A DNA stretch of 64,000 nucleotides. Source: Deltaproteobacteria bacterium. GTDB lineage: Bacteria; Myxococcota_C; UBA6777. The notes under the pieces were generated by a model. That model did no database searches. It was not told where the DNA came from and saw only the letters and a list, made by a program, of their open reading frames with translations. The stretch spans positions 36,275-100,274 of the forward strand of contig PCBK01000053.1 of the NCBI GenBank assembly GCA_002731275.1, written 5' to 3'. A program made the position numbers and the translations under genes. Numbering within the stretch: the first letter of the stretch is position 1; each line of letters opens with the position of its first letter. This document shows, piece by piece, positions 1 through 64,000 of this stretch.

Positions 1-52
1 TTTCACCCCGAACCCCACAATGCTCACGCATTGTCTGCTTTGATGGTAGGAT
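1..52 (+). repeat. Partial copy A of a dispersed structured intergenic repeat (hairpins CAATGC-N4-GCATTG etc.), truncated by window start
   Basis: Near-identical to 2715-2765, 4250-4300 and (diverged) 8670-8730; contains the CCCCACAATGCTCACGCATTGTCTG core. Confidence 0.6.
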
Positions 53-291
53 GTTTTTTGTTGGAGGTGAGTGATGCTCTCGATTTTGAAAAGTGAATGG
101 TGTGAGAAGTGCGGACAAGTCAAGTCGATAGCTCGCCTTTCTAAACCAACCCCGAAGGGGTTCAACCAAGGGGGGAGGCAAGCGAAGCGCGCCAGGGGGA
201 CATTATTTCCCCCGTTAGTCCGTCTTCAAAAAGTCTTCACAAACAAAAAACTCGCTCAAAATCCTCTGAACAAAACGATGACTTTTTTCAT

Positions 292-768
292 GTGATATAT
301 TTGGAGGACAATATTCTGTGGAGATTGTTGAGGAGATGTTTTCAGATGGTGGAAGAGCTCATACCAGACAATATAATCGTTTTGCCAGTTCCGGACTTTG
401 ACTTTCTTGACAATAACCAAGGACGCCGTGTCTGGAAGTTATCTTTTGAAAAGGAAGTCAATGAGGTCGCATTGACTTCTCTGACTCTTATCCTTGATGA
501 ATACACGATTGAAGGAGTCCATTTTCAATTTGCCATCGTAGATCCTCACGTCCTCCATTTAATTGTTTTGTCTGACGTTCACCCTGGAGCTTTATCCGTG
601 ACAGTGTCAACACTAAAAGTCCTTAGCCATGTGAACAAGGTATCACTTAATCTTACTCATATCGAAGATGTGGAGGTTGTATTGTGGGAAGGTCGTTTTG
701 TCGAGCCTCGCGATTTTGTCGAAAGTGATCCATCATCGCTTCATGAACTGCCGAAATACTCAAAGTGA
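292..768 (+). CDS. hypothetical protein (GTG start), AT-rich codon usage
   Basis: ORF track 292..768; no recognisable motif; tightly followed by S1-domain ORF, same strand. Confidence 0.3.
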   Translation: MIYLEDNILWRLLRRCFQMVEELIPDNIIVLPVPDFDFLDNNQGRRVWKLSFEKEVNEVALTSLTLILDEYTIEGVHFQFAIVDPHVLHLIVLSDVHPGALSVTVSTLKVLSHVNKVSLNLTHIEDVEVVLWEGRFVEPRDFVESDPSSLHELPKYSK

Positions 769-786
769 AAGGTTTTGGAGCGCTTG

Positions 787-1335
787 ATGGATAGAGATTG
801 TTTGTTTGAGGTAGTTGAAAACGCAATGTTGCAAGAGTCTTGTATCGAAGTTGAGGTAGAGGAAGTCCATTCATATGGAGCTTGGGTGACTTTTGGCGGA
901 CTGACAGGTTACATCGACTTCGTTGAGGTGAGTTGGGAGCAGATCATCCATCCAGAGGAAGTTTTGAAAGTTGGATGTGCTGAAAAGGTGAGGGTTCTGT
1001 TGTGTTTCAATCCTCCAAAAGAGGATCTCGCAGGAAGAAGAATCTACTTTGTGTGTTCTCCCAAGCAAGCACATCCCGAAGATAATCCTTGGTCTGAAGA
1101 GCAACGTCCTTCGATAGGACAAAGCATGACAGGAAAGATCACGAGTCGAACTGATTATGGAGCTTTTGTGTCATTTGAGAGCGGCCTGGTTGGTTTGCTT
1201 CTTCGTGAAAAGGAACTCCGTCAGAATGATATTGGATCCGAACTCACCGTAAGGGTGTATGAGCTTGATGTTGCGAGAAAGATTTTGTTGCTGGAAGAAG
1301 TTGCATTGGGAGAGGAGATGAATGAGGAGGCTTGA
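787..1335 (+). CDS. small protein with two S1-like RNA-binding domains
   Basis: Two S1-like motifs (YGAWVTFGGLTGYIDFVEVSW... and GKITSRTDYGAFVSFESGLVGLLLREKEL); ATG 787 preceded by GGAG; ORF track gives 775 (TTG). Confidence 0.5.
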   Translation: MDRDCLFEVVENAMLQESCIEVEVEEVHSYGAWVTFGGLTGYIDFVEVSWEQIIHPEEVLKVGCAEKVRVLLCFNPPKEDLAGRRIYFVCSPKQAHPEDNPWSEEQRPSIGQSMTGKITSRTDYGAFVSFESGLVGLLLREKELRQNDIGSELTVRVYELDVARKILLLEEVALGEEMNEEA

Positions 1336-2635
1336 TTTCACGAGCGCTAAAATGCAAGACAAAGAGATGTTTAACTTGGCTCATTCACCATCATCCTCTG
1401 AGGTGACAGAGCTTCTTTTGGCCTGGAATCTCATTGGAAGTCAAGGCGCGATCTCTCTTGCTCAATCCAACTATCTGACTAACCTTACCCACCTCAACTT
1501 GAACAACAACTCCATTGGTGATGAGGGACTTTCTGCAATCTTGGAGGCTTCTTTTTTTCCACAACTCATATCACTGCAGCTCAGAGGAAATAAGCTTACC
1601 GAAGAAGGCGCCTTTGCTCTTGCAAGCACCAAGCGGAACTTACAATTGGCGTTTCTTCGGTTGGATTTCAACAATGTTGGGGATGATGCTCTCATCAAAC
1701 TCGCCCACTCTCCATCTTTTTCTCAACTCAAGCGATTGGGACTCAAGCGTGGTCGTATCTCTTCCCGTTCAATCGATGTGTTGGGGCAGTCTACTTGCAT
1801 ACAGCTCCAAGCCTTAGAGCTGGCTCACAACTCTATCGGTGATGAAGGTGCTTTGGCAATCGCCCAATCTTCTTCTTTTTCTCAACTCAAAACACTCGAT
1901 GCCTTCGGATGTGGGTTCACTGAAGAGGGTGTGAGTGCAATCATCTACTCTCCTTTTCTCTCGGGATTGGAGCGGCTTAACCTCCAAAACAACTCTATCG
2001 GTGATGAAGGTGCCATTGCACTCGCTCGTTCTGTGTATCTTTGCCGACTCAAAGAACTCAATTTGTTTGGTGGCGGCATTTGTGAAAAGGGGATAGAAGC
2101 ACTTGCAAATGCTCCTCATCTCGCAAACTTGAAAACACTGAACTTGAAGTACAATGAAATTGGAAGTGCTGGAGCCATCGCCATCTCGCAAAGTGAATAC
2201 CTCTCAGGACTCGAACATCTTGATCTTGCGAGTAACAATATTGGCGTAGAAGGTGTTCGTGCTGTTACGAGTTCCCCTCATCTTTTGCATCTAAAGCATC
2301 TTTCTTTGGGAAGAAACCAACTTGGTGATGAGGGGATGTCTCTTCTTGCTCAATCCCCAAATCTCTCGGATCTTGTGGTGTTACAAGCCAAAGGAAACCA
2401 ATTGACCTCAAAAGGTGTTGTGGAGTTTGTCTGCTCTGGAAACTGCTGCCACCTCGAATGGATCGATCTCTCGGAGAACAACATTGATGATGAAGGAGCA
2501 ATCGCGATCGCCAATTCATCAACATTGACAAATCTGAAAACGCTCATTCTTTGGGATAACCAAATCACGGCCAAAGGAGTTCATGCCCTCAAGAATTCTT
2601 CAAATCTTTCTTGTCTCGAAGACTTTGGACTGTGA
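1322..2635 (+). CDS. leucine-rich repeat protein, ribonuclease-inhibitor (RNI)-type LRRs
   Basis: ~28-aa repeats LxxLxLxxNxIGDEGaxALAxS repeated >10 times; start overlaps upstream ORF (operon). Confidence 0.7.
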   Translation: MRRLDFTSAKMQDKEMFNLAHSPSSSEVTELLLAWNLIGSQGAISLAQSNYLTNLTHLNLNNNSIGDEGLSAILEASFFPQLISLQLRGNKLTEEGAFALASTKRNLQLAFLRLDFNNVGDDALIKLAHSPSFSQLKRLGLKRGRISSRSIDVLGQSTCIQLQALELAHNSIGDEGALAIAQSSSFSQLKTLDAFGCGFTEEGVSAIIYSPFLSGLERLNLQNNSIGDEGAIALARSVYLCRLKELNLFGGGICEKGIEALANAPHLANLKTLNLKYNEIGSAGAIAISQSEYLSGLEHLDLASNNIGVEGVRAVTSSPHLLHLKHLSLGRNQLGDEGMSLLAQSPNLSDLVVLQAKGNQLTSKGVVEFVCSGNCCHLEWIDLSENNIDDEGAIAIANSSTLTNLKTLILWDNQITAKGVHALKNSSNLSCLEDFGL

Positions 2636-2690
2636 CATTGTTGTGGTCATCCTCTATCATCAATTCGTTTGTGGGGTTCTTTTTCTATGT

Positions 2691-2908
2691 GGGCTGGCAG
2701 CCCACACCCGCTCGGGGTTTCCACCCCGAACCCCACAATGCTCACGCATTGTCTGTTTTGCGCCTTCGGCGCGGGTTCTTTGATGAACATGCTAGGAAAT
2801 TTTTTCAAACAAGCGATTCTACGGAGAGGAAGCACCTTTTAAGTGGTGTTTTTGTTTGAACATATCCAAGCCTGTTCCCTTTTGCAAACATCTCTTTTTA
2901 CCGACCTC
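2691..2908 (+). repeat. Copy B of structured intergenic repeat (composite: core 2691-2788, ~70 bp insertion, tail 2861-2908)
   Basis: Core GGGGTTTCCACCCC / CAATGCTCACGCATTG / GCGCCTTCGGCGC hairpins; tail ATATCCAAGCCYGTTCCCTTTTGCAAACATC matches 4318-4363. Confidence 0.7.
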
Positions 2909-2976
2909 TTTTTTGACAAGATCTTGTGGGCCTGTTCTTTTGTGGCATTCTTGTAGCTTGAAAAGGAGGTGTCCGA

Positions 2977-4116
2977 ATGACCCAAAGCCCCCAAAATGAG
3001 ATTGTTTTCTACAACGAGTTGCTTTCGGAGATCAAGGCACGCATTCAACAGGGGCAGATACGTGCTGTGCTTTCAGCCAATGCAGAGCTGTTGATGACCT
3101 ACTGGGATATCGGCCGGATGCTTCATCTACGCCAACAAGAAGAGGGTTGGGGTGCAGGTGTCATTCCCAAGCTCTCCAAGGATTTACGCAATGATCTTCC
3201 TGAGATGAAAGGATTTTCTGAACGCAATCTTGGGCGAATGGTTCGCTTTTATCGCGAGTACCCAGGACTCTCTGCAATTTTGCCACAGGCTGTGACAAAA
3301 TTAGGAGCAGGCAAAGAAACAGACGCAGAAGAAGAGGTGACAACACCAATATTATCTTCTCCCGACTGGCTGAGGTTGGTGTTTCGTGTGAGCTGGACGC
3401 ACAACATTTTGTTGATTCAGAAGCTCAAGGAGCTTGATCTGCGATGTTGGTACTTGGAGCAGACGATTGCCAATGGTTGGGGGCGTGACACGCTCACAGC
3501 GATGATCAAGAGCAAAGCACACGAACGTCAGGGTAGCGGTGTGAGTAACTTTGATGAGCGTTTACCTTCGCGGCAATCGGAGTTTGCACAACAACTTCTG
3601 AAAGATCCGTACATTTTTGACTTTCTGACATTGGAGGAGCCCTTTCGCGAACAGGAATTGGAAGCGGGTTTGGTCGCACACTTGGAGACATTCCTTCTTG
3701 AGCTTGGTGCGGGCTTTGCGTTTGTAGGACGTCAGTATCATGTGGAGGTTGGGGACAATGACTTCTACATCGACTTGCTCTTTTATCACTTGCGGCTTCG
3801 CTGTTTTGTGGTTGTTGAGTTGAAGAAGGGGGAGTTTAAGCCTGAGTATGCGGGGAAACTGAACTTTTATTGCAACGTGGTGGATGACAAGCTCAAGCAC
3901 GAAACAGATGAGCCAACAATCGGTTTGCTCTTGTGTCAAGGCAAGGACAGGATTCTTGCTGAGTATTCTTTGCGAGGAATCCAGAAGCCTATTGGTATTG
4001 CGGATTACGAATTGACACAGGCGCTGCCTCAAGAACTCAAGTCGAGTTTACCGACAGTTGAAGAAATCGAGGCAGAGTTGGTGGGGGAGCTTGATGGTGA
4101 CGAAGGAACAGAATGA
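2977..4116 (+). CDS. DUF1016 / YhcG-family PD-(D/E)XK nuclease-domain protein
   Basis: N-terminal YWDIGRML...GVIPKLSKDL...KGFSERNLGRMVRFYREYP signature and C-terminal VVELKKGEF (D..ELK) PDDEXK-like motif; RBS AAGGAGG before ATG. Confidence 0.85.
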   Translation: MTQSPQNEIVFYNELLSEIKARIQQGQIRAVLSANAELLMTYWDIGRMLHLRQQEEGWGAGVIPKLSKDLRNDLPEMKGFSERNLGRMVRFYREYPGLSAILPQAVTKLGAGKETDAEEEVTTPILSSPDWLRLVFRVSWTHNILLIQKLKELDLRCWYLEQTIANGWGRDTLTAMIKSKAHERQGSGVSNFDERLPSRQSEFAQQLLKDPYIFDFLTLEEPFREQELEAGLVAHLETFLLELGAGFAFVGRQYHVEVGDNDFYIDLLFYHLRLRCFVVVELKKGEFKPEYAGKLNFYCNVVDDKLKHETDEPTIGLLLCQGKDRILAEYSLRGIQKPIGIADYELTQALPQELKSSLPTVEEIEAELVGELDGDEGTE

Positions 4117-4186
4117 ATAGACTCTATGTGTTTGAGTCCTCTTTGCGAGAACATACTTGGGTATTTGTTTCATCGAGAACGAGGGA

Positions 4187-4241
4187 GGTAGAGCATCAGC
4201 TTCCAAGCTGAGGGTCGCGAGCTCGAATCCCGTTTCCCGCT
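4187..4241 (+). other. tRNA-Trp(CCA)-like 3' fragment (D-stem 3' side, anticodon arm, imperfect T-arm); not a functional tRNA
   Basis: GGTAGAGCA-TCAGC-TTCCAAG-GCTGA anticodon stem-loop with CCA anticodon; no 5' acceptor/D-stem partner upstream; T-arm has a mismatch. Confidence 0.3.
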
Positions 4242-4242
4242 T

Positions 4243-4363
4243 GGGGTTTTCACCCCGTACCCCACAATGCGTTGCATTGTCTGTTTTGCGCCTTCGGCGC
4301 GGGTTCTTTGATGAAGATATCCAAGCCCGTTCCCTTTTGCAAACATCCCTTTTTACCGGCCTC
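4243..4363 (+). repeat. Copy C of structured intergenic repeat (core + tail contiguous)
   Basis: GGGGTTTTCACCCC, CAATGCGTTGCATTG, GCGCCTTCGGCGC hairpins then ATATCCAAGCCCGTTCCCTTTTGCAAACATCC. Confidence 0.7.
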
Positions 4364-4485
4364 ATCAAATCCCTCTAAGGAAACGTTCAGAATTTCCGCT
4401 GAGGAAATTCTCACCAAGAAAACCGAAGGTTTTCAAGGGGGATGCAACGCCCTGCGTTGCAAGGGGGATGGAGTGCCCTGCGTTG

Positions 4486-4956
4486 TTAGGATTTTGGACC
4501 CCAGATGTCAAATCCGCTGACACATCCACCTGAGATGTTGAACAAGATCCCGTGTTGGTCATAGCTCCACCATCCGGATGATGCGTACTTTTTGTCGCTA
4601 GGATATTGAGAAGAAGGTTCGCCATAGGCTGATTCCAACTGTTTGTGCGTCGCACCTTCCCGGATGCCTCGGTCGGTGACTGCTGGGATCCTTCCTTCTA
4701 GAAAAATGATTCCTAACACCTCATCCTGGAACACAAGCTTGAAGCCGTCGTAAATGTGGTAGATATCGTCGGAGTATTTAGTGATCTTTGAAGGTTTGCC
4801 AAAGATGGCGTGCGCCTGTTCGATGCTGCTGCCAAGAGGCAAACCCTCGAAGCCATGGCCTGAGATAGACAGCTCTTCTTTGTTGAGATACCGCTGGCGT
4901 AACTGCTCCGAAGTGCTCTCGACCATTCGAGCGAGAGAGGGATCGTCTTTTGACAC
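4486..4956 (-). CDS. hypothetical protein, immediately downstream of macro-domain gene
   Basis: ORF track; 59 bp after macro gene on same strand; no recognisable motif. Confidence 0.4.
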   Translation of the reverse strand: MSKDDPSLARMVESTSEQLRQRYLNKEELSISGHGFEGLPLGSSIEQAHAIFGKPSKITKYSDDIYHIYDGFKLVFQDEVLGIIFLEGRIPAVTDRGIREGATHKQLESAYGEPSSQYPSDKKYASSGWWSYDQHGILFNISGGCVSGFDIWGPKS

Positions 4957-5015
4957 AGCTTCCTCCTGTACCGTGAGAGTGAGTTGATGTAACGTATATG
5001 CTCTGGGTTAAGGGG

Positions 5016-5618
5016 TCAAGACGACTTTTGTTGAAGAGCCTGGAGCCTTATATTCTCAGATACATTTGCCTCAAGGAATGCTCGGCGCATCTGCCTAGCC
5101 GCTTCTTTGTATGGAATACCGCCTGTTCCTGTGCCCAATCCCGGACACCCGATACCTGTGATCACATGTGCGTTGGTTTGATTGAACTGATAGACTGCCT
5201 TCAACATCGCCTTCATCGCGAGGTAAGCGTTTTGTGTTTCCTTCACTGGACCAGGAATTCTCATCGTCGGAGCCACCACCAAGTACTCAATCCTCTCACT
5301 GTACGTTTCGATGACAAAAGCCGAACCAACAGGTAACTCTCCTCCGTGATCTTGCTTGATTTGTTGTTTTACCCGCTCTTCAATTTGTTGCCCAAACGAG
5401 TAAACATACACTTGATCGATCCCACCATCCATCCATCCATACGAATTGGCTGGGCTTACAACCGCGTTGATGTTCTCCAATTGCATGATGTCTTTGTCTG
5501 AAATCTCGACGCCTTTGACCTCTGAAAAGGCTTCTTTGAATGCTTTGTATAGACCAAATTGTCGAGCAGTCAGAATGAGTGATGGGTGTGATATTGTGTC
5601 CATGTGTTCCCCTGACAA
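5016..5618 (-). CDS. macro-domain protein (ADP-ribose binding/processing family)
   Basis: INAVVSPANSYGWMDGGID and ITGIGCPGLGTGTGGIP motifs matching macro-domain N..N-GG-D and GIG-C-G glycine-rich loops. Confidence 0.65.
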   Translation of the reverse strand: MSGEHMDTISHPSLILTARQFGLYKAFKEAFSEVKGVEISDKDIMQLENINAVVSPANSYGWMDGGIDQVYVYSFGQQIEERVKQQIKQDHGGELPVGSAFVIETYSERIEYLVVAPTMRIPGPVKETQNAYLAMKAMLKAVYQFNQTNAHVITGIGCPGLGTGTGGIPYKEAARQMRRAFLEANVSENIRLQALQQKSS

Positions 5619-6220
5619 AAAATGCGCCTACCACAATTCCATTGCGAACTCCTTGGTGAGAAATGTTATCGCTTCTGCTTGCGATGCGCAAATTCACAAA
5701 TTCGCAAAAGAGAATATGAACTCCGATTGACGGGAAAATGAGAAAGCTTATTCTGGAAATGAGTGCTCACGTTCCCGTTTTTTGCGCCTGAAATGCACAA
5801 GGCATCATCCAAAACCCTCGTCGAATTGGGTTTTGTGTGTTGGGAGAGCTATTCTTGGAAGATGGTTTGGCCTACCCCTTTTTGATAAAGTCGCATGGAG
5901 AGAGCTGTCAGTGAAATAAGACGGAAGGGTTTGTATGCCTTTCGATACTGCACAAATCAAGAAGCCCTTTCTGGGATATACGCGAATGGAGGGGATTCGT
6001 CTCGTTTGGGGGGAGTGATATGTTTTGTATGCTGAAACCAGGACCAGGGTCCCTAAAAGAGAGGAGGCCACCCCCGCGAGATGCAAAGGTGGCCTTTGGG
6101 AGATGTTGTGGTATGTTGAATGGGGATATGGACCGAGTCCAAGAATATAGCTCGATCTCAGGGGGATAGACCGTTTTTTTCAGTCCTACAGCGCCAGGCC
6201 ATACCTGGAACAGGAGATGA

Positions 6221-6406
6221 TCATTTCTGTTTCAGCTTTTTGCTGACACTCTCAGAGGCCTCACCAAACTTCTCTTGGATGATACCTTTCAATTTATCGA
6301 CCGAACCTTCGGCCTTTTTGAAGTCGTCTTCTGTCAATTCAGCCCAGGCTTTCTTTGCACGACCTTTGATCTGTTCCCATTTTCCAACAAGTTTGTCTTC
6401 GTTCAT
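6221..6406 (-). CDS. csbD: CsbD-family general stress protein
   Basis: MNEDKLVGKWEQIKGRAKKAWAELTEDDF... is the canonical CsbD repeat signature; 61 aa. Confidence 0.85.
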   Translation of the reverse strand: MNEDKLVGKWEQIKGRAKKAWAELTEDDFKKAEGSVDKLKGIIQEKFGEASESVSKKLKQK

Positions 6407-6641
6407 TACAAGCTCCTTTGTTTCAAATATTCATTCTAGCGAATCAGTTTCGCCCCTCACATATTTCAAGACGCATGCCAACTTTTTATCTCATTGTTTT
6501 TATATCAATTTTTTGTGTCGCATTCACAATGTTGAATTTTTTTTGAAACAAATCACAGCGCAAACATCTTTCCTGTACAAAGCGCAAATGGACATTGTGC
6601 TCTTTACGAATGCGATGTTGTGAAATGGAGAAGAACCTGTC

Positions 6642-7358
6642 ATGTTGTCTCACAATCAACCTCTTTCAATGGAGTGGTATGCTGGACGTATCACCTCAAA
6701 GCAGAATGCATCTGGCGACTCTGCGACGCCGTGTGAGAGGACTGCGCAGACTGTGAAGAGAGAAGAAGAACGCACACGAGACAAGGAGTGGATTCGCAAG
6801 ATCAAGGCAGGCGAACGCGAGGCTTTTCAGCAACTGTATCAGACGTATTCGCCACAACTGTACCAGCGTATCCTGCGATTGACGGGCCACACACAACAGG
6901 CCGAAGACTGTCTTCAACAAGTCTTTTTACGTGTCATTGAACACATTCATCATTATCGCGGAGAGGGTCACCTCTATGGATGGTTGCTTAAGATCGCGAC
7001 CAATGAAGTCCTTCAGTTGTTTCGCAAACAAGGCCGCTATCGGACATTCCAGGCCGCGTTTTTTGTCTTCATGCAACCAGAAGGTGAGACAACCCCTCTA
7101 CCCGAACAAATCTTTCTCGAAGAAGAGCGCCGTGTGATCGTTCACAAAGCTTTACAACGTCTCGACCATCGCAAACGCATCGTCGTCTTGCTGTGTGACC
7201 TCGAAGGTGAAAAGCTCGAAGACGTCGCCGTACAGCTCTCTATCCCTAAAGGGACCGTCGCATCTCGATTGCACCACGCACGTCGAGACCTCCGAAAGTA
7301 CATCGCATTTGAATGCAAACAATCGGGGTTCTCCGTGGAGGATTGGTATCATGCGTAA
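6642..7358 (+). CDS. ECF-type RNA polymerase sigma-70 factor
   Basis: Region 2 (EAFQQLYQTYSPQLYQRILRLTGHTQQAEDCLQQVFLRVIEHIHHY) and region 4 HTH (EKLEDVAVQLSIPKGTVASRLHHARRDLRK); true start may be an internal ATG. Confidence 0.85.
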   Translation: MLSHNQPLSMEWYAGRITSKQNASGDSATPCERTAQTVKREEERTRDKEWIRKIKAGEREAFQQLYQTYSPQLYQRILRLTGHTQQAEDCLQQVFLRVIEHIHHYRGEGHLYGWLLKIATNEVLQLFRKQGRYRTFQAAFFVFMQPEGETTPLPEQIFLEEERRVIVHKALQRLDHRKRIVVLLCDLEGEKLEDVAVQLSIPKGTVASRLHHARRDLRKYIAFECKQSGFSVEDWYHA

Positions 7359-8316
7359 ATATACACCTACACCTTTCGACAAAGAGACCCAAGACTTTCT
7401 CAAACAACCACATCCTACGTGGCATACTCTTCCTGAAGAGGTCCATGAGCGTCTACTACGTGTCGAACAAGCAAGTCTCAATGCCTTCGACCAACGTGAA
7501 CAACAAAGGCTCCCTTCACGACAAACACAGTCTTTGCGTCAGATCTTTTCGATACGTCGAGGCTTTGTGTATGCCAGCTGTATGGCACTTATGCTCTTGT
7601 TCTTATCGTGGTGGCCTACATGGCCTCCATACACACAACCTGTCATCGTGCGAGCGCCATCTACACCGAAGAAACTCGTGCAAAAGACCATCCAGACAGT
7701 TCGTCGTGTCGAAGGGCTACCACCACGGAAGATCATTGGACCTCGTCTGATAGAAGCACCTGTCGTGCGGACGTGCTCCGAACATGCGTTGGCTGTGATT
7801 GCACCTTCGAGAGCGCGGGATTATTGGCAGGTCCAAGAGTATGGCGATCAGTCGTTGAGTGTTCATTGTAAGGATGCAGCGTCGATGTGTGGTGTGCAAG
7901 AGGAGCATAAACAGATGCATGTCGAGATCCTCGCACACAGAAGAGATGCGGTGCGATTGTCATGTGCAAAAGGGATCTCGATTACTTCGAGAAAGTCGTC
8001 TTTTTCTATCGAACATCGTGACGGTATATACACATTGGTCGCACATCATGGCCCGTTGGCACTCCACCAAAGTGGGCGTTCATCATCACATAGAGTGAAG
8101 GACGCCGTTGAGCTGAGGCAGTCGAGTGCCGGCTGGTTGGTTTCGTTCCCACAAGAACGCATACAAACGCAGCCAAAAGAACATCTGGTCGCGTTTTGTG
8201 GACAGGGTGAGGAGCTGGATCAAGTCGTCGATGCTTCGTTCCGTGGAGGAAGAGGCGTTCACACAAGCAGTCGCTGGTTGGGACGCCAACTCCATATTGT
8301 TGTCCCACACACATAG
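7351..8316 (+). CDS. putative membrane-anchored anti-sigma factor (overlaps sigma stop by ATGCGTAA)
   Basis: Start ATG 7351 overlaps sigma stop 7356-7358; one TM helix (FVYASCMALMLLFLSWWP); classic sigma/anti-sigma arrangement. Confidence 0.55.
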   Translation: MRKYTPTPFDKETQDFLKQPHPTWHTLPEEVHERLLRVEQASLNAFDQREQQRLPSRQTQSLRQIFSIRRGFVYASCMALMLLFLSWWPTWPPYTQPVIVRAPSTPKKLVQKTIQTVRRVEGLPPRKIIGPRLIEAPVVRTCSEHALAVIAPSRARDYWQVQEYGDQSLSVHCKDAASMCGVQEEHKQMHVEILAHRRDAVRLSCAKGISITSRKSSFSIEHRDGIYTLVAHHGPLALHQSGRSSSHRVKDAVELRQSSAGWLVSFPQERIQTQPKEHLVAFCGQGEELDQVVDASFRGGRGVHTSSRWLGRQLHIVVPHT

Positions 8317-8359
8317 ACCGTCGCTCTGCTTACCACTGGCCTTCCATATATACGGACAA

Positions 8360-8640
8360 GTTTCCACTTGCAGGGAGCAGGACGAGTTTCCACTCGCAGG
8401 GAGCAGGGCGAGTTGCCACTCGCAGGGAGCAGGGCGAGTTTCCACTCGCAGGGAGCAGGGCGAGTTTCCACTCGCAGGGAGCAGGGCGAGTTGCCACTCG
8501 CCCTTACGGCTGCCGCGCTCTGCTTGGCATTGGCCTCGCACATACGGACAAGTTGGCACTTGCAGGGAGCAGGGCGAGTTGCCACTCGCCCTTACGACTG
8601 CCGCGCTCTGCTTGGCACTGGCTGCCGCGCTCTGCTTGGC
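8360..8640. repeat. non-coding tandem minisatellite, 26-bp unit GTTTCCACTCGCAGGGAGCAGGGCGA x5-6 plus degenerate longer units
   Basis: Directly abutting units without spacers; downstream of anti-sigma stop. Confidence 0.8.
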
Positions 8641-8651
8641 ATAGTGGGCTC

Positions 8652-8741
8652 GCTGCCCACACCCGCCTGGGGTTTGTTCAACCCCAGACCCCATGATGCT
8701 TACGCATCATTTATGTTGCGCCTTCGGCGCTTATTTTTTCC
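8652..8741 (+). repeat. Copy D (diverged) of structured intergenic repeat; ends in terminator-like GCGCCTTCGGCGC + TTATTTTTTCC
   Basis: Hairpin 2 carries compensatory changes (ATGATGC-TTAC-GCATCAT vs CAATGC-TCAC-GCATTG) preserving pairing; hairpin 3 identical. Confidence 0.65.
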
Positions 8742-8763
8742 ATATTTGAAGGAGTGAAAGAAG

Positions 8764-9699
8764 ATGAGAACATCTGTACGTCGAGTTGTATTTGGGTGTC
8801 TTGGATGCATTGGAATGCTTGGTTTGTTGTTGGCTCTCCCGAAGCCGGCGGAGTCTCATTCACGTCAGGAGTTGACGTTGATGTTGCAAAAGATGAAGAA
8901 AAAGCAGACGCAGCTTGCGCAGCGGATCGCAGGATTGACGAGTAAGCTGTCTTCTCTTCGGAAGGAGGGCAAGCTGATGGCATGGGAGTTGTCGCTGCTC
9001 AAGAGAGAGCTTCGGAATGCGGACAATGTGGTCGAGAAGGTAAAGGCACCTGGATGTGGTGGTGTTGGACGTTGTCGTCGATGCAAGTCGCAACCTAAGA
9101 AGCAGGTGAAGGCGCTTCGTTGTGGTCGTGGTGGTGGACATTGTCGCAAAGGAAAGGCGCTCTCAAAAGAGCTCGCGCAGAAGAAGATGCCTGTGAAGTC
9201 TTTGACAGGACCGACATGGGGACCTGCCTCGGCGAAGGTGACGATCGCCGCATTCTCTGACTTTCAATGCCCCTTCTGTGCGCGTGGTGCGTCGATTATG
9301 CGCAAGGTGAAGCAGGCATTTGGAGACAAAGTGAGGATCGTCTTCAAGCATCTGCCTTTGGCTTTTCATAAGCAGGCCTATATTGCAGCGCAAGCGTCGA
9401 TGGAGGCACAGCGTCAAGGAAAGTTTTGGCCCTTCCATGACAAGATCTTCGCCAATATCAGAAGCGTCAACAAGGCGCAATTGCTCAAGTGGGCTGGTGA
9501 GCTGAAGATGGACGTGAAGGCGATGAAACACGCACTTGATACGAAGAAGTACAAGGCGGTCGTGGACGCGGACCTTGCGCTCGCAAAAAAGTGGCACGTT
9601 CGTGGGACACCGACATTCTTTGTCAATGGCGAACGTGTGACTGGCGCACATCCCTTCAAGGTCTTTGCTTCCAAAATTAACAAACTTCTCGGTCAATAG
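8764..9699 (+). CDS. DsbA-family thiol:disulfide oxidoreductase with N-terminal signal peptide and Lys/Cys-rich coiled-coil extension
   Basis: CPFC active-site motif (FSDFQCPFCARG), thioredoxin-fold C-terminal half (VRGTPTFFVNGERV). Confidence 0.8.
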   Translation: MRTSVRRVVFGCLGCIGMLGLLLALPKPAESHSRQELTLMLQKMKKKQTQLAQRIAGLTSKLSSLRKEGKLMAWELSLLKRELRNADNVVEKVKAPGCGGVGRCRRCKSQPKKQVKALRCGRGGGHCRKGKALSKELAQKKMPVKSLTGPTWGPASAKVTIAAFSDFQCPFCARGASIMRKVKQAFGDKVRIVFKHLPLAFHKQAYIAAQASMEAQRQGKFWPFHDKIFANIRSVNKAQLLKWAGELKMDVKAMKHALDTKKYKAVVDADLALAKKWHVRGTPTFFVNGERVTGAHPFKVFASKINKLLGQ

Positions 9700-9781
9700 G
9701 GGGGCGGACCTTGTTCTTGCATACGCGCTTGTTTTTGAACCTGTTGATGCTTTGTCTCGTCGTGTGGTGTGTTGATGTACA

Positions 9782-10612
9782 GTGAACCCCAAAACCACAG
9801 AGGAATACTTCATGTTCAACGTGCGCTCACTCGGCTATGCAAGCGATCTACTCCTGCTCTCATTCGAAGGCAACGTCATCGATCACGGTGACGTCATTCA
9901 GACAATCACAGAGGACAATCAGGATTACTATTGGGGGAACTTTCTCGTCTTCCCTCATCCTCCAAAAGAAGGCGACCACAAACGATGGCTCACACGCTTC
10001 AAAGAGCTCTTCTCTGACTATCCTGGTGTGCGTCACGTCGCGCTCGGATGGGATGGTATTGATGGTGAGGTCGGTTGCGTTGAGCCCTTCACGCAAGATG
10101 ACTTTATCCTTGAACGGCTCGCTGTGATGACTGTAAACGCTGACACCCTCAAACGACCCAAAAGCTGGCATGAGCAGGTGATCGTAAAGACGCTTGATTC
10201 AACTGAGGAGTGGGAGGCTGCGACACAATTACAGCTCACACGTAACGAAGATATCCCCGACGAGGAGTTTGAGCCCTTCAAGCGCGAACAGATGAAATGG
10301 TATCGTCGCCTCTCCGAGAAGGGATATGGTCATTGGTATGGGGCCTGGCTTGATGGGCAAATTGTCGGTGATTTGGGGATCTTTTTTGGGGACACCTTTG
10401 GACGCTTTCAGGCTGTCGAGACACATCCAGACTTTCGGCGGCGAGGGATCGCCAGTACACTTGTGTATCAAGCCTCTCAACACGCCTTCTCTCTCCACCC
10501 AGAGCACACCCTCGTGATCGTAGCAGATGATGACTCTCCTGCCATGAGAATGTACGAAGGGGTCGGTTACCAAGTGACTGAGAGGCAGATCGCGACGTTT
10601 AAGAGACCCTAG
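9782..10612 (+). CDS. GNAT-family N-acetyltransferase with ~150-aa N-terminal domain of unknown function
   Basis: C-terminal QAVETHPDFRRRGIASTLVYQASQHA acetyl-CoA binding motif A. Confidence 0.65.
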   Translation: MNPKTTEEYFMFNVRSLGYASDLLLLSFEGNVIDHGDVIQTITEDNQDYYWGNFLVFPHPPKEGDHKRWLTRFKELFSDYPGVRHVALGWDGIDGEVGCVEPFTQDDFILERLAVMTVNADTLKRPKSWHEQVIVKTLDSTEEWEAATQLQLTRNEDIPDEEFEPFKREQMKWYRRLSEKGYGHWYGAWLDGQIVGDLGIFFGDTFGRFQAVETHPDFRRRGIASTLVYQASQHAFSLHPEHTLVIVADDDSPAMRMYEGVGYQVTERQIATFKRP

Positions 10613-10669
10613 TTGGAGCGGCCTTAGATGAGTGGGGAGAAGGGGAGCCTTTGAGGGCGAGCTGATAGA

Positions 10670-11923
10670 CTATTTGATGAGTCTGAATGTTTTGGCGCCT
10701 TGCATCTTCGTGAAGCGACGTGTTGCGCCTTTCATGTTGGCGTAGGAGAGGTTGGTTTTGTGGAGTTTCGCGAATTGGAGTTTCGCGTTTCTCAGGTCAG
10801 CCCTCACAAAGCTCGCGCCGTGGCATCGAACAAATCTCATATTTGCGCCTCGCAAGGAAGCCCCATCAAAGCGTGTCTTTTGACATCGGACGTTGACCAA
10901 TTTTGTGCCAACGAGACGGGCGGAGGTTAGGTTCGCGCCTTGGAGTTTTGCGTAGGAGAGGTCTGTCTTGTTGAAGTTCGCGCCTTTGAGGTTTGCGTCT
11001 TGGAGTTTGACGTATTTGAGATCCATGTTGGAGAGGTTGGCACCGGCGAGATTGATCGCGACTTTGGGGTGTTTGAGTCTCCAGGCATTCCAAGTGTTGA
11101 CGCCTTTTCTGAGGAGTCGGAGCTGTCTTGGGTTGTACGAGGCTTTCTGGCGAGCACGGATCGCTCTCAGCGTGCGACCTCTTTTGATACGTAATACGCC
11201 TGTGTTTCTCCTCTTCATACGTCCGATACGAAGGACACGTCCTGTTTTGAGTGTGCGTGTGTTGGATGTGCGCTTGACCATGTACATCCTGGCACCTGTC
11301 AGGTTGCTTTTGGTCGGCTTGACCCCACTCATATCGGCATAAGAGAAGTTGGCGTTCTGGAGCTTCGCGAAGTGGATCTTGGCACCTCGCAGATCCGCTC
11401 TCACAAAGATCGCTTTTTGGCACCGAATAAACGTCAATTGGGCACCTTTAAGTGATGCGCCTCGGAAGTTCGCCCTCTCGCACCAGATGTGGGACATCTT
11501 TGTGTTGTGAAGTGTGGCGGCTTTGAGTGATGTTTTGTAGAGTTGGGCGCCCCACATGTCAGCGTTGCTCAGGTTGGCGCTGTCGAGGCGTGCATTTTGG
11601 AAGCGCACGTGTTTGAGCTTTGCGCGCTTCATATTGGCACCACGAAGGTCAGCACCTCGCAAATCCGCAAGTGTGAGCTTTGCGCCTGAGAGGTTGGCCC
11701 CACGTAGATTCATCTTCGCGAGTGTTGCAGAGCTCAGGTCAATGCGAGCCTTTGGATGACTCGCTCTCCATGCGTTCCACGCACTGACACCCTTTTTGAG
11801 GGTGCGTAGTTGTGTACCGCGATAGGCTGAGGCGTCTTCTGCGTACAAACCTGTCATGGCCAATGCTGCGAGTAATGCGGAATGAACGATCTGTTTCTTC
11901 ATGGGTTCTCCTTTGTGTGTCAT
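10670..11923 (-). CDS. secreted pentapeptide-repeat protein, two repeat modules separated by an Arg/Lys-rich linker
   Basis: Signal peptide MKKQIVHSALLAALAMTGLYA; dozens of A(N/D)L(S/R)GA pentapeptides. Confidence 0.85.
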   Translation of the reverse strand: MTHKGEPMKKQIVHSALLAALAMTGLYAEDASAYRGTQLRTLKKGVSAWNAWRASHPKARIDLSSATLAKMNLRGANLSGAKLTLADLRGADLRGANMKRAKLKHVRFQNARLDSANLSNADMWGAQLYKTSLKAATLHNTKMSHIWCERANFRGASLKGAQLTFIRCQKAIFVRADLRGAKIHFAKLQNANFSYADMSGVKPTKSNLTGARMYMVKRTSNTRTLKTGRVLRIGRMKRRNTGVLRIKRGRTLRAIRARQKASYNPRQLRLLRKGVNTWNAWRLKHPKVAINLAGANLSNMDLKYVKLQDANLKGANFNKTDLSYAKLQGANLTSARLVGTKLVNVRCQKTRFDGASLRGANMRFVRCHGASFVRADLRNAKLQFAKLHKTNLSYANMKGATRRFTKMQGAKTFRLIK

Positions 11924-12233
11924 AACCCCCTAGTACATGGGATATATACATCCTGATACAGGGGTGAATGGATGTATATACGTTGGGGCATGACGCATTT
12001 TTTGAGAGGAAAGAAGTCATCATCTTCGCCTGTTATCCTTGGCTTGGATGAGTGTTTGATTGCGGCTCGCTCTGTTTGCAAGGAATGATCCAGGCCGTGG
12101 TTTGTGTGTTTCTGTTTGCGATTCCAGTATGTTATTGTTTTGTGTGTTTCTGAATGGGCGGAGGGGTGGAGTCTTTTTATCTTGAAGAATGGAGTCTCTT
12201 TCCTCCAACAGTCCCAAGCTAGGTATCATTAGA

Positions 12234-12668
12234 CTCTATCAATCGTCCTCTCACGAAGTAAGCGCATGAGTATGATGTTGCATTTTCGGTAGGGTTGGGC
12301 ATTGTTGTTCGATTTTTGATGTTACATTTTTTCCGTAGGGTCGGGCCTTGTGTCCGACCTTGATGTTGTATTTGTTCGGTAGGGTCGGGCCTTGTGTCCG
12401 ATCTCAATGTTGCATTTGTTCGGTCGGATCGGGCCTTGTGTCCGATCTCAATGTTGCATTTGTTCGGTCGGATCGGGCATTGTTGTTCGATTTTTAATGT
12501 TGCATTTTCGGTAGGGTCGGGCATTGTTGTTCGATTTTTGATGTTACATTTTTTCGGTAGGGTCGGGCCTTGTGTCCGACCTCGATGTTGTATTTGTTCG
12601 GTCGGGTCGGGCCTTGTGTCCGACCTCGATGTTGTATGTCCTTTTGGCGAGAGAACCACTTACGCTCG
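12234..12668 (+). mobile_element. MITE-like element: ~20-bp terminal inverted repeats flanking an internally amplified ~50-bp tandem array (~9 units)
   Basis: TIR-like ends CAATCGTCCTCTCACGAA ... TTGGCGAGAGAACCACTTACG; internal unit GATGTTGCATTTGTTCGGTCGGATCGGGCCTTGTGTCCGATCTCAAT repeated; single-unit inverted copy at 24927-25042. Confidence 0.55.
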
Positions 12669-13394
12669 TTTTCCCTGACGCCATCACGATGTCTTGTTGG
12701 TGTCTTGGCGTTGGTGCTCATTCCCAAAAAAGAAGTCCCACAGCTCAAAAGGGCAGTACAGAAATTTTCTTCCAACGGTCAGAATCTTTTTTCTGTCAAG
12801 CTCCAGGGGCCATCTGAAGAGCGCAACCCCAAAATAAGATATCTGAAATGCTTTCAGTGTTGTAGGCTCGGTGTACAAAGTGGGCATACTGCTTGCTCTA
12901 TGTGCGGGGCGTGTTGCTCTTCTGTGTGTCGCTCATGTCGTGAATCCATAGATCACTTGTTGGTACCACATCATACCTTCAGATGGAATCTTCACACATG
13001 ATATCGATCCGACCCTCCCGAAGAACCCAAAGGACAACGGCTTTGGGAGGTGTCTGAAGAAGAGTTCTCTTGTGGTGGGTCTCAGGTACGGTCTGGGGCC
13101 AGACGCCTGTATGAGTCCACAGCCGACTCGGAGGGCGGGTGCCATGTGTTGTGATGCACATGCCGCACAAACTCTCTAACCAACAAGGAGATGTACACAA
13201 TGAGATGCTGTTACGAGTATCCGCCCTGGTTCGATATCATACAGTTCTTTGTACAAGATGCAATCCACTGATAGGATGATTTTTGCGTGTTTTCGCTTTA
13301 TAAACAAGCCAGAGAAGAGCGCTTGTTGCGGCATAAGAGATCGTATAGAGCGAAAATGTAGATACCTTTCACAGCCAAAAGAGAGATAGACAAG

Positions 13395-15941
13395 ATGGGA
13401 AAACAAGAGAAGCGCGATCTGGTATTGGCACCTGGTACATACGCTTATATGCAAGACGAAACAACCGGTGCGATCAAGACCTTTGTCGGTCCTTGTGTGA
13501 TCAACCAGACCGCGCAAGAAGTGCCCGTTCAGTACATTGCAAAGGACGGACTCTTCAAACGTTGCAGTCGCCTCGAAGAGGCCGCCTGTAAATCCCCCAT
13601 CGCTGTCGAAGGGTTCTATCTTGTACTCAAGAATCCGGTGTTACAGGATGAACTTCACCCCGATGTCGGTAGTGCAGGAAAAATCTCTCCTACACTGCAA
13701 GTTGGGCGGAAGATCAATATCCCTGGTCCCTGTATGTTCGCGTTGTGGCCTGGGCAAGACGCACAAGTGGTGCGTGGTCATAACCTTCGTTCCAATCAAT
13801 ACCTGCTCGTAAGGGTATATAACGAAGAGGAAGCGCGAAGTAACTGGGAAAAAGCTGTGATGAAGCCAGCCTCTGGCCCCGAAAGCGAAGCGGGCGAGAC
13901 GATGGCGACCGCACCTGCACCCGTGGACCTCACTGTGGGAAAAGAGCTCGTTATTAAAGGCACAGAGGTCTCTTTTTATATCCCACCCACAGGTATGAGC
14001 GTGATTCCCGAAGGTGTAGACTCCAGTCGAAAACCAATATATGTTCGCGACGCCCTGACACTCGAACGGTTGGAGTACTGTATTCTCGTCGATGAAGACG
14101 GAAACAAGCGATACGAACGAGGACCACAAGTTGTTTTCCCCAAACCTACAGAGACTTTTGTCATCCGCAAAGGATTTCAAAAGTTCCGTGCCATTGAGTT
14201 AAATGAAAATCAGGGCCTGCATATCAAGGTCATCGCACCTTACTTCGATGAGACCACTCAGACAGCGTACAAAGAGGGTGATGAATTGTTCGTCACAGGA
14301 AAAGAGACCGCGATCTATTTTCCACGCGAAGAACACTCTCTGATCTCCTACGACGGGAAATCAAAACATTTCGCCACAGCCATTCTCGCTGGAGAAGCAC
14401 GCTATATGATGGATCGGATTACCGGTGAGGTCGAGACCGTTGAGGGACCTGCGATGTTGTTGCCTGATCCAAGACACCAAGTGATCGTGAGACGTGTCCT
14501 CTCGGACAAACAAGTCACACTCTGGTATCCCGATAATGACGAAGCGTTCGAATACAACAAACATCTTCGTCAGATGCTTGGACATACCCCCACGACACGC
14601 TCTGGTGTCATCAGCGAAGGCGACTATACACGCGGTCTCCGCAGACAGAAAAAAAAGAAGTCCTCCCAGGGACAGCCTGCCGGTCAAATGGAACACTCTA
14701 TCATCGGTGAACAAGAGTTGATCGCCGACGAGTTTTCACGTGCGTCATCCTATACACAACCTCGTACTGTGATCCTGGATAATAAATTCCAGGGCGTCCC
14801 AGACATCGAAGTATGGACCGGATATGCGGTCCAGGTGATCGCCAAAGATGGGACGAGACGTGTCGTCGAAGGGCCCGCGCAGCTGTTGTTAGCTTATAAC
14901 GAAACCCTGGAAGCGCTACGGTTCTCCACTGGGTGTCCAAAAACACCCAACTCTCTCAAGGAGGCCGTCTTTTTACGTACCAAGAGCAACAAGGTGCGAG
15001 ACTGTGTCGAAGTCCGCACGCTTGACCACGTCCCCGTCGCCATCGAGCTGGAGTATAGCCTCCACTTTGAAGGCGACTCCACACGCTGGTTCTCCATCGA
15101 TAACCCCATCCAGCACCTGTGTGACCACACCAGGACGTTGCTCAAACGCGCCGTCAAAGAGGTCTCTGTCGAGGCATTCAGCGCACAATCCACCGGGCTT
15201 TTACAGGACATCCTCCTCGGCACACTCGACGACAAACAACGTCGCGCTGGCCTGCGCTTCGAACAAAATGGCATGTTTGTCAGTGAAGTCGATGTCCTCT
15301 CCGTCCGTATCCTCGACGAGAGCATCCAAAAAGTGCTGTCCCAATTCCAAAAGAAGACCGCACGCTACAGTATCGAGCAACTCGTCGCACAACGCGAACT
15401 CGAAAACACACGCGCACTTGAGCTCATCGAACAAGACAGCGCTGCCGCCAGACAAGAGACACAGCTTCGTATCCTCGCGCTCGAAGAGCAGCTGCGACAG
15501 CATCGACAAGAGGTCGCACTTCACGAGGTCCAACGTGCGCAAACACTCGAACAGGCCAAACAGGAGCAAAAACGCGAAGAGGCGCTGCTCAAACAAAAGG
15601 TCACCGAGATCGAGAACCAAACCGAACAGCTTCTGCACGCTGCGTTGATGGAACAAAAGGCCGAAGAGTTGCGCCTGGAGAAGGAAAAACTCGCGGCACA
15701 GACAGCGTCCATTGTCGAACAATCCAACGCCATCAGTCCACACCTCACGATGGCTCTCGAACGCCTCGCCGACGAAAAACTCCTGAGCGCGATGGCCAAC
15801 GGATTTGGTGAGTTTGCCGCCGCAAAAGGTGTCGGCTTGCTCGAAACAGCCAAACAATTCTTCGACTTCCTGCCTGAGCACAAGCTCCAAATCCTCCACC
15901 ACCAACACACCCCTCAACATCACGAAGAGAGCGAAGGGTAA
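13395..15941 (+). CDS. major vault protein (MVP) homolog
   Basis: 848 aa; N-terminal repeats resembling MVP repeat domains (EYCILVDEDGNKRYERGPQVVFPKPTETF; GDELFVTGKETAIYFPREEHSLI), shoulder-like segment, ~180-aa C-terminal coiled coil like the vault cap-helix. Confidence 0.7.
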   Translation: MGKQEKRDLVLAPGTYAYMQDETTGAIKTFVGPCVINQTAQEVPVQYIAKDGLFKRCSRLEEAACKSPIAVEGFYLVLKNPVLQDELHPDVGSAGKISPTLQVGRKINIPGPCMFALWPGQDAQVVRGHNLRSNQYLLVRVYNEEEARSNWEKAVMKPASGPESEAGETMATAPAPVDLTVGKELVIKGTEVSFYIPPTGMSVIPEGVDSSRKPIYVRDALTLERLEYCILVDEDGNKRYERGPQVVFPKPTETFVIRKGFQKFRAIELNENQGLHIKVIAPYFDETTQTAYKEGDELFVTGKETAIYFPREEHSLISYDGKSKHFATAILAGEARYMMDRITGEVETVEGPAMLLPDPRHQVIVRRVLSDKQVTLWYPDNDEAFEYNKHLRQMLGHTPTTRSGVISEGDYTRGLRRQKKKKSSQGQPAGQMEHSIIGEQELIADEFSRASSYTQPRTVILDNKFQGVPDIEVWTGYAVQVIAKDGTRRVVEGPAQLLLAYNETLEALRFSTGCPKTPNSLKEAVFLRTKSNKVRDCVEVRTLDHVPVAIELEYSLHFEGDSTRWFSIDNPIQHLCDHTRTLLKRAVKEVSVEAFSAQSTGLLQDILLGTLDDKQRRAGLRFEQNGMFVSEVDVLSVRILDESIQKVLSQFQKKTARYSIEQLVAQRELENTRALELIEQDSAAARQETQLRILALEEQLRQHRQEVALHEVQRAQTLEQAKQEQKREEALLKQKVTEIENQTEQLLHAALMEQKAEELRLEKEKLAAQTASIVEQSNAISPHLTMALERLADEKLLSAMANGFGEFAAAKGVGLLETAKQFFDFLPEHKLQILHHQHTPQHHEESEG

Positions 15942-16030
15942 GGCTGAGCAAATTCGCCTTTGATTCATCCTCTCTGTGTGCTATCTTTTGATCCTGATGG
16001 TCAGTTGGTTGGTCTCAATCATCAAGGCGG

Positions 16031-17428
16031 ATGGTGAAGATGGAAAAGCACATTGCGACACTGCGAGAGCTCTTCTCATTGGCCACGAGGGGAACGAAGA
16101 GCGCTTTTGCAAAGGGTGGATTTTGGTTGGAGACCGCTCCCACACATTGGAAGGACGACTTCTGCGCGTTTCTCAGACGCGCACGTCGCGAAGATCCTAC
16201 CCATTACCACGATGTCCTTGTCCCCTATTGCGAACAACATTTCCCACAGCTCCCACCCGACGCCCAAGAACTAAAAGTCCTCGACTCTCTCGACTCTTTA
16301 AAACAGTGGGTTGAGTTGGCTCCTTTTGGCTATTATCATCTGCGTCTGTCCGACGAGAAGACCCTCAAAGAACCTCTTCAGTGGTTGAAACCATTGTCCC
16401 GTGTCCGGACTCTTAGCCTTGGCTTCAGCCCCTCGACGCGTTCACTCGCGGGGGTGATTTCTTGTGGGTATCTTCAACATCTCCAACATCTTCACTTGAA
16501 CGGCTATCGGATGGACTCTGGGAGCTTACGGCACGTGATCCGGGCTCTTCCTCTCTACACATTGCGTAGTCTGCACATCAAAAACGTCAAGCTCCTCAAG
16601 CGCGATCTTCTGTTTCTCGCGAAGGCTGAGACACTGCAGGGACTTCAGTATCTTTGGTTGGACAACGCGCAAAATCTGGAGCTGCTTGGTTCGTCCAAAA
16701 CACTGGGTGCGCTTCGTTTTCTTGGGTTTGAACACACCGTTGAACGTGCTGTCGTCGATGCCTTCGCGCGCTCTTCTTGTCTGCGCCATCTACAAGGGAT
16801 CTGCCTACGCCACGTGACGCCGGCTGCATTGCGTGCGCTCGTCGATCCCCATTTGTTCCCAGAGCTGCAAGCGTTGCTCTTTGCGTCTCACTCTCTCAAC
16901 AATCACCATCTCGAAGCCATCGCCAATACATCGAGTCATGTGCTGCGTTGTTTGTACTTTCACGGCGATGGTGTGCAGAGCCAGATCGACGATGAAGGGG
17001 TCAAACGTCTCGCCTCTTCACCTGTGCTCGAAGGTCTCGAAGGCCTGTATGTTCTCGAAGAAAGATTGGATAATGAAGGTGTCGAATATCTCGCACATTC
17101 TGCGTTTCTCTCTAACTTGCGTGTGCTACAGCTTGGGGGGCGCTTTCGGGAACGAGCGCTTGAGCAGATCGCACAGACGACGACGCTCTCGCAATTACAA
17201 GCGCTGTGGTTGTTCCCGACGCGGGAGCTGCTCTCTGATAGTTATATGGCGCTCGCTTGCTCGAAGACATTGCCCAAGTCCGTGCGTCGGGATATGTTGT
17301 CATATGTCAAGAGGAAGCGAGTGGTCGAGAGGGCACGTGCTTTAGGCGTGGAGGTCACGCCAAGGTTGGACAAGCGCGCCATTCTCTCTCGTATTTGGCA
17401 GGCCCAAGAGGAAGAAGGGCAAAAGTAG
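16031..17428 (+). CDS. leucine-rich repeat protein (RNI-like LRRs), 90 bp downstream of MVP homolog
   Basis: Repeated LxxLxLxxxxLxxxxLxxL units through most of 465 aa. Confidence 0.6.
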   Translation: MVKMEKHIATLRELFSLATRGTKSAFAKGGFWLETAPTHWKDDFCAFLRRARREDPTHYHDVLVPYCEQHFPQLPPDAQELKVLDSLDSLKQWVELAPFGYYHLRLSDEKTLKEPLQWLKPLSRVRTLSLGFSPSTRSLAGVISCGYLQHLQHLHLNGYRMDSGSLRHVIRALPLYTLRSLHIKNVKLLKRDLLFLAKAETLQGLQYLWLDNAQNLELLGSSKTLGALRFLGFEHTVERAVVDAFARSSCLRHLQGICLRHVTPAALRALVDPHLFPELQALLFASHSLNNHHLEAIANTSSHVLRCLYFHGDGVQSQIDDEGVKRLASSPVLEGLEGLYVLEERLDNEGVEYLAHSAFLSNLRVLQLGGRFRERALEQIAQTTTLSQLQALWLFPTRELLSDSYMALACSKTLPKSVRRDMLSYVKRKRVVERARALGVEVTPRLDKRAILSRIWQAQEEEGQK

Positions 17429-17558
17429 GGTTCTTTTGTGCAATATCTGCGTGTCTCCGAGACTGGAAGAAAATAATCGTGGATGTTTGGTGTTGGTTAT
17501 GTTTTCCTAAGTGCATCTGTCACGATAAGGCCGCCAGAGGCAAAAAAGGAGAACATGT

Positions 17559-20500
17559 ATGCGGATGGGTCCAACAACTCTACGAGGGCGCAGACCTCTA
17601 CTTTTTGTATCGTCGTTGGTTGTATTCTTTATCGGTGTGCTCGCCTTCAGGGCGGGGGAGAGTCGGGCGAAGCCTTCACAGCCAGGTGGGATCGTCGTCT
17701 CCGTTCCCCACAGGTGGGTTGATCTGACGAAGTCTCTAGACAAAGAGGCCCGACTTCGTTCTGTTCGTCAGTTGTTTCGTGTGCAGCGCTCTGTTTCGGA
17801 AACGATCAAGCGCGTCAGAGGCTCTCTGTCACTGCAAAAGGCGTTGATTGAGCTCGTGGTGGACTCCAAACAGACCGAAAAAGACAAGGGATATGCGCTT
17901 CATCTGCTCAACAAGGCTGGGACCTACCTGAAGATCCCCGTCTCCTCACTTGTCTCTTGTCTTCGTAGTCCACGTGGCAACGTCAGGATGAACGCCGCGA
18001 GTGTTCTCGGACGACTTGGAGAAGACGCGCTCAGTGCGATCCCTGCGCTCGCGAAGCAGCTTCGTGTTGAGAAAGGGGTCATCATTCGTAAGGAGCTCCT
18101 GCGAGCGATACGGCTGATCGAGCGATATGCCTCTATCGCGTTTCATCCCCTCGTTCGTGGAAAGCAGGATACAGCTGCGACCATTCGGATTTTTGCAGAT
18201 GTCATCAAAAAAGATCCTGACACGCAGATGAAGACCCTCGCGGTCAAAGCTCTTGGGGAGCTTGACGCGCAGTGGTGGGATCACGTTCAACCTGTCTTTT
18301 TGCGGGCATTCAAGCATAAGGAACCGGACGTGCGTCGCGAGGTTCTTCGGCAGATGCGGCGTTATTTTGCCTCTCACAAGCTACTCGTGAAGGAGGCGTT
18401 GAGACTCGCGGAGCGTGACCCGAAAGAGTCCGTAGAGCGCGAAGCGATCAAGACACTCGGTTACTATCCACAATACGCCAAGCAGATCATCCCGTTGTTT
18501 CGACGGCTCTTTATGCAGGGGAATGACAAGGTTCGACAAAGTATTCTCTCTGCGAGCGATGTGCTCGGTGCAAAAGGGCGCGAGGTAATGTCATTTGCGC
18601 TGCGTGTGTACAAGGAGCGTCCTGACACAGAGAGATTGCGATTGCTTCGGTGGTTGCACGTGTTCTCCCCTGGAACACTACCCGACGCAAAAGACTGGCG
18701 CCCCTACCTGACCTCCCAACAGCTTGTCCTGCCGCTCTTTACACTTTGGAAAAAGCACAAAACGCACAGTCAAATGTTGATCCCGCTGTTGGTCTCTGTG
18801 ATTCGACATGCTTACACACAAGCTGGACTCATCGCGCTTTCATCGTGGTTGAGTGAGGTGGAGACGACAAAATATGCCGATGTGTTGTTGAAGGATATCC
18901 TCAGCCACACAAAAGGTGGGGATCGGTTGTACTTACAGCCTGCTGTGTACAAACTCTTACGTCGACTTGTCCGCGATATGAAGAGCCAAAAGGCGCTCTC
19001 CTTGTTGAAGTCCTTCATCTCCAAAAAATACGACCTTCGTTCATCTGTGTTGTTTGATCTGCTCGGTGAGCTACAGGGCTCACATGATGGCGCGGCGAAG
19101 GTGCTCGTCGAGCATCTTCGACGCAGTTGGGGGCGACCACACGAGAAGAGGCTCCACAACGCGCTTGTCAGACTCGGTAAGCAGACACCTGCGGTCGTTT
19201 TTACGCGGCTGCTCAAGGGCCTGAAGGACGTCCCGACAAAGTACCGCCAACGCTACCTGTCATCACTCGCGAAGGTCGCGACAGACAAGAAGCAATACCA
19301 AGTCAAACTTCCACACAATGCGTTCTCCGTGTTGGAGAGAAAACAGCTCTCGGGGATGTGTGCGCAGCTCGTCGTGATGAAGAAAAGTCTGGAGGATGAT
19401 CTTTCCGGGATGGCGTGTCTTCGTGCGATTGGGGAGCTCAAACGAGTAAAGGAGGAGTTGTCGACGTCGTTACATGAGCGTAATCGCAAGTCGACACTTG
19501 CGTTCTTGCGGATGTTGCGGCTGGGGAAACAGGAGGCGTCGTGGGCGTTGCCGCTCGTGTTGTGGGCGCTAAAGAAAAATTACAACACAAGGCTCAGGAA
19601 ACAGGCGGTCCGGACTTTGGGATACTTGGAGGCGGTGAACAAAGCCGTACTTGATGCGATTCATCCGATCTCGTATTCGACTTACAAAAAAGTGCTACGT
19701 AGGGCGCTACGTCGGATGGCTGGTCATCCGAAAGGGGTAGAGGTGCTCATCGCACGTCTTCGTGTGGAGACGAAGGTGAGTATGATCAACAACATCATCG
19801 TTGGGCTTCGTTGGCACGCGAAGGGCAATTTGGCGATCCAAGAGGTGTTGAAGGAGCTGCTCTCTCACCGCAGTAAAAGTGTCCGTGACTATGCTGTGTG
19901 GGCGCTAAAGTACGCTGGTCTTGATGCAGATCTGGCGATGGACATTGGGTTGACGCTCGTACAACGTGATCGTGCTTCGTGGGTGCGTCAGGACGCGGCG
20001 AGTCTGCTTGGTCGTCAAAGTCCGGCGTTTATGACAAAGCGACGTGAACGGGCGAGTCTGTTGGCGAGGTTGTTTGCCAAAGAGCGCGATATCAAGGTGA
20101 AGAAGCGTCTGTATTGGTCGCTTCATCGTCTTCGGAATTACGTCGAGCGAGCTGATCTGAGGGCGTACAGAGAGGTCATGCACAAGGCAAAGGACAAGCA
20201 ACTCTTGTTAAACGCTTTGCGGACACTCGGTAGAAAGGGGGGATACTGGAAGCAGACGCTGCCTGCGATGCGTCGTATGCAAGGGCGCGCGTTGGTCTTG
20301 GATGTCGAGCAGAAACGTCGCGACACAATCGCTCGTTGGTCTGGAAAGGTCGATCTGTGGACGCTTGAACAGCTCGCGGAGCAGCTGCGTACAAAGCGCA
20401 CAAAGAAGACGTTCTCCAAAAAGCTCCTCAAACGTATTGGTCACATGCGTTCGGACTCCTTGGTCGCCAACCACGCGGTCATGCATGTGCTGCGTTTTGG

Positions 20501-21671
20501 ATCGAGGGCGCAACGCTTGAACGCGCTGGACGCGGGATATCACCTTGGGTTTCGATTGAGACGATACGCGCCGGTCCTGTTCAAGATGGTGCAACAAGAG
20601 AAAGACCCTCACATTCGTCGCTTTTTGGCGTGGCGTTTTGCTGAGAGCAGTGGCACAAAACATTCTTACATCAAGCCATTGCGAGCGCTGTTACGTCGGG
20701 AAAAGGAGCCCAAAGTCTTGGTCCCTCTGCTGTGGTCGCTTGGTAAGCAGGGCGCGCGCGCTGCCGAGGCTGTCGATGACATCTTGTATGTCCTCTCCAC
20801 ACAGAGATATTGGATGACCCGATACGAGTGTGTCTGGGCGCTTGGACGTATCGGAGCAAAAGCCTCGAAGGTCTATCCTGTTTTGTTGCGCCTGCTCACC
20901 AAGAACCACAAGCTCCCTGTGCGCAGGGAGGCAGCCCATGTGTTGTCAAAGCTCAAGCTCACGCCCAAACAGGTCAACAAAGTGGGCAGCAAACTCGTGC
21001 GTGTGCTCTCCTATGAGAAGCACTATGACGTGCGACTTCGGATCTTGTCGACGTTGCTCACGCTCAAGTGGAAGCCGATGTTTTTCCGCATTGTGATGAG
21101 GGGTCATCTGCTCACCGAACCTGATCGGGGGCTTCGTTGGGTGATTCGGTATCTTCTGGTCTTTTTGGGCGGAAAGGATGTGGCGCTACACAAGCTCTTA
21201 TGTGAGCAGGCTGTCGCAGCAAAGCGTCCTGAAAATCGATGGATCGCGATATGGTTGTTGGGGATGTTCAAGGACAAAGCGCACGCACAAAAGAGCGCGA
21301 AGGTGCTCTCCGATGTCTTGCGAAAGGAGCGACTCCGGTACATCCGAAGAGAGGCTGCGCGTGTCTTAGGGGATTTGACGTCTGCGTCGAAAATCGCGAC
21401 CGCTGCTCTCGTGAAGGGGCTATGGGATCCTGCTGAGACTGTTCGTATGATGGTGTTGCGTCGTTTGCGTGAACACGGGAAGCAGGCGTTGTTTGCGTTG
21501 CCGTTGATCAAGGCATTCAAACGCGACCATTGGTACGGAGTGCGTCGTCAAGCTGACCTTACCTGGAAGGCATTGTCTGTACTTCAGCCGGCGACAAAAC
21601 CTGCGAGTCGCCCGACGACAAAACCTGCAAGCCGTCCAACGACAAAACCTGCAAGTCGACCTGTAAAGTGA
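17559..21671 (+). CDS. giant HEAT/PBS-lyase-like repeat protein with N-terminal membrane anchor and C-terminal PATKPASRPT x3 tail
   Basis: N-terminal hydrophobic helix (LLFVSSLVVFFIGVLAF); >15 HEAT-like units with VRREAxxxLxxL motifs. Confidence 0.7.
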   Translation: MRMGPTTLRGRRPLLFVSSLVVFFIGVLAFRAGESRAKPSQPGGIVVSVPHRWVDLTKSLDKEARLRSVRQLFRVQRSVSETIKRVRGSLSLQKALIELVVDSKQTEKDKGYALHLLNKAGTYLKIPVSSLVSCLRSPRGNVRMNAASVLGRLGEDALSAIPALAKQLRVEKGVIIRKELLRAIRLIERYASIAFHPLVRGKQDTAATIRIFADVIKKDPDTQMKTLAVKALGELDAQWWDHVQPVFLRAFKHKEPDVRREVLRQMRRYFASHKLLVKEALRLAERDPKESVEREAIKTLGYYPQYAKQIIPLFRRLFMQGNDKVRQSILSASDVLGAKGREVMSFALRVYKERPDTERLRLLRWLHVFSPGTLPDAKDWRPYLTSQQLVLPLFTLWKKHKTHSQMLIPLLVSVIRHAYTQAGLIALSSWLSEVETTKYADVLLKDILSHTKGGDRLYLQPAVYKLLRRLVRDMKSQKALSLLKSFISKKYDLRSSVLFDLLGELQGSHDGAAKVLVEHLRRSWGRPHEKRLHNALVRLGKQTPAVVFTRLLKGLKDVPTKYRQRYLSSLAKVATDKKQYQVKLPHNAFSVLERKQLSGMCAQLVVMKKSLEDDLSGMACLRAIGELKRVKEELSTSLHERNRKSTLAFLRMLRLGKQEASWALPLVLWALKKNYNTRLRKQAVRTLGYLEAVNKAVLDAIHPISYSTYKKVLRRALRRMAGHPKGVEVLIARLRVETKVSMINNIIVGLRWHAKGNLAIQEVLKELLSHRSKSVRDYAVWALKYAGLDADLAMDIGLTLVQRDRASWVRQDAASLLGRQSPAFMTKRRERASLLARLFAKERDIKVKKRLYWSLHRLRNYVERADLRAYREVMHKAKDKQLLLNALRTLGRKGGYWKQTLPAMRRMQGRALVLDVEQKRRDTIARWSGKVDLWTLEQLAEQLRTKRTKKTFSKKLLKRIGHMRSDSLVANHAVMHVLRFGSRAQRLNALDAGYHLGFRLRRYAPVLFKMVQQEKDPHIRRFLAWRFAESSGTKHSYIKPLRALLRREKEPKVLVPLLWSLGKQGARAAEAVDDILYVLSTQRYWMTRYECVWALGRIGAKASKVYPVLLRLLTKNHKLPVRREAAHVLSKLKLTPKQVNKVGSKLVRVLSYEKHYDVRLRILSTLLTLKWKPMFFRIVMRGHLLTEPDRGLRWVIRYLLVFLGGKDVALHKLLCEQAVAAKRPENRWIAIWLLGMFKDKAHAQKSAKVLSDVLRKERLRYIRREAARVLGDLTSASKIATAALVKGLWDPAETVRMMVLRRLREHGKQALFALPLIKAFKRDHWYGVRRQADLTWKALSVLQPATKPASRPTTKPASRPTTKPASRPVK

Positions 21672-21860
21672 GCGGTCAAGTGCAGGGGGGAAGGGGTCAT
21701 TTTCTAGGAGAGTGCCGCCAGCCATAGGAAAAAAACCACAAAAAAGTAACCCGATCTGTTCTCTGTGCAATATACCTATGTGGAAATAGAGATTGAATAC
21801 GATGGAGTCGCATGAAAAGAGGCTCTTGAGATGATCTGGTAGTCAAAAGGATATAAAGAT

Positions 21861-24743
21861 ATGCAGAAGAGAGTGATGTGTTTGGTGTGGATGGTGTTGT
21901 TGTTGACGATGTCGATCTTATCGGCATGTGGTCCGACGACATCTGGTCGTGAACAATCTTCCGAGTCCCACCAAGAGGCACACAAAGAGCTGAGCAAAGA
22001 AGCGGCTCCAGTGGACGCTGGAGAGGGGAGTGGGGGAGCGAAAGAGACGACGACACCTGATGCGCAGGGGCAGGAGGGCACGACACCAGAACAAGGTTGT
22101 CCAAACGCCTGTACGAATGAAGGTGATGAGCGATGTGACGGTCAAAAACGTCTGCTGTGTGTGAAGAAGCAAGGTTGCCTTACGTGGGAAGCCATCCAGG
22201 AGTGTCCAGACGGCACGACATGTCAGCCCAACGCTTGTGTCTCGACATGTAAAGGCGAGTGTTCGGAAGGGGATCGGATCTGTCAATCGGATCGTCCTAT
22301 GCTTTGTGTTGTCGTCGATGGTTGCCCTGTCTGGAAGGAAGAGAAGGCATGTGCACAAGGCGAAGTCTGCTCTGGTGGTCTCTGTACACAACAGTGTCAA
22401 TCGGAGTGTAGTCTTGGTGATATGCGATGTTTTGGACGCAACTCGTTATCTCATTGTGTGCGTGCACAGAACGGATGTTTGCAGTGGGGGACGCCAAAAA
22501 CCTGTAGTGATGGACACATCTGTGATGGGAATAAGTGTGTGCCTTCCTGTACGGATGTGTGTGTGCCTGGAGATAAGCAATGTACACAAGGCGGCGTGAG
22601 TCTTTGTGTGCGTGGGCAAGATGGTTGCGCTGTGTGGGGGAAGGCTTCGAGCTGTCCCACAGGTCAAACCTGTTCAGGTGGTGCCTGTACACAGAGCTGT
22701 CAGGATGTGTGTAAGGCGAATGAGACTCGCTGTTCTGGCCAAGCTGTCCAGACTTGTTTGCGACAGAGCAATGGTTGTTTGGATTGGGGACTTCCTGCCG
22801 CGTGTCCAACACAACGGACTTGTCAGGCTGGAAAGTGTGTGCTCTCATGTACCTCTACGTGTAAGAGTGGAGCTGTCCGATGTCTGGGGGATTTGATCCA
22901 GTCATGTGGCCTTCAAGCGAGTGGTTGTCTTGATTGGGCTGGTGCCAAAGCCTGCCCTGCTGGTGAGGCGTGTGTGAGCGGAGCCTGTAAGAAGGTCTGT
23001 CAACAAGTCTGCCAACAAGGTGATGTCCGTTGTGATGCCGTTGGTGTCAGCCGCTGCGTAAAAGATAGCGGTGGATGCTGGACGTGGGGAGCGAGCTCCG
23101 CGTGCGCACAAGGGAAGGTCTGTAAAGCAGGCGCTTGTGTTGACAAGACTGGCGCAGGGTATGGGGCAACGTGTACTGGGAACAGCGACTGTAAGAGCGG
23201 TTTTTGTTTGAAGACCTCGACGTCTTCGTTTTGTTCAAAGCTTTGCAGCTCCGACACGGATTGTGGCACAGGGAAAGTATGTCAGTCCACATCGATTCAA
23301 AACAAACTCCAACGTCTCTGTGTTGTCCCCGGTAGTATCGAAGCTTGTGCTGTGAACGGTGATTGTTCCGCGTACACCAGATGTGTCAACAAAACATGCG
23401 CTGTCAGTTGTTCTGAAAACCGCGACTGTTGGTCGTCTTACTACTGTGACAATGGGACATGCAAAGGGCTTGGTGCCAGCACGTGCTCCTCCAACAAGGA
23501 ATGTCCCGGTGGGTACTCCTGTAAGTCCGGAAAGTGCAAAACTTCGTGCTATTACGCCTCGGACTGTCAACCGACCTTTCATTGTGACAGCAGCAAACGG
23601 CAGTGTTATCCCTTACCTCCGGGACAATGCTACTACGATGTAAATTGCCCTAACAACTTCGCATGTAAATCCAAGACGTGTTTGACGAGCTGTCAGGAGA
23701 ACAGAGATTGCCACCAAGGTTACTATTGCAACGCTGGTGCTTGCAAAAAGTTGAGCGCTGATACGTGTACCTCCAACAGTGATTGTCCTGGTGGATACTC
23801 CTGTAAATCTGGTAAGTGCAAAACTTCGTGTTATTATGCTTCGGACTGTCAGCCCAAACACCACTGCGACAGTAGCCGAAGACAGTGTTATCCATTGAAG
23901 CCGGGACAATGTTACTATGATGTCAATTGCCCTAACAACTTCGCGTGCAAGTCCAATGTCTGCCTGACGAGTTGTAAAGAGAACAGAGATTGCCACCAGG
24001 GGTACTACTGTGGCGCTGGTACCTGCAAAAAGTTGAGCGCTGATACATGCACCTCCAACAGTGATTGTCCCGGTGGGTACTCCTGTAAGTCCGGAAAGTG
24101 CAAGACCTCATGTTACTACGCTTCGGACTGCCAACCGACCTTTCATTGCAGCAGCAGCCGAAGACAGTGTTATCCCTTGAATCCAGGGCAATGCTACTAC
24201 GATGTGAATTGTCCCAACAACTTCGCATGTAAATCCAACGTATGTCTGACGAGTTGCAAAGAGAACAGGGATTGTTACCAGGGTTACTATTGCAGCGCTG
24301 GTGCCTGCAAAAAGTTGAGCGCCGATGTGTGTACATCCAACAGTGATTGTCCCGGTGGGTATTCTTGTAAGTCCGGAAAGTGCAAAACATCGTGCTACTA
24401 TGTCTCCGATTGCCAGCCGACCTTCCATTGCAGCAGCAGCCGAAGACAGTGTTATCCCTTGAATCCAGGGCAATGTTATTACGACGCGAATTGCCCCAAC
24501 AACTTCGCGTGTAAGTCCAATGTCTGCCTGACGAGTTGCAAAGAGAACAGGGATTGCCACCAGGGTTACTATTGTGGCGCGGGGACCTGCAAAAAGTTGA
24601 GCGCTGATGTGTGTACGTCCAGCAGTGATTGTCCCGGTGGATATGCCTGCAAGTCCGGAAAGTGCAAGACTTCGTGCTACTATGTCTCCGATTGTGAGTC
24701 ACCAGCCAAGTGCGACGGGAGTCGCCGTCAATGCTATCAGTGA
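21861..24743 (+). CDS. lipoprotein with Cys-rich repeats: ~12 short C-x-G-x-C modules then five near-identical ~97-aa Cys-rich modules
   Basis: Lipoprotein signal MQKRVMCLVWMVLLLTMSILSAC; DNA-level ~291-bp tandem repeats 23400-24700. Confidence 0.75.
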   Translation: MQKRVMCLVWMVLLLTMSILSACGPTTSGREQSSESHQEAHKELSKEAAPVDAGEGSGGAKETTTPDAQGQEGTTPEQGCPNACTNEGDERCDGQKRLLCVKKQGCLTWEAIQECPDGTTCQPNACVSTCKGECSEGDRICQSDRPMLCVVVDGCPVWKEEKACAQGEVCSGGLCTQQCQSECSLGDMRCFGRNSLSHCVRAQNGCLQWGTPKTCSDGHICDGNKCVPSCTDVCVPGDKQCTQGGVSLCVRGQDGCAVWGKASSCPTGQTCSGGACTQSCQDVCKANETRCSGQAVQTCLRQSNGCLDWGLPAACPTQRTCQAGKCVLSCTSTCKSGAVRCLGDLIQSCGLQASGCLDWAGAKACPAGEACVSGACKKVCQQVCQQGDVRCDAVGVSRCVKDSGGCWTWGASSACAQGKVCKAGACVDKTGAGYGATCTGNSDCKSGFCLKTSTSSFCSKLCSSDTDCGTGKVCQSTSIQNKLQRLCVVPGSIEACAVNGDCSAYTRCVNKTCAVSCSENRDCWSSYYCDNGTCKGLGASTCSSNKECPGGYSCKSGKCKTSCYYASDCQPTFHCDSSKRQCYPLPPGQCYYDVNCPNNFACKSKTCLTSCQENRDCHQGYYCNAGACKKLSADTCTSNSDCPGGYSCKSGKCKTSCYYASDCQPKHHCDSSRRQCYPLKPGQCYYDVNCPNNFACKSNVCLTSCKENRDCHQGYYCGAGTCKKLSADTCTSNSDCPGGYSCKSGKCKTSCYYASDCQPTFHCSSSRRQCYPLNPGQCYYDVNCPNNFACKSNVCLTSCKENRDCYQGYYCSAGACKKLSADVCTSNSDCPGGYSCKSGKCKTSCYYVSDCQPTFHCSSSRRQCYPLNPGQCYYDANCPNNFACKSNVCLTSCKENRDCHQGYYCGAGTCKKLSADVCTSSSDCPGGYACKSGKCKTSCYYVSDCESPAKCDGSRRQCYQ

Positions 24744-24926
24744 GAGACATGTAAGGCTGTCGGATGGAAAAAAGCGAAGACAAGAGGGCAGTGGATGGGG
24801 CCTCAGGCAAGGCATGAGGAGAAGGCATGGCAGGGCCATGTCGACGACAAATCACAAAGCCTGTGGCTTCAGCAACAACCTTCTGTCTTCGTCTCATTTT
24901 CCGTATCCTTTTTTCCATCCGATGGC

Positions 24927-25042
24927 CTAAGTGGTCCTCTCGCGAAAAAGACATACAACATAGAGGTCGGACACAAGGCCCGACCCTACGGGGGAAATGC
25001 AATATCATGCTCATGCGCTTACTTCGCGAGAGGACCGCTTAG
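24927..25042 (-). mobile_element. Single-unit copy of the MITE-like element, inverted relative to 12234-12668
   Basis: Perfect-ish 20-bp TIRs CTAAGTGGTCCTCTCGCGAA / TTCGCGAGAGGACCGCTTAG around one 50-bp unit. Confidence 0.6.
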
Positions 25043-25184
25043 GCTGCTGCAAGACATAATCTCTCGCTTGAGGAAGCACTCTCTCGCTTGTGACTTTTTC
25101 TCACCACACATTAAAACTATTTTTGTGAGCCTTCGTTGAAAATGGATGTCCGCATCAATCAATCTGTTCGACGGAGAAGAGCTC

Positions 25185-27230
25185 ATGAAACGTACCTCAC
25201 CCAGCCCAATCCGAAAAAAGAAGACACACGGGATTGTCCGTATCTTCTTGGTTTTGTCGTTTGTCCTCTCTTTGTTTGGCGTGGTCTCTTTGGTCTCTGC
25301 AAAACAGCCAAAGAGCTCAGCCTCAAAGCACAAAACATCTCCACGCAAGAAAACGAAACTCTCTCATCGTCGCCTCAAGAGGTTTTCTTCCAACAAAGAG
25401 TTTCGTGCGTACATCTTGCGCTTAAAGTCCCTCTACAAGTCACGGCGTCGACGCTATCGGAGCCGCAGACGCAAGCGTTCTATAGGCGGCTTGTTGGGAG
25501 CGCCTACGAAGTCACTCTCAGCCCCTCCCACACCTTCTTCAGCATCATCAAAGACGTCAGGTGGGACGCGGAATGACAAGATCACCAACAACCAGATCCA
25601 GGGCGTGGATGAAGGTGATATCGTAAAGGTGATCGGTCGTTATCTCGTGATCTTACGACGTGGTCGTTTGTTCTCCGTAAGGATTGAGGACGGCAAGAAG
25701 ACGACGTTGCTCCCTGTGGGACGTGCCGATGCACAGGCGCCCAATCTGAAGCGAGGTGGCTGGTACGATGAGATGCTCGTGTACAAACGTCGCATCGTCG
25801 TGATTGGTTACAACTACAATCACAGTAGCACGGAGATCAATCTGTTTCGGCTCGGAAAACGCGGAAAGCTCCACTTCCAGACCAGTCATTTTTTGCGTTC
25901 AAACGATTACTACTCTTCGAGAAACTACGCGAGTCGTTTGATCGGCAGCAAACTCGTCTTTTACATGCCCTTTCGTCTGCGTTATCAATATCATTCATCT
26001 TATAAGCTCCCAATGCCGAGCGTCGCGCGCTTTGGTGTACGCAAAAATGGTCTGCGTTGGAAGAAGATCCTGTTCCCCACACGCATCTATCGACCTGTCC
26101 AATTTACGCTCAATCCTACACTGCACACAGTCGTTCAGTGCAATCTGGCCCGTCGGAATCTTCGATGCTCGGCGCGTGCTGTGATTGGGTCTTCATCCAG
26201 GACCTTCTTTGTATCACGTGACTCTGTGTACATCTGGGCAGGGGCTGATTACATCCCGTGGTGGGCGCCTTCGTACATGAGAAAGCGCAAGAGAGATGCC
26301 TTCTTGTACCGTATGTCTCTGCACAGCAGTCGTGTCTCTGCTGTCCGCGTGCACGGTCAACCTATCGATCAATTCTCCTTCCATGACTCTGGAGATGGTC
26401 ATCTCAACTTTTTGCTCTCCTCACGTTCTGGCGGGGATTGGATGTGGAGCGCAGAGCGAGCCAAAGGGAAGCTGGCGTTTTTGCGATTCCCCAAACGTTA
26501 CTTCTCTTCTCGCGCTGGTATCATCGGCAAAAAGCGCTATACGCCGATCCCTGGGCCGAAGTATGGCTCGATTCACAATCGCTTTATTGGTCGTCAGCTC
26601 TACTGGGGAGGCGGTCAGGGGTGGTATGCGAGACGACATGGTCATCAGAACAAGGCGTGGTTGCTCGATATCAAGAAGCCCAAAACAGTGAACACGCTTC
26701 AGCTCAAGCACAGCGTCGAGCGGATTGAGGCGATGGGGCGAAATGCCGTGCTCATCGGTCACGCTGGTCGCTCTTTGCACTTCACTTCTTTTGCCTCTGG
26801 TGTGAACCCTACGCCCCAAGGTCACTATGAGATCAAGAACGCCAGCCAAGGGGAGACGAGAAGTCATGGCTTCTTCTTTTTGCCAGGTAAGCATAACAAA
26901 GGGCTGTTGGGTTTACCTGTTCGCAGACGCGCTGGTGGGTCTCGACAATTGCGTCATGGTTCTGCGGGCGTCGTCTTTTTGCGTGTGGATGCCGATCTGC
27001 ACTTTCATTCTTTGGGGAGTCTTCAGGCGAAAAACAAGCGCGTCAACGATGCGTGTCGTTTTTCGTGTGTGGATTGGTACGGGAATGCACGTCCGATCTT
27101 CATGCGAGGGCGGATCTTTGCGTTGCTTGGGTACGAGCTTGTTGAGGGGACATTGATGAAGAAGGCGATCAAGGAGAAGACACGTACGACTTACTTCCTC
27201 AACGCGCCTGCACAGATCGCCAGAGATTGA
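25185..27230 (+). CDS. secreted beta-propeller-domain protein (archaeal/bacterial Beta_propel-like)
   Basis: Signal peptide; TNNQIQGVDEGDIVKVIGRYLVIL motif typical of this family. Confidence 0.5.
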   Translation: MKRTSPSPIRKKKTHGIVRIFLVLSFVLSLFGVVSLVSAKQPKSSASKHKTSPRKKTKLSHRRLKRFSSNKEFRAYILRLKSLYKSRRRRYRSRRRKRSIGGLLGAPTKSLSAPPTPSSASSKTSGGTRNDKITNNQIQGVDEGDIVKVIGRYLVILRRGRLFSVRIEDGKKTTLLPVGRADAQAPNLKRGGWYDEMLVYKRRIVVIGYNYNHSSTEINLFRLGKRGKLHFQTSHFLRSNDYYSSRNYASRLIGSKLVFYMPFRLRYQYHSSYKLPMPSVARFGVRKNGLRWKKILFPTRIYRPVQFTLNPTLHTVVQCNLARRNLRCSARAVIGSSSRTFFVSRDSVYIWAGADYIPWWAPSYMRKRKRDAFLYRMSLHSSRVSAVRVHGQPIDQFSFHDSGDGHLNFLLSSRSGGDWMWSAERAKGKLAFLRFPKRYFSSRAGIIGKKRYTPIPGPKYGSIHNRFIGRQLYWGGGQGWYARRHGHQNKAWLLDIKKPKTVNTLQLKHSVERIEAMGRNAVLIGHAGRSLHFTSFASGVNPTPQGHYEIKNASQGETRSHGFFFLPGKHNKGLLGLPVRRRAGGSRQLRHGSAGVVFLRVDADLHFHSLGSLQAKNKRVNDACRFSCVDWYGNARPIFMRGRIFALLGYELVEGTLMKKAIKEKTRTTYFLNAPAQIARD

Positions 27231-27338
27231 GAGGGAGGTCTTTGAGGACGTCTGCGACGAGGGGAGGGGGTAGTGTCTCTGTGCAGGTGAGCACAGTTGA
27301 GAAGAACTTTCTTCCTTTGACATGAGAAAGGAGTCCTC

Positions 27339-27644
27339 ATGATAGAAGTCACCCCCGACGCCAAGAGGTACATCGAGGCGCTACTCAAAAAAGACGATCC
27401 AGAGGGTTTGTATGCCATTCGGATCCACACTGCGGGCTATGGCTGAGGCGGGCCTCGGCTTGCAATGGCTCTGGATGAGCCATCAGACAAAGACCTTCAT
27501 TATACTGTCGACGATTTGAACTTCATCATTGGTGATATCGATGACGCGATCATCAAACGTTACGGCGGTGTCGCGATCGATTATACCAATTACTATGGTT
27601 ACGAAAGACTCGCTGTTTTCGTGGCCCGTGGTATGAGATGTTGA
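27339..27644 (+). CDS. HesB/IscA-like small protein with in-frame TGA at 27444-27446 (candidate selenocysteine)
   Basis: RBS AAAGGAG 6 nt before ATG; MIEVTPDAKRYIEALL...GLYAIRIHTAGYG-[TGA]-GGPRLAMALDE parallels HesB MITLTESAAKHIKELL...GGGCSG with TGA at the Cys position; frame stays open to TGA 27642; C-terminal RGMRC. Confidence 0.55.
27465..27483 (+). promoter_or_regulatory. candidate bacterial SECIS hairpin (ATGGCTC-TGGAT-GAGCCAT) 18 nt 3' of the in-frame UGA
   Basis: Perfect 7-bp stem, 5-nt loop containing GG, spacing compatible with SelB-dependent recoding. Confidence 0.35.
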
Positions 27645-27790
27645 GATCGTGATCCTCCTGCTTTTCCTCTCTCTCTCTGAGCCTTTTTTCTCCTTTCATT
27701 TTATCTTCTTGTGGGATTTGATGTGCGATCGTCCTGGCGATCGCCTGATCGTGATCACCGATCGCGATCAGGTTGGATCGTCTTGATGTG
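27645..27790. repeat. GATC-dense element (9 GATC, several as CGATCG) in ~150 bp
   Basis: GAGATCGTGATCC ... GCGATCGTCCTGGCGATCGCCTGATCGTGATCACCGATCGCGATCAGGTTGGATCG. Confidence 0.6.
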
Positions 27791-28100
27791 CTGTTCTAGG
27801 TATATTCGTGGATGTTTGGCTGAAAAAGCGAATGCTGTATGTGCTTAGCTCACAAAGGATTTTGTTTTTTGCCAGGGATTTTTTTGATATGTGACACGCT
27901 TTGTCATACTCATGGAGTAGATTGATTTGTGTCCGAAAGGAACAGTGAAAGAGTGTGTCTGAGAAGACACCCCCTTTTGTTTGCACAAAGCAATGAAGCT
28001 TTCTCGAAGAGATACAGATTTCGACGTTTGAATGATGCAGCGTCATTCGGGTACTCTAAGCCAATCATGGTTCACAAGGAAAGCTATTCTGGGTTTGCCA

Positions 28101-28187
28101 GCCACCGGTGACGGTGCTGCCCGCGCCGCAGCTGGCGCAACTCAGGATAGCCGAGTTTGCGGCGCGGGCAGCACCGTCACCGGTGGC
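28101..28187. repeat. perfect 30-bp inverted repeat (GCCACCGGTGACGGTGCTGCCCGCGCCGCA / complement) with 27-nt spacer
   Basis: Arms 28101-28130 and 28158-28187 are exact reverse complements. Confidence 0.85.
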
Positions 28188-28905
28188 GCAAACCTGTGAG
28201 CCTTCCATGTCCCAAGAGATGTCAGGAAATCGACGAGAAACGCTCTCTTTGTTTCACAACCAATAGACACATTCTTTCGCTCTCCCTCGGCTTTATGGCC
28301 GACGGAACGATGATCTTTGACAAAAGAAGAACAGAACTTTTTGAGTAGGCTCCTTGAACAGGTGTGCGGCTTTGCCGTGCTGTTCACTGTTTCGACAGTT
28401 TTCTCCGTTGACTCATTTGAGATACGAATGCATAGGAGAGAGGAATCCTACAAGTGCTATAAGAAGCCGAGAGCGACCCCTATAGGGAATGTCCCAGCGG
28501 GGGGTTGTACGCGTCTGCGTCCATCATGGATGACGAGAGAGGTGACGAATACCATGTCGCCCTACTCCCATGCGGTGATGGCATGTGATGCAGGCCATCC
28601 GAAGCGCAGGAGAACAGTGCAGCCAGGACATCCCGCTGGATGCCCTATAATGAAGACCAGGTATCCACCATGACAAAATCGTGCACAGAGCAAGGGCGCG
28701 ATGATCCACTATGTCAACAAAAGGCTATGTGTCTAAAAAGTAAGGTGAAAGACGCGTGAGTATTTCAGGGAAACAGCGTCCTCGTGAGCGATGGTCTCAG
28801 GTTGGTAGGGTGCAGCTTCATCATCCTGAGCGAATTGTCTCCAAAGAGTAGGAATTTTACGCTACTTAAAAAGTTCTGTTTTTCTTCTTGTTCTCCCACA
28901 AGAAT

Positions 28906-30390
28906 CTACCACACATCCCTTGTGATATCCTCCAGCAGTGTCGACCAACCAATCATTTGACAACACGTTAATACCGCCGACAATGTCGCTCCAACAACAC
29001 CAGGCAACAATACGCTCTGTCCTGTCAAGAATAGGTTTTTGATCGGTGTCTTGGGCATCACTGGATTGGAGAGGCTCTCCATATCGTGTTGGTATCCGTA
29101 GGATGTTCCTTGCTGTGTGGCAGTGTATCGTTCGTAAGTGAGGGGAGTCGCAGACCAGATTGGTGCATCTTGGATTGGCCACGTCGTCAGGAGGTCTTGT
29201 AGGTGTGTTTTGAGTTGTTCTTCTGTCTGCTTTTTGGTGCGGTGGTATTGCGGGGAGCGTCCGTACTCTTGTCCTCCACACCAGGCGACCGCTGTGTCAT
29301 AGCTCATCGTTGTGAAGCCCTGGAGTGAGCCTCGATCACATGCGAGAAAGAACATCGATGGTCTCTCGATCTCTGGTGTCCTATGAAGTCTGGGGCTGTA
29401 TCCTCTTGTAACATCTACATCGTCGAAGAAGTAGATGTTGTGATCCAGATCGTACGTGGGTGGCAATTTGAGGAAGAAGCTGAACGCACCGAGGCCGTTT
29501 TTACGTGTGAGTATGCGTTCTTTATAAGAAGGGCGAAGAGCCTTTGGAGGGAGCAACCTCATCATCGCGGCAGGGTGGAGTGCACAAAGAATGGATGTAG
29601 CCTTGCACGGGGGATGTTCTTTGAAGTGCACTTGTGTCGCGTGTCTCTTTTCAACATCGATGGACTGGACGTGATGACGTAGTAGGAGTGTACCACCAAG
29701 CTCTTTGAAGCGAGTGGCGAGAAGATCGGCGAGCTGTTGGCTACCGCCTTCGATACGCCACGCTGACTGCAAAAAAGAGTGCAGGACGAGAAAGTGCAGA
29801 TGCAATGGGCACTGTGAGGGATGGACGTTGTAGAGATAAGTGGGGGCACATACGATCCCACGAAGCTCTGCTGACGCACCGAGCTGAGCGAGATACTGTC
29901 CGAGGCTCTCTTCCTGGATGTAATCTCTCGCGCCTTGTCGCTGTTCATGTGGATTGTAGAGTGGGATACGTCTACAGACGTCCTGCATTCTTTGGATGAA
30001 AGCTTCGATCGCGTCGGTGTCTTGTGGGCACGCTTGAAGGAGCGCTTGTCTGTAAGCTTCGACACCACGTGGGACGCGAAAAGAGAACGTTGGAAATTGG
30101 TAGACATCAAACCCTGTCGGAGCGAGCTCTTGTAGAGAGAGTCTGTCGTGTATGTCGAGGTAGCGAAAGTAGGTCCACAAGGTCTGTCCTGGTGCCATTG
30201 CGCCGATGTAATGGACACTCGAATCAAAACGTTGTTGGTTGCGTGTGAAGGACTGAAGCATGCCGCCTGGGATGGCGTTCTTTTCTACGAGCGCGACGCT
30301 TTGTCCTTGTTTTGCGAGGATACATGCGCTGATGAGACCGCTGATCCCTGCGCCGATGACGATCGTGTCGAATGTGTTAGTAGAGGACAT
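28906..30390 (-). CDS. FAD-dependent oxidoreductase of the phytoene desaturase (CrtI/CrtD-like amine oxidase) family
   Basis: N-terminal dinucleotide-binding motif FDTIVIGAGISGLISACILAKQGQSVALVEKNAIPGG. Confidence 0.6.
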   Translation of the reverse strand: MSSTNTFDTIVIGAGISGLISACILAKQGQSVALVEKNAIPGGMLQSFTRNQQRFDSSVHYIGAMAPGQTLWTYFRYLDIHDRLSLQELAPTGFDVYQFPTFSFRVPRGVEAYRQALLQACPQDTDAIEAFIQRMQDVCRRIPLYNPHEQRQGARDYIQEESLGQYLAQLGASAELRGIVCAPTYLYNVHPSQCPLHLHFLVLHSFLQSAWRIEGGSQQLADLLATRFKELGGTLLLRHHVQSIDVEKRHATQVHFKEHPPCKATSILCALHPAAMMRLLPPKALRPSYKERILTRKNGLGAFSFFLKLPPTYDLDHNIYFFDDVDVTRGYSPRLHRTPEIERPSMFFLACDRGSLQGFTTMSYDTAVAWCGGQEYGRSPQYHRTKKQTEEQLKTHLQDLLTTWPIQDAPIWSATPLTYERYTATQQGTSYGYQHDMESLSNPVMPKTPIKNLFLTGQSVLLPGVVGATLSAVLTCCQMIGWSTLLEDITRDVW

Positions 30391-31204
30391 CTTCGAGATG
30401 TTGCTGCCATTCTTGGCGTGTTTCGAGGTATGTTTTTCGCGACTGTATCAGGGTGAGCAGCTTTGTTTGTTGGTTGAGCGCTTCACGAAAGCGCTTCGCG
30501 AGTTGTCGTCTCATCCACAAGACACCTTGTTCACCGACTTGCCAGCCTCCTTCTGGAGTTGGCTCCATACTGATGATAGTGGGCAGCGGCATGGTCAGCT
30601 CAACCCAAAAAGATGGTTTGATGTCCGAGCGGCGAAGGTGGGTGCGCAATCCTCGTAACACAGACAGGAGACTGTAGTGGATATAGTCGTGGATCGTGCC
30701 GATACGGGCGGGACGATCCACGAGTGCCTTGATCAAAGTGTCGAGCGCACGCAGGCGGTAAGCTCTGGGCTGTTCACCTCGGGACCACTGCTCGTACGTC
30801 TCCATGTAAGCTTGGTATGCTGGTGGAGGGGGTTGTTGAAGCAGATCCGTTTGTTCGGGGTAATCCCATAGACAATCGTGAAGAAAGTGTGTCCATACAC
30901 TCGCAGGGATGACACGAAAGTAAGGGAAGTCGCTTAGCTCAGGGGTGTCTTGTTCGAGCAGGTGAAGGAGTTCATTGGGTGTCAGTGAGAGGTCATGTCT
31001 GTGGGACCAGAACTCCTCTTTAGAGAGGTGTTCTTTGGCGTAGGCGCGTTCGAGTTGGAGGATGGCTTCGAGTCTGTGGGGGAGGGTGGGGATGTGTTTG
31101 GCGGTGTCGATACATGCTTGGAGTGCGCGTCGTTCGGTGCTTGTGAAGCGTTGTCGTTGTGCAGAGCCAAAGGTGGCTCTTCGTCGAGAAGAGGGGCGGC
31201 GCAT
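30377..31204 (-). CDS. hypothetical protein; start trimmed to ATG just after relA stop; 3' end overlaps next gene by 14 nt
   Basis: ORF track 30377..31312 trimmed to internal Met (MRRPSSRRR) because upstream part overlaps relA-homolog 3' end. Confidence 0.4.
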   Translation of the reverse strand: MRRPSSRRRATFGSAQRQRFTSTERRALQACIDTAKHIPTLPHRLEAILQLERAYAKEHLSKEEFWSHRHDLSLTPNELLHLLEQDTPELSDFPYFRVIPASVWTHFLHDCLWDYPEQTDLLQQPPPPAYQAYMETYEQWSRGEQPRAYRLRALDTLIKALVDRPARIGTIHDYIHYSLLSVLRGLRTHLRRSDIKPSFWVELTMPLPTIISMEPTPEGGWQVGEQGVLWMRRQLAKRFREALNQQTKLLTLIQSRKTYLETRQEWQQHLEDVLY

Positions 31205-31218
31205 GATCTGTATGCCTC

Positions 31219-33399
31219 CTAATGTCGAAGACGTTGGACTGCAAGGACACCTCTGATGTCTTCGAGTTGACGCAGGACCCTTTTGAGTTGATGGAGGTCG
31301 GAGACCTGACACTTAAATGTGTTGATGGCTTCGTCATCATCGGTCTCACATTGTGCAGCGCTGATGTTGATGTTGAGATCCGCGAAGATCTTGGATTGAA
31401 GGCTCAAGAGCCCCGGTCTGTTCTCCGAAACCACTCTGATATGGACGGTGTGACTGGCTTCCTGGCCAGTGTGCCAGCTCACCTCTACATGTCTGTTGGG
31501 GTCACGTGATTGGATCTTCGCGCAGTTTTTACGGTGGACGATCACTCCGCGTCCTCGTGAGATAAAGCCGACAATGGGATCACCAGGGATGGGGTTACAG
31601 CAACCCGCCAGTTGGGCCATGATATCATCCATCCCATCGACGAGGACGCCGCGACTGCTGCGTCGTTTGGCCGGCTGGGATTGTGTGACGAGCTCGATCT
31701 CTTCGGGCTCTTCTTTTGTCTGCTCGGGTGGGAACAGCCGCAACACGACGTCTTCAGCGGATATCTTTTGAAACCCTATCTGCATCAACAGCTCGTCAAA
31801 AGAGGCCTGATTGTAATAGTCGAGGACAGGTGCGAAGAGATTTTGTTTGAGCAGCTTGTTGATGCTCTTGTTGTTTGTGGGGAGTTCTTTCTCCAGCCAC
31901 TCGCGTCCTTTGGCCAACGCCTGCTCTCTTTGTTCGAGGCGCAGGTAGGAGCGGATCTTGGTTTTGGCGCGGTTGGTGTAGACGAACTTCAGCCAGTGTT
32001 GCTTGGGCTCGGAGGAGGGGGAGGTCAGGATGTCGACGAGATCGCCATTCTTGAGCTCGTAGCGCAGTGGGACGATCTTGTTGTTGACCTTGGCACCGAC
32101 ACAAGTGTACCCGACGTCTGTGTGGATGGAGAAGGCAAAGTCGAGCGCAGTTGCGCCTTTGGGGAGCTCTTTGACGTGGCCTTTTGGTGTGAAGACAAAC
32201 ACCTCTTCTTCTTCGAGATAGTCGCGTACACTGGCCATGAAAGCCTGCGCGTCATCGCGTTCATCTTTGAGCTGCAAGAGGTTGCGTAGCCACTGGAACT
32301 TCTCGACCGTCGGGCTTTGTTTGGTGGCGTTGGAGTTATTTTTCTCTTTGTAGAGCCAGTGCGCCGCGATCCCTTCCTCTGCGAGTCTGTGCATCTCATG
32401 GGTCCTGATTTGGATCTCCATGCGCTTGTTGTGGGGTCCAAAGACCGTTGTGTGAAGGGACTGGTAGAGGTTGGGTTTGGGGACCGCGATGTAGTCTTTG
32501 AAGCGTCCTGGGATCGGCTTCCAGTGGCTATGGATCGCGCCGAGGAGCTGGTAGCATTCGGCTTTGGTCTCGCAGATCAAGCGGAACGCTGTGACGTCGA
32601 ATAGTTGTGAGAAGGTCAGCTTCTTTTTGCGCATCTTGTTGTAGATGCTGTTGATGTGCTTGGAGCGACCTGCGACGTCACATGTGATATCTTCGCGTTG
32701 GCAGATATCTTCGATCGTCTGTTTGACATCTTCGATGTAGTCTTTGCGTTCGTTTTGTTTGGAGTTGAGCTGCTCGACGAGTCCGTAAAAGTCGTGTGGG
32801 TAGAGGTAGCGCAGGGAGAGGTCTTCGAGCTCATTTTTGAGCCACGAGATCCCGAGTCTGTTGGAGAGTGGGGCGTAGATCTCGCGGCACTCATGGGCGA
32901 CGATGCGCTGTTGTTTGATGGGGATCCATTCGAGCTGTTTGAGGAAAAACAGGCGCTCACAAAATTTGAACAGGATCACGCGCATGTCTTGGGCGATGGA
33001 GAGCAGCATCTTGCTGAAGCTCTCGGCCTGTTGTTTGAGTAGCGCCTGCTCATTTTGCTCGCTTTGCTCTGGGATGTCGAAGGTCGGGAGTTTGAGTAGA
33101 CTCTCACAGATCGTGGCGATCTCTTTGCCGAAGGTCTCACGGATCTCACTCAGCTCGACACTTTGCTGTTTGAGCAGAGGGTAGAGGAGCGCTGTCGTGA
33201 AGGTCGCGGCGTCCTGGTGGAGTCGGAGGAGCAGCTCGATGACACCGAGGCTCTCTTCTTTTGATTTGTGTCCGATGGCTTGGGGAGGGTGGATGTATTT
33301 TTCGCAGCACCATTTGTCTGCAGTCTCGATATGTTTCCATTGTTTCTTGGAGATCGTAGTGCGAACGGGTTGCAACAACGATAGAAGCTCTTGACGCAT
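31219..33399 (-). CDS. relA: RelA/SpoT-homolog (p)ppGpp synthetase with degenerate HD (hydrolase) motifs, TGS and ACT domains
   Basis: Synthetase motif RSKHINSIYNKMRKKKLTFSQLFDVTAFRLICE...YIAVPKPNLYQSLHTTVFGP; HD-motif positions read ALLYPLLKQQ instead of ALLHDVVEDT; start set at MRQELL (ORF track extends to 33741). Confidence 0.8.
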   Translation of the reverse strand: MRQELLSLLQPVRTTISKKQWKHIETADKWCCEKYIHPPQAIGHKSKEESLGVIELLLRLHQDAATFTTALLYPLLKQQSVELSEIRETFGKEIATICESLLKLPTFDIPEQSEQNEQALLKQQAESFSKMLLSIAQDMRVILFKFCERLFFLKQLEWIPIKQQRIVAHECREIYAPLSNRLGISWLKNELEDLSLRYLYPHDFYGLVEQLNSKQNERKDYIEDVKQTIEDICQREDITCDVAGRSKHINSIYNKMRKKKLTFSQLFDVTAFRLICETKAECYQLLGAIHSHWKPIPGRFKDYIAVPKPNLYQSLHTTVFGPHNKRMEIQIRTHEMHRLAEEGIAAHWLYKEKNNSNATKQSPTVEKFQWLRNLLQLKDERDDAQAFMASVRDYLEEEEVFVFTPKGHVKELPKGATALDFAFSIHTDVGYTCVGAKVNNKIVPLRYELKNGDLVDILTSPSSEPKQHWLKFVYTNRAKTKIRSYLRLEQREQALAKGREWLEKELPTNNKSINKLLKQNLFAPVLDYYNQASFDELLMQIGFQKISAEDVVLRLFPPEQTKEEPEEIELVTQSQPAKRRSSRGVLVDGMDDIMAQLAGCCNPIPGDPIVGFISRGRGVIVHRKNCAKIQSRDPNRHVEVSWHTGQEASHTVHIRVVSENRPGLLSLQSKIFADLNINISAAQCETDDDEAINTFKCQVSDLHQLKRVLRQLEDIRGVLAVQRLRH

Positions 33400-33696
33400 A
33401 GATTCAGTCTCACACAAGTTTGGGGATATGTCCGCGACACTTTCCAACCTCCTCAATATAATTTGCAATGTCCAAAATGTCCAGTGATACCGTTTTATCA
33501 AGCCTTGTTGTCGCGTTCTTTGGCCATGTCTGTGGGTGGCATCTGTGATGGGAGAGAGGACAGGCAGGTGAGTGTTGGGGGGCGAGGTTGTCTGCGCGCA
33601 GACCCTTGTCATGTTTGGGGGAGATTGGGTACACTGCGTCGCATTCATCCGCCAGGCCATGCCTCCAAAACGTATTTCAAAGACACGGAGATACAC

Positions 33697-35646
33697 ATGA
33701 AAGAACCGCTGTGGAAGCCAACACAAGAACGCATTGAACAATCGAATATGACAAAGTTTTTGTCATATCTACAGCAGCAGCATGGAGTGACCTTCGAAGA
33801 TTACGACGCGCTGCACACTTGGTCTGTCGAGCAGCGTGAGTTGTTTTGGTCGGCGATATGGGACTTTTGTGGCGTGAAGGCGCAGACGCCTTACGACACC
33901 ATCCTGGAAAATGGCGACAAGATCATGGAGTCCAAGTGGTTTGTCGGTGCGCGCCTGAACTTCGCTGAGAACCTGCTTCGTGTCCGTGATGATCGGACCG
34001 CGCTGTTGTTTCGCAACGAGTTGGGGACGGAGATCTCCTACACGTACAACGAGCTGTATACAGAGGTGGAGAAGCTCGCCTCTGCGATGAGAGCGATGGG
34101 GCTTGAGAAGGGTGATCGTGTCGCGGGCTTCTTGCCCAACCTGCCACAGACTGCGATCGCGATGCTCGCTGCGTCGAGTATTGGGGCGATCTGGTCTTCG
34201 ACTTCACCTGACTTTGGCTTCCGCGGTGTGATGGACCGCTTTGGTCAGATCGAGCCAAGGATCCTGTTTACAGCAGATGGTTACTTTTACAAGGGGAAAA
34301 AGAACGACTCTTTGGGCAAAATCAAGGAGATCGTCGAGGCCATCCCATCGATCGAGAAGGTCATCGTCATCCCCTACGCAGAAGCCGAGCCTGATATCTC
34401 TGCTGTTCCAAAAGCGACGTTACTTGGTGACTTTGCCCATGACGAACCTACACCGCTGGCCTTTGAACCGCTGCCTTTCGATCATCCTCTGTATATTATG
34501 TATTCCTCTGGGACGACAGGGGTGCCCAAGTGCATCGTCCACGGCGCAGGTGGGACACTGTTGCAGCATCTCAAGGAACATTCACTCCATGTCGACTTGA
34601 AGCCACATGATCGCTTCTTCTACTTTACGACGTGTGGTTGGATGATGTGGAACTGGTTGATCACGGGGCTGGCGTCTGGTGCGACTGTCATGTTGTTCGA
34701 CGGTTCACCGTTCTATCCCGAGCCACAATCTCTCTTTCAATACGTCGAAGAGCACGACTTTCATATCTTTGGGACGAGCGCCAAGTACCTGGCAGCCCTG
34801 GAGAACGCGGGGGTCAAGCCAAAAGACCTGTTCAAGCTCAAGTCTCTCAAGGCGATTCTCTCGACAGGTTCGCCTTTGAGTGAGGCGAGCTTTGAGTACG
34901 TGTATCGAGACATCAAGCCGGACGTGCATTTGGCTTCGATCTCGGGTGGGACAGACCTTATCTCGTGTTTTGTCCTGGGCAATCCCACACTTCCTGTCTA
35001 CTCCGAGGAGATCCAGTGTCGCGGTCTGGGGATGGCCGTGGAGTCTTTGGACGAAGAGGGCAAGCCTCTTCGCGGTGAGAAGGGAGAGTTGACGTGTTTA
35101 CGCTCCTTCCCATCACAGCCCATCTACTTTTGGAATGATCCCAACAACGACCGTTATCGTGGTGCTTACTTTGAGTTTTACGACAACATTTGGCGTCATG
35201 GTGACTTTGTGGAGATCACAGAGCGTGGTGGTGTCGTGATCTATGGACGCTCTGATGCGACCTTGAATCCCGGTGGTGTTCGTATCGGGACGGCGGAGAT
35301 CTACCGTGCGATTGAGCCCCTTGAGAGCATCGCGGATGGGTTGGTGATTGGACGTGAGACTGGCGATGATGTAGAAGTTGTGCTATTCGTGAAGCTCAAC
35401 GATGGGTTTGCGTTGGATGACACGTTGAAGCAGACATTGCGCAAGACGATCCGAGCGAGCGCATCACCACGCCACGTACCCGCGAAGATTATCGCTGTAC
35501 CAGACATCCCTTATACATTGAGCGGAAAAAAGGTAGAGCTTGCTGTTCGCCGTGTGGTGCATGGCCAATCCGTACCCAATAAAGACGCGCTGGCCAATCC
35601 GGAGGCGCTTGATTTTTACAAAGACCTGGAAGAATTACAGGGTTAA
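33697..35646 (+). CDS. acetoacetyl-CoA synthetase
   Basis: N-terminus MKEPLWKPTQERIEQSNMTKFLSYLQQ typical of this enzyme; AMP-binding motif YSSGTTGVPK; ORF track start 33391 is a TTG extension. Confidence 0.85.
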   Translation: MKEPLWKPTQERIEQSNMTKFLSYLQQQHGVTFEDYDALHTWSVEQRELFWSAIWDFCGVKAQTPYDTILENGDKIMESKWFVGARLNFAENLLRVRDDRTALLFRNELGTEISYTYNELYTEVEKLASAMRAMGLEKGDRVAGFLPNLPQTAIAMLAASSIGAIWSSTSPDFGFRGVMDRFGQIEPRILFTADGYFYKGKKNDSLGKIKEIVEAIPSIEKVIVIPYAEAEPDISAVPKATLLGDFAHDEPTPLAFEPLPFDHPLYIMYSSGTTGVPKCIVHGAGGTLLQHLKEHSLHVDLKPHDRFFYFTTCGWMMWNWLITGLASGATVMLFDGSPFYPEPQSLFQYVEEHDFHIFGTSAKYLAALENAGVKPKDLFKLKSLKAILSTGSPLSEASFEYVYRDIKPDVHLASISGGTDLISCFVLGNPTLPVYSEEIQCRGLGMAVESLDEEGKPLRGEKGELTCLRSFPSQPIYFWNDPNNDRYRGAYFEFYDNIWRHGDFVEITERGGVVIYGRSDATLNPGGVRIGTAEIYRAIEPLESIADGLVIGRETGDDVEVVLFVKLNDGFALDDTLKQTLRKTIRASASPRHVPAKIIAVPDIPYTLSGKKVELAVRRVVHGQSVPNKDALANPEALDFYKDLEELQG

Positions 35647-35687
35647 CATCCCCATCGATGGGATAGTTGCAGAGCAGGAGGATATCG

Positions 35688-36281
35688 ATGCAGCAGAGAG
35701 TGTTGACGTACGCTGACTTGTGGCGTCCGAGTTCAAAAGAGTCCGCGATCGTATATGACGTGATGTTGGTGATGGCTGGTAGCTGGGCGCTCGCGTTGTT
35801 CGCCCAGATCGCGATCCCACTCCCCCATACACCTGTCCCCATTACAGGACAGAGCTTCGCCGTCTTGATGCTCGGTGTGCTCCTCGGGAGTCGTAAAGGT
35901 GCCGCGAGTGTGATGGCGTATCTTGCACAAGGTGCTTGTGGTTTGCCTTTCTTCGCAGGTGGAAAAGCCGGACTCGCGATCTTGTCCGGTGTAACAGCTG
36001 GTTACTTCGCAGGTTTTGTGGCTGCAGCTTACGTGGCGGGTTGGCTCGCCGAGAAGGGCGCAGATCGCAACGTCTTCACCTCCGTCCTTGCGATGCTCGT
36101 CGGGACCGCTGTGATCTTTGCGTTTGGCCTGAGCTGGCTCTCCTTCATCCTTCCCGCCGGCTCTGTGCTCGCGTTGGGATTGTACCCCTTCTTGCCCGGT
36201 GCGCTGATCAAACTCGTCGCAGCCGCTGTCCTGTTGCCTGCTGGTTGGGCCTTCTTGGGAAAAACACACTCCCACAAGTAA
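35688..36281 (+). CDS. bioY: BioY-family biotin transporter (ECF S component)
   Basis: LLGSRKGAASVMAYLAQGACGLPFFAGGKAG...TAGYFAGF signature; GGAGG RBS before ATG 35688. Confidence 0.8.
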   Translation: MQQRVLTYADLWRPSSKESAIVYDVMLVMAGSWALALFAQIAIPLPHTPVPITGQSFAVLMLGVLLGSRKGAASVMAYLAQGACGLPFFAGGKAGLAILSGVTAGYFAGFVAAAYVAGWLAEKGADRNVFTSVLAMLVGTAVIFAFGLSWLSFILPAGSVLALGLYPFLPGALIKLVAAAVLLPAGWAFLGKTHSHK

Positions 36282-36535
36282 GCACACCCCCTCCTATACA
36301 AAACCCCCTCAGACAAGCTTCACCCACCATCTCTCGCGACTCGACTTCGTCGGCAAGGGGAGCGGTGTAACGTTGACAGGTGGTAGCTCGTCATAGAATG
36401 TATACGGGAGTTTTTTGGTCGAGATAGAATAGTGTCTCACTGTATCCCGTCCAACGCAAAACAGTGCCGTGCCCCCTGCGCGGTCACGCCGTCATTGGCC
36501 AACCTATTGGATCTGTAGAATCATTGGAGGATTTC

Positions 36536-37363
36536 ATGAACGTGTCGAAGTGGTCTATGAGTGTACTTTTGGCCGTCGCCTGTTTGTTCATCGCGACGCC
36601 TGTTTGGGCTGCCAAAAAGATGGAGACATCTACCGCCTGCAAAAAGAAGAAGTGGAGCCAAAAGCGCTTCAGCCATCGTTTGTTCTCAGGGATGCTCAAA
36701 AAGTACGTGAGAAACGGTCTGGTCAATTACAACGGGTTTCGCAAAAAGCGTCGTAAACTCGATAAGTATTTGTGTCGACTCGCACACACCAACGTCAAAA
36801 AGATCCGCTCACGCAAGGCTCGCTTTGCTTTCTGGATCAACGCATACAACGCCATCACCATCCGCGCAATCCTCGATCGTTTGCCGCGTTCAAGAGGCGG
36901 ACAAAAGAGCTTCAGCGTCGTCAAAAAGAAGTGGAACTTCTGGAAGGGATCGAAGTACGAAGTCTCTGGGAAGTGGTACACACTCGATCAAATTGAAAAT
37001 GGTTTGATTCGTCCCCGCTTCAAGGATGCCCGCCTGCACTTTGCCCTCGTTTGTGGCGCACGTGGCTGTCCTCACCTCGCGTCCCGTAGCTACACCGGAA
37101 GTCGTCTCAGCAGAATGCTCACCAAAAATACGCGCAAGTATCTCGCCTCTTCCGCGGGCTTTAAACTCGATCGTGGTGCCAAAACAGTCCACGTCTCGAA
37201 ACTCTTCCAATGGTATCGCAAAGACTTCGAACAAAAACACAAACACTACCTTCTCTTTATCGCCAAGTTCCTGAAAAAGAGCGACCGCAAGTTTGTGCGC
37301 AAGCACTACAAAGAGCTCAAGGTCAAGTGGATTCACTATAGCTGGGCGCTCAACCTCCAATAA
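36536..37363 (+). CDS. DUF547-family secreted protein
   Basis: Signal peptide; FWINAYNA...LHFALVCGARGCPHL...KLFQWYRKDF motifs. Confidence 0.6.
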   Translation: MNVSKWSMSVLLAVACLFIATPVWAAKKMETSTACKKKKWSQKRFSHRLFSGMLKKYVRNGLVNYNGFRKKRRKLDKYLCRLAHTNVKKIRSRKARFAFWINAYNAITIRAILDRLPRSRGGQKSFSVVKKKWNFWKGSKYEVSGKWYTLDQIENGLIRPRFKDARLHFALVCGARGCPHLASRSYTGSRLSRMLTKNTRKYLASSAGFKLDRGAKTVHVSKLFQWYRKDFEQKHKHYLLFIAKFLKKSDRKFVRKHYKELKVKWIHYSWALNLQ

Positions 37364-37481
37364 TCCCTCACAGCTCACTTCCTCTACACCATCCCCTCCA
37401 TCTCTTACTCTCTCAATACGACCCTTCTACGACTGTATCCAGCGCTGTTTGTGTTTCTTTGATGATGACGGCAAGTTGTCC

Positions 37482-38462
37482 TTACGAGAGGAGAGGGACA
37501 GCTTCGGCGAGTGGGAGGAATGAGTGGGTGTTGGAGATGGTGGAAAATGTGGAGGAAAAGCGTTTGTGTTTTTCGTGGAGTGGGACGCTGAGGTCTGGTT
37601 GCTTGTTGCTGAGCTGTTCGAGGAAGGGGTCGACTTTTGGGTCGAGGAAGTCGATCGCGTGCAGCTCGATATTGAGGAGTGGATATTGTCTGGCGAAGAG
37701 GGGCGTGAGGAGTTTGAGCGCGAGGGCCGGAAAGAGGAGGATATTGGTTCCGATGAAGGGGAGAGGGAGTCCCGCGAGGACTGGCATAGGGATCTCCCAG
37801 AGGGCTTCGTTGTTGGGTTGCCGTTGGTAGGTCGGATAGGTGAAGGCGCGTGGTTGTTTGGTGCGTGTATGTGGGTTCTCCCCTGGCTGGTAAGGCTGAG
37901 AGGGGGCGAACAGGACACGTGGCGAACCGAGCATTGAGCGGCTGGGACGACCACGCAAGGAGAGCCAACTCATGACGAGGCCTTTGGCGATGTAGTAAGG
38001 GGGGCATGGAAAGACCGATGAATCGTACTGATAACCGCGTTTTCGTAAAATGGAGAGCACCTCTGGAGATGTGTTGTATCCGGGGCAGCGGAACCCAACG
38101 ACTTGTTTTCCTTCGGGCAGAAGTGCTTCGATCGCGGCTTCGGCGTGGGCGATCTCTTCCTCGATGGCGAGTGGATGTCGTTGTGTGAGCCTGTAGGGAT
38201 GTCGTTGTGTGTGGTTGGCGAGCTCGTGTCCTTCTGCGACGGCTTGTTGAAGGAGCTTTTTGTGGACCGGGTGATGGAGATCCTCACCGATGACAAATAA
38301 AGTCGCGCGTATCCCAAGTTTTGCAAACAACTCAAGGAAGCGAGGCATGGCGTGTGTGTAAACCGGGTCGGCTTGTGTATGGTCCGGCGTGGGGAGCCCG
38401 TGGATTTGGTGGTAGAAGCGTAGTGTGTCGATATCTATGCTGATAGAACATGTACGAGGCAT
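37482..38462 (-). CDS. polysaccharide deacetylase (CE4/NodB-homology) family protein
   Basis: SIDIDT..., RATLFVIGE, GHELANHTQRH motifs. Confidence 0.7.
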   Translation of the reverse strand: MPRTCSISIDIDTLRFYHQIHGLPTPDHTQADPVYTHAMPRFLELFAKLGIRATLFVIGEDLHHPVHKKLLQQAVAEGHELANHTQRHPYRLTQRHPLAIEEEIAHAEAAIEALLPEGKQVVGFRCPGYNTSPEVLSILRKRGYQYDSSVFPCPPYYIAKGLVMSWLSLRGRPSRSMLGSPRVLFAPSQPYQPGENPHTRTKQPRAFTYPTYQRQPNNEALWEIPMPVLAGLPLPFIGTNILLFPALALKLLTPLFARQYPLLNIELHAIDFLDPKVDPFLEQLSNKQPDLSVPLHEKHKRFSSTFSTISNTHSFLPLAEAVPLLS

Positions 38463-38766
38463 GCTGTTTCTCCAGGAAATCAAGGGGAAATCTTGTGTGG
38501 CCTATTGTCCCATCTTTCGATCGGATGTATGATTTGGGTCACAAAGATAGAGAGGTTGGAGAAGTCATGCAAGTCTTTTTGAAGGTGTTCATTTTCTTTT
38601 CCAACCGGAGTGTTTGTCTGAGCGCTACAGAGAGAGCGATACATCAAAGGTTTCCACACGTTGCACTTTGACGTGGGTGGGGGATCTTGTGGTATGTTGA
38701 TTTGATCATGTGTTGCTGTTATGTAATGGGTGCTCCAGGTGAAAATGGCACAAGTCGTGGCCAAAA

Positions 38767-41406
38767 GTGTATTCATTTCCAATGAGACACGGTGATATGC
38801 AATCCGATGAATTGATCGCAGGACGGTACAGAAAGCTTCGTTTACTTGGGAGAGGAGGCTTTGCTGAGGTGTATCTCGCCGAAGATGTTCGGTTAGGCAA
38901 TCGCCGCGTTGCGCTCAAGCTCCTCGCCCGACACATCCTGCACGACAAGGAGCGCTTGCATAAATTTCGTCAGGAGGCCGAAATTATCGGTCATTTGACG
39001 AGCCAGAACACCGTCCGAGCGTATGATTACGGTAGCGATGAGAACGACAATTATTACATCGCGATGGAGTACATACAGGGGGAGACACTGCACGAGATCT
39101 TGCGTCGAGAGCGCAGACTCTCCGAGCAACGTGTGCTGCTCTTTGGTATCCAGATCCTCGACGCGCTCGAAGAAGCCCACGACCTCAATATTATCCACCG
39201 CGATCTCAAGCCCAAAAATATCATGGTCATCCCACAACGACAGGGAGAATTGATCAAGATCCTCGACTTTGGTGTCGCGCGCATTATCAAAAAGGAAGAA
39301 GAGGACGAGGACGCAGAGTGGACCATGGTCGGGACCGCGACCTACATGGCGCCTGAGCAAGCACAAGGGAAACCCATCTCCGCCGCGAGTGACCTCTATT
39401 CTCTCGGTGTGATCTTGTACCACTGCATTTGTGGGCGTCCACCCTTTACCTCCAAAGAAGATCCCGTCGCGATCATGATCCATCACGCGACCAAACCTGT
39501 CGTGAGCATGCGCGAAGCTCGTCCTGAGCTTGGTATCTCCGCCGAAACCGACGAAGCGATCCTTCGCGTCCTCGAAAAAGACCCCACACAACGCTATGCC
39601 TCGGCTGCTGATTTTCGGATGGCGCTCGAACGTGCGTTTCGCTCTCTACACGAAGAAGACGACGATGACGAGGAGGACACCATCCACGCGACTGTCGTCG
39701 ATTTTGTCGAGCTGCCACCAGAGACGCCTCCCGTCGAACCGACAACGGATCCAGAGGCCGCCGCGCACCGACCACAGAGTATCTCCGAGGGGCAGCTCCC
39801 ACTGACGACGCCGTCTTCTGTCCCAACTATGCCACGTAATCTCGCACACCCAAGCCACCTTCCGCCTCCCAAGCCGCTCCCTCATCCAAGCAATCTCCCT
39901 CCCCCCAAGCCGATCTCCGCGACAAACGCACAAAAGCCCATAACCCTTCAGGACACACCGACCCCCTTGGGAGATGAAGAGGAAGAGGGGACGATCCGGC
40001 AGTACGTTGGCGCTGACTCTTCAGGGGCATCTGCAGAGGATGGGAAAGAGACGCCCGCGCTCGCCAAGCAGGATGATCTCGAGACCTCCTACGATTGGGA
40101 GGACAGGGCCTTTGGAGATCTCGAAGATGAGGACGATGGGCCGAAAGCCACAGTGAACCTTCGCTTTGATCGACACCCAAGCCAAAAAAATGAAGCCACC
40201 GCAGTCGTCGATCAGTCCTCTCCTATCAAGGACACTTACTCGTACGTTCCCGAAAGAGAAACAGGCGGAGGGCAGCCGAAACCTGCGCCGACGATCGATG
40301 ATGCGGATGATGACGAGAGCACCGCGCGTGGACTGCCACAGCCACTACCAAAGAGTCTCCCCGAGCCTGTCTTCAATAAAGGTGAATTGGATGGGACGCT
40401 AAAGGATGGTGAGCTGTTTGCGCCTGTGATCCAGCCAAATCTGGAACCTGTTCCTTCGCCACCGACAAAGTCTCTTCATGCTTCTACAACGGTCGCGATG
40501 CCTCCCTCTGTGGACGCTACAAACACACAACCTGCGACACCTGCGATGTCACCCTCCGGGCTCATTCCGATCTCCAGTCCGCCGGCCAATCACGTCTTTA
40601 CAGGGAGCGCTGAGGTGTTCTCGCCTATGAACACCCACCTCTCGCCAGAGAATCAATCTCGCACACCTGCAATGTTTCCTCATCGTGCGCCTAACGCGAC
40701 GCAAGAGAATCTCCTGCCTGCATCCACGCCATCTGTGAACACACCTCCTGGACTGAAAGGAGCGGGGCTTGATGTTGATGAGGCGTTTGATTCCGTCGAC
40801 TATCGACCTGATGCTTACGGGACGTCTGCTCGTTTGCAGTGGCTGGGGATTTTGGTTGGCGGGGTCTTTGTGGTGGGCATGATCGTCTTGTTGAGCTCTG
40901 GAAACGGACGCTCACAAGCCGCGCTCGAAGAGAAGCTGCGCCAAACAGCCTATCGCAATGCGATGAGTCGCTCTCGTGACGCGCTCGGAAAGAAAGAGTA
41001 CTCAAAGGCCTACATGTATTTGAAAGAGGCGGAGATTCATCGCCCCAAAGATCCAAAGGTGTCAGCGCTTAAGGAGCAGATTCAGCAAAATCTCCAGCGC
41101 GAAAAACTTCGTCGGGTTGTCGTCGCGGCCAGACGACAATTTGTGATGGGGAAGGTGCTACCTGCATATGAGACGTTGCGTAAGCTCAAGACCAGTGAGG
41201 TGAGCGTGCTCAAAGAGAAAGATGCGCTGCTGTTAGAGATGAAGCCGGGGCTGATCCGGACGTTGTTACAGAGCGTATTGCAAAGTGCGCGTGGTCGTCA
41301 GTGGGCGTTGGGAAAGCGCTACTGCCTCTATCTCACCGAGCTGAAGGCTGACAAGTCGAGAAAGGCTCGTATCCTCTGTCGTCGTATCCAACGTCGCCGT
41401 CGATAA
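38767..41406 (+). CDS. Ser/Thr protein kinase with long Pro/acidic disordered linker, TM helix and C-terminal helical (TPR-like) region
   Basis: GRGGFAEVY...ALK, HRDLKPKNI, DFGVAR, ATYMAPE kinase subdomains; TM LGILVGGVFVVGMIVLL. Confidence 0.85.
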   Translation: MYSFPMRHGDMQSDELIAGRYRKLRLLGRGGFAEVYLAEDVRLGNRRVALKLLARHILHDKERLHKFRQEAEIIGHLTSQNTVRAYDYGSDENDNYYIAMEYIQGETLHEILRRERRLSEQRVLLFGIQILDALEEAHDLNIIHRDLKPKNIMVIPQRQGELIKILDFGVARIIKKEEEDEDAEWTMVGTATYMAPEQAQGKPISAASDLYSLGVILYHCICGRPPFTSKEDPVAIMIHHATKPVVSMREARPELGISAETDEAILRVLEKDPTQRYASAADFRMALERAFRSLHEEDDDDEEDTIHATVVDFVELPPETPPVEPTTDPEAAAHRPQSISEGQLPLTTPSSVPTMPRNLAHPSHLPPPKPLPHPSNLPPPKPISATNAQKPITLQDTPTPLGDEEEEGTIRQYVGADSSGASAEDGKETPALAKQDDLETSYDWEDRAFGDLEDEDDGPKATVNLRFDRHPSQKNEATAVVDQSSPIKDTYSYVPERETGGGQPKPAPTIDDADDDESTARGLPQPLPKSLPEPVFNKGELDGTLKDGELFAPVIQPNLEPVPSPPTKSLHASTTVAMPPSVDATNTQPATPAMSPSGLIPISSPPANHVFTGSAEVFSPMNTHLSPENQSRTPAMFPHRAPNATQENLLPASTPSVNTPPGLKGAGLDVDEAFDSVDYRPDAYGTSARLQWLGILVGGVFVVGMIVLLSSGNGRSQAALEEKLRQTAYRNAMSRSRDALGKKEYSKAYMYLKEAEIHRPKDPKVSALKEQIQQNLQREKLRRVVVAARRQFVMGKVLPAYETLRKLKTSEVSVLKEKDALLLEMKPGLIRTLLQSVLQSARGRQWALGKRYCLYLTELKADKSRKARILCRRIQRRRR

Positions 41407-41439
41407 TTCATACCACCCATTCCCCCATATTGTCCCACT

Positions 41440-41916
41440 CTACTTTTTCGTCGAAGCGTAGAGGAAAGCATCTTCCATAATGTGGTAGTAAGAGCGCTTC
41501 ATGCCCAGTGTGTGGTAGACGGATTGGGCCACTTCGTTTTCTTCTTCGACGTAAAGGCGGAGTCCACAGACTCCTGGATCGTTCTCTGCGAGCTGCTTGA
41601 TGTGTTGATGGAGTTGGGAATAGATGGCACGTCTACGTCGGTCTGAACGGACATATACACTTTGAATCCACCAAAAATTGGCGTTTCTCCAATCGCTCCA
41701 TTCATAGGTGACTGCGAGTTGTCCGACAATATCGTCTTGTTCGAGCGCGATCACATAGAAGCCTTTGTTGGGGTCCTTGAGGATCGCGCTGACACCGGAG
41801 AGGACGCGCTCCCATTCGAGCGCAAGGTCTTCCGTTTCGAGGGCGATTTGTTGGTTGAAGTGGGCGATGCGTTCGCGATCTTCCCACAAGGCTCTTCGGA
41901 GGTTGAGTGGCTGCAT
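41440..41916 (-). CDS. GNAT-family N-acetyltransferase
   Basis: QLAVTYEWSDW...VYVRSDRRRRAIYSQL motif; trimmed to internal Met to remove overlap with upstream gene. Confidence 0.65.
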   Translation of the reverse strand: MQPLNLRRALWEDRERIAHFNQQIALETEDLALEWERVLSGVSAILKDPNKGFYVIALEQDDIVGQLAVTYEWSDWRNANFWWIQSVYVRSDRRRRAIYSQLHQHIKQLAENDPGVCGLRLYVEEENEVAQSVYHTLGMKRSYYHIMEDAFLYASTKK

Positions 41917-41944
41917 AGGCTCGTTCCTTTTGGTGGGATGGGTC

Positions 41945-42829
41945 TCAGTGTGATGTGTATTCTTCGAGGGTTGGGACGTTGGACAGGTGTTGTTGAAGTG
42001 TGAGGGCGACCTCGCGTGCGTCTTCAGCAGTGAATTGTTCGCCCCGTGGGCTCCCACCGATGCTCTCGCGTCCTCCCCATCCAGGCCCTAATTTTTGAAA
42101 GAAGTTGTGTAGGCCACCTTGGCCGAGCAGGGATTCGGCCGTTTTGAGATCTTTGCAGCCGATGGTGATGGAGTTGTGTTTGGTGCTGTAAGAGACGATG
42201 AGAGGGGCGCGACGGTACCATCTATCAAATCCCCATACGCGAGCCTCGACGTACATCACATGGGGCGGAAAGACCTCTTGGGTCGATTCTTCGGCCATCT
42301 TGATCCGGCGTCTCTCCGAGCGCCTGATCTTGCCACGTTTGCCCGAAGGGAGTCCAAGCTCTAGCAGGCGGGCCATCGCCTCGACTGCACGCACAAAGGA
42401 TTGTGCGTTGCGCGTTTGTTGGGGGAGCTGCTGAAAGTACAACAGCTCTTCGCCGTGTTGTTCTTCGAGCAGGTCGATGTGGATGGGGTCGAGGTCCTGT
42501 CTGTTTACGAGTTCCGGAAAGCTCGAAGGGATCATCTCTTTGGGCAGCCACCCTGTCAGACAGAGGATGGCGAGCGTTGCGTCGGCGTCGGCCGTACCTG
42601 TGACGACAAAGCGTGGGTCTTCTCGTCGGCTGCCGTAATGATCGCGATATGCCCGGATCGCGACGCCTTCTCGCCAGGATTCCTGACCGTGGTGATCCAT
42701 CGCGAGAGGTCCGAGCACAGAACCTCTGCCAAAGGCACACTCGATGGGTTCATATCCCTGTGTGGTGAGTGTTTCGGCCTCTTCGAAGCTCGTGGTGTGT
42801 CGAATGTCGAGGGGGATAGATGTTGTCAT
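41945..42829 (-). CDS. hypothetical protein, start ATG overlaps kinase-FGE stop (ATGA)
   Basis: Trimmed ORF 41945..43048 to Met whose ATG overlaps the upstream stop. Confidence 0.4.
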   Translation of the reverse strand: MTTSIPLDIRHTTSFEEAETLTTQGYEPIECAFGRGSVLGPLAMDHHGQESWREGVAIRAYRDHYGSRREDPRFVVTGTADADATLAILCLTGWLPKEMIPSSFPELVNRQDLDPIHIDLLEEQHGEELLYFQQLPQQTRNAQSFVRAVEAMARLLELGLPSGKRGKIRRSERRRIKMAEESTQEVFPPHVMYVEARVWGFDRWYRRAPLIVSYSTKHNSITIGCKDLKTAESLLGQGGLHNFFQKLGPGWGGRESIGGSPRGEQFTAEDAREVALTLQQHLSNVPTLEEYTSH

Positions 42830-45234
42830 GATGGTGCGAAGGTTTTCACATCCATGGCGCAGCGAAATCCGAGGGCGGCGCTTGGGAGTGAGGGCAATCG
42901 GTAGCCTCTTGTGAATGTGGAGATGACACCAGGAGGATCGGCATGTGAGCCGCCACGTATGACGCGGAATTTTCCTTCTTGTGGGCTCTGTAAGGTTTGG
43001 GTGATGTTGGTTCTGTAGGCGTCTTTGCTGTACCAGTCGTAGACCCACTCCCAGGCATTGCCGAGGAGGTCACGCACGCCAAAGACACTCTCGCCGTCGG
43101 GATACATGTGGACAGGGGTGAGCTGAGGGGTGCCGAAGTTGGAGCGCTGTTCTTCCCAGTGATTGCCCCAGGGGTATCGCCTCGCGTCTGTACCACGAGC
43201 TACCTTTTCCCACTCGGCTTCTGAGGGGAGGCGTTTGCCACTCCACTGACAATATGCGAGGGCATCTTCGTAGCGGATGTTGGTGATGGGATGGTTGGCT
43301 TGCTCCGGTGGAAAGAAGTGTTGCTTTTTGCCCGCGCTCCACCAATGTGCAGGTGCGGGGTAGTCCGTGTCTTTCACAAACTGGAGGTAGCGTTCGTTGG
43401 TGACAGGGTATCGATCGATGTAAAAGGAGGGCAGGTAGATCTCCTTTGTGGGCGTTGCGTCAGCGTGTTCATCGTCACATCCGATAAAGAAGCTGCCGGC
43501 GCGGATGTAGATCATCTCGGCACCGTCGTTGGAGATCATACTTGAGGGCAAGGCCGCAGGGGGCTTCTGTGCCGTGTGTCCAGGATCCACGTGGAGCCGA
43601 TGACTGGAGGTCTTGAGATTGGTGGCGACGACATTGGAGGCCGAAGATGCTTTGGCCGGCGTTTGTCGGTTGGGGTTAAAGCGCGGAACGTGTTGTGGGG
43701 TGCGATCCGTTGGGTTGACGTGTTGTCCAAATGAGCGTGTCGAGACGGTCTTCGCCGAGTGATAGTCCGCGGTGGGAGAGGACTTTGGAGGCTGTGAGGG
43801 GGCAGGGACAGGGGCCTGTATGCCAGGAGAAGATGCTGTGGGGAGCTCCGATTGTCGTGGCGCGTGGGAGGAGGGAGGTGGATGATGGGCTGCGACATGG
43901 TGTTGAGAAGAGGAGGGCTGTGCGTGAGGCTCCGATTGTAAGTCGAGTGAGGCGATTCGATCGTTGGAGGAGAATGCCTGACTTTGTGGAGATATTGCGT
44001 GTGATGGTGGTGCGCCGGGATGAGAGGCCGGTGGTGACACCTGCTGTGGTACATGTGAGGCCGGCTTGAGCTGTGATGAAGCGACCTGTTGTGCGTGTGA
44101 TGATGCGGGGGGCTTTGGAGGTTTTGGTTTGCTGAGATTGAATTGTTCGAGTGGCTGGTCCTGCAAGGGGGGGTTGTCTGTAAATTTATGGAAGCATCTT
44201 TGGCAGACAGGTTGTTGTGGTGCGAAGTGAGTACGGCAAAGCTCACTGGTGCCACACTCCGAGCAGGTGTGCCCTTCGTGTTGTGGATGGAGTTGGTGGC
44301 AGTATGGGCAGGGGATCAGTGGGATGACATCACCGACAAAGGGCAACGCGTCGCGGAACTCTTCGGCTGTTTGGTAGCGATCTTCTGGTCGTTTGGCCAG
44401 CGAGCGAAGGATGACACGTGATAATTCTTCTGTGATGTCGCTGCGATAGAGTCTGGGGTCTGGAGGCGGTTGCTCGACGTGGCCTTTTCGCACGTTGTAG
44501 TCGGCTCCTTCGAATGGGAGGCGGCCTGTGAGGGCTTCGAACATGCTGACACCCATGGCGTAGATATCGGAGCGGGGTTCGGCGTTGACGCCTTGGATTT
44601 GCTCGGGGGCCATGTAAAAGACCGTACCGACTTGCGCGCCAGCGACGGTGAGGCGGAGTTCTCCACTCACACGTGCGATGCCAAAGTCGATGAGTTTGAC
44701 GCGCCCGTCTCGCGTGACGAGGATGTTGGCGGGCTTAAGGTCTCTGTGGATAACGCCGTGGTTGTGGGCGTATGCGAGTCCGGAGAGGGCTTGGCTGAAG
44801 ATGGGCACAACGCTCCTCATGGAGAGCCCACCACAGCGGCGAAACATCGCGTCGAGATCCTGCCCATCGATGAATTGCATGATCAGGAAGAACTGGCCAT
44901 TTTCTTCGATGAAGGTGTGCAGGGTCATGAGGTTGGGATGATCAAAAGAGGCGAGCGCACGTGCTTCTTGGAGGAAGCGTTCACGTAAACCTGGATCACG
45001 TGAGAGGTGAGGAGAGAGGGTCTTGATCGCGACGACTTGACCTGTCAGGTCGTGACTGGCTTTGACGACACGTCCCATGCCACCTTGTCCGATGACACGT
45101 TCGATAACGTAGTGGTTACCAATGCGATTACCGGGCTGCAGCTCTGTTGTTTGCTGCGCGCCACAGTGTGGACAGAATTGTTCATCTGCTCCGACGGGTT
45201 TTTGACACTGGTAACAAGTAAACATATTGCTCAT
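42826..45234 (-). CDS. Ser/Thr protein kinase fused to C-terminal FGE-sulfatase (formylglycine-generating-enzyme-like) domain, N-terminal zinc ribbon
   Basis: CYQC...CPHCG ribbon; kinase subdomains HRDLKPANIL, DFGIAR, VFYMAPE; C-terminal RYPVTNERYLQFV...WEWVYDWY FGE-type motifs. Confidence 0.85.
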   Translation of the reverse strand: MSNMFTCYQCQKPVGADEQFCPHCGAQQTTELQPGNRIGNHYVIERVIGQGGMGRVVKASHDLTGQVVAIKTLSPHLSRDPGLRERFLQEARALASFDHPNLMTLHTFIEENGQFFLIMQFIDGQDLDAMFRRCGGLSMRSVVPIFSQALSGLAYAHNHGVIHRDLKPANILVTRDGRVKLIDFGIARVSGELRLTVAGAQVGTVFYMAPEQIQGVNAEPRSDIYAMGVSMFEALTGRLPFEGADYNVRKGHVEQPPPDPRLYRSDITEELSRVILRSLAKRPEDRYQTAEEFRDALPFVGDVIPLIPCPYCHQLHPQHEGHTCSECGTSELCRTHFAPQQPVCQRCFHKFTDNPPLQDQPLEQFNLSKPKPPKPPASSHAQQVASSQLKPASHVPQQVSPPASHPGAPPSHAISPQSQAFSSNDRIASLDLQSEPHAQPSSSQHHVAAHHPPPSSHAPRQSELPTASSPGIQAPVPAPSQPPKSSPTADYHSAKTVSTRSFGQHVNPTDRTPQHVPRFNPNRQTPAKASSASNVVATNLKTSSHRLHVDPGHTAQKPPAALPSSMISNDGAEMIYIRAGSFFIGCDDEHADATPTKEIYLPSFYIDRYPVTNERYLQFVKDTDYPAPAHWWSAGKKQHFFPPEQANHPITNIRYEDALAYCQWSGKRLPSEAEWEKVARGTDARRYPWGNHWEEQRSNFGTPQLTPVHMYPDGESVFGVRDLLGNAWEWVYDWYSKDAYRTNITQTLQSPQEGKFRVIRGGSHADPPGVISTFTRGYRLPSLPSAALGFRCAMDVKTFAPS

Positions 45235-45431
45235 CGTTCGCCTGGGTACGCTTCTCTTGTTGGGCGGAAGGCCTTCCGCAATAGACGCTCCAAGATTACA
45301 CCACAATAGACGTATTTGGCTAGGTTTGATTCATAGTGGTGTGGGTTTATCCTTATATAGGAAGGACATACCCGCGATACTTTCTTTGCTTTGGGGCGCC
45401 GTCGTATACGATATGTGTTCTTTGCTATGGG

Positions 45432-45986
45432 CTACGAGTGTTGTTTGATCAGCGCTTTGATGGAGCGCACCATCTTCTCCGCATCCCACTCAAAAGGACC
45501 AATGTATTTAAACCTTAACACCCCGTTGGGATCGATGAGATATGTCTCTGGGAACTTTTGGGTACCGTAACGCGCGGCGTTTTTGTTTTGGGGGTCACGC
45601 AGGTAAAGCATGCGTGTCTTGACCGTTTTGAGCCAGGGGTGTTTGCCGACAAAATTGTCGATGGTCTTCCAGCTGTCGTCAACAGACGCGACGATCAACG
45701 AGACGTTGGGGAGCTTTTTGGCGAGACGTTCGAGGGAGGGCATCTCTTTACGGCATGGAGGACACCATGTGGCCCAGAAGTTGAGGAGCACCCAGCGACC
45801 TTTGAGCTGTTGTTTTTGCAGAAATTGCCCATTTCGTCGAAGAAGTGAAAGCTGTGGAACGGCTTGACCGACTTTCGCTGGGCCTTTGGGGGCGATGGGC
45901 TGCGCAGACATACCAAATAACCAGACACCAAAAGCCGCAGCCGCAGACAACAAATACAACCAACGCACGAGGCGAGGGACAAACAT
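45432..45986 (-). CDS. TlpA/ResA-like membrane-anchored thiol-disulfide oxidoreductase
   Basis: LLNFWATWCPPCRKEMP active site, N-terminal TM. Confidence 0.8.
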   Translation of the reverse strand: MFVPRLVRWLYLLSAAAAFGVWLFGMSAQPIAPKGPAKVGQAVPQLSLLRRNGQFLQKQQLKGRWVLLNFWATWCPPCRKEMPSLERLAKKLPNVSLIVASVDDSWKTIDNFVGKHPWLKTVKTRMLYLRDPQNKNAARYGTQKFPETYLIDPNGVLRFKYIGPFEWDAEKMVRSIKALIKQHS

Positions 45987-46046
45987 ATCTTCTTACTCCC
46001 TATCAAAAATGCAAATCACAAACACAAACATTAGCGTGAGGAGATA

Positions 46047-48662
46047 CTATTTCTTTTTGATGTTGTCGAGATCCACCCAATCATCATCGTCCCAACTGTC
46101 CTCGGAGTCTTTGGAGTCTTCGACCTCCAAGACCTCTGTCAGCTCAAGGACTTGTGGTGTCGAGATGGGTTGTTTGGAGATGTGTGAAGGTGGTGACAGA
46201 TCGAGCTCACCTGGAGCTGACTGCTCCCAGGGATGAGCGCCGCCGCTCTCATGGGAAGGGGTCGGCTCCTCGGGGGTCTCTTCTGGAAGATCGACCTCCC
46301 AATCATTCCAGTCGTCCTCTGCTGTTGGTGGGGCAAAATCCTCAATTAACGCAGAGGGGTCGACCGTTGTCGCCTGTCTGTGCTCTCTGGTGACCTCCGG
46401 GGTGGGGCGGGTAATTTTCTTAGGAGCGGTCAATACATCCGGGAATCCTCCCTCATCATCACCTAGATCGAACTCTGCTTCCAGATCGAGATCGGCGGAG
46501 AGGGAGGCACCAAAGGCGTCTTCGTTGTCCGAGGGGGGAGGTGTTGGTTTCGATATACTCGCTTCTTCTGGTGCTGCGAGCGTGAGCGAGACTTCGTTCT
46601 GGGAGGCTTCCTCGAAGGGAGTGATGAAGTCATCGTCTTGCGGCGCAAACATCGACTTTGCTGCGGGTTTGGCGGCCGAAGGGGCAAACATCGAGGTGGG
46701 GCCATCATCTGCTGCATCTTTTTTCTGTTCGCGCTTGAGCACGAGGGAGGGCAGCTCGGCCCAAGAGGCGCTGGAGTCCGCTTGTTTGCTCTGGGCTTTT
46801 TCCGCGAGCGCTTCGTATAACTCAAGATCTCGCAGCATCTTATCATCGATGTCGACAGGCTCGCTCTTTTTGTTTTTCATGTACTCGTCAAAAGAGGGGG
46901 AGACGAGTTCACCGCCAAGATCGTCATCGTCATCGCCAGCCTCGCCAAAGGCGAGACCACCTGAACCAAACATCGCGTCGAGCTGCTTCTCTGCTCTGGC
47001 TTTCCCGTGTGTAATAGCCTCTTGATACTCGGGGAAGTGAGCGAGAAGTTCTTCACCTTCCTGGAACAATTGAAGGGCTTTTTCGGTTTGTTTGCCCATC
47101 TCAAGTAGCGACTCAGCCTTGAGTAACAGCGCCTTCATGTAGAAGGGGTTGCTGCTACCTTTGTCGAGGATTCGGTCGGCCTGGATCGAGGCTTCTTGGA
47201 AGAGTTTGCAGCGCTTGAGAGTGGTCGTAAGCAGGAGACGGTCGCGTGCCGAGATCGGTGTGGGGCCGTGTACCAGGACAAATTGGTGGTAGAGTGATTT
47301 GACCTTGTCTGTGTGTCCTTCGTCGGCGGCGACGCGGATGGCGTTGATGTATTCCTCGGGCCTCGCGCTCAGCTCCGATTTTTCACACGCGGTCAACAAC
47401 CCTTCGAAGATCCAAAGTGGTGTCTTGCCAGGAGTGATGGCCTCTCGATATAGACCCACAGCCTTGCGATAATCGCCTTTCTCGTAGGCTTCTTTGGCTT
47501 TCTCTGCGAGGGCTTTTTCATCGATGTCAGGGCGGGCCTTGGGACGCATTCGGGGCGTCGTCAGGTGACGTGTCGTCTCGGGGCGGGCCTTTTGGATGGG
47601 AGCGTCTTCATCTGTATCCTGGAAGACGCCCTGCTCTTGTAGGACAAACGCCAACCCTGCACACAACCCGAAGCAGACAATGTGCACCAAAAAGACCGCA
47701 GAGGGATATTGAGAGACAACGAGGACGTCGAGAAAACCGAAGATAAGCCAGGTGACACCCAGCGCGATCGCGGGCAAACTCACGCTGCCTTTGTACTTGG
47801 TCCCCGGGACGTTGTAGTGGAGTTCAAATTGTCCGAGGCCACCGAGGAGCATCCAGGCACCAAAGCACCCTGCCAAGGCACCAGATGGACCGAGTAACAG
47901 AAAGTTTTGCTTGGAGGCCAAAAACATCAAGGCGAGATTGCTGACCAGCCCACCGATCAAAAAGAAGGCGAGCCACAATGGTCCCGTTTGGCGTTCGAGG
48001 AGCTGTCCGACAAACCACAAAGCGAGCAGCGCCCACAGCAACGAGAAGAGATGTCCAGGGATCCAGAAGGAGGTGAGGATCGTATGCCAACGGCGCTCAG
48101 ATGGACGCAGCCCCCAGCCGTAGTGAGGGTGTGAGAAGCGCGTCTGCTTGAGCTGTTTGACGAGCCTGTCAAGGCTTGCTTGCTGGCGTCTGAGTGGGCC
48201 TTCTTTGAGATCGGCGAGGGCGACAAACACTCTGCGTTTGGGGTGGCGGCTCAGATAACCAGCAGCGATCGCGGCGCCCAAACAGTCCTGTTTCTTTTTC
48301 CCCTCGATGTCGAGCGCCTCCCAGTCTCCACCACCTTCTTGTAGCCACGTCTCTGCCTGACGACGGGCGGTTGGATCGCGTTGATATTCGTTCACGACCT
48401 CGACCACGCGCTCGTAGTGACGTTGGATCACGGAGGGTAGGAGCTTGATATCTTCGTCGGAGATGCGCAGATAATCGTACTGCAGGTAGTGACAAAGCAG
48501 CTTGTTGGTTGATTGTTTGATGGCTCGTTCTTGGCCTGGGGCGGTGAAGGCGCTCCACAAATAGACTGCCAGCAATAGACCCATTAATCCGAGGGTTGAC
48601 CAGGGCCACACCCATGATGACTCGTTGTTTTGGGAATCTTCGTCAGCTGTCGGCCAGAACAT
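46047..48662 (-). CDS. rhomboid-family intramembrane serine protease fused to TPR region and long acidic disordered C-terminal tail
   Basis: GHLFSLLWALLALWFVGQLLE and GPSGALAGCFGAWML (GxSG) rhomboid motifs; start moved to second ATG with GGAGAAAG RBS. Confidence 0.65.
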   Translation of the reverse strand: MFWPTADEDSQNNESSWVWPWSTLGLMGLLLAVYLWSAFTAPGQERAIKQSTNKLLCHYLQYDYLRISDEDIKLLPSVIQRHYERVVEVVNEYQRDPTARRQAETWLQEGGGDWEALDIEGKKKQDCLGAAIAAGYLSRHPKRRVFVALADLKEGPLRRQQASLDRLVKQLKQTRFSHPHYGWGLRPSERRWHTILTSFWIPGHLFSLLWALLALWFVGQLLERQTGPLWLAFFLIGGLVSNLALMFLASKQNFLLLGPSGALAGCFGAWMLLGGLGQFELHYNVPGTKYKGSVSLPAIALGVTWLIFGFLDVLVVSQYPSAVFLVHIVCFGLCAGLAFVLQEQGVFQDTDEDAPIQKARPETTRHLTTPRMRPKARPDIDEKALAEKAKEAYEKGDYRKAVGLYREAITPGKTPLWIFEGLLTACEKSELSARPEEYINAIRVAADEGHTDKVKSLYHQFVLVHGPTPISARDRLLLTTTLKRCKLFQEASIQADRILDKGSSNPFYMKALLLKAESLLEMGKQTEKALQLFQEGEELLAHFPEYQEAITHGKARAEKQLDAMFGSGGLAFGEAGDDDDDLGGELVSPSFDEYMKNKKSEPVDIDDKMLRDLELYEALAEKAQSKQADSSASWAELPSLVLKREQKKDAADDGPTSMFAPSAAKPAAKSMFAPQDDDFITPFEEASQNEVSLTLAAPEEASISKPTPPPSDNEDAFGASLSADLDLEAEFDLGDDEGGFPDVLTAPKKITRPTPEVTREHRQATTVDPSALIEDFAPPTAEDDWNDWEVDLPEETPEEPTPSHESGGAHPWEQSAPGELDLSPPSHISKQPISTPQVLELTEVLEVEDSKDSEDSWDDDDWVDLDNIKKK

Positions 48663-49024
48663 ATATCTTTCTCCGTTGGGTGAGGTCTGCAAAGAGTGAG
48701 TCGGTGAAGACTAACCCCTGGTATCATTCGCCAATTGATATGCTTATGTTGTCTGGTTGGTTGGACATCCAGACATGTTCTTGCCACTATCCTGCCTCAA
48801 CTCGTGCGGAAAGGCAAGCACAAGCGCGCTTCATTTGAATGTCGGTGTTGTTCGGTGTTTGCTCTGTGGTATATATCTGCAACGTAACCTTTGTGGTCTG
48901 CTCTTTTTGGACCACGCGTCACTCGTGTTTGTATACACCTCTCTCCAGGAGAGGGGACTTTCGATATCTTCGATACGGTGGTTATTTGATAACACATCGT
49001 GTGTGAGCTACTTGTGGAGTCACT

Positions 49025-49924
49025 ATGTTCTTTCGAATCTTTTTGCGCGTCATGGATCTCGTCCTTCCAGAGCGAATGCTCAGCCGATTGTTTGGCGTCT
49101 TCGCGCGTTTGCCGCTGCCGGCTTTTCTGTTGTTACCGCTGCTGCGTTGGTATGTAAAAGCCTTTGACGTCGAGATGTCTGAAGCTCGCTATCCTCTCTC
49201 TTACTACGGCACATTCGTCGAGTTCTTTACACGTCCCCTCAAAGAAGGTGTCCGTCATATCGATGAAGCGCCTTCTTCTGTGATCTCGCCTGTCGACGGG
49301 CGTGTGTACACTTACGGTCACATCGACGAGGAGACCATCGTACAGGCGAAAGGTATCGACTACACGATCGCCGAGCTGCTCGCCGATAAAAAGCAGGCCG
49401 AGACCTTTCTCAATGGATCCTTTATGATCATTTATCTCAGTCCACGAGATTACCACCGTATCCATTCACCGGTCGCTGGTGAAATTGACGCATATCGCTA
49501 TATTCCAGGGACGCTTTTGCCTGTGAACCCCCCAAGTGTTGCGATGTTTCCTCGTCTGTTTGTTGAGAACGAACGCCTGACCTCCTACATCCAGCATCCA
49601 CAGGCTGGTTGTGTCGCGCTCGTGAAAGTCGGCGCGACAAACGTCGGACGCATTCGACTCTCCTACGAGGACTTTGTGACCAACACGTGGACAACTCCCA
49701 AGAGCGTGCACACACCCGTCGAACCCGCTGCGAAGGTTGAAAAAGGCGGAGAGGTTGGGATGTTTGAGCTGGGTTCTACTGTGATCTTGTTGTTTGAGGA
49801 GGGCGTGACATTGAATACGTCACTTCAGGCTGGCGAGATGTTGCAACTTGGCCAAGTGATAGGCCATTTTGGTGATTCTGAGGTCGACAATGGGGACGCC
49901 GAGGCTGCCACTGAAGTCGGCTAA
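49025..49924 (+). CDS. psd: phosphatidylserine decarboxylase proenzyme
   Basis: SPVDGRV, YHRIHSPVAGEI, FELGSTV (self-cleavage GST) motifs. Confidence 0.85.
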   Translation: MFFRIFLRVMDLVLPERMLSRLFGVFARLPLPAFLLLPLLRWYVKAFDVEMSEARYPLSYYGTFVEFFTRPLKEGVRHIDEAPSSVISPVDGRVYTYGHIDEETIVQAKGIDYTIAELLADKKQAETFLNGSFMIIYLSPRDYHRIHSPVAGEIDAYRYIPGTLLPVNPPSVAMFPRLFVENERLTSYIQHPQAGCVALVKVGATNVGRIRLSYEDFVTNTWTTPKSVHTPVEPAAKVEKGGEVGMFELGSTVILLFEEGVTLNTSLQAGEMLQLGQVIGHFGDSEVDNGDAEAATEVG

Positions 49925-50712
49925 AACTGGAAGATATTGACGTCTGGGGCAAGTCTGTTGGGGATGATGGGGCGATCGAGCCAGTGCTCTTCTGATTGGG
50001 TGATGGCCGTCAAAAAGCTCGCACGTACGAACTTATAACGACCTTTGACGATACCATCCTCTTCGTGTTTGATGTACAGCCCTTCCATATCAGTGCTGCG
50101 ATCCGTGCCTTTCCAGGAACGCTCCAAGTTGAGTTTGCGTTGTTCACACTCCTCGCGAAAATGCTCATCCCGCCCCGGACTGACAAACAGAGAGGTCTCG
50201 ATCCAATCGTGAAAGAGTTTGGCAGATTTGACCTTTCCTTGATGGAGAACCGCCACGGAGACGATCGGCAGACCGTCGAGCATTCCCATACGTTCGGGTG
50301 TGCTCAAGAAGTGGCCAGTCTCCAAATCGAGGATGTCAAACTCCATGAAGTAGTGGGGGAGCATGTCGTAGTACATGGTGTGTTTGGCGTAGAGCCATTC
50401 ACCGTAGACGACGTAGCGTGTCCCTATCACTTCCCACAGCATGGGTGCGATACAGCTCGCCCACTGTTTGAAGAGGTGGAATTGACGTTCACGTGCGCCA
50501 CCTGTCAGGTAGTGGCCACGACTTTGCAGACGTAGCTCTCCGTCAGGTCCAAAGCTGATGCCGGCGTTGGCGCCGTCCATCTTCTCTTCGACCACGAGAT
50601 GTTTGCCTTTAATCTCTCGAAAGCGCACACTGTCGAGGTCTTCGTCTCCTGGTTGCAGGCGCGAACCCTCGATATGGTGTGTGCGCGGGTATTTATGCAT
50701 TTCGGCGTACAT
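49921..50712 (-). CDS. ATP-dependent RNA ligase family protein (KxDG nucleotidyltransferase)
   Basis: KYPRTHHIEG; motif I EEKMDGANAGISF; YGEWL; EGLYIK (motif IV); KFVR (motif V). Start trimmed to Met with GGAG RBS; ORF track extends to 50907. Confidence 0.65.
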   Translation of the reverse strand: MYAEMHKYPRTHHIEGSRLQPGDEDLDSVRFREIKGKHLVVEEKMDGANAGISFGPDGELRLQSRGHYLTGGARERQFHLFKQWASCIAPMLWEVIGTRYVVYGEWLYAKHTMYYDMLPHYFMEFDILDLETGHFLSTPERMGMLDGLPIVSVAVLHQGKVKSAKLFHDWIETSLFVSPGRDEHFREECEQRKLNLERSWKGTDRSTDMEGLYIKHEEDGIVKGRYKFVRASFLTAITQSEEHWLDRPIIPNRLAPDVNIFQF

Positions 50713-50975
50713 GGCTTTGCTCCGAATATCGATAGATTGTGGTGGTTGATTGTATTGGATGTGTGGAAGAAAGAAAAGGTCATCCTTTGTGGGGCTACAA
50801 CGGATGAGGTGGTCAAGAGGTTCAAAGTTTTTGGGGATTGAACTTCCTGTGCCCTTTTGCGTATGATGTAGATGACGGTAGGTTATTGATGGTGGCCAGT
50901 GGTGCACAAAGACCTATGGGAATCGGGATTGTGTATCCCACGTCTCGGCTTCTTCTGTAGCGACCGTCACGTTGT

Positions 50976-51013
50976 CCAGGTTCGAATCCTGGTCATTCTG
51001 TCACTGGAATGAT
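50976..51013 (+). other. tRNA T-arm-like hairpin (CCAGG-TTCGAAT-CCTGG) followed by a second hairpin; no full tRNA
   Basis: Canonical T-loop sequence but no anticodon or D arm can be folded upstream. Confidence 0.25.
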
Positions 51014-51315
51014 GGCGAAACAGGTAAACGCGATTGACTTAAGATCAATTAAACAGACTTTAACACCCTGCAGAGGGGACGCTCTCCTCTCGTTCGTCGG
51101 CTGCGCTGGCCGTTGGCTTGTGTCGTCTTCGACGAAGAGACTACCGGGCGCGATCTTGCGGTCCGGATCACGATATCATACGTTTGTATGGTATCTTGTA
51201 CCTTGTCCTGTCATAGGTTCTTCGGGAGGATACTCTTGTCACGTATGGTAGGCCGGTCGATCCACCCCATCGCTCTTCGTAGCGTCGTCTTCTCTGTAGG
51301 ATGTTTTTTTTGTGA

Positions 51316-52854
51316 GTGATCATGTCTGATTCCCCGGCTTTTGCGTTTTGTCGTGTTCTCTTCGTGCTGCTCTTTCCTGTCCCCCAACTGTACGCACAGA
51401 CCCCCTCATCACAGCCGACAAGTCGCCCCACAACTTCTCACCTGCACCGACACCTTACAACATCAAGACCTTCAGCTCGCCCTGTCCATCGGACACCGAC
51501 GACAAGATCTTGCAATATGGCCTGTCGTCTGCAACAGCTCATGTCATCGTGCCAGAGACCTTCTTCATCGTGTACCAAGCTGGTGAAGGGGATTCTCCGG
51601 GAGCGAGCATCCTGGAAGCAGGGGAGAGCGTGGTTGTTGACACGCTCCGAGAACGAGCAGCAAGCCGTCTTGAAGATTTTTTCGTGGAAGCAGACGTTGT
51701 CATTTTCGTGGATTCGCTATCTCGTGGCGTCAGGTGATCGTTCGTTACGCGGTGAGATCGCGTTCCGTTTGCGCCCTCACTGTAAGGGGAGGGCGGATGT
51801 CCGTCGGTTGTTAGGGGAGCTGTTGTTGGACAAGCGGCGTGATGTGTCGAGGGAAGCCATCGCGACGTTAGCGATGTGCGGTGATGTCGCGCTTAAAGCG
51901 CTTCGTCATGGGTTGGATGCCAGGGATCCGCTCGTGAGGATCTTGACCGTTCGTCGCCTCGCACGTGCTCCCCAGAAAGCCTTCATGTCACTGCTGCGTG
52001 CTTCTTTGCACGCTGACTCTCAGGTGCGTTGGGCAGCACGTCAGGCGCTGCGTTTGCAACACGCGACGCTTCTTCCATCGTGGATGCAGCGGCTTACATC
52101 CGCTGATGTGTCAGCTCGTCGTCTGGTGGCCCAAGTGTTGATGACAGAAGGTATAAGGGTCTCTTCGTTGGTGTATAAGATGCTCTCGGATCGCGATCTC
52201 ACCGTGCGTTTGTATGCGTTGCGTTGGGCGGGACGCCAGACGACGCTCTCGCAAAGGTGGATGCGTGCGTTACATGGGAGTCTTTTGGCGTCTGATGTCT
52301 CGATTCGAAAGCAGGCGTTTGTGTGTTTGTTTCGCTTGCTCTCGACACATCAGGCGCGACAGGCTTTGCTCTTGCAAGCCGTCCAAGATCGCGACAAGGC
52401 GTTGCGTTTGCGAGCGTTGAAGTGGTCGAGTGCGTTGAGCGTGTCGAGCCTTCCCATTTTGCGCGTTGCGCTCTTTGATCGCGAGGCAGACGTGCGCTGG
52501 AAGGCCTTTGCGCAGTTACAAACTCTGGGCCGTGAGGCATACGATGAGGTGTTGTTGAGTCTCCTCCACACAGACGGGAGAATCAGACGTGAAGCACGTC
52601 GCAAGCTCAATGAGTGGCGTTTGTCTGATAAGGAGCGGACGAGGCGTTTGCTTCGTTTGTTTCGCCAGGGGTCTGCAAAGGTGAGCGCGTCTGCTTTTTT
52701 ATTGCTCAAGCGGATGGGGCAGCGCGCCAAAAGCGCGGAGAAGTTGCTTCGGAAAATGTTAAAAGATGTGCAGGGGGCCAAGCGCAAGCGCACGTATATC
52801 TTGTTGCGTGCAATGCAGCCTCCCAAGACCTCTCCAAGGAAAAGGAAGAGGTGA
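51316..52854 (+). CDS. secreted HEAT-repeat (PBS-lyase-like) protein
   Basis: Signal peptide; repeated VRWAARQALRL / VRLYALRWAG / LRLRALKWSS units. Confidence 0.6.
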   Translation: MIMSDSPAFAFCRVLFVLLFPVPQLYAQTPSSQPTSRPTTSHLHRHLTTSRPSARPVHRTPTTRSCNMACRLQQLMSSCQRPSSSCTKLVKGILRERASWKQGRAWLLTRSENEQQAVLKIFSWKQTLSFSWIRYLVASGDRSLRGEIAFRLRPHCKGRADVRRLLGELLLDKRRDVSREAIATLAMCGDVALKALRHGLDARDPLVRILTVRRLARAPQKAFMSLLRASLHADSQVRWAARQALRLQHATLLPSWMQRLTSADVSARRLVAQVLMTEGIRVSSLVYKMLSDRDLTVRLYALRWAGRQTTLSQRWMRALHGSLLASDVSIRKQAFVCLFRLLSTHQARQALLLQAVQDRDKALRLRALKWSSALSVSSLPILRVALFDREADVRWKAFAQLQTLGREAYDEVLLSLLHTDGRIRREARRKLNEWRLSDKERTRRLLRLFRQGSAKVSASAFLLLKRMGQRAKSAEKLLRKMLKDVQGAKRKRTYILLRAMQPPKTSPRKRKR

Positions 52855-52989
52855 TGTGAGAGGGGGGATGTTTGATTTGGAGGAGAGGGCACTATCGGGG
52901 GACATGAATGCCCCCCAGGCGCGGCCTTCAGCCTTGCCTTCCCCCTCTGTTGAACCCCTGCGGGGTTGTTTTGATTTGTTGGGTGTTGA

Positions 52990-53358
52990 TCAGGTTTTCT
53001 TTTTGCGTTTTTTGGGTTTCTTTTTCTGTTGGCGCAGGGCCGCGCCGTAGCCGATGTCTGCCCAGTGAAGAGCCTGCTCTTCGTTGTCGTAAATGGACGC
53101 AGGTGCTTCGTAGTAGGACATTGCGACGGGGGCTTTGTCTTCACGCTCGTACATGAAGGGGCCTAAATCTTCATCGATGAAGTGCTGTTTGTTCTCGTCG
53201 TCCACTTTTAGATACAGGACGTCATCGGCGAAGAGGCCGAACATCAAGTCATCTTTGTAGAGCCCCCATCCTCCGAACATCGCGCGAGCGCGGATGTGCC
53301 CCATTGGTTGAAGCAAATCGACGACATATTCGACAAACTCACTGCGCTTTTTGGCCAT
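52990..53358 (-). CDS. TfoX N-terminal-domain protein with Lys-rich tail
   Basis: GHIRARAMFGGWGLYKDDLMFGLFADDVLYLKVD signature. Confidence 0.65.
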   Translation of the reverse strand: MAKKRSEFVEYVVDLLQPMGHIRARAMFGGWGLYKDDLMFGLFADDVLYLKVDDENKQHFIDEDLGPFMYEREDKAPVAMSYYEAPASIYDNEEQALHWADIGYGAALRQQKKKPKKRKKKT

Positions 53359-54482
53359 TACGCGGTCCTTCTTCTGTGGTGGGGAACGTCCGTCCGCTTT
53401 TTGCTCTTTTGGCCACCTTGAATCGCCAGCTGTCCACAGGCAGCCGAGATGTCATCTCCGCGAGTGGTCCGTTTGGTCACACGCACATCTCGATCATGGA
53501 GCAGGTCGTGGAATCGATACACACGATTGTTAGAGGGACGCTCGTAGGGGGCACCTGGGTGTTCGTTATAGGGGATGATGTTGACCTTGGCGCCGAGAGA
53601 TTTGGCCATTTTAGAGAGTCGCTGGGCGTCTTCATCGGAGTCGTTGACATCTTTGATCAGCGTGTATTCGAGTGTGACGGCAGCGCGCTGTGTCTGTTGT
53701 TGATCCTGGAAGGTCTTGAGTGTGTCGAGCAAGGTCGCGAGATTGTAGCGTTTGTTGATGGGCATCAGCTCATCACGTTGTTCATCTGTCGTCGCGTGCA
53801 AAGAGATGGCGAGTCTCGCACTTGAACGCTTTCCAAGCTCAAGGATCTGTGGACAGAGCCCAGCTGTAGAGACTGTGAGGCGGCGACCGCCAAGTCCTGG
53901 ACCGTTGTGGTCTGTCATAATGGACAGGGTGTTCATCAGATTCTCGAAGTTGACGAGCGGTTCGCCCATCCCCATAAAGACGACGTTGGTGATCCGTTGT
54001 CCTTTGGGAAGTTGCTGTTGGGAGGTCAAGAATTGACCCATGTATTCGGCGATGGAGAGGTTGCGTCCGGGTCCCATGGTCGCGGTGTAACAAAAGCGAC
54101 AGGCGAGGGCGCAGCCGACCTGTGAGGAGATACAGAGGGTGTTACGCTTCTCTGTGGGGATCAGGACGGACTCGATCTGGTTGCCGTCTGCGAGGCGAAA
54201 GAGGATCTTCTGTGTGCCATCTTTTGAGCGCTGGTGCGTCGCGATGTCGAGGAGTTTTATCTCTGCGATCCCTGCGAGCTTTTGGCGGAGTTTTTTGGAG
54301 ATGTTGGTCATCTCTTCGAAGTCGTATACATCACGTTGGTAGATCCACTGAAAGATCTGGTCCGCACGAAAAGGCTTCTCACCGATGGAGGTAAAGTAAT
54401 CCCTCATTTGCTCTCGCGAGAAGTTGAGGAGATTGACCTTCTCTGTGGTGATGTCGGATGTGTGAGTCGTGTCTTGTTGCAT
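53358..54482 (-). CDS. rlmN: 23S rRNA (adenine2503-C2)-methyltransferase, radical SAM
   Basis: GEKPFRADQIFQWIY N-terminus; CISSQVGCALACRFCYT CxxxCxxC cluster; MGMGEPL. Confidence 0.9.
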   Translation of the reverse strand: MQQDTTHTSDITTEKVNLLNFSREQMRDYFTSIGEKPFRADQIFQWIYQRDVYDFEEMTNISKKLRQKLAGIAEIKLLDIATHQRSKDGTQKILFRLADGNQIESVLIPTEKRNTLCISSQVGCALACRFCYTATMGPGRNLSIAEYMGQFLTSQQQLPKGQRITNVVFMGMGEPLVNFENLMNTLSIMTDHNGPGLGGRRLTVSTAGLCPQILELGKRSSARLAISLHATTDEQRDELMPINKRYNLATLLDTLKTFQDQQQTQRAAVTLEYTLIKDVNDSDEDAQRLSKMAKSLGAKVNIIPYNEHPGAPYERPSNNRVYRFHDLLHDRDVRVTKRTTRGDDISAACGQLAIQGGQKSKKRTDVPHHRRRTA

Positions 54483-54604
54483 GGTGTTTGTTCTCTATGG
54501 TTGCGCTTCTCGTGAGCGGAAAGTGAGTTGAGTGATGTTGTTGAGATGCATGACGAGGCAGGAGGTGTCAAGGTTTTCTTCTTGGGGAGGTGTGGGAGAG
54601 CTGA

Positions 54605-55537
54605 TTAGAAGTGGATCGAAGGCCCGAGAACAAAGATGTGTACGAGTGTCAGGAGCGTGGCAGCGATGAGCCAGGGGAGGCTTCGAGTCAACTCGATGGG
54701 TGCATGTTCGCCACTTTTAAAGGCCTCTCGCTCAAGCAAGTTGGGCATCCAAGTAAGCGCTGAGTTGGCCCCAAAAGTCGACGCTGCAGATGTCAAGATC
54801 ATACCAAAGCCGACGGGATTCAGAAGGGCACCGATCGTCGCAGCGGCGCCACCAAACAGATAACTCCACATCATCAGGCGGTTACCGTGAGCGATACGTT
54901 CTTCCTCTGTGCGTCCAAGCATCGGACTCAGCTCCTTCAAACAGAGCCATGCACAGAGCATGTATATAACAAGCCCAAAGAGGATGTTCCCTGTGCGCCA
55001 AAGCCAAGCTGGTTGCCAGCCCTTGACCATATTGGCCCAATCCCCAACCCCCAGAACTCCTGAGAACAAAGGATACCCTGCCGCGCTCAACAGGTTGACG
55101 GTCATGCTCAACCACAAGAACAACCGCAGATGTGCAGAGGCCTTGCGAAAGATACGCAGTAACCACCAGCACAGGAGCCCGACGATTGCGTTGACAAAGG
55201 AACCTGCGAAGGCGATCCATCGAATCCCCCAATCACTCGTTTGTGATTTGTCCCCCTGAAAGTACGACGTTGAGAGCGCTAGAGGCTTGCATTGCACGGT
55301 CAAACAGGCTCCTGCGTGACCAAGTCCTTCGTGAAGGATGTTTTGTAGGATGAAGGCGACCGCCGCGATCGCCGCGAGGGTCCATACATCGATGTGAGGC
55401 TTCGTGTTGGTGGAGGTTGGTTGTTCTGTCATGCTCTTCTCCAGGTATGAGCTACAAACAAAGACGGAATGTTGGGATGGTGTGGTGGTAGAGATACTGG
55501 ATTGAGCGGGCTTGTCAAGGATTTTAGGCGACCCCAA
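54605..55537 (-). CDS. polytopic membrane protein, function unknown (contains LHEGLGHAG)
   Basis: Multiple predicted TM helices; no canonical HExxH. Confidence 0.45.
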   Translation of the reverse strand: MGSPKILDKPAQSSISTTTPSQHSVFVCSSYLEKSMTEQPTSTNTKPHIDVWTLAAIAAVAFILQNILHEGLGHAGACLTVQCKPLALSTSYFQGDKSQTSDWGIRWIAFAGSFVNAIVGLLCWWLLRIFRKASAHLRLFLWLSMTVNLLSAAGYPLFSGVLGVGDWANMVKGWQPAWLWRTGNILFGLVIYMLCAWLCLKELSPMLGRTEEERIAHGNRLMMWSYLFGGAAATIGALLNPVGFGMILTSAASTFGANSALTWMPNLLEREAFKSGEHAPIELTRSLPWLIAATLLTLVHIFVLGPSIHF

Positions 55538-55647
55538 GAAAACGCACTTTTTTCCTTGTGGTAGTCTTACGTGGGGGAGGGGGGAGATTTGATGTGCCCT
55601 CTATTTGCTTGGAGGAGGGATGCACATCAAAGCGTCACGCAACGCGA

Positions 55648-58600
55648 TCAATCTGCGTAGGGAGTGTAGACACAGCGGAAGTTGTACTTGTTGTAGCCAT
55701 ATCCGACAGCGCCGTAATTTGAGGTGTTGGTGTAGTCCCAAGAGACTGTCCCTGCGCCTGTCCATCGCGCGAGTGAGTAGCCGTATCCACCGTTGTACCA
55801 GTACATCGGTTCACCCATGTACAGCCAACGGTTTGTGCCGTTGGGGAGCGCTTGGTGCATGAGGCGCGTCATCTCACGTGTTGTGGGGACATGTCCACCT
55901 TCTTGTCGACAGTCGTGGTATGCCCCGACGGCTGTCACTTTGGGGCGATCGTACTTGTCCATGACGAGGCCATCTGCGCCTTGGAAGCACTCTGAGCCCG
56001 GAGGTCCATAGCAATTGGCACCGTGGAGGATGTCGCTCTTTTTAGCCGGCCAGATACAGCGGAACGGTCGCGTCGCAGAGAGGATATTGTAATGGTTGGT
56101 TGCGCCATCTGAGACCCGCACAGCTTCGTTGTTGTCCGTTCGGTAGTTGGGGGTCGTGGTCCACAGATAATTGGTGCTCGTTGTTGCGCCGAGCGCTTTG
56201 TGGGTGTTGTCACTTGACGCGCGGCCTCTGTAAAGCTCACTCGCGGTCGGGAGTCGACCTCCCAAACTCTTACATTTGGCTTCTGCGCCTGAGTAAGTTG
56301 TGGCCTGTCGCTCGATCACGTCCCAGGCGTTGCCCCAATCGTCGATGATCTCTGCCGTCGCGTTCCCATTTGAAGTGCCTTTTGCGCCTGCGACACACGC
56401 CAGTTTTCCACTCTGCCATTGCATCACCTCACCTGTCTTACAGGTGGGGAGCGCGGGTTTTTTGGAGCGCCAGATGCAACGGTAATTTCTGTTGTTGGTG
56501 GTGTACGCTGCGAGACTCGCCTTGGTGCCCCAACCGTTGAATGACCAATCTTCTGTGCCGTTGTTGGTCCAGCGGACATTGGGGTGTCCATAGCCGCCGT
56601 TGTACCAGTACATCGACTCTGCCGTCCAGTTCCATTGGTTCGTTCCACCAGGGAGCCCCATGTGAAGAGCTTCTGTGAATTCACTCATTTTGGGGACGTC
56701 AGCTTTTAGTTTGCGGCATGCGTCGAAAGCCGTGCGGTAATTGGCTGTCCCGCGGTCTTGTTTGTCGATCAGGATCGTGGAACGACGTGCGTCGACCTTC
56801 ATGCAACCACCGCTACAAGTCGTCGAGGTCGAAGGGACAGTCAATTGGGACAGGTCGTTGTACCCTATGCAGCGGAAGGCGCGTAAGTTCGATGTGTATG
56901 TGACGCTGCCAAAGTTGGCGCTGTTGTAGTAATACCATCTCGGTGTCCCTTTACCTTTCCAGCGGATCTGTGCGGCACCATGGCCACCACTGTGCCAGTA
57001 CATCGCCTTGGCCAACCACAACCACCCATCGGAACCATTCTCCAGACCGTTGTGGATGGCTGTCGTCCAATCTCTCAGGTTGGGAAGACTCGCACCGTAG
57101 AAGGAACACTCATTCGCTGCAGCTGCGTAGTCGAGTTTGGGGCGGTCGATCTTGTCGATGTTTTGGAAGGGACCTACTTTTTGGCAGGTGTCGCCGGGTT
57201 TGCCATTGCAGCGATAGCTGTCAAAGCCCTTGGAGTTTGTCGCGTAATCCGCAGAAGGCCAGATACATCGATACTGTGAGTTGTTGGTCTCGATTTGATT
57301 GCTCGTGTTTCCGTCACTCAAGCGGACTGTGACTTTGCGATCGAGGCGATATGTCGTGATGAATGTCCACAAGTATTCGGTGGCACGTGGTGTGCTGATC
57401 GAACCTTGCCCTGTCTGTGTGTTGTTTCGATGCAGCTCGGTCGCTGTTGGGAGCCGTCCGCCGAGCGCTTTACAGGTGTCGCTCGCTTGCTTCCAGGTCG
57501 TGGCTGGGCGTGGTGTACCATCCCATGTCGCGCCCCACGCGTCCTGTACGGGGAAGCCGTTGTAGTGACCACAGAAGTACCAGTGCCAGCAGTCCGAATC
57601 CTGACAGTCTGTTTTGCCGTCACCATCGTTGTCTTTCTTGTCCTGGCAAGCGCCAAGGGAGGACTCCAGTGTGCTCTGTTGGCAGAATGTGAAGACCTGA
57701 CAGCCTGGATCGTCACAGTCGGTCTTACCGTCGCCGTCGTTGTCTTGCTTGTCCGAACACGTCGCAGCGCTGTTTTCAACTTTGCTACAAAAGAAGAAAT
57801 TTTGGCAATCGGTGTCGTCGCAGTCAGTTTTGCCATCACCGTCGTTGTCTTTCTTGTCCTGGCACAGGCTGGAGTTGTTTTCGACTTTGATACAGAAGGT
57901 GAAGCCTTGACAATCAGTGTCGTCACAGTCCGTTTTGCCGTCACCGTCGTTGTCCTGGTTGTCCTGGCATAGGCTGGCAGTGTTCTCCAACTTTTGGCAG
58001 AAGAAGTACCCTTGGCAGTCGGAGTCGTCGCAGTCTGTCTTACCATCGCCGTCGTTATCTTTCTTGTCTTGACAGAGCGCCGGAGAGTTTTCGAGGTTGT
58101 TTTGGCAGAAGGTGAAGCCTTGACAGTCGATGTCATCACAGTCAGTTTTGCCGTCACCATCGTTGTCTTGCTTGTCCTGGCAGAGGCTGGCTGTGTTCTC
58201 GACTTTTTGGCAGAAGAAGTACCCTGAGCAGTCAGGATCGTCACAGTCAGTTTTGCCGTCACCATCGTTGTCTTGTTTGTCCTGGCACAAGCTTGGTGTG
58301 TTTTCGACTTTGCCTTGACAGAAGGTGAAGACCTTGCATTCGGGGTCATCACAGTCGATTTTGCCGTCGTTGTCGTTATCTTTTTTGTCCTGACAGAGAT
58401 TGGCGTTGTTTTCGACCTTTTGACAGAAGACATAGGCTTGGCAGTCAGGATCGTCACAGTCCGTTTTGCCGTCGCCGTCGTTGTCTTGTGTGTCCTGGCA
58501 TTGTGCGGGGCTGATCTCGACTTTTTGGCAGAAGGTGAAGCCCTGACAGTCTGAGTCTTCGCAGTCAGTTTTGCCGTCGCCGTCGTTGTCTTGTTTATCT

Positions 58601-59382
58601 TGACATAAGCTGGCAGTGTCTTCGACCTTTTGACAGAAAGTGTAGACTTGACAGTCGAGATCGTCACAGTCCGTTTTGCCGTCACCGTCGTTGTCTTTGG
58701 TGTCCTGACAGAGGGTAGGGCTGTCCTCTACTGTGACAGTGGTGCAGAAGGTAAATCCCTTACAGTCGGGGTCATCGCAGTCGATTTTGCCGTCACTGTC
58801 GTTGTCGAGTTTGTCCTGGCATTGTACGGCGCTGGTCTCGACTTTGGCGTTGGTGGAGCAGAAGGTGAAACCTTTGCAGTCTTCATCGTCACAGTCTGTT
58901 TTGCCGTCTTCGTCGTTATCTTGTTTGTCCTGGCATTGTGCGGCGCTGGTCTCTTCTTTGCTGGCTGTGGCGCAGAAAGTAAAGCCGAGACAGTCGGAGT
59001 CTTCGCAGTCAATTTTGCCGTCGTTGTCGTTGTCTTGTTTGTCTTGACACTGTGCGGCGCTGGTCTCTTCCTTGATGCAGAAGCTGAAGCTCATACAGCT
59101 CGCGTCATCACAGTCGATGTTGCCGTCATTGTCGTTATCTTGTTTGTCTTGACAGGCGGTCGCAGTGTCTTCTGTTTGGGGGGTGTTGCGACAAAAGTCG
59201 TAGCCTGCGCAGGCTTCATCTGCGCAGTCGGTTTTTCCGTCACCATCGTTGTCTAGCTGGTCTTGGCATTCGACAGGTGTCTCTTCTGATTGACCTGGTG
59301 CGCTGGGAGAGCAGCCTATTACAAGAAAGAATAAGCATCCTATCAAACACATAGAACGCAAGCGAAGGGGTACAATTCTCAT
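55648..59382 (-). CDS. giant secreted lipoprotein: ~22 thrombospondin type-3-like Ca-binding repeats (CQDKxDNDGDGKTDCDDxDC) plus ~6 C-terminal lectin-like/DUF1566-like domains
   Basis: Lipoprotein signal MRIVPLRLRSMCLIGCLFFLVIGC with AAGAGG RBS; repeats visible at protein and DNA level; LGGRLPTxxEL motif in each C-terminal module. Confidence 0.75.
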   Translation of the reverse strand: MRIVPLRLRSMCLIGCLFFLVIGCSPSAPGQSEETPVECQDQLDNDGDGKTDCADEACAGYDFCRNTPQTEDTATACQDKQDNDNDGNIDCDDASCMSFSFCIKEETSAAQCQDKQDNDNDGKIDCEDSDCLGFTFCATASKEETSAAQCQDKQDNDEDGKTDCDDEDCKGFTFCSTNAKVETSAVQCQDKLDNDSDGKIDCDDPDCKGFTFCTTVTVEDSPTLCQDTKDNDGDGKTDCDDLDCQVYTFCQKVEDTASLCQDKQDNDGDGKTDCEDSDCQGFTFCQKVEISPAQCQDTQDNDGDGKTDCDDPDCQAYVFCQKVENNANLCQDKKDNDNDGKIDCDDPECKVFTFCQGKVENTPSLCQDKQDNDGDGKTDCDDPDCSGYFFCQKVENTASLCQDKQDNDGDGKTDCDDIDCQGFTFCQNNLENSPALCQDKKDNDGDGKTDCDDSDCQGYFFCQKLENTASLCQDNQDNDGDGKTDCDDTDCQGFTFCIKVENNSSLCQDKKDNDGDGKTDCDDTDCQNFFFCSKVENSAATCSDKQDNDGDGKTDCDDPGCQVFTFCQQSTLESSLGACQDKKDNDGDGKTDCQDSDCWHWYFCGHYNGFPVQDAWGATWDGTPRPATTWKQASDTCKALGGRLPTATELHRNNTQTGQGSISTPRATEYLWTFITTYRLDRKVTVRLSDGNTSNQIETNNSQYRCIWPSADYATNSKGFDSYRCNGKPGDTCQKVGPFQNIDKIDRPKLDYAAAANECSFYGASLPNLRDWTTAIHNGLENGSDGWLWLAKAMYWHSGGHGAAQIRWKGKGTPRWYYYNSANFGSVTYTSNLRAFRCIGYNDLSQLTVPSTSTTCSGGCMKVDARRSTILIDKQDRGTANYRTAFDACRKLKADVPKMSEFTEALHMGLPGGTNQWNWTAESMYWYNGGYGHPNVRWTNNGTEDWSFNGWGTKASLAAYTTNNRNYRCIWRSKKPALPTCKTGEVMQWQSGKLACVAGAKGTSNGNATAEIIDDWGNAWDVIERQATTYSGAEAKCKSLGGRLPTASELYRGRASSDNTHKALGATTSTNYLWTTTPNYRTDNNEAVRVSDGATNHYNILSATRPFRCIWPAKKSDILHGANCYGPPGSECFQGADGLVMDKYDRPKVTAVGAYHDCRQEGGHVPTTREMTRLMHQALPNGTNRWLYMGEPMYWYNGGYGYSLARWTGAGTVSWDYTNTSNYGAVGYGYNKYNFRCVYTPYAD

Positions 59383-59756
59383 GATCTGCCTCTTGTGTCG
59401 TGAGGGTGGTATGTTTTGTTGTCTGGAGGTATCCTCAGACATTCACACCAAAGCACGCAAGTGCGCGCTCGTGTGAAACATGAGGGTATCATACAACATG
59501 TTGAACGGAATGAATATATTTTGGCTGTATGTGTCGCTCTATGAGACCTATGAGGGTGTTTCTTGTCATCTCTAGTGGGGAGGGTTGAGGAAGAGAATGG
59601 TTGACAGATCGTCAAGCTCTTGCCATTCTCTTGGCGATTTGCGTTGTGGGATCGACGTACAGTCCTGTCTTTGAGGTGCGTGGAGGTGCCCATTTGCTCG
59701 GGATATTCGTCGGTTTTGTGACATTGTGGAGACACATTTGTTTGAGGAGAAGATCG

Positions 59757-60401
59757 ATGCGTGCGATTGTGATCGGAATTGCTGGTGGAACAGGCTCTGG
59801 AAAGACGACTGTTGCCCATAAAATTGCTTCTTATTTTAGTCCCGATGAAGTCGTGCTGGTGGATCAGGACTCCTATTATAATGATCTATCCCATCTCGAT
59901 CCCGAAGAGAGAAAGCGCATCAACTTCGATCATCCCGATGCCTTTGACACACCACTCTTGATGGAACACATCCTTTTGCTGAAAAACGGCAGCGCTGTTG
60001 ACAAACCAATCTATTCGTACAAACTTCATTGTCGTACGGATGAAACAGCGCGTGTTGAGCCAGCACAGGTGATCTTACTCGAAGGGATCCTCGTCCTGGA
60101 GTCAGAAGTCCTCAGACGACTGATGGATGTGAAGATCTTCGTCGATACAGAAGATGATATTCGCTTGATCCGTCGTTTGCGACGAGATATTCGCGAGCGA
60201 GGGCGTGACCTGGAGAACGTGATCATTCACTACGAACGGACCGTGCGTCCTATGCACCTGGGATTTATTCTCCCATCCAAAAGATACGCGGATGTGGTGA
60301 TCCCTCGTGGTGGTGAAAACGATGTGGCGATCCGTATGGTGGTTGCAACAGTTCGCGAGCAATTGCGACAAAATGCCGAGCGGCGTGACTCCGAAGATTG
60401 A
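59757..60401 (+). CDS. udk: uridine kinase
   Basis: IVIGIAGGTGSGKTTVA P-loop; strong overall similarity to Udk; start trimmed to ATG with GAGGAG RBS. Confidence 0.9.
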   Translation: MRAIVIGIAGGTGSGKTTVAHKIASYFSPDEVVLVDQDSYYNDLSHLDPEERKRINFDHPDAFDTPLLMEHILLLKNGSAVDKPIYSYKLHCRTDETARVEPAQVILLEGILVLESEVLRRLMDVKIFVDTEDDIRLIRRLRRDIRERGRDLENVIIHYERTVRPMHLGFILPSKRYADVVIPRGGENDVAIRMVVATVREQLRQNAERRDSED

Positions 60402-60443
60402 TCTCATTCTCTCATGGAGTGGACGCCTGTTTGGAGGTGAAAG

Positions 60444-61625
60444 ATGCCAACATATCGAGTTCAACGAGATCAACAGCGCTACCTTGCCAACAGCTTCGCG
60501 GAGCTTCGACAGTGGGTCGATGACGGGCGCGTTGGACCTGACGATTTTGTGTGGTCTGAAGGTTGGACCGACTGGGTCAAAGCCTACAACATCGAAGGTC
60601 TCAAAGACCTCTTTCATCGGCGTAATATGCGTCCCTCCAAAAGAAATATGCGTCCTGCGAAACTTCCTGACGTGGCGCAAAAATCTGTCGCTCCATCCAT
60701 CTCCTCCAAAGAAGCCAAAAAGAAGGTCTCTCGTCGGGCGTCTACACCGCGGACACAGGAACCTGTCACACAACAAGTCAAACCACCAGCCGTGCAAAAG
60801 AAGGGATATGTCCCCCGTCAACCCTTCTTGTTGGAGCTGATGTTCCCCAAAGAGGAAGCCCATCACGCGTTACGTCTACGTCGTGACGATCTTATCGAAT
60901 ACCCCTACCGTTATCTCAAGGCAAAGTTGTCCTTTGAGCGCTTTCGTGCCGCGGTGGCAGAGGGGACCTTCTTGATGTCCGCCAAGCACGATCTCGCAGG
61001 GAAGGTTTTTCCACTGCTCGATGGACTCTCCGTCGATATCTTCCGCTTGCCCGAAGAACCTGATGTCTTTATTCAGCCAAAAAATCCATGGGCCTGCGAA
61101 GCATATGCCTGGGATGGGCATGCCTTTCTGATCTTTGGTGGTTCCTTTTTGCGCACCATCGAGCCTGCTCATCTGTTGTTTGTGCTCGCTCGCTTCTTGG
61201 GGCAAATTCAACGTGGTGACCTCGAAGTCCGTAGCGCCGCAAAGTTGTTGAATGACCCTACTCTTTGCCACCAATTGCAGCTCGGTGCACCTCCTCACTT
61301 CTCGACCGCTCATTATCTCAGGTGGCTGAAAAAGTGCGATCTGATCGACGATCGCATCGCCTTTTCGCTCCTGCAAGATGTTGGAAAAGCGCTCGGCGCG
61401 TTGCGTTTCTTGCAAAAGCATTCCGAACAGTCTGTCAACGCGTCTGTACAGGAACTCGATGTGTACTTTCGCAGCCTCGCGCCTGCCTATGAACACCGCA
61501 AACGCGCGCTCGAAGATTATCCTCGAAGCACCCTCTATTCCCCACACAAAGACCATCTCGCACGTTTTCGTGACCTCGAAGCGACACGCAACAAGCTCTG
61601 TCGCGTTGTCAGCCGAAGACGCTAA
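60444..61625 (+). CDS. protein with N-terminal DUF4339-like (GYF-like) domain, remainder unknown
   Basis: YRVQRDQQRYLANSFAELRQWVDDGRVGPDDFVWSEGWTDWVKA. Confidence 0.5.
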   Translation: MPTYRVQRDQQRYLANSFAELRQWVDDGRVGPDDFVWSEGWTDWVKAYNIEGLKDLFHRRNMRPSKRNMRPAKLPDVAQKSVAPSISSKEAKKKVSRRASTPRTQEPVTQQVKPPAVQKKGYVPRQPFLLELMFPKEEAHHALRLRRDDLIEYPYRYLKAKLSFERFRAAVAEGTFLMSAKHDLAGKVFPLLDGLSVDIFRLPEEPDVFIQPKNPWACEAYAWDGHAFLIFGGSFLRTIEPAHLLFVLARFLGQIQRGDLEVRSAAKLLNDPTLCHQLQLGAPPHFSTAHYLRWLKKCDLIDDRIAFSLLQDVGKALGALRFLQKHSEQSVNASVQELDVYFRSLAPAYEHRKRALEDYPRSTLYSPHKDHLARFRDLEATRNKLCRVVSRRR

Positions 61626-61661
61626 TACACCCCAAGGGATCTGAATGACAAGGAGAGCCCG

Positions 61662-62855
61662 ATGTTCGATACTATGAAAGACGTGATCAACAGCACCATG
61701 GATGAGATCCAGGAGGCTGGTACATTTAAAGCGGAACGTATCATCAAAACTCCTCAATCTTCGGCGATCGAAGTGCGTGAGCATGATGGCGCGGTCCTCA
61801 ACTTCTGTGCCAACAACTATCTCGGATTGAGCGACAGCCCAGAGCTTATCGAGGCTGCAACCAACGCACTCCAGACCTACGGTCTTGGCCTCAGCTCCGT
61901 TCGCTTTATCTGTGGGACGCAAGATATCCACAAAGAGCTCGAACAAAAAATCTCCACCTTTCACAAAACAGACGACACGATCCTCTACTCAAGCTGCTTT
62001 GACGCCAACGGTGGGCTGTTTGAGACGATCCTCACCAAAGAAGACGCCGTCCTCAGTGACGCGCTCAACCACGCCTCCATCATCGATGGGATTCGTCTGT
62101 GTAAGGCACAGCGTTTTCGCTACAAGCACGCAGATATGGCCGATCTCGAAGCCAAACTCATCGAGGCCAAAGACGCGCGTGTACGTCTGATCTCGACGGA
62201 CGGTGTGTTTAGCATGGATGGTGATATCGCACCCCTCAAAGAGATTTGTGACCTCGCCGACAAATACGACGCGGTCGTGATGGTCGATGATTCCCACGCG
62301 ACTGGATTCTTCGGAAAGACAGGTCGCGGCACCCCCGAATTCTGTGGCGTAATGGATCGTGTCGATGTCATCACCTCTACGCTCGGAAAAGCCCTCGGCG
62401 GCGCGACAGGTGGATACACCACAGGACGCAAGGAGATCATCGATCTGCTTCGCCAACGTTCACGTCCCTATCTCTTCTCCAACAGCATCGCACCACCAGT
62501 CGTCGGCGCCGCGATCAAAGTCTTCGATATGATCTCCGCGACCACCGAGCTGCGCGACAAACTCGAAGAGAACACGATGTACTTCCGCGAAAAGATGACC
62601 GCCGCTGGCTTTGATATCCGACCCGGTGAACACGCGATCGTCCCCATCATGCTCGGTGATGCTCGACTTGCAACCGAATACGCCGACGATATGCTCAAAC
62701 ACGGCATCTACGTCATCGGCTTCAGCTACCCCGTCGTCCCCAAAGGCGCAGCTCGTATCCGCGTCCAGATCTCCGCAGGCCACTCCCGTGAACAACTTGA
62801 TAAGGCGATCAACGCGTTTATCCAAGTCGGTAAAGAGCGCGGTGTGATCAGCTAG
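61662..62855 (+). CDS. kbl: glycine C-acetyltransferase (2-amino-3-ketobutyrate CoA ligase)
   Basis: Near-identical motif blocks to Kbl ([62 protein letters not shown]). Confidence 0.92.
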
Positions 62856-62967
62856 TCCAGTGAGCTAAAAGAGGGGAAATACAATGAGGGGAGTCGTTGT
62901 GTAGCACATTTGTATCTGAAGCGCCGGGAAAACACATTCCTGGCTCCTACCCTTTGATGGCATATCC

Positions 62968-64000
62968 ATGACAAAACATGCGCGTTCCTTTCGACCCTCT
63001 CTCGATCATTTGTTCCCACTGTGGTGTGTCTTCTCTTGTGCACTGTACCTGATTTGGGAGCACCTCTTACCACAAGCATCCATGTCTCTCGCGCGGACGT
63101 TTGGGTGGATGGTCATCTTTGTTGGCTGCGCAGGTTGGCTCTCTTCGTGGTTGCGACCTCGACCACAGCGCGCGCTGTGGGCCTCTTATGACAACAAAGT
63201 GCAGCGCCTTGTCTGTTGGGCAGGTGGGAGTCTGGCCTTGCTCGGGAGTCTCACCTTCTTGGGTGTTGGACTCGATGTGTGGGGATTTCTGCTCCTACTT
63301 GTGTGGGCTCTTTGTGCGTGGAGTACCCACTTGAAAGAGCTCGTGCTACTCACACCTCATGGGTTGTGGCTACTTGGACGAAGTGTCGAACGTGTTCCTC
63401 TCTCGGAGATATGGGGGTATGAGCGTGTGTCGCCCCATCAACTCGAAGTCTTCGATCGACAGGGGTATATGTACGCTGTGACTGTAGAGCTTCCCGCACG
63501 GCTTGATGACCTCCTTGCAGTCCTTACACAACACGGTATCGCTCCCGAACCGGATACACACAAAGACACATCTGCAGATACCCATTCTGACGACGCAGAA
63601 GAGCTGGCAGCGTCAGGGGAGGAGCGCGCCAAGAAAACGCTGTGGCATCGACCTAGACGCGCGTTGTGGAGGACGTTGTTGTATTGGGCTGGGCTGTTGG
63701 GGGCGGCTGTATGGCTATGGCGTGATGAGAGCCTCGCTATGTGGGATCTTTGGTCAAGACTTACTCTTCAAAATATCCTGATGTTTGGGATGTTCGCGTG
63801 GACGAGTGTGCTCCTTTCGGAGTGTCCGCCCCGTCTGCTTCCACCAAAGGGCAAGATCTACTTGGAAGACAACAACGCAAGAGGCTTGTACGTGTGGGGA
63901 TTGTTGCCTGTCGCGCTTGGGGTGATTTTGTACGAAGGCTATGTACTATGGGGTCTATGGAGCGCTGGTTCGTATGATTGGTTGGCGAGTTTTACGGCGC
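62968..64000 (+). CDS. membrane protein, 3'-partial (runs off window end); not in ORF track
   Basis: Hand translation from ATG 62968 shows no stop through 64000; several hydrophobic helices. Confidence 0.45.
   Translation, partial: MTKHARSFRPSLDHLFPLWCVFSCALYLIWEHLLPQASMSLARTFGWMVIFVGCAGWLSSWLRPRPQRALWASYDNKVQRLVCWAGGSLALLGSLTFLGVGLDVWGFLLLLVWALCAWSTHLKELVLLTPHGLWLLGRSVERVPLSEIWGYERVSPHQLEVFDRQGYMYAVTVELPARLDDLLAVLTQHGIAPEPDTHKDTSADTHSDDAEELAASGEERAKKTLWHRPRRALWRTLLYWAGLLGAAVWLWRDESLAMWDLWSRLTLQNILMFGMFAWTSVLLSECPPRLLPPKGKIYLEDNNARGLYVWGLLPVALGVILYEGYVLWGLWSAGSYDWLASFTA

Follow-up and report, generated by a model that had tools for sequence, protein, structure and literature searches.

The four look-alike stretches in the window (the whole 64-kb stretch of DNA analyzed) are genuine copies of an approximately 92-nt intergenic repeat built of four hairpins. 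They belong to a new family of "junk or mobile" repeats, a kind already known from bacteria, rather than to a demonstrated RNA gene. The unit consists of four distinct GC-rich hairpins (hp0 to hp3) in a fixed order, joined by the conserved single-stranded linkers CCCGC, ACCCCA, and TYTGTKTT; accessory modules of 20 and 26 nt often lengthen it at its 5' side. The sequence-only reading had recognized three consecutive hairpins common to the copies. These are real, but a fourth hairpin, hp0 (tGTGGGC-loop-GCCCACa), lies upstream of them, and the set is incomplete in copy A, which has no hp3, and in copy C, which has no hp0. Motif searches, for which the expected number of chance matches was zero, and a covariance model agree on four plus-strand copies at the places first reported. 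With filters off, the model found no copies beyond these four in the whole 64 kb (Table 1).

Table 1. Copies of the repeat and adjoining features (window positions unless a locus is named; CM, covariance model)
Feature	Position	Strand	Description
Copy A	1-60	+	Clipped by window start; CM 21.8 bits (12-60)
Copy A parts	6-11; 12-16; 17-34; 54-59	+	hp1 3' arm; linker ACCCC; hp2 ACAATGC-TCAC-GCATTGT; T6 run
Copy A, full extent	L064 6994-7084		84 bits; includes hp0 (L064 6994-7012) and hp1
Copy B	2688-2787	+	Complete; CM 101.1 bits (2688-2778)
Copy B parts	2688-2706; 2712-2729; 2735-2752	+	hp0; hp1; hp2; linkers CCCGC (hp0/hp1) and ACCCC (hp1/hp2)
Copy B hp3	2760-2772	+	GCGCC-TTC-GGCGC, then GGGTTCTTTGATGAA
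Copy B extension	2788-2908	+	~70-nt insert and 52-nt tail (2857-2908)
tRNA-Gly(UCC)-like fragment	4195-4241	+	Degenerate; anticodon arm to 3' acceptor end; replaces hp0 in copy C
Copy C	4241-4363	+	Includes private tail; core 4241-4306; CM 53.1 bits (4216-4306)
Copy C parts	4241-4258; 4264-4280; 4288-4300	+	hp1 TTGGGG/CCCCGT; hp2 with 3-nt loop; hp3, then GGGTTCTTTGATGAA
Accessory modules joined to copy D	8354-8642	+	
26-nt hairpin units (GGGCGAGTTKCCACTCGC...)	8359-8501; 8573-8590	+	5.5 in tandem; one extra
CTGCCGCGCTCTGCTTGGCA modules	8510-8529; 8598-8617; 8622-8641	+	Three modules
Copy D	8643-8739	+	Complete; CM 97.4 bits (8643-8736)
Copy D parts	8644-8660; 8667-8687; 8693-8710; 8718-8730	+	hp0; hp1 CTGGGG-loop-CCCCAG; hp2 ATGATGC-TTAC-GCATCAT; hp3

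The carrier is an uncultured marine Myxococcota-like bacterium that holds at least approximately 90 copies between its genes. A pattern scan of marine metagenomes yielded 61 loci. The covariance model recovered 115 matches in 539 kb, approximately 93 of them distinct, which is not a per-genome number, as the loci were picked for containing the motif and come from a few co-assemblies, possibly of one population. Truncated and mosaic copies are common. The repeat was absent from GTDB representative genomes, from viral contigs, plasmids, and phages, and from contigs of the nearest relatives, and a search of the literature turned up no description of elements of this type in uncultured marine Myxococcota-like bacteria.

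Each copy in the window lies downstream of an ORF. The full copy A (L064) begins 80 nt past an ORF with an FGE-sulfatase domain, and copy B lies 52 nt downstream of an LRR ORF (stop at 2635). Upstream of copy C is a YhcG/DUF1016 ORF (stop at 4116), with a convergent ORF opposite, and downstream of copy D is a DsbA-like ORF starting at 8764. The copies had been described as directly following stop codons. This is correct for their position after ORFs but not for their distance, as the gap measures 52 to 125 nt for copies A to C and 327 nt for copy D, where it is occupied by other repeat modules. The 20-nt module lay directly 5' of hp0 in the loci checked (e.g., L026 and L064). Two structural details also needed revision. 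Hairpin 3, given as a UUCG tetraloop, is GCGCC-TTC-GGCGC, with a 5-bp stem and a loop of three or five nucleotides; read as GCGCC-TTCG-GCGC, it would have non-complementary arms. The extents to 2908 and 4363 proposed for copies B and C take in tails (2779-2908 and 4307-4363) that are a locus-private duplication outside the family. The tail at 2857-2908 is 92% identical to that at 4312-4363 and had no further occurrence in the sequence searched (the window and the metagenome loci).

The stems of the repeat remain paired while their sequences change. As first noted, hp2 is ACAATGC/GCATTGT in copies A to C and ATGATGC/GCATCAT in copy D. Likewise, TCGGGG/CCCCGA in hp1 of copies A and B is replaced by CTGGGG/CCCCAG in copy D; hp1 of copy C contains one wobble and one mismatch. 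Across the family, 92.4% of cells in hairpins 0 to 2 are paired, compared with 35-45% in slid controls, and double-change cells number 86, compared with 25.7 in shuffles. The per-pair counts include CG 53/UA 32, UA 66/CG 19, and GC 69/AU 19 (the last with 1 unpaired cell), and compensated stem variants of these hairpins occur in most possible combinations. Genome-wide drift of the hairpins, which the sequence-only reading had named as evidence against it, was not seen; pairing is kept through double changes across a large, independent set of copies. Nor do the copies always lie in coding sequence, the other such sign, as only 2 of 97 de-duplicated matches fall inside called genes and the family is intergenic.

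The kept pairing had been taken as the signature of selection on RNA structure. As a property of the family, such selection is not supported, because several features run counter to it. Orientation relative to genes is random. The uniform orientation and after-ORF placement noted for the window copies hold at this locus, but not family-wide: solo copies in co-directional spacers comprise 11 in sense and 11 antisense to transcription, the latter checked against Pfam-supported genes. A further 11 copies occupy convergent spacers, 4 divergent spacers, and 2 the interior of genes. G·U and A·C mismatches, respectively, are balanced in hp0 (16 vs 14), hp1 (1 vs 2), and hp2 (3 vs 3). Both strands fold equally well, with z from -4.7 to -6.4 (copy B, -4.66 on the plus and -5.99 on the minus strand; copy D, -5.87 and -6.40). 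Close pairs of copies are always inverted, a trait of DNA elements, and a T-tract follows hp3 in only a few copies. Finally, the window had no match in Rfam at gathering thresholds, and permissive E-values gave chance-level hits only, such as Acido-Lenti-1, which scored 17.9 bits where the threshold is 37.

These observations bear on the possibility that the repeat is a cis-acting 3' untranslated RNA element, serving as a terminator or 3' exonuclease barrier in mRNA and spreading secondarily. All five copies at the window locus are in sense and lie 52-330 nt past ORF stops. As in a Rho-independent terminator, hp3 of copy D combines a 5-bp GC stem with an immediate T-run (TTATTTTTT) and is predicted to form a canonical intrinsic terminator; copies B and C were flagged as terminator-like, more weakly. 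The earlier description of the copies as terminator-containing thus suits copy D and, less well, B and C, but few family copies carry a T-tract. The family is also scarcer in the spacers of divergently transcribed genes, which hold only promoters. In addition, hp3 shows 19 G·U cells and 0 A·C cells, in a noisy alignment with approximately 5-6 distinct sequences; this bias is the sole hint of RNA-level constraint. However, of the solo copies lying between co-directional genes, half run antisense to both neighbors, most copies have no U-tract, and hp0 to hp2 contain G·U and A·C mismatches in balance. There is also no obvious RNA rationale for obligately inverted pairs or for the 5' accessory modules. 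We consider a 3' untranslated element possible but unlikely.

Small RNA genes, each transcribed on its own, would be consistent with the strong, conserved, covarying fold, and gene-independent orientation is compatible with promoters of their own. However, no conserved promoter-like module accompanies the copies: a promoter scan returned 7 promoter-like sites, with 8.3 expected, and the sole one at a copy lies 28 nt upstream of copy B. By inspection, the spacing of the upstream TGGCA...TTGC does not fit sigma-54. Together with the missing terminators, the balanced mismatches, the frequency of truncated and mosaic copies, and the lack of an Rfam relative, this leaves small RNA genes as a very improbable explanation.

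The arrangement of paired copies points instead to a DNA element. All short-range pairs (at least 10) consist of a plus copy followed by a minus copy, tail-to-tail with hp0 outward. They form inverted-repeat composites of 190-640 bp that start with TGTGGG and end with CCCACA, with arms of approximately 90 nt that come from different subfamilies and spacers of 110-640 nt. The interior is conserved in a class of approximately 460 bp, and the L017 composite contains seven 26-nt units in tandem, the same units as those beside copy D. Solo arms, rather than complete inverted-repeat elements, make up most of the family, and all four window copies are of this type. No target-site duplication was present in the flanks of 12 composites, no empty/filled pair of orthologous sites was found, and homologous loci were 100% identical; we therefore infer mobility rather than demonstrate it.

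REP/BIME elements and REPINs of Gammaproteobacteria are mobilized by RAYT (Y1/HUH) transposases (Nunvar 2010, PMC2817692; Bertels & Rainey 2011, PMC3116915). Like REP/BIME, the repeat is high-copy and extragenic, consists of GC-rich palindromes in which complementary changes preserve the stems, forms mosaics with other short motifs and frequent inverted doublets, and is rarer in divergent spacers. The earlier label "REP-like" was in the right neighborhood, since this is a dispersed, structured, extragenic family. Furthermore, hp0 (tGTGGGCTTGCCGCCCACa) opens with a GT(A/G)G-type head and closely resembles the Haemophilus influenzae REP GTAGGGTGGGCTTcAGCCCACC. In contrast to a REP, which is one palindrome of 20-40 nt, the unit here has four hairpins with conserved linkers over approximately 92 nt, and hp0 is not free-standing (71 of 72 sit within full units). 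In REPINs, the inverted doublet is what replicates; here, the close pairs are all inverted, but their arms represent different subfamilies 110-640 nt apart, and most copies are solo. The repeat also differs from REP/RAYT systems, in which the repeats flank a single-copy RAYT gene, in its Myxococcota-like host and in that a tblastn search with Escherichia coli RayT found nothing in approximately 600 kb of contigs, which are not a complete genome (best E value, 0.35). Among the top neighbor families listed, there was no transposase, integrase, or RAYT, and the genes lying between copies are unremarkable.

MITEs and modular repeats, including ERIC and Correia, have been reviewed (Delihas 2011, PMC3184786). 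The composites resemble MITE- and BOX-type elements in size, in their long imperfect terminal inverted repeats, and in being intergenic and strongly folded. The terminal inverted repeats that define a MITE are found in composites only, the window copies being solo arms, and unlike for MITEs, neither a target-site duplication nor a parent insertion sequence was seen. The pneumococcal BOX element is modular (boxA-boxB(n)-boxC), and the tandem run of short internal modules in L017 is similar to such an organization.

The locus also varies in ways that may implicate the copies in recombination. Over its first 8 kb, which hold copies A to C, the window has a GC content of 45-48%; farther in, the range is 49-58% (mostly 52-55%). 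In a variant contig (L071/L075), divergence sets in 20-65 nt from copy C, and the segment bearing copies B and C is missing; the available sequence of this contig contains no gene from the surroundings of copy A. Because this segment is absent from the variant, copy A lies at one end of a block that a 46-nt direct repeat delimits, the YhcG gene is enclosed by B and C, and the point of divergence is near C, the repeats probably also act as recombination substrates.

Part of this evidence would suit att-like recombination sites derived from a tRNA-Gly 3' end and recording one insertion after another of small blocks of accessory genes: B and C flank the YhcG gene as direct repeats, the 46-nt direct repeat encloses copy A and two small ORFs, and the variant diverges beside copy C. 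Copy C also abuts the tRNA-Gly-like fragment, whose CCCGCT end coincides with the repeat's linker and whose local alignment score is 54 (shuffles, 18 ± 3.5; maximum, 29). By inspection, hp0 and its linker have T-arm/acceptor geometry, with a 5-bp stem, a 7-nt loop, and a 6-nt tail. However, the hp0 loop has no T-loop consensus, the fragment was not called by ARAGORN or Rfam, and none of the other approximately 90 copies adjoins a tRNA; the four tRNA calls in 60 loci (three tRNA-Leu and a doubtful one in L019) all lie 250 nt or more from the nearest copy. Both orientations and inverted pairs occur genome-wide, and no integrase was seen. We regard att-like sites as improbable. A tRNA-gene att site of an integrative element was rejected on the same points of tRNA adjacency and integrase. 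An integron attC site, which is one long bipartite imperfect palindrome built around a GTTRRRY core, lies in the same direction after each cassette ORF, and has intI nearby, was also rejected: the repeat has four separate local hairpins, occurs in both orientations and inverted pairs, has no conserved GTTRRRY by inspection, and has no integrase among the neighbors listed.

A REP/BIME/MITE-like repeat maintained at the DNA level fits these data better than a dedicated RNA. On balance, we think it likely that the copies are solo members of a mosaic, non-coding repeat of this kind that is specific to one lineage and hosted by an uncultured marine Myxococcota-like bacterium. A putative trans-acting enzyme or a recombination process that recognizes the folded hairpins and linkers may spread or reshuffle such a repeat. 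Its stems would be kept complementary by that need for recognition, by palindrome-correcting template switching, or by both. The window copies lie in sense in putative 3' untranslated regions and, if transcribed, would fold there; hp3 and the T-run of copy D would terminate transcription ahead of the DsbA-like gene.

A bolder reading, which we rate as rather doubtful, is that the 92-nt module with its near-invariant linkers forms the end at which a putative marine-Myxococcota enzyme recognizes a non-autonomous element of a new class, doing so on folded single-stranded DNA. This enzyme would not be a classical RAYT, because the unit greatly exceeds a REP in size and the two ends are differentiated. 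The module may have been born from a tRNA-Gly 3' end; alternatively, hp3 and the linkers may be an RNA module that is functional in either orientation.

Contig breaks fall at copies of the repeat, as does the edge of a segment that is not the same in all assemblies, which makes knowledge of the family useful for genome assembly and interpretation. The family is a clean case of repeat covariation mimicking the signature of a functional RNA, and it gives these widespread, uncultured marine Myxococcota-like bacteria a well-defined mosaic repeat with multiple hairpins. The mobilizing enzyme, if found, could extend the REP/RAYT paradigm past single palindromes.

All four same-strand repeat copies described in the sequence-only reading were recovered on the + strand, both by reading positions 1-9200 and by three independent searches, with a chance expectation of zero for the motifs. 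Alignment of the four copies revealed an extra 5' hairpin (hp0) in copies B and D that was missing from that description. A covariance model built on 43 family members scored the window copies at 101, 97, 53, and 22 bits and, run with filters off, identified no further copy in the remaining 55 kb of the window. The window edge truncates copy A, and the missing portion was recovered on L064, a locus from a public assembly of the same contig; another 4 kb upstream, L064 carries a fifth + strand copy. Hairpin hp3 is missing from copy A and hp0 from copy C, in which a degenerate tRNA-Gly(UCC)-like fragment takes the place of hp0. On the 5' side of copy D lie three CTGCCGCGCTCTGCTTGGCA modules and a tandem array of 5.5 hairpin units of 26 nt each. 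The "tails" of copies B and C are duplicated sequence specific to this locus.

Features of the repeat family and of its surroundings (window coordinates unless a compared contig locus, L, is named)
Feature	Position	Description
Copy A	1-60 (+)	
Copy B	2688-2787 (+)	
Copy C	4241-4363 (+)	
Copy D	8643-8739 (+)	
hp0		tGTGGGY-TTGCC-RCCCACa
Linker hp0-hp1		CCCGC
hp1		YYGGGG, 6-9 nt loop, CCCCRR
Linker hp1-hp2		ACCCCA
hp2		CRATGC-TNAC-GCATYG
Linker hp2-hp3		TYTGTKTT
hp3		variants include GCGCC-TTC-GGCGC; GCGCTC-TTC-GAGCGC; CCGAC-TKC-GTCGG; CCGCC-TGC-GGCGG; ACGCC-TKC-GGCGT
19-nt-period partial repeats	L005 5796-5835; L003 527-586; 2668-2687	one to three on the outer flank of hp0; TGTGGGTTTGCC-TTTTGTA
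tRNA-Gly(UCC)-like fragment	4195-4241	directly 5' of copy C; alignment spans the anticodon arm through the 3' acceptor end
Recurrent ~460-640 bp composite	L021 875-1333; L039 962-1426; L003 29-526 and 2193-2710; L017 10505-11142; L059 4147-4605	two inverted four-hairpin arms
Perfect 46-nt direct repeat	L064 6929-6974; 761-806	CAAAGTGAAAGGTTTTGGAGCGCTTGATGGATAGAGATTGTTTGTT; encloses copy A and two small ORFs
Variant contig branch point	~4382-4430	20-65 nt from copy C
Major Vault Protein-type ORF	13395-15941 (+)	848 aa; shoulder (MVP_shoulder, E 2.6e-20) and repeat domains
Long tandem repeats	23439-24700; 57572-59286	in frame within large ORFs; one set of cysteine-rich 282-nt units, the other of ~16 units, each 105-114 nt long with many Asp and Cys codons (minus-strand gene 55648-59442)
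FGE-sulfatase-type domain fused to Ser/Thr kinase	42826-45306 (-)	
Stand-alone FGE-sulfatase-domain ORF	L064 5970-6914	just upstream of copy A

The repeat unit is ~92 nt long and consists of four hairpins and three linkers. The proposed UUCG tetraloop of hp3 was not borne out, as the loop closed by the stem in these variants is TTC or TGC. An enclosing helix, in which the linker ACCCCA pairs with TGGGG 3' of hp3, was considered and rejected, as it occurs in some copies only and is not conserved; in copies B and C it takes the form GAACCC/GGGTTC. At the loci checked, the 20-nt module (CTGCCGCGCTCTGCTTGGCA) directly adjoins hp0. A sigma-54 promoter in the upstream module was rejected by inspection (GG-to-GC spacing of 12 nt, where 10 nt is needed). 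The 19-nt partial repeats outside hp0 duplicate its 5' half; they may have arisen by slippage at the end of the element, or they may be half-sites.

Pairing in the stems is kept while the sequence changes, consistent with the original observation. Across 62 pattern-selected copies, 92.4% of the cells in the hp0-hp2 stems were paired, compared with 35-45% when partners were slid, and double-change cells numbered 86 compared with 25.7 in shuffles. This result is not circular, because the search pattern placed no constraint on either arm of hp2 or on any of the 5' arm of hp1. In a model-selected, non-redundant set, the main pairs were GC 51/AU 12 and CG 46/UA 22 in hp0, CG 53/UA 32 and UA 66/CG 19 in hp1, and GC 69/AU 19 and GC 73/AU 15 in hp2 (one unpaired cell each). 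Most possible combinations of the hp0-hp2 stem variants occur; therefore, the compensation does not reflect one split between two subfamilies. The four hairpins fold on both strands; in B and D, the complete copies, z ranges from -4.7 to -6.4. Template switching within quasi-palindromes can give perfectly complementary arms without selection.

We considered whether the repeat acts as RNA or as DNA. Genes were called by hexamer log-odds scoring, with the long ORFs of these sequences as the training set. Among de-duplicated matches, solo copies in co-directional spacers were sense in 11 cases and antisense in 11, and in several antisense cases Pfam domains of flanking genes lie on the strand that was called. 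Convergent spacers held 11 matches, divergent spacers 4, and genes 2, while 48 matches close to a locus edge were unclassifiable; a further 10 copies, additional to these counts, lie in close pairs in co-directional spacers. G·U and A·C mismatches are about equally frequent in hp0 (16 versus 14), hp1 (1 versus 2), and hp2 (3 versus 3), and most copies lack a T-run after hp3. The suggestion that the repeat is characterized by selection on RNA structure, as a terminator or small RNA, is not supported for the family as a whole. Two observations count against a DNA-level reading: among hp3 mismatches, G·U fills 19 cells and A·C none, although the count is based on ~5-6 distinct sequences whose alignment is noisy, and the copies at this locus are uniformly in sense orientation. 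Copy D in this orientation forms a predicted terminator of canonical type, located 25 nt upstream of the DsbA-like ORF, and the predicted terminators of copies B and C are weaker.

Short-range pairs are all arranged + then -, with hp0 outward. These close pairs form composites of 190-640 bp, the two arms of which come from different subfamilies, with putative 19-nt half-site repeats outside hp0. An interior of ~280 nt is conserved in the ~460-bp class; in the L017 composite, the interior is expanded by seven 26-nt units, the unit also seen 5' of copy D. The ~460-640 bp composites did not match Rfam and contain no obvious ORF. Integron attC and diversity-generating retroelement hairpins were rejected by architecture and orientation. 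Collectively, orientation, mismatch balance, few T-runs, and inverted pairs point to a DNA-level mosaic element of the REP/BIME/MITE kind, in support of the "REP-like" part of the earlier reading. hp0 is similar to published REPs of the type associated with RAYT transposases but, unlike them, never occurs alone.

No transposase, integrase, or RAYT was found among the genes lying between copies (by Pfam, proteins of the pentapeptide, hexapeptide-transferase, SDR, DUF2834, and SnoaL types), among the top 25 families listed for 150 neighboring proteins with Pfam and PHROGs, or by tblastn with E. coli RayT, which gave no match. No target duplication was seen, and an all-against-all BLAST of flanks found no empty site; homologous loci in this comparison were 100% identical, so no polymorphism was readable. 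We therefore only infer that the repeat is mobile and that an enzyme mobilizes it.

The first 8 kb of the window has a GC content of 45-48%, compared with 49-58% elsewhere. Copies B and C flank a YhcG/DUF1016 gene as direct repeats. The 46-nt direct repeat around copy A covers a stop codon and the start of an S1-domain ORF and resembles a scar left by block insertion. A variant contig (ERZ17097417 NODE_906873; L071/L075 compared with L070/L074) shares with the window an identical interval that runs from the MVP-like gene past the DsbA-like gene to DUF7738, contains copy D, and splits off near copy C into unrelated large genes; it lacks the YhcG, LRR, and S1 genes and copies B and C. Assemblies ERZ27288120 and ERZ17097417 include 120-130 kb contigs with this locus. 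Another contig terminates at copy A, consistent with an assembly break at the repeat. The tRNA-Gly-like fragment had an alignment score of 54 (18 ± 3.5 for shuffles), with a broken T-stem and one base deleted from the anticodon loop, and was not called as a tRNA by ARAGORN or Rfam. A tRNA association of the repeat was rejected, as none of four ARAGORN tRNA calls on 60 loci lay beside a copy.

Elsewhere in the window, the Major Vault Protein-type ORF is unusual for a bacterium. Diversity-generating retroelements commonly target FGE-sulfatase-type domains; the domains examined here included no reverse transcriptase.

Beyond this locus, a scan of metagenome contigs identified 61 loci, one of which (L032) overlaps the window's own contig, and all 61 came from marine assemblies (MDTC, MDTD, MDSW, CEUF, and CEUG). 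The covariance model matched 115 times in 539 kb of these loci (~93 distinct), which is not a genomic density because the loci were picked for containing the motif. A pattern scan of GTDB representative genomes gave two chance matches only, and viral contigs, plasmids, and phages gave none. The Rfam search, run on the window and four repeat-rich loci at gathering and permissive thresholds, returned nothing relevant. No copy was present on the contigs of the closest homologs of the DsbA-like protein (57-62% identity, including GCA_002720785.1); its nearest named homologs are in MAGs labeled Deltaproteobacteria, Myxococcaceae, and Polyangiaceae. Window proteins were found in >110 sample blocks, and the organism is therefore widespread. 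The repeats form a new, undescribed family within an already known type of bacterial repeat, and their interest is modest.

Follow-up and report, generated by a model that had tools for sequence, protein, structure and literature searches.

The two non-coding repeats examined here, a tandem array (element A) and an inverted single-unit sequence (element B) within one 64,000-nucleotide stretch of DNA (the window), are very probably copies of a MITE, a non-autonomous transposable element, from an uncultured marine myxobacterium. The family to which they belong has a modular architecture, in which a 36-nt left arm, a number n of 44-nt units and a 36-nt right arm follow one another and the ends are 15-nt inverted repeats (TGGTCCTCTCGCGAA). 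Insertion duplicates a 5-bp target with the consensus CTWAG, copy number of the family is high, and the number of central units varies both between copies and between strains at a single locus. The source of the window is a marine metagenome population represented in Tara Oceans assemblies, with proteins deposited under the MAG labels "Deltaproteobacteria bacterium" and "Myxococcales bacterium". As a side observation, it encodes several Ser/Thr kinases and has a weak GltJ-like match, which are compatible with, and not specific for, Myxococcota. Coordinates of the features are collected in Table 1.

Table 1. Coordinates of the repeat features in the window, with strand and the analysis by which each was delimited.
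Feature	Position	Strand	Basis
Element A, left arm ("A module", 36 nt)	12238..12273	+	In-register dissection
Element A, head-to-tail array of eight 44-nt units	12274..12627	+	Tandem Repeats Finder, register listing
Unit 1, type a	12274-12317		
Unit 2, type b	12318-12361		
Unit 3, type b	12362-12405		
Unit 4, type b'	12406-12449		
Unit 5, 46-nt b'/a hybrid	12450-12495		
Unit 6, type a	12496-12539		
Unit 7, type b	12540-12583		
Unit 8, type b	12584-12627		
Element A, right arm ("C module", 36 nt)	12628..12663	+	In-register dissection, terminal inverted repeat probe, inverted match to B
Element B, intact single-unit copy, 116 nt including target duplications	24927..25042	-	Inverted-repeat analysis, in-register cut
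Element B, arm (36 nt)	25042-25007	-	
Element B, unit (44 nt)	25006-24963	-	
Element B, arm (36 nt)	24962-24927	-	
Element B, target-site duplication, left copy CTAAG	24927..24931	+	Empty site in L105, 5-mer direct-repeat statistics
Element B, target-site duplication, right copy CTTAG	25038..25042	+	Empty site in L105, 5-mer direct-repeat statistics
Element B, terminal inverted repeat TGGTCCTCTCGCGAA	24932..24946	+	Terminal inverted repeat scan, alignment of 23 copies
Element B, terminal inverted repeat, second arm TTCGCGAGAGGACCG	25023..25037	+	Terminal inverted repeat scan, alignment of 23 copies
Element B, GTAG-tagged hairpin core	24965..24989	-	GTAG at 24989-24986, GGTCGGGCCTTGTGTCCGACC at 24985-24965
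Type III, neighbouring different MITE-like repeat, ~178 nt	24749..24926	+	Terminal inverted repeats GGCYGTYGGATGGAAAAAAG / CTTTTTTCCATCCGAYGGCC, TWA flanks

Tandem Repeats Finder placed the array at 12274-12634 with a period of 44, 8.2 copies, 85% matches and a score of 416, and detected a higher-order period of 178 besides. Cut in register, element A extends from 12238 to 12663 and comprises eight units, all of 44 nt except one of 46 nt, between left and right arms of 36 nt each; the original prediction was right that an internal unit had been tandemly amplified, and its estimate of about nine units of about 50 bp is revised to eight of 44 nt. Each unit runs from GATGTTGYAT through a T/C-rich linker to GTAG (GTCG in three units) and then a hairpin. 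In b units the hairpin is GGTCGGGCCTTGTGTCCGACC or a GATC...GATC variant of it, and in a units it is GGTYGGGCATTGTTGTTCGA followed by TTTTT. The left arm, which has a decayed terminal inverted repeat (TIR; TCGTCCTCTCACGAA), matches the corresponding arm of B at 93%, and the right arm starts with a partial unit (GATGTTGTAT) and ends with a decayed TIR (TTGGCGAGAGAACCA) and then CTTAC. Over 82 nt the right end of A is 85% complementary to B. A 16-nt TIR probe found three mismatches in the left arm (ATCAATCGTCCTCTCACGAA, at 12242) and two in the right arm (TTGGCGAGAGAACCACTTAC). The array copy does lie in the opposite orientation to B, as proposed; its ends are decayed relatives of those of B and not the same. 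No recognisable target duplication was found at the ends of copy A. Open reading frames of 94-146 aa traverse the repeats, but they matched no family in a Pfam search, track the repeat period and are very unlikely to be genes, which agrees with the earlier statement that the element has no coding capacity. A CRISPR array was considered and rejected, as the 44-nt units abut without unique spacers. Four other full-length assemblies (L001-L003 and L111) have exactly the array sequence of the window, as does, up to the contig end within the right arm, the JGI contig L112; contigs L004 and L104 end within the array.

Element B matches both ends of array A in inverted orientation (blastn E = 1e-19 and 1e-12), as expected of the inverted single-unit copy predicted at this position, and is 94.8% identical to the consensus of the metagenome copies. 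Its arms are 95% complementary over 22 nt, the duplicated target included. The ends are indeed inverted repeats, but what had been described as near-perfect 20-bp TIRs is a 15-nt TIR, conserved across 23 aligned copies, together with a nearly palindromic duplicated target (CTAAG/CTTAG). Across 27 copies, the 5 nt outside the arm ends TGGTCC...GGACCA form perfect direct repeats in 11 against 2.5 expected from shuffled pairings, a number reached in none of 20,000 shuffles, and an inverted model for the same flanks showed no enrichment; the target-site duplications that the original prediction proposed to look for at copy ends are therefore present. Pairs that depart from the consensus CTWAG (ATAAG/ATAAG, GTAAG/GTAAG, TTTAC/TTTAC, CTAAC/CTAAC and CTTAA/CTTAA) are consistent with duplication of 5 bp and not with a longer TIR or with duplication of a 3-bp TWA. 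The 3-bp model was rejected since the outer non-consensus bases co-vary in direct orientation, which favours 5 bp. The remaining 16 copies are without a perfect duplication, and five of these have CTAAG...CTTAG or similar flanks that are readable as an extended palindrome.

An empty site for B occurs in a strain about 98% identical to that of the window (L105, ENA ERZ28505417), where the sequence is CCGATGGC-CTTAG-GCTAC. In that strain the flanks CCATCCGATGGC and GCTACTGC enclose a single CTTAG, and in the window the same flanks stand around CTAAG, 106 nt and CTTAG; the insertion is also carried by a UBA MAG contig (L107). Apart from one central W mismatch, B and the L105 site thus form a filled-site/empty-site pair, and B is an insertion for which strains are polymorphic. 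This mismatch recurs in five other copies and renders the ends perfectly palindromic.

The family is widely dispersed. A scan of metagenome contigs with the 21-nt core returned 96 stretches, giving 98 distinct contexts with the window's own included and duplicates removed, and only three pairs of metagenome loci were duplicates of the same site. Type I, which is the element first described, accounts for 53 of the 98 contexts. About 30 of its copies are full-length, with both arms and unrelated flanks, and the family is hence not confined to the two loci from which it was first recognised; single-unit copies are 87-97% identical to the 116-nt consensus. Type II, with 27 contexts, is a mosaic repeat of another kind, over 400 nt long, and only the core and a few bases on either side of it, GTAG tag included, are common to the two types. 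Other arrangements of the core make up about 14 contexts, and unrelated GC-rich matches a further three (four loci). Contigs with several loci, which are from related organisms, have 3-4 exact-core sites of all scaffold types per 100 kb. The window's own genome has three copies in about 81 kb, namely A, B and a decayed third copy some 7 kb past the right edge of the window, and most of the other copies belong to related organisms rather than to this genome. Dispersed copies, a 5-bp target duplication and an empty site in a related strain together bear out the original description of the element as MITE-like. The size and coding properties are also those of a MITE, with elements of 116-426 nt and no Pfam match in the reading frames over the repeats.

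Several observations on the distribution of these repeats may be added. The sole match in a core scan of genome contigs, among whose representatives the species is absent, was a Xanthomonas terminator hairpin that has no GTAG tag and is unrelated. A blastn search of a plasmid collection gave no match to the element. In viral contigs the left end (TIR and adjoining bases) was absent and the core matched twice, both times within the same single type I copy as in contig L096; the two contigs concerned (L108 3590-3715 and L109 1490-1615, IMG/VR contigs of 55 and 75 kb) have one type I copy at the same site as L096, and may represent either a prophage or a fragment of a related organism's chromosome that has been misclassified. 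At two loci (L059 822-1049 and L049 895-1122) a pair of type I elements adjoin one another head-to-tail with a single TTTAG 5-mer common to both, as expected if one had inserted into the duplicated target of the other. Type II loci are found in L007, L013 (for example at 41-530), L015, L018, L021, L028, L040, L048 and others. In these the identical GTAG hairpin lies between GTATATATCGG direct repeats, with a GGTCCCTCCTCTCGAAAGGSTTGAGAGGAGGGA hairpin adjacent, and additional units with another core occur in some copies.

Element B is itself adjoined by a different MITE-like repeat, type III, copies of which with 76-93% identity were found in L031 (solo), L076, L008, L098, L062 and L083. The right end of type III and its own TWA duplication constitute the CTWAG site entered by B. 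Both in the window and at no fewer than five other loci, a type I element is positioned exactly at a type III end, suggesting either nested MITEs or a type III end that is a preferred target. The TWA at both type III ends (24746-24748 and 24928-24930) reads TAA..TAA in the window and TTA..TTA in L105, and the left target copy of B (CTAAG) differs from the L105 empty site (CTTAG) at the central base, so that an A/T difference recurs in the middle of these near-palindromic junctions.

Element lengths are quantised, at 116 nt (at least 23 copies), 159-168 nt (five or six copies), 204, 336 and 426 nt, and fit 36 + 44n + 36 with n = 1, 2, 3, 6 or 8, these being lengths in short-read metagenome assemblies in which three contigs (L004, L104 and L112) stop inside the array or right arm. 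The ortholog of A in the strain with the empty site for B (L103, ERZ28505417) has three units (a a b) against eight in the window, at the same site and with the same decayed arms. The units of this shorter array have private substitutions, and it is therefore not a collapsed assembly of the window's array. The suggestion that such an array can change length, and that repeat number should be compared between strains, was thus well founded. Within the window, units 1-3 and 6-8 (12275-12412 and 12497-12634) are 95.7% identical, compared with about 85% for successive units overall, which is indicative of one 222-nt (five-unit) duplication and so of unequal recombination, not just single-unit slippage. 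Further length polymorphism was sought among the metagenome loci and none was found, all three duplicate locus pairs being identical. Arrays probably grow and shrink by replication slippage or by unequal recombination between the GATGTTGYAT repeats that bound each unit. The single-unit form already has this 10-mer on either side of the hairpin, 44 nt apart, such that a first unit duplication would be possible, and the 222-nt duplication in the window's array indicates that multi-unit events occur as well.

Both elements are intergenic. A lies in a 1.47-kb divergent region between a pentapeptide-repeat gene (10670-11923, - strand) and a major-vault-protein-like (MVP-like) gene (13395-15941; PF11978, PF17795), and B between the gene for a 960-aa Cys-rich repeat protein, which ends at 24743, and a beta-propeller gene that starts at 25146. 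The cluster at 13395-24743, bracketed by A and B, is headed by the MVP homologue (848 aa, with MVP shoulder and vault repeat domains), downstream of which are genes for a 465-aa protein, a 1370-aa HEAT-repeat protein and the 960-aa Cys-rich protein, the last with 282-nt tandem repeats. The window has other repeats as well. A 63-nt repeat occurs in four copies (1-63, 2719-2781, 4247-4309 and 8677-8739) and consists of a CACAATGC..GCATTGT palindrome and then a GCGCCTTCGGCGC hairpin; a 26-nt tandem repeat of 5.5 copies is at 8359-8501; and a 40-nt inverted pair (143-182 and 52933-52972) with a CCCCGAAGGGGTT hairpin also adjoins type II copies (L045). Two assemblies in which array A is identical, L001 and L002 (locus 1-5300, upstream of window position ~8700), have entirely different genes upstream of a DsbA-like gene, namely DUF1016, Macro, CsbD and an ECF sigma factor in one and a MalT-like regulator, DUF4386 and a CN hydrolase in the other. 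Small repeats of the window (the 63-nt, 26-nt and 40-nt families) bound this strain-variable region. Elsewhere, at 55648-59442 on the - strand, a 1264-aa reading frame is made up of about 16 repeats of 105-114 nt, which code for calcium-binding-like motifs, rich in Asp and Cys, of the thrombospondin type 3 kind.

The alternative that comes nearest to accounting for the data concerns the hairpin. The core GGTCGGGCCTTGTGTCCGACC forms a 6-8 bp hairpin with one G-T pair in the stem, which upholds the earlier view that the unit core is itself a hairpin, and with its tag the palindrome is GTAG + GGTCGG(GCCTTGTGT)CCGACC, each base of the tag being conserved in 92-96 of the 98 contexts. That the core is a GTAG-tagged REP-like module found in other scaffolds is an addition to the first account of this DNA. 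On a REP/BIME explanation, the GTAG hairpin would be the mobile or selected entity, spread by a RAYT, the array would be BIME-like, and the arms would be merely a favoured landing palindrome. The conserved tag and imperfect palindrome with its G-T pair would be accounted for, as would the identical core in a second, unrelated scaffold (type II) and in the other arrangements. By crude, ORF-based gene calls, elements occupy 19 convergent, 17 tandem and 3 divergent positions versus 49, 169 and 74 intergenic regions of each kind, usually 30-100 nt past the upstream gene in tandem regions, and this bias resembles that of GTAG REPs, for which convergent and co-directional gene pairs are the usual setting (PMC3733652); some REPs are also known to lie within long palindromes or to be repeated in tandem (PMC3733652). 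However, no RAYT was detected in 4,230 ORFs in about 810 kb around the 98 cores (phmmer with E. coli RayT and a search for the HUH...YxxxNP motif), a sample that a single-copy gene elsewhere would escape. The usual REP arrangement, moreover, is in inverted pairs, with head-to-tail arrangements a rare class for GTAG REPs (PMC3733652), whereas in this family the multi-unit arrangements are all head-to-tail and the cores of any one locus lie on a single strand. Finally, what is gained or lost at B is the entire element with both arms, together with a 5-bp duplication, as is characteristic of a DDE transposase and not of a Y1 (HUH) single-strand transposase. We consider the REP/BIME explanation unlikely, and since there were neither a RAYT nor inverted pairs we call the core REP-like in form and not a RAYT-mobilised REP. 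Under the preferred MITE interpretation, each unit contains a GTAG-tagged hairpin built like a REP, and the MITE is one of at least two scaffolds that bear the module. A bolder proposal is that the hairpin is an independent functional or mobile REP-type module riding at least two DDE-mobilised scaffolds (a REP-MITE hybrid), with the strain-variable array then acting as a length-dependent switch on the vault operon; this we regard as slightly more doubtful again.

Two further explanations were weighed and carry still less probability. The array could encode a structured RNA, whether an sRNA, a protein-sequestering hairpin-repeat RNA or stacked terminators or attenuators before the vault operon, with the dispersed copies as paralogous RNA genes. 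In its favour, folding predictions give very stable structures (-59.9 kcal/mol, z = -7.8), the a-type hairpins survive only by G-U pairs and are followed by TTTTT, weak terminator-like matches (given little weight) fall on the GTAG strand, and one compensatory path can be traced within the array, from GGTC..GACC through GGTC..GATC to GATC..GATC. Such stability, however, follows trivially from inverted repeats, and Rfam gave nothing at gathering score in the whole window, with only sub-threshold hairpin or terminator-like matches (sX14, SorX) to the array at E up to 10. Covariation was negligible: the RNAalifold covariation term was -0.38 kcal/mol for 23 copies, with any double change in 2 of 33 pairs, and among 144 core copies there were 13 compensated pairs against 112 mismatched (28 G-T, 34 A-C and 50 other). 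G-T and A-C mismatches thus had no strand asymmetry, the loop was conserved as much as the stem, and the orientation of elements relative to flanking genes was mixed (12 against 5). The RNA-gene explanation, which we judge very improbable, was set aside on the negligible covariation and the lack of G-T versus A-C strand asymmetry. The least probable explanation is a local, non-mobile duplication, in which two structured repeats flank the vault cluster, for example as ends of an invertible or once-mobile 12-kb segment. A and B are mutually inverted and do bracket the MVP-like, 465-aa, HEAT-repeat and Cys-rich genes, but dozens of other copies lie in unrelated flanking sequence, B by itself is absent from the related strain, L103 and L105 match the arrangement of the window wherever they cover it, and no assembly has the segment inverted; we give this possibility almost no credence. 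The MITE interpretation is accordingly retained, and the family is a real MITE with an internal hairpin minisatellite, of an ordinary known sort and not a new kind of system.

As to how the element moves, a DDE-type transposase acting in trans and making 5-bp staggered cuts would be the probable agent. No autonomous insertion sequence with these TIRs was found in the approximately 810 kb sampled, where TIR pairs occur only about 90-400 nt apart and no pair was more than 400 nt apart. One group of IS5/PIF-Harbinger elements has a C|TNA|G target with the same 3-bp/5-bp ambiguity (PMC4482050), and an enzyme of that kind may be a candidate mover, as a lead only. The likeness is to the NuwaII group of IS5/PIF-Harbinger (PHIS) elements, with its C-T-N-A-G target and its ambiguity between 3 bp and 5 bp (PMC4482050); the group differs in that non-consensus flanks in the present family favour a 5-bp duplication, and the likeness bears on the kind of transposase alone.

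By analogy, the closest counterpart among known systems is the pneumococcal BOX element, boxA-(boxB)n-boxC. BOX elements have a tandem middle module, and array length differs between strains (PMC3049150); in S. suis, one and the same boxB is found within two different terminal scaffolds (PMC3049150). BOX of S. pneumoniae and S. suis is, like the family described here, modular, non-coding and dispersed, with mutually complementary terminal modules and a central module of about 45 nt in variable tandem number, and with an array length that varies between strains at one locus; the two S. suis scaffolds with one boxB are comparable to types I and II with one core. In contrast, Croucher et al. found no clear target duplication for BOX, whereas the present family has a 5-bp duplication and an empty site. 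BOX also differs in belonging to another host phylum, and the central module here is a GTAG-tagged hairpin; the likeness proposed is one of analogy only.

Resemblance to GTAG REPs and BIMEs (Di Nocera et al. 2013; Nunvar et al. 2010) extends to GTAG at one end of an imperfect palindrome of 6-13 bp, a G-T pair in the stem, high copy number, an extragenic position mainly after genes and between convergent genes, and occurrence sometimes in longer palindromes and sometimes in tandem with flanking DNA. REPs are usually inverted pairs, whereas units here are single or head-to-tail with no RAYT found in about 810 kb, and movement here is that of a whole arm-bounded element with a 5-bp duplication, unlike that of REPs. 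Classical MITEs (Correia/NEMIS, RUP, ERIC, Nezha and Chunjie) are likewise small and non-coding, with 15-30 bp TIRs, a target duplication, many copies, positions next to genes and transcripts predicted to fold strongly. Most of these are of fixed length, in contrast to the internal minisatellite of 1-8 units and the REP-like module of the present family.

The family offers a sequence-level example, beyond the streptococci, of a modular MITE with a central hairpin unit that behaves as a minisatellite, and its target duplication, empty site and between-strain length change are all documented from metagenomes. It is useful as a strain-typing marker for an abundant uncultured marine myxobacterial lineage, and it explains contig breaks at these sites in the organism. 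Lastly, by tying hairpins of the GTAG-tagged, REP-like sort to elements bounded by TIRs, it has a bearing on the spread of REP-like modules.

Follow-up and report, generated by a model that had tools for sequence, protein, structure and literature searches.

[quoted passage not shown] 2013, PMC3762200; Sokolskyi 2019, bioRxiv 10.1101/872010). A link between bacterial MVPs and the Rtc genes of RNA repair has also been published (Burroughs and Aravind 2016, as cited in PMC13404743), while a bacterial vault particle is not reported within the literature that can be searched.

Here we characterize an MVP homolog encoded in a 64,000-nucleotide stretch of contig PCBK01000053.1 (hereafter the window, at its full length), from a marine uncultured lineage with a GC content of 52%, whose SpoT is 44–46% identical to that of named Myxococcota. 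With a probability of roughly 0.8, we regard the gene as a chromosomal, vertically maintained and ortholog-level relative of MVP in a deep-branching marine ally of the Myxococcota, with a cage-forming product that acts in stress or RNA damage, and with neighbouring genes and flanking MITEs that are not linked to it.

The family to which this protein belongs is large. At 90% identity, relatives of MVP fill more than 6640 clusters; when grouped at 50% identity, 553 clusters, mostly from Myxococcota, reach E<=1e-30, so that an earlier sequence-only reading of this DNA was mistaken in calling bacterial MVPs rare. We scanned genomes with alignments, single-protein patterns having found nothing, and obtained 111 MVP loci, nearly all in Myxococcota and commonly with two paralogs per genome; in this phylum the distribution is widespread and largely lineage-coherent. 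The nearest database relatives of the window MVP are from Myxococcota, at 41–57% identity, and metagenome relatives reach 73% identity with the same Pfam architecture. In the tree, the window MVP stands apart from the main Myxococcota clades on a long branch. It is a divergent newcomer to a group that was known before and is common in myxobacteria-like bacteria.

Identity and architecture of the vault protein

The open reading frame at 13395-15941 encodes a genuine full-length MVP homolog, with the following layout:

13395-15941, + strand: MVP homolog, 848 aa, predicted cytoplasmic, without a hydrophobic segment
13395-14669, + strand: N-terminal MVP beta-repeat array, residues 1 to ~425, roughly equivalent to R1-R8
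14658-14786, + strand: Lys-rich linker, predicted disordered, residues 422-464, pLDDT <50 in both models
14829-14963, + strand: last MVP repeat (Pfam Vault_3), residues 479-523, E=4e-7
14988-15317, + strand: MVP shoulder domain (SPFH-like), residues 532-641, E=2.6e-20
15318-15827, + strand: cap-helix-like long alpha-helix, residues 642 to ~811

Pfam assigns MVP_shoulder (PF11978) with 73 bits against a cut-off of 25 and Vault_3 with 30.5 bits against a curated cut-off of 28.8, and both domains are present in all 28 aligned MVP homologs; PF01505 is matched weakly at residues 269-311. Rat and human MVP are matched at E=1e-33 by the family profile of these 28 homologs, in a colinear alignment that pairs residues 469-778 of the window MVP with residues 465-803 of the rat protein. 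Pairwise phmmer of the window MVP against the PDB gave no match, and the family profile was therefore needed to reach these structures.

We then compared structure models, which are monomers from which stoichiometry is not readable, with known folds by using Foldseek. AF2 with 28 sequences gave a pLDDT of 85–92 for the shoulder, which aligns with the rat shoulder, and of ~40 for the N-terminal half; a separate run on residues 1-474 with 120 sequences brought the N-terminal half to 76.5. The top 12 matches of the full-length model are all MVP chains (E=1e-21 to 1e-17). For the model of the N-terminal half, all 16 matches at E<=1e-3 are MVP, including murine MVP R1-R7 at E=3.8e-12 over ~400 columns, and the best non-MVP match stands at E=0.23. 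The check that the sequence-only reading had set beforehand, Foldseek and AlphaFold together with profile searches, returned MVP-specific matches to the repeats and the shoulder, beyond mere SPFH or coiled-coil similarity, and its identification of the protein as MVP is thereby confirmed by domains, profile and fold.

DSSP places helices at residues 642-780 and 782-811 of the model, the former being the single long helix behind the heptad-rich C-terminus noticed earlier. Within the linker, the distal part is conserved family-wide, with the motif DEFSRAS.YTQPRT in two family alignments, and the protein ends in a His-rich tail after a C-terminal cap-ring region that is not conserved. The results show that the MVP architecture is complete, with about nine beta-repeat domains, an SPFH-like shoulder and a cap helix of ~140–170 residues in the order of the rat protein and at near-rat coordinates.

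Flanking repeats and the question of mobility

Two inverted MITE-like copies had been reported on either side of the MVP gene and the three genes that follow it, and both were recovered:

12245-12668, + strand: MITE copy 1, degenerate, its interior made of ~8.2 tandem 44-bp units
24927-25045, - strand: MITE copy 2, a canonical single unit with 19-bp terminal inverted repeats

No such inverted pair is expected by chance. Each 44-bp unit of copy 1 contains the hairpin GGTCGG-N9-CCGACC, and the array varies in copy number, since the sister strain L084 carries ~3 units at the same site. The consensus of the element is ~113 bp long with perfect 19-bp terminal inverted repeats (TAAGTGGTCCTCTCGCGAA). 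Its core was found in 92 marine metagenome stretches, and all 80 loci fetched from these hold full-length copies at 87–95% identity; their aligned flanks suggest a short TA- or TAA-like duplication, which overlaps the palindromic ends of the element. The flanking elements are real MITEs of a dispersed, multi-copy intergenic family. Other dispersed repeat families also occur in the intergenic regions of the window.

The 12.8-kb block lies between the genes of a pentapeptide-repeat protein (10670-11923) and a beta-propeller protein (25146-27230). The position of the two copies, exactly at its borders, could be explained if the block were a composite mobile unit that carried MVP by horizontal transfer. 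Additional copies are sparse in related metagenome contigs: 656 kb of flanks contain 1 site and 3.9 Mb of contigs contain 12, a density of ~1 per 0.3–0.65 Mb. This figure is biased downwards, since such repeats interrupt metagenome contigs. At 12.3 kb, the window copies are somewhat closer to each other than this, and a second copy within 13 kb has a chance of about 5–10% on the measured figures.

On the other hand, the four genes of the block look native, with a GC of 0.52–0.54 and a GC3 within the range of the surrounding housekeeping genes, and the MVP family is widespread and lineage-coherent as described above. The Pfam scan found no transposase within the block or close to it. The outer end of copy 1 is degenerate, no matching target duplication surrounds the block, whose outer flanks differ, and further repeat families are spread through the intergenic regions. 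Strain L084 shows no presence/absence polymorphism of the block, the 44-bp array alone being variable. The features of a composite transposon or genomic island are thus absent in composition, duplication, mobility genes and polymorphism, and we consider transfer as a mobile block improbable. What had been taken for a bracket consists of copies of a dispersed family, and, as part of our overall reading, the two are most probably independent insertions that do not border any functional or mobile unit.

Neighbouring genes and the upstream gap

The MVP gene is preceded by a long gap and followed by three genes on the same strand:

12669-13394, + strand: non-coding gap 5' of MVP, 726 bp
16031-17428, + strand: divergent RNI-type LRR protein, 465 aa, orphan
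17559-21671, + strand: HEAT-repeat protein, 1370 aa, with an N-terminal signal/anchor and a C-terminal tail of 8-aa repeats
21861-24743, + strand: Cys-rich repeat lipoprotein, 960 aa, with a lipobox and five 94-aa repeats

All four open reading frames are as first reported in position, strand and length, with gaps of 89 bp (MVP-LRR), 130 bp and 189 bp, and the characters given to the downstream products also hold. The LRR assignment relies on a sub-threshold Pfam match and on a bona fide LRR_6 protein encoded at 1322-2635, to which the product is 33% identical (E=8e-12); this paralog lies 14 kb away and has no MVP beside it. Among 5.8 billion proteins, no homolog of the LRR protein was found outside its own and the sister strain. 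The HEAT protein presents eight HEAT_2 stretches in Pfam and an N-terminal hydrophobic segment, in keeping with a signal or anchor. The 960-aa lipoprotein, whose lipobox reads LSAC, contains 146 Cys, and its gene is made up in part of 282-bp repeats. Export signals are found on the HEAT and Cys-rich proteins and none on MVP or LRR, which places the former two, by prediction, outside the cytoplasm and MVP within it, in different cell compartments. A PADLOC defence scan gave nothing meaningful, its lone match being a repeat-driven one of OloA to the HEAT protein with no passing stretch.

The sequence-only reading had proposed a dedicated system, a vault-like compartment or a scaffold, encoded by MVP together with LRR or by the whole set of four genes, in which the neighbours would be partners or cargo. 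The shared strand, the short gaps and the lack of a clear intrinsic terminator directly 3' of MVP mean that MVP and LRR may be co-transcribed in this species, and the gene arrangement is kept in strain L084; this synteny has no weight, however, because L084 is 98.7% identical. Against a system, homologs of the LRR, HEAT and Cys-rich proteins are absent within 7–10 kb of MVP at all 80 genome loci searched (tblastn at 1e-5, phmmer at 0.01) and beside MVP in the three close relatives of 62–73% identity, where MVP is followed by MgtE or small unknown genes. The LRR protein is an orphan with a paralog away from MVP, and the HEAT and Cys-rich proteins have a signal/anchor and a lipobox that MVP lacks.

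The proposed system is largely refuted by this lack of co-occurrence, and we hold it to be very unlikely; the LRR, HEAT and Cys-rich genes are in our judgement unrelated, lineage-specific neighbours of MVP, with LRR outside any MVP system. Synteny with the 62–73% relatives was also sought, including a shared ECF-sigma neighbourhood, and none exists beyond MVP itself. A narrower version, in which LRR is co-transcribed with MVP as a lineage-specific vault partner (adaptor or cargo) and fills the role of TEP1 and PARP4 in eukaryotes, strikes us as a long shot; if true, the bacterial vault would have a minor component dedicated to it. TROVE, vWA and PARP domains were absent from the 27 window proteins scanned.

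As for the region upstream of MVP, the 726-bp gap is real, while its description as an untranslated leader was a supposition, and no promoter was located, with no sigma-70-like site on its + strand. The RNA fold z-score of the gap is -1.2, which is no significant structure, and neither a vault-RNA- or Y-RNA-like gene nor a tRNA was found in it. No Rfam family reaches the gathering score in the window, and on the 1.5 kb upstream of MVP at E<=1 only a chance SorX match appears. The length of the gap is not kept, the 62–73% relatives having ~220–240 bp upstream of MVP. A sigma-54 candidate at 12882-12897 (GG-N10-GC-compatible), sought for RtcR-type control, was rejected: two-mismatch matches number 26 in the window against 37 expected.

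Proposed role and comparison with known systems

Across the 80 loci, bacterial MVPs have a single recurrent genomic partner, RtcB/RtcR: at 10 loci RtcB is the gene immediately upstream in the same orientation, and at 8 RtcR is present, in both cases confirmed by Pfam. A Pfam scan of the window proteins found neither gene in the window, and neither stands beside MVP in the three relatives of 62–73% identity. An RNA ligase of PF09414, unrelated to RtcB, is encoded 34 kb from the window MVP.

By analogy with eukaryotic MVP and its SPFH relatives, we propose that the window MVP most likely self-assembles through lateral contacts between repeats and through a C-terminal helical barrel. Such assembly would yield a cytoplasmic cup or cage, large, soluble and homo-oligomeric, which in the cell probably serves for sequestration or as a scaffold in connection with stress or RNA damage, as suggested by the link of its relatives to RtcR-controlled RtcB ligase. 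For the window MVP itself a role in RNA repair is an extrapolation, since it has no RtcB/RtcR neighbour and branches outside the RtcB-linked clade in the tree.

With the window MVP the family gains a divergent member, from an uncultured marine lineage, which shows that conservation of the whole nine-repeat architecture extends far beyond the cultured myxobacteria. The locus supplies no new genetic handle, its neighbours being lineage-specific and the published Rtc link missing here, and the cultured myxobacteria that bear MVP (Corallococcus, Plesiocystis, Enhygromyxa) are better experimental entry points.

It is very unlikely that the protein is functionally an SPFH/band-7 membrane-microdomain scaffold or a TolA-like coiled coil instead of a vault shell: its shoulder is SPFH-like, HflK/C, prohibitin, stomatin and flotillin match the full-length model at E ~1e-7, and Band_7 is touched weakly by 4 of the 28 homologs, but MVP chains are ahead by 14 orders of magnitude in Foldseek, the N-terminal repeat array of ~470 residues matches MVP only, no transmembrane or hydrophobic segment is present, and the protein agrees with rat MVP in length and domain order. 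The SPFH cage formers (HflK/C, prohibitin, flotillin, stomatin) have the same shoulder-like SPFH fold as the window MVP, and in both it leads into a long helix that forms a closed cap; the SPFH proteins are, however, membrane-anchored and lack the repeat array.

Eukaryotic MVP (rat, human; PDB 4V60, 4HL8, 9BW5) presents the same order as the window MVP, with the last repeat at ~470-520, the shoulder at ~530-640 and the cap helix from ~645, and a length of 861 aa against 848 aa. Identity in structural alignments is only ~15–20%, and the window MVP, known here from its gene and from monomer models, differs in its non-conserved cap-ring region and His-rich end. In contrast to the eukaryotic vault, Rfam detects no vault RNA in the window, and no TEP1/TROVE or PARP4-like gene is nearby.

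The RtcR-RtcB-MVP operons hold members of a common MVP family, and their clade is the most similar to the window MVP, at 49–57% identity; in those operons RtcR is divergent, whereas the upstream gene in the window, divergently oriented and 1.47 kb away, encodes a pentapeptide-repeat protein. The bacterial MVPs described earlier are of the same family and the same Pfam architecture as the window MVP, which is set apart from them by its long branch and by its host, a GC-52% uncultured marine lineage.

Identity and architecture of the MVP homolog

The four open reading frames that the sequence-only reading had assigned to a major vault protein (MVP) and three downstream neighbours were all confirmed exactly in position. 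They are separated by intergenic gaps of 89, 130 and 189 bp.

Features of the MVP locus
10670-11923, minus strand, pentapeptide-repeat gene, divergent, upstream of MVP
12245-12668, MITE copy 1, outer end degenerate
13395-15941, plus strand, MVP gene, 848 aa
16031-17428, plus strand, LRR gene, 465 aa
17559-21671, plus strand, HEAT gene, 1370 aa
21861-24743, plus strand, Cys-rich gene, 960 aa
24927-25045, minus strand, MITE copy 2, canonical

Our results show that the 848-aa protein is a true, soluble MVP homolog with the complete MVP architecture. Two Pfam models exceed their cut-offs (25 and 28.8 bits, respectively): MVP_shoulder with 73 bits (residues 532-641, E=2.6e-20) and Vault_3, which models the MVP repeat, with 30.5 bits (residues 479-523). 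Pairwise search against PDB sequences returned no match. A profile built from 28 aligned homologs matches rat, human and rabbit MVP (E=1e-33), pairing residues 469-778 with rat 465-803, that is, the last repeat, the shoulder and the cap helix, and the N-terminal repeats give weak additional profile matches to MVP.

The full-length AlphaFold model is confident in the C-terminal half only (pLDDT >80 at residues 470-720) and contains one long helix (residues 642-780). When it is searched against the PDB with Foldseek, MVP chains take all of the top 12 places (E=1.7e-21 to 2.8e-17), with SPFH cage proteins ranking behind them at ~1e-7. For a second model, covering residues 1-474 and built with 120 homologs (pLDDT 76.5), 16 of 16 significant matches are MVP; the murine R1-R7 crystal structure comes first (E=3.8e-12, ~400 columns) and the first non-MVP match reaches only E=0.23. 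Since the matches go beyond SPFH and coiled-coil proteins and the predicted fold agrees with MVP, the proposed identification stands. No hydrophobic segment was found in the protein, and the family consensus can be aligned to it from its first residue, indicating that the start codon is correct.

A Lys-rich segment (RRQKKKKSS..., residues 422-464, positions 14658-14786) that is predicted to be disordered lies past the helical insertion of repeat 8 and ahead of the last repeat. It is followed by the motif DEFSRAS.YTQPRT..LD.KFQG.P, near-invariant among bacterial MVPs. Together they could form a conserved binding or lumen-facing element.

Spread of the family and host lineage

A word-indexed search returned more than 6640 MVP clusters at 90% identity. 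The top matches, with identities of 50-73%, share both Pfam domains with the window protein. JGI annotates many of them as "major vault protein"; names from NCBI are those of Kofleriaceae, Myxococcales or Deltaproteobacteria MAGs. Among 1.84 billion 50%-identity cluster representatives, searched exhaustively, 553 proteins reach E<=1e-30 and 1045 reach E<=1e-3. With one genome taken per species we obtained 111 MVP loci, nearly all from Myxococcota (Kofleriaceae, Haliangiales, Nannocystaceae, Polyangia) and a few from Sericytochromatia, Riflebacteria, Wallbacteria and an Achromatium bin; several of these genomes hold two MVP paralogs. In a neighbour-joining tree the window MVP forms a long branch separate from the main clades.

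Previous work listed ten bacterial homologs, including those of Corallococcus, Plesiocystis (two copies), Saprospira, Microscilla and Herpetosiphon, and predicted that bacterial homologs dock like vault monomers (Daly et al. 2013, PMC3762200). Homologs in Myxococcales, Cytophagales and Oscillatoriales have also been discussed (Sokolskyi 2019, bioRxiv 10.1101/872010), and phage MVPs were reported in a 2023 preprint. Bacterial MVP is thus already known as a kind of protein, and the window gene is a new divergent member in a non-conserved context. The searches show that the family in metagenomes is far larger than the literature statement implies.

The SpoT protein of the window has no relative above 56% identity besides that of its own strain, and its named matches are Myxococcota at 44-46% identity. 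This distance from named relatives places the host in a deep-branching uncultured lineage.

Neighbouring genes and repeats around MVP

The sequence-only reading had further suggested that MVP and LRR, or all four genes, encode a vault-like system. We clustered every ORF within 7 kb of MVP in 80 loci. The window LRR, HEAT, Cys-rich, beta-propeller and GNAT proteins have no counterpart beside MVP in any of them (0/80; tblastn E<=1e-5, phmmer E<=0.01), and tblastx against the closest relatives shows no shared synteny other than MVP itself. In two 62% homologs MVP is followed by MgtE (P0005) and by small unknown ORFs (P0003), respectively; in the 73% homolog P0002 the contig stops directly after MVP and the upstream genes differ from those of the window. 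The same gene order occurs only in L084, a metagenome contig which, at 98.7% DNA identity, represents the same species. PADLOC made no defence-system assignment. The system inference is therefore not supported, and we do not regard the neighbour genes as part of an MVP system.

The LRR protein is an orphan: among 5.8 billion proteins its only matches are the copy in its own strain and a single weak one. A bona fide LRR_6 protein encoded elsewhere in the window (1322-2635) nevertheless shares 33% identity with it (E=8e-12), which bears out the RNI-type LRR label and shows that the LRR protein belongs to a locally expanded family and is not an MVP-specific partner. The HEAT protein has an N-terminal signal or anchor segment and the Cys-rich protein a lipobox (LSAC) and 146 cysteines, which makes both extracytoplasmic. 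Neither feature is present in the MVP and LRR proteins.

The two inverted elements flanking the block are real and homologous, and each is a copy of a bona fide MITE. The consensus of 27 aligned copies is ~113 bp with perfect 19-bp terminal inverted repeats (TAAGTGGTCCTCTCGCGAA ... TTCGCGAGAGGACCACTTA), and similarity falls sharply beyond its ends. Marine metagenome contigs (prefixes MDTC, MDTD, CEUG) contain its 21-nt core in 92 stretches, and 80 of 80 fetched loci carry the element in full at 87-95% identity; these matches suggest a marine host. Copy 1 contains an internal 44-bp hairpin unit in 8.2 copies (12274-12634), against ~3 copies in the sister strain (L084:1400-1610); the array is thus a variable-number tandem repeat inside a MITE, just upstream of MVP.

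It is very unlikely that the MITE copies bracket a mobile composite element carrying the four genes. Additional copies are sparse in related contigs, of which 3.9 Mb contain 12, and 656 kb of flanking sequence contain a single one. At this density two copies 12.3 kb apart would have a ~5-10% chance, but the density is underestimated, since many matches lie at contig ends, where assemblies break at the MITE. Against a mobile block, the base composition is native (GC 0.52-0.54 and GC3 0.52-0.62, within the range of window housekeeping genes), no transposase was found in or near the block, the outer flanks of the two copies do not match, and further dispersed repeats occupy the same intergenic regions (24749-24931, 8546-8731, 28012-28231). 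For these reasons the bracket inference is not supported, and the two copies are treated as independent insertions.

Several repeat families populate the intergenic DNA of this lineage. The ~180-bp repeat at 24749-24931 begins 6 bp after the Cys-rich stop codon and runs up to MITE copy 2. Matches with 76-93% identity occur in several marine metagenome loci, and in L160 the repeat again lies ~100 bp past a Cys-rich-repeat protein match. A 26-bp tandem repeat (8359-8501, 5.5 copies, 95% matches) adjoins another dispersed repeat of ~180 bp at 8546-8731, which five of the MITE-bearing metagenome loci also contain. The repeat at 28012-28231 is ~220 bp and also shared.

The pentapeptide gene is separated from MVP by 1.47 kb, within which lie MITE copy 1 and a 726-bp unique stretch. 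This stretch matches no Rfam family even at E<=1, contains no tRNA and no sigma-70-like site on the plus strand, and its RNA structure is not above shuffled controls (z=-1.2). A sigma-54-compatible GG-N10-GC motif (GGGCATACTGCTTGCT, 12882-12897) lies ~500 bp upstream of MVP and fits -24 GG/-12 GC spacing; across the window, two-mismatch sigma-54 matches are rarer than expected by chance. Relatives of the window MVP are often under the sigma-54 activator RtcR. By eye we also noticed in this stretch a 23-codon ORF (MRCCYEYPPWFDIIQFFVQDAIH, 13185-13271) whose ATG follows a consensus Shine-Dalgarno (AAGGAG) at a distance of 9 nt. It is kept in the sister strain with one I-to-V change and could be chance or a leader peptide.

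The remaining window is ordinary chromosome, encoding RelA/SpoT, RlmN, phosphatidylserine decarboxylase, acyl-CoA synthetase, an ECF sigma factor, a DsbA-like protein and Ser/Thr kinases, one fused to an FGE-sulfatase domain. A further large repetitive secreted protein (1264 aa, 55648-59442, minus strand) matches the Xlink (extracellular link) domain and has Cys- and Asp-rich modules, which correspond to long tandem repeats (105 to 318 bp) in its DNA. An ATP-dependent RNA ligase (PF09414, not RtcB) lies 34 kb from MVP at 49921-50907 on the minus strand.

RNA repair genes beside related MVPs and predicted assembly

The only recurrent MVP partners in the 80 loci are the RNA ligase RtcB, immediately upstream on the same strand (10/80), RtcR (8/80) and Ser/Thr kinases (10/80), the last being ubiquitous in these genomes. 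Pfam confirmed the order RtcR, RtcB, MVP in three related loci (L021:7011-12445, L024:6921-12451, L003:8765-12424). The Rtc-linked loci fall mostly within one MVP clade of the tree. They belong to Kofleriaceae and Myxococcales MAGs, with MVP directly 3' of rtcB and rtcR divergent; a second MVP paralog, not linked to these genes, is present in many genomes. The link of MVP to RtcR-controlled rtcB operons has already been published (Burroughs and Aravind 2016, as cited in PMC13404743).

Because one bacterial MVP clade sits in such operons, the window MVP may have a role tied to RNA damage or stress, by extrapolation from its relatives. Lateral packing of the repeats, together with a helical cap barrel, would drive its self-assembly into a large cup or cage, for which eukaryotic MVP and the SPFH cage formers, both of which assemble into cages, provide the model.
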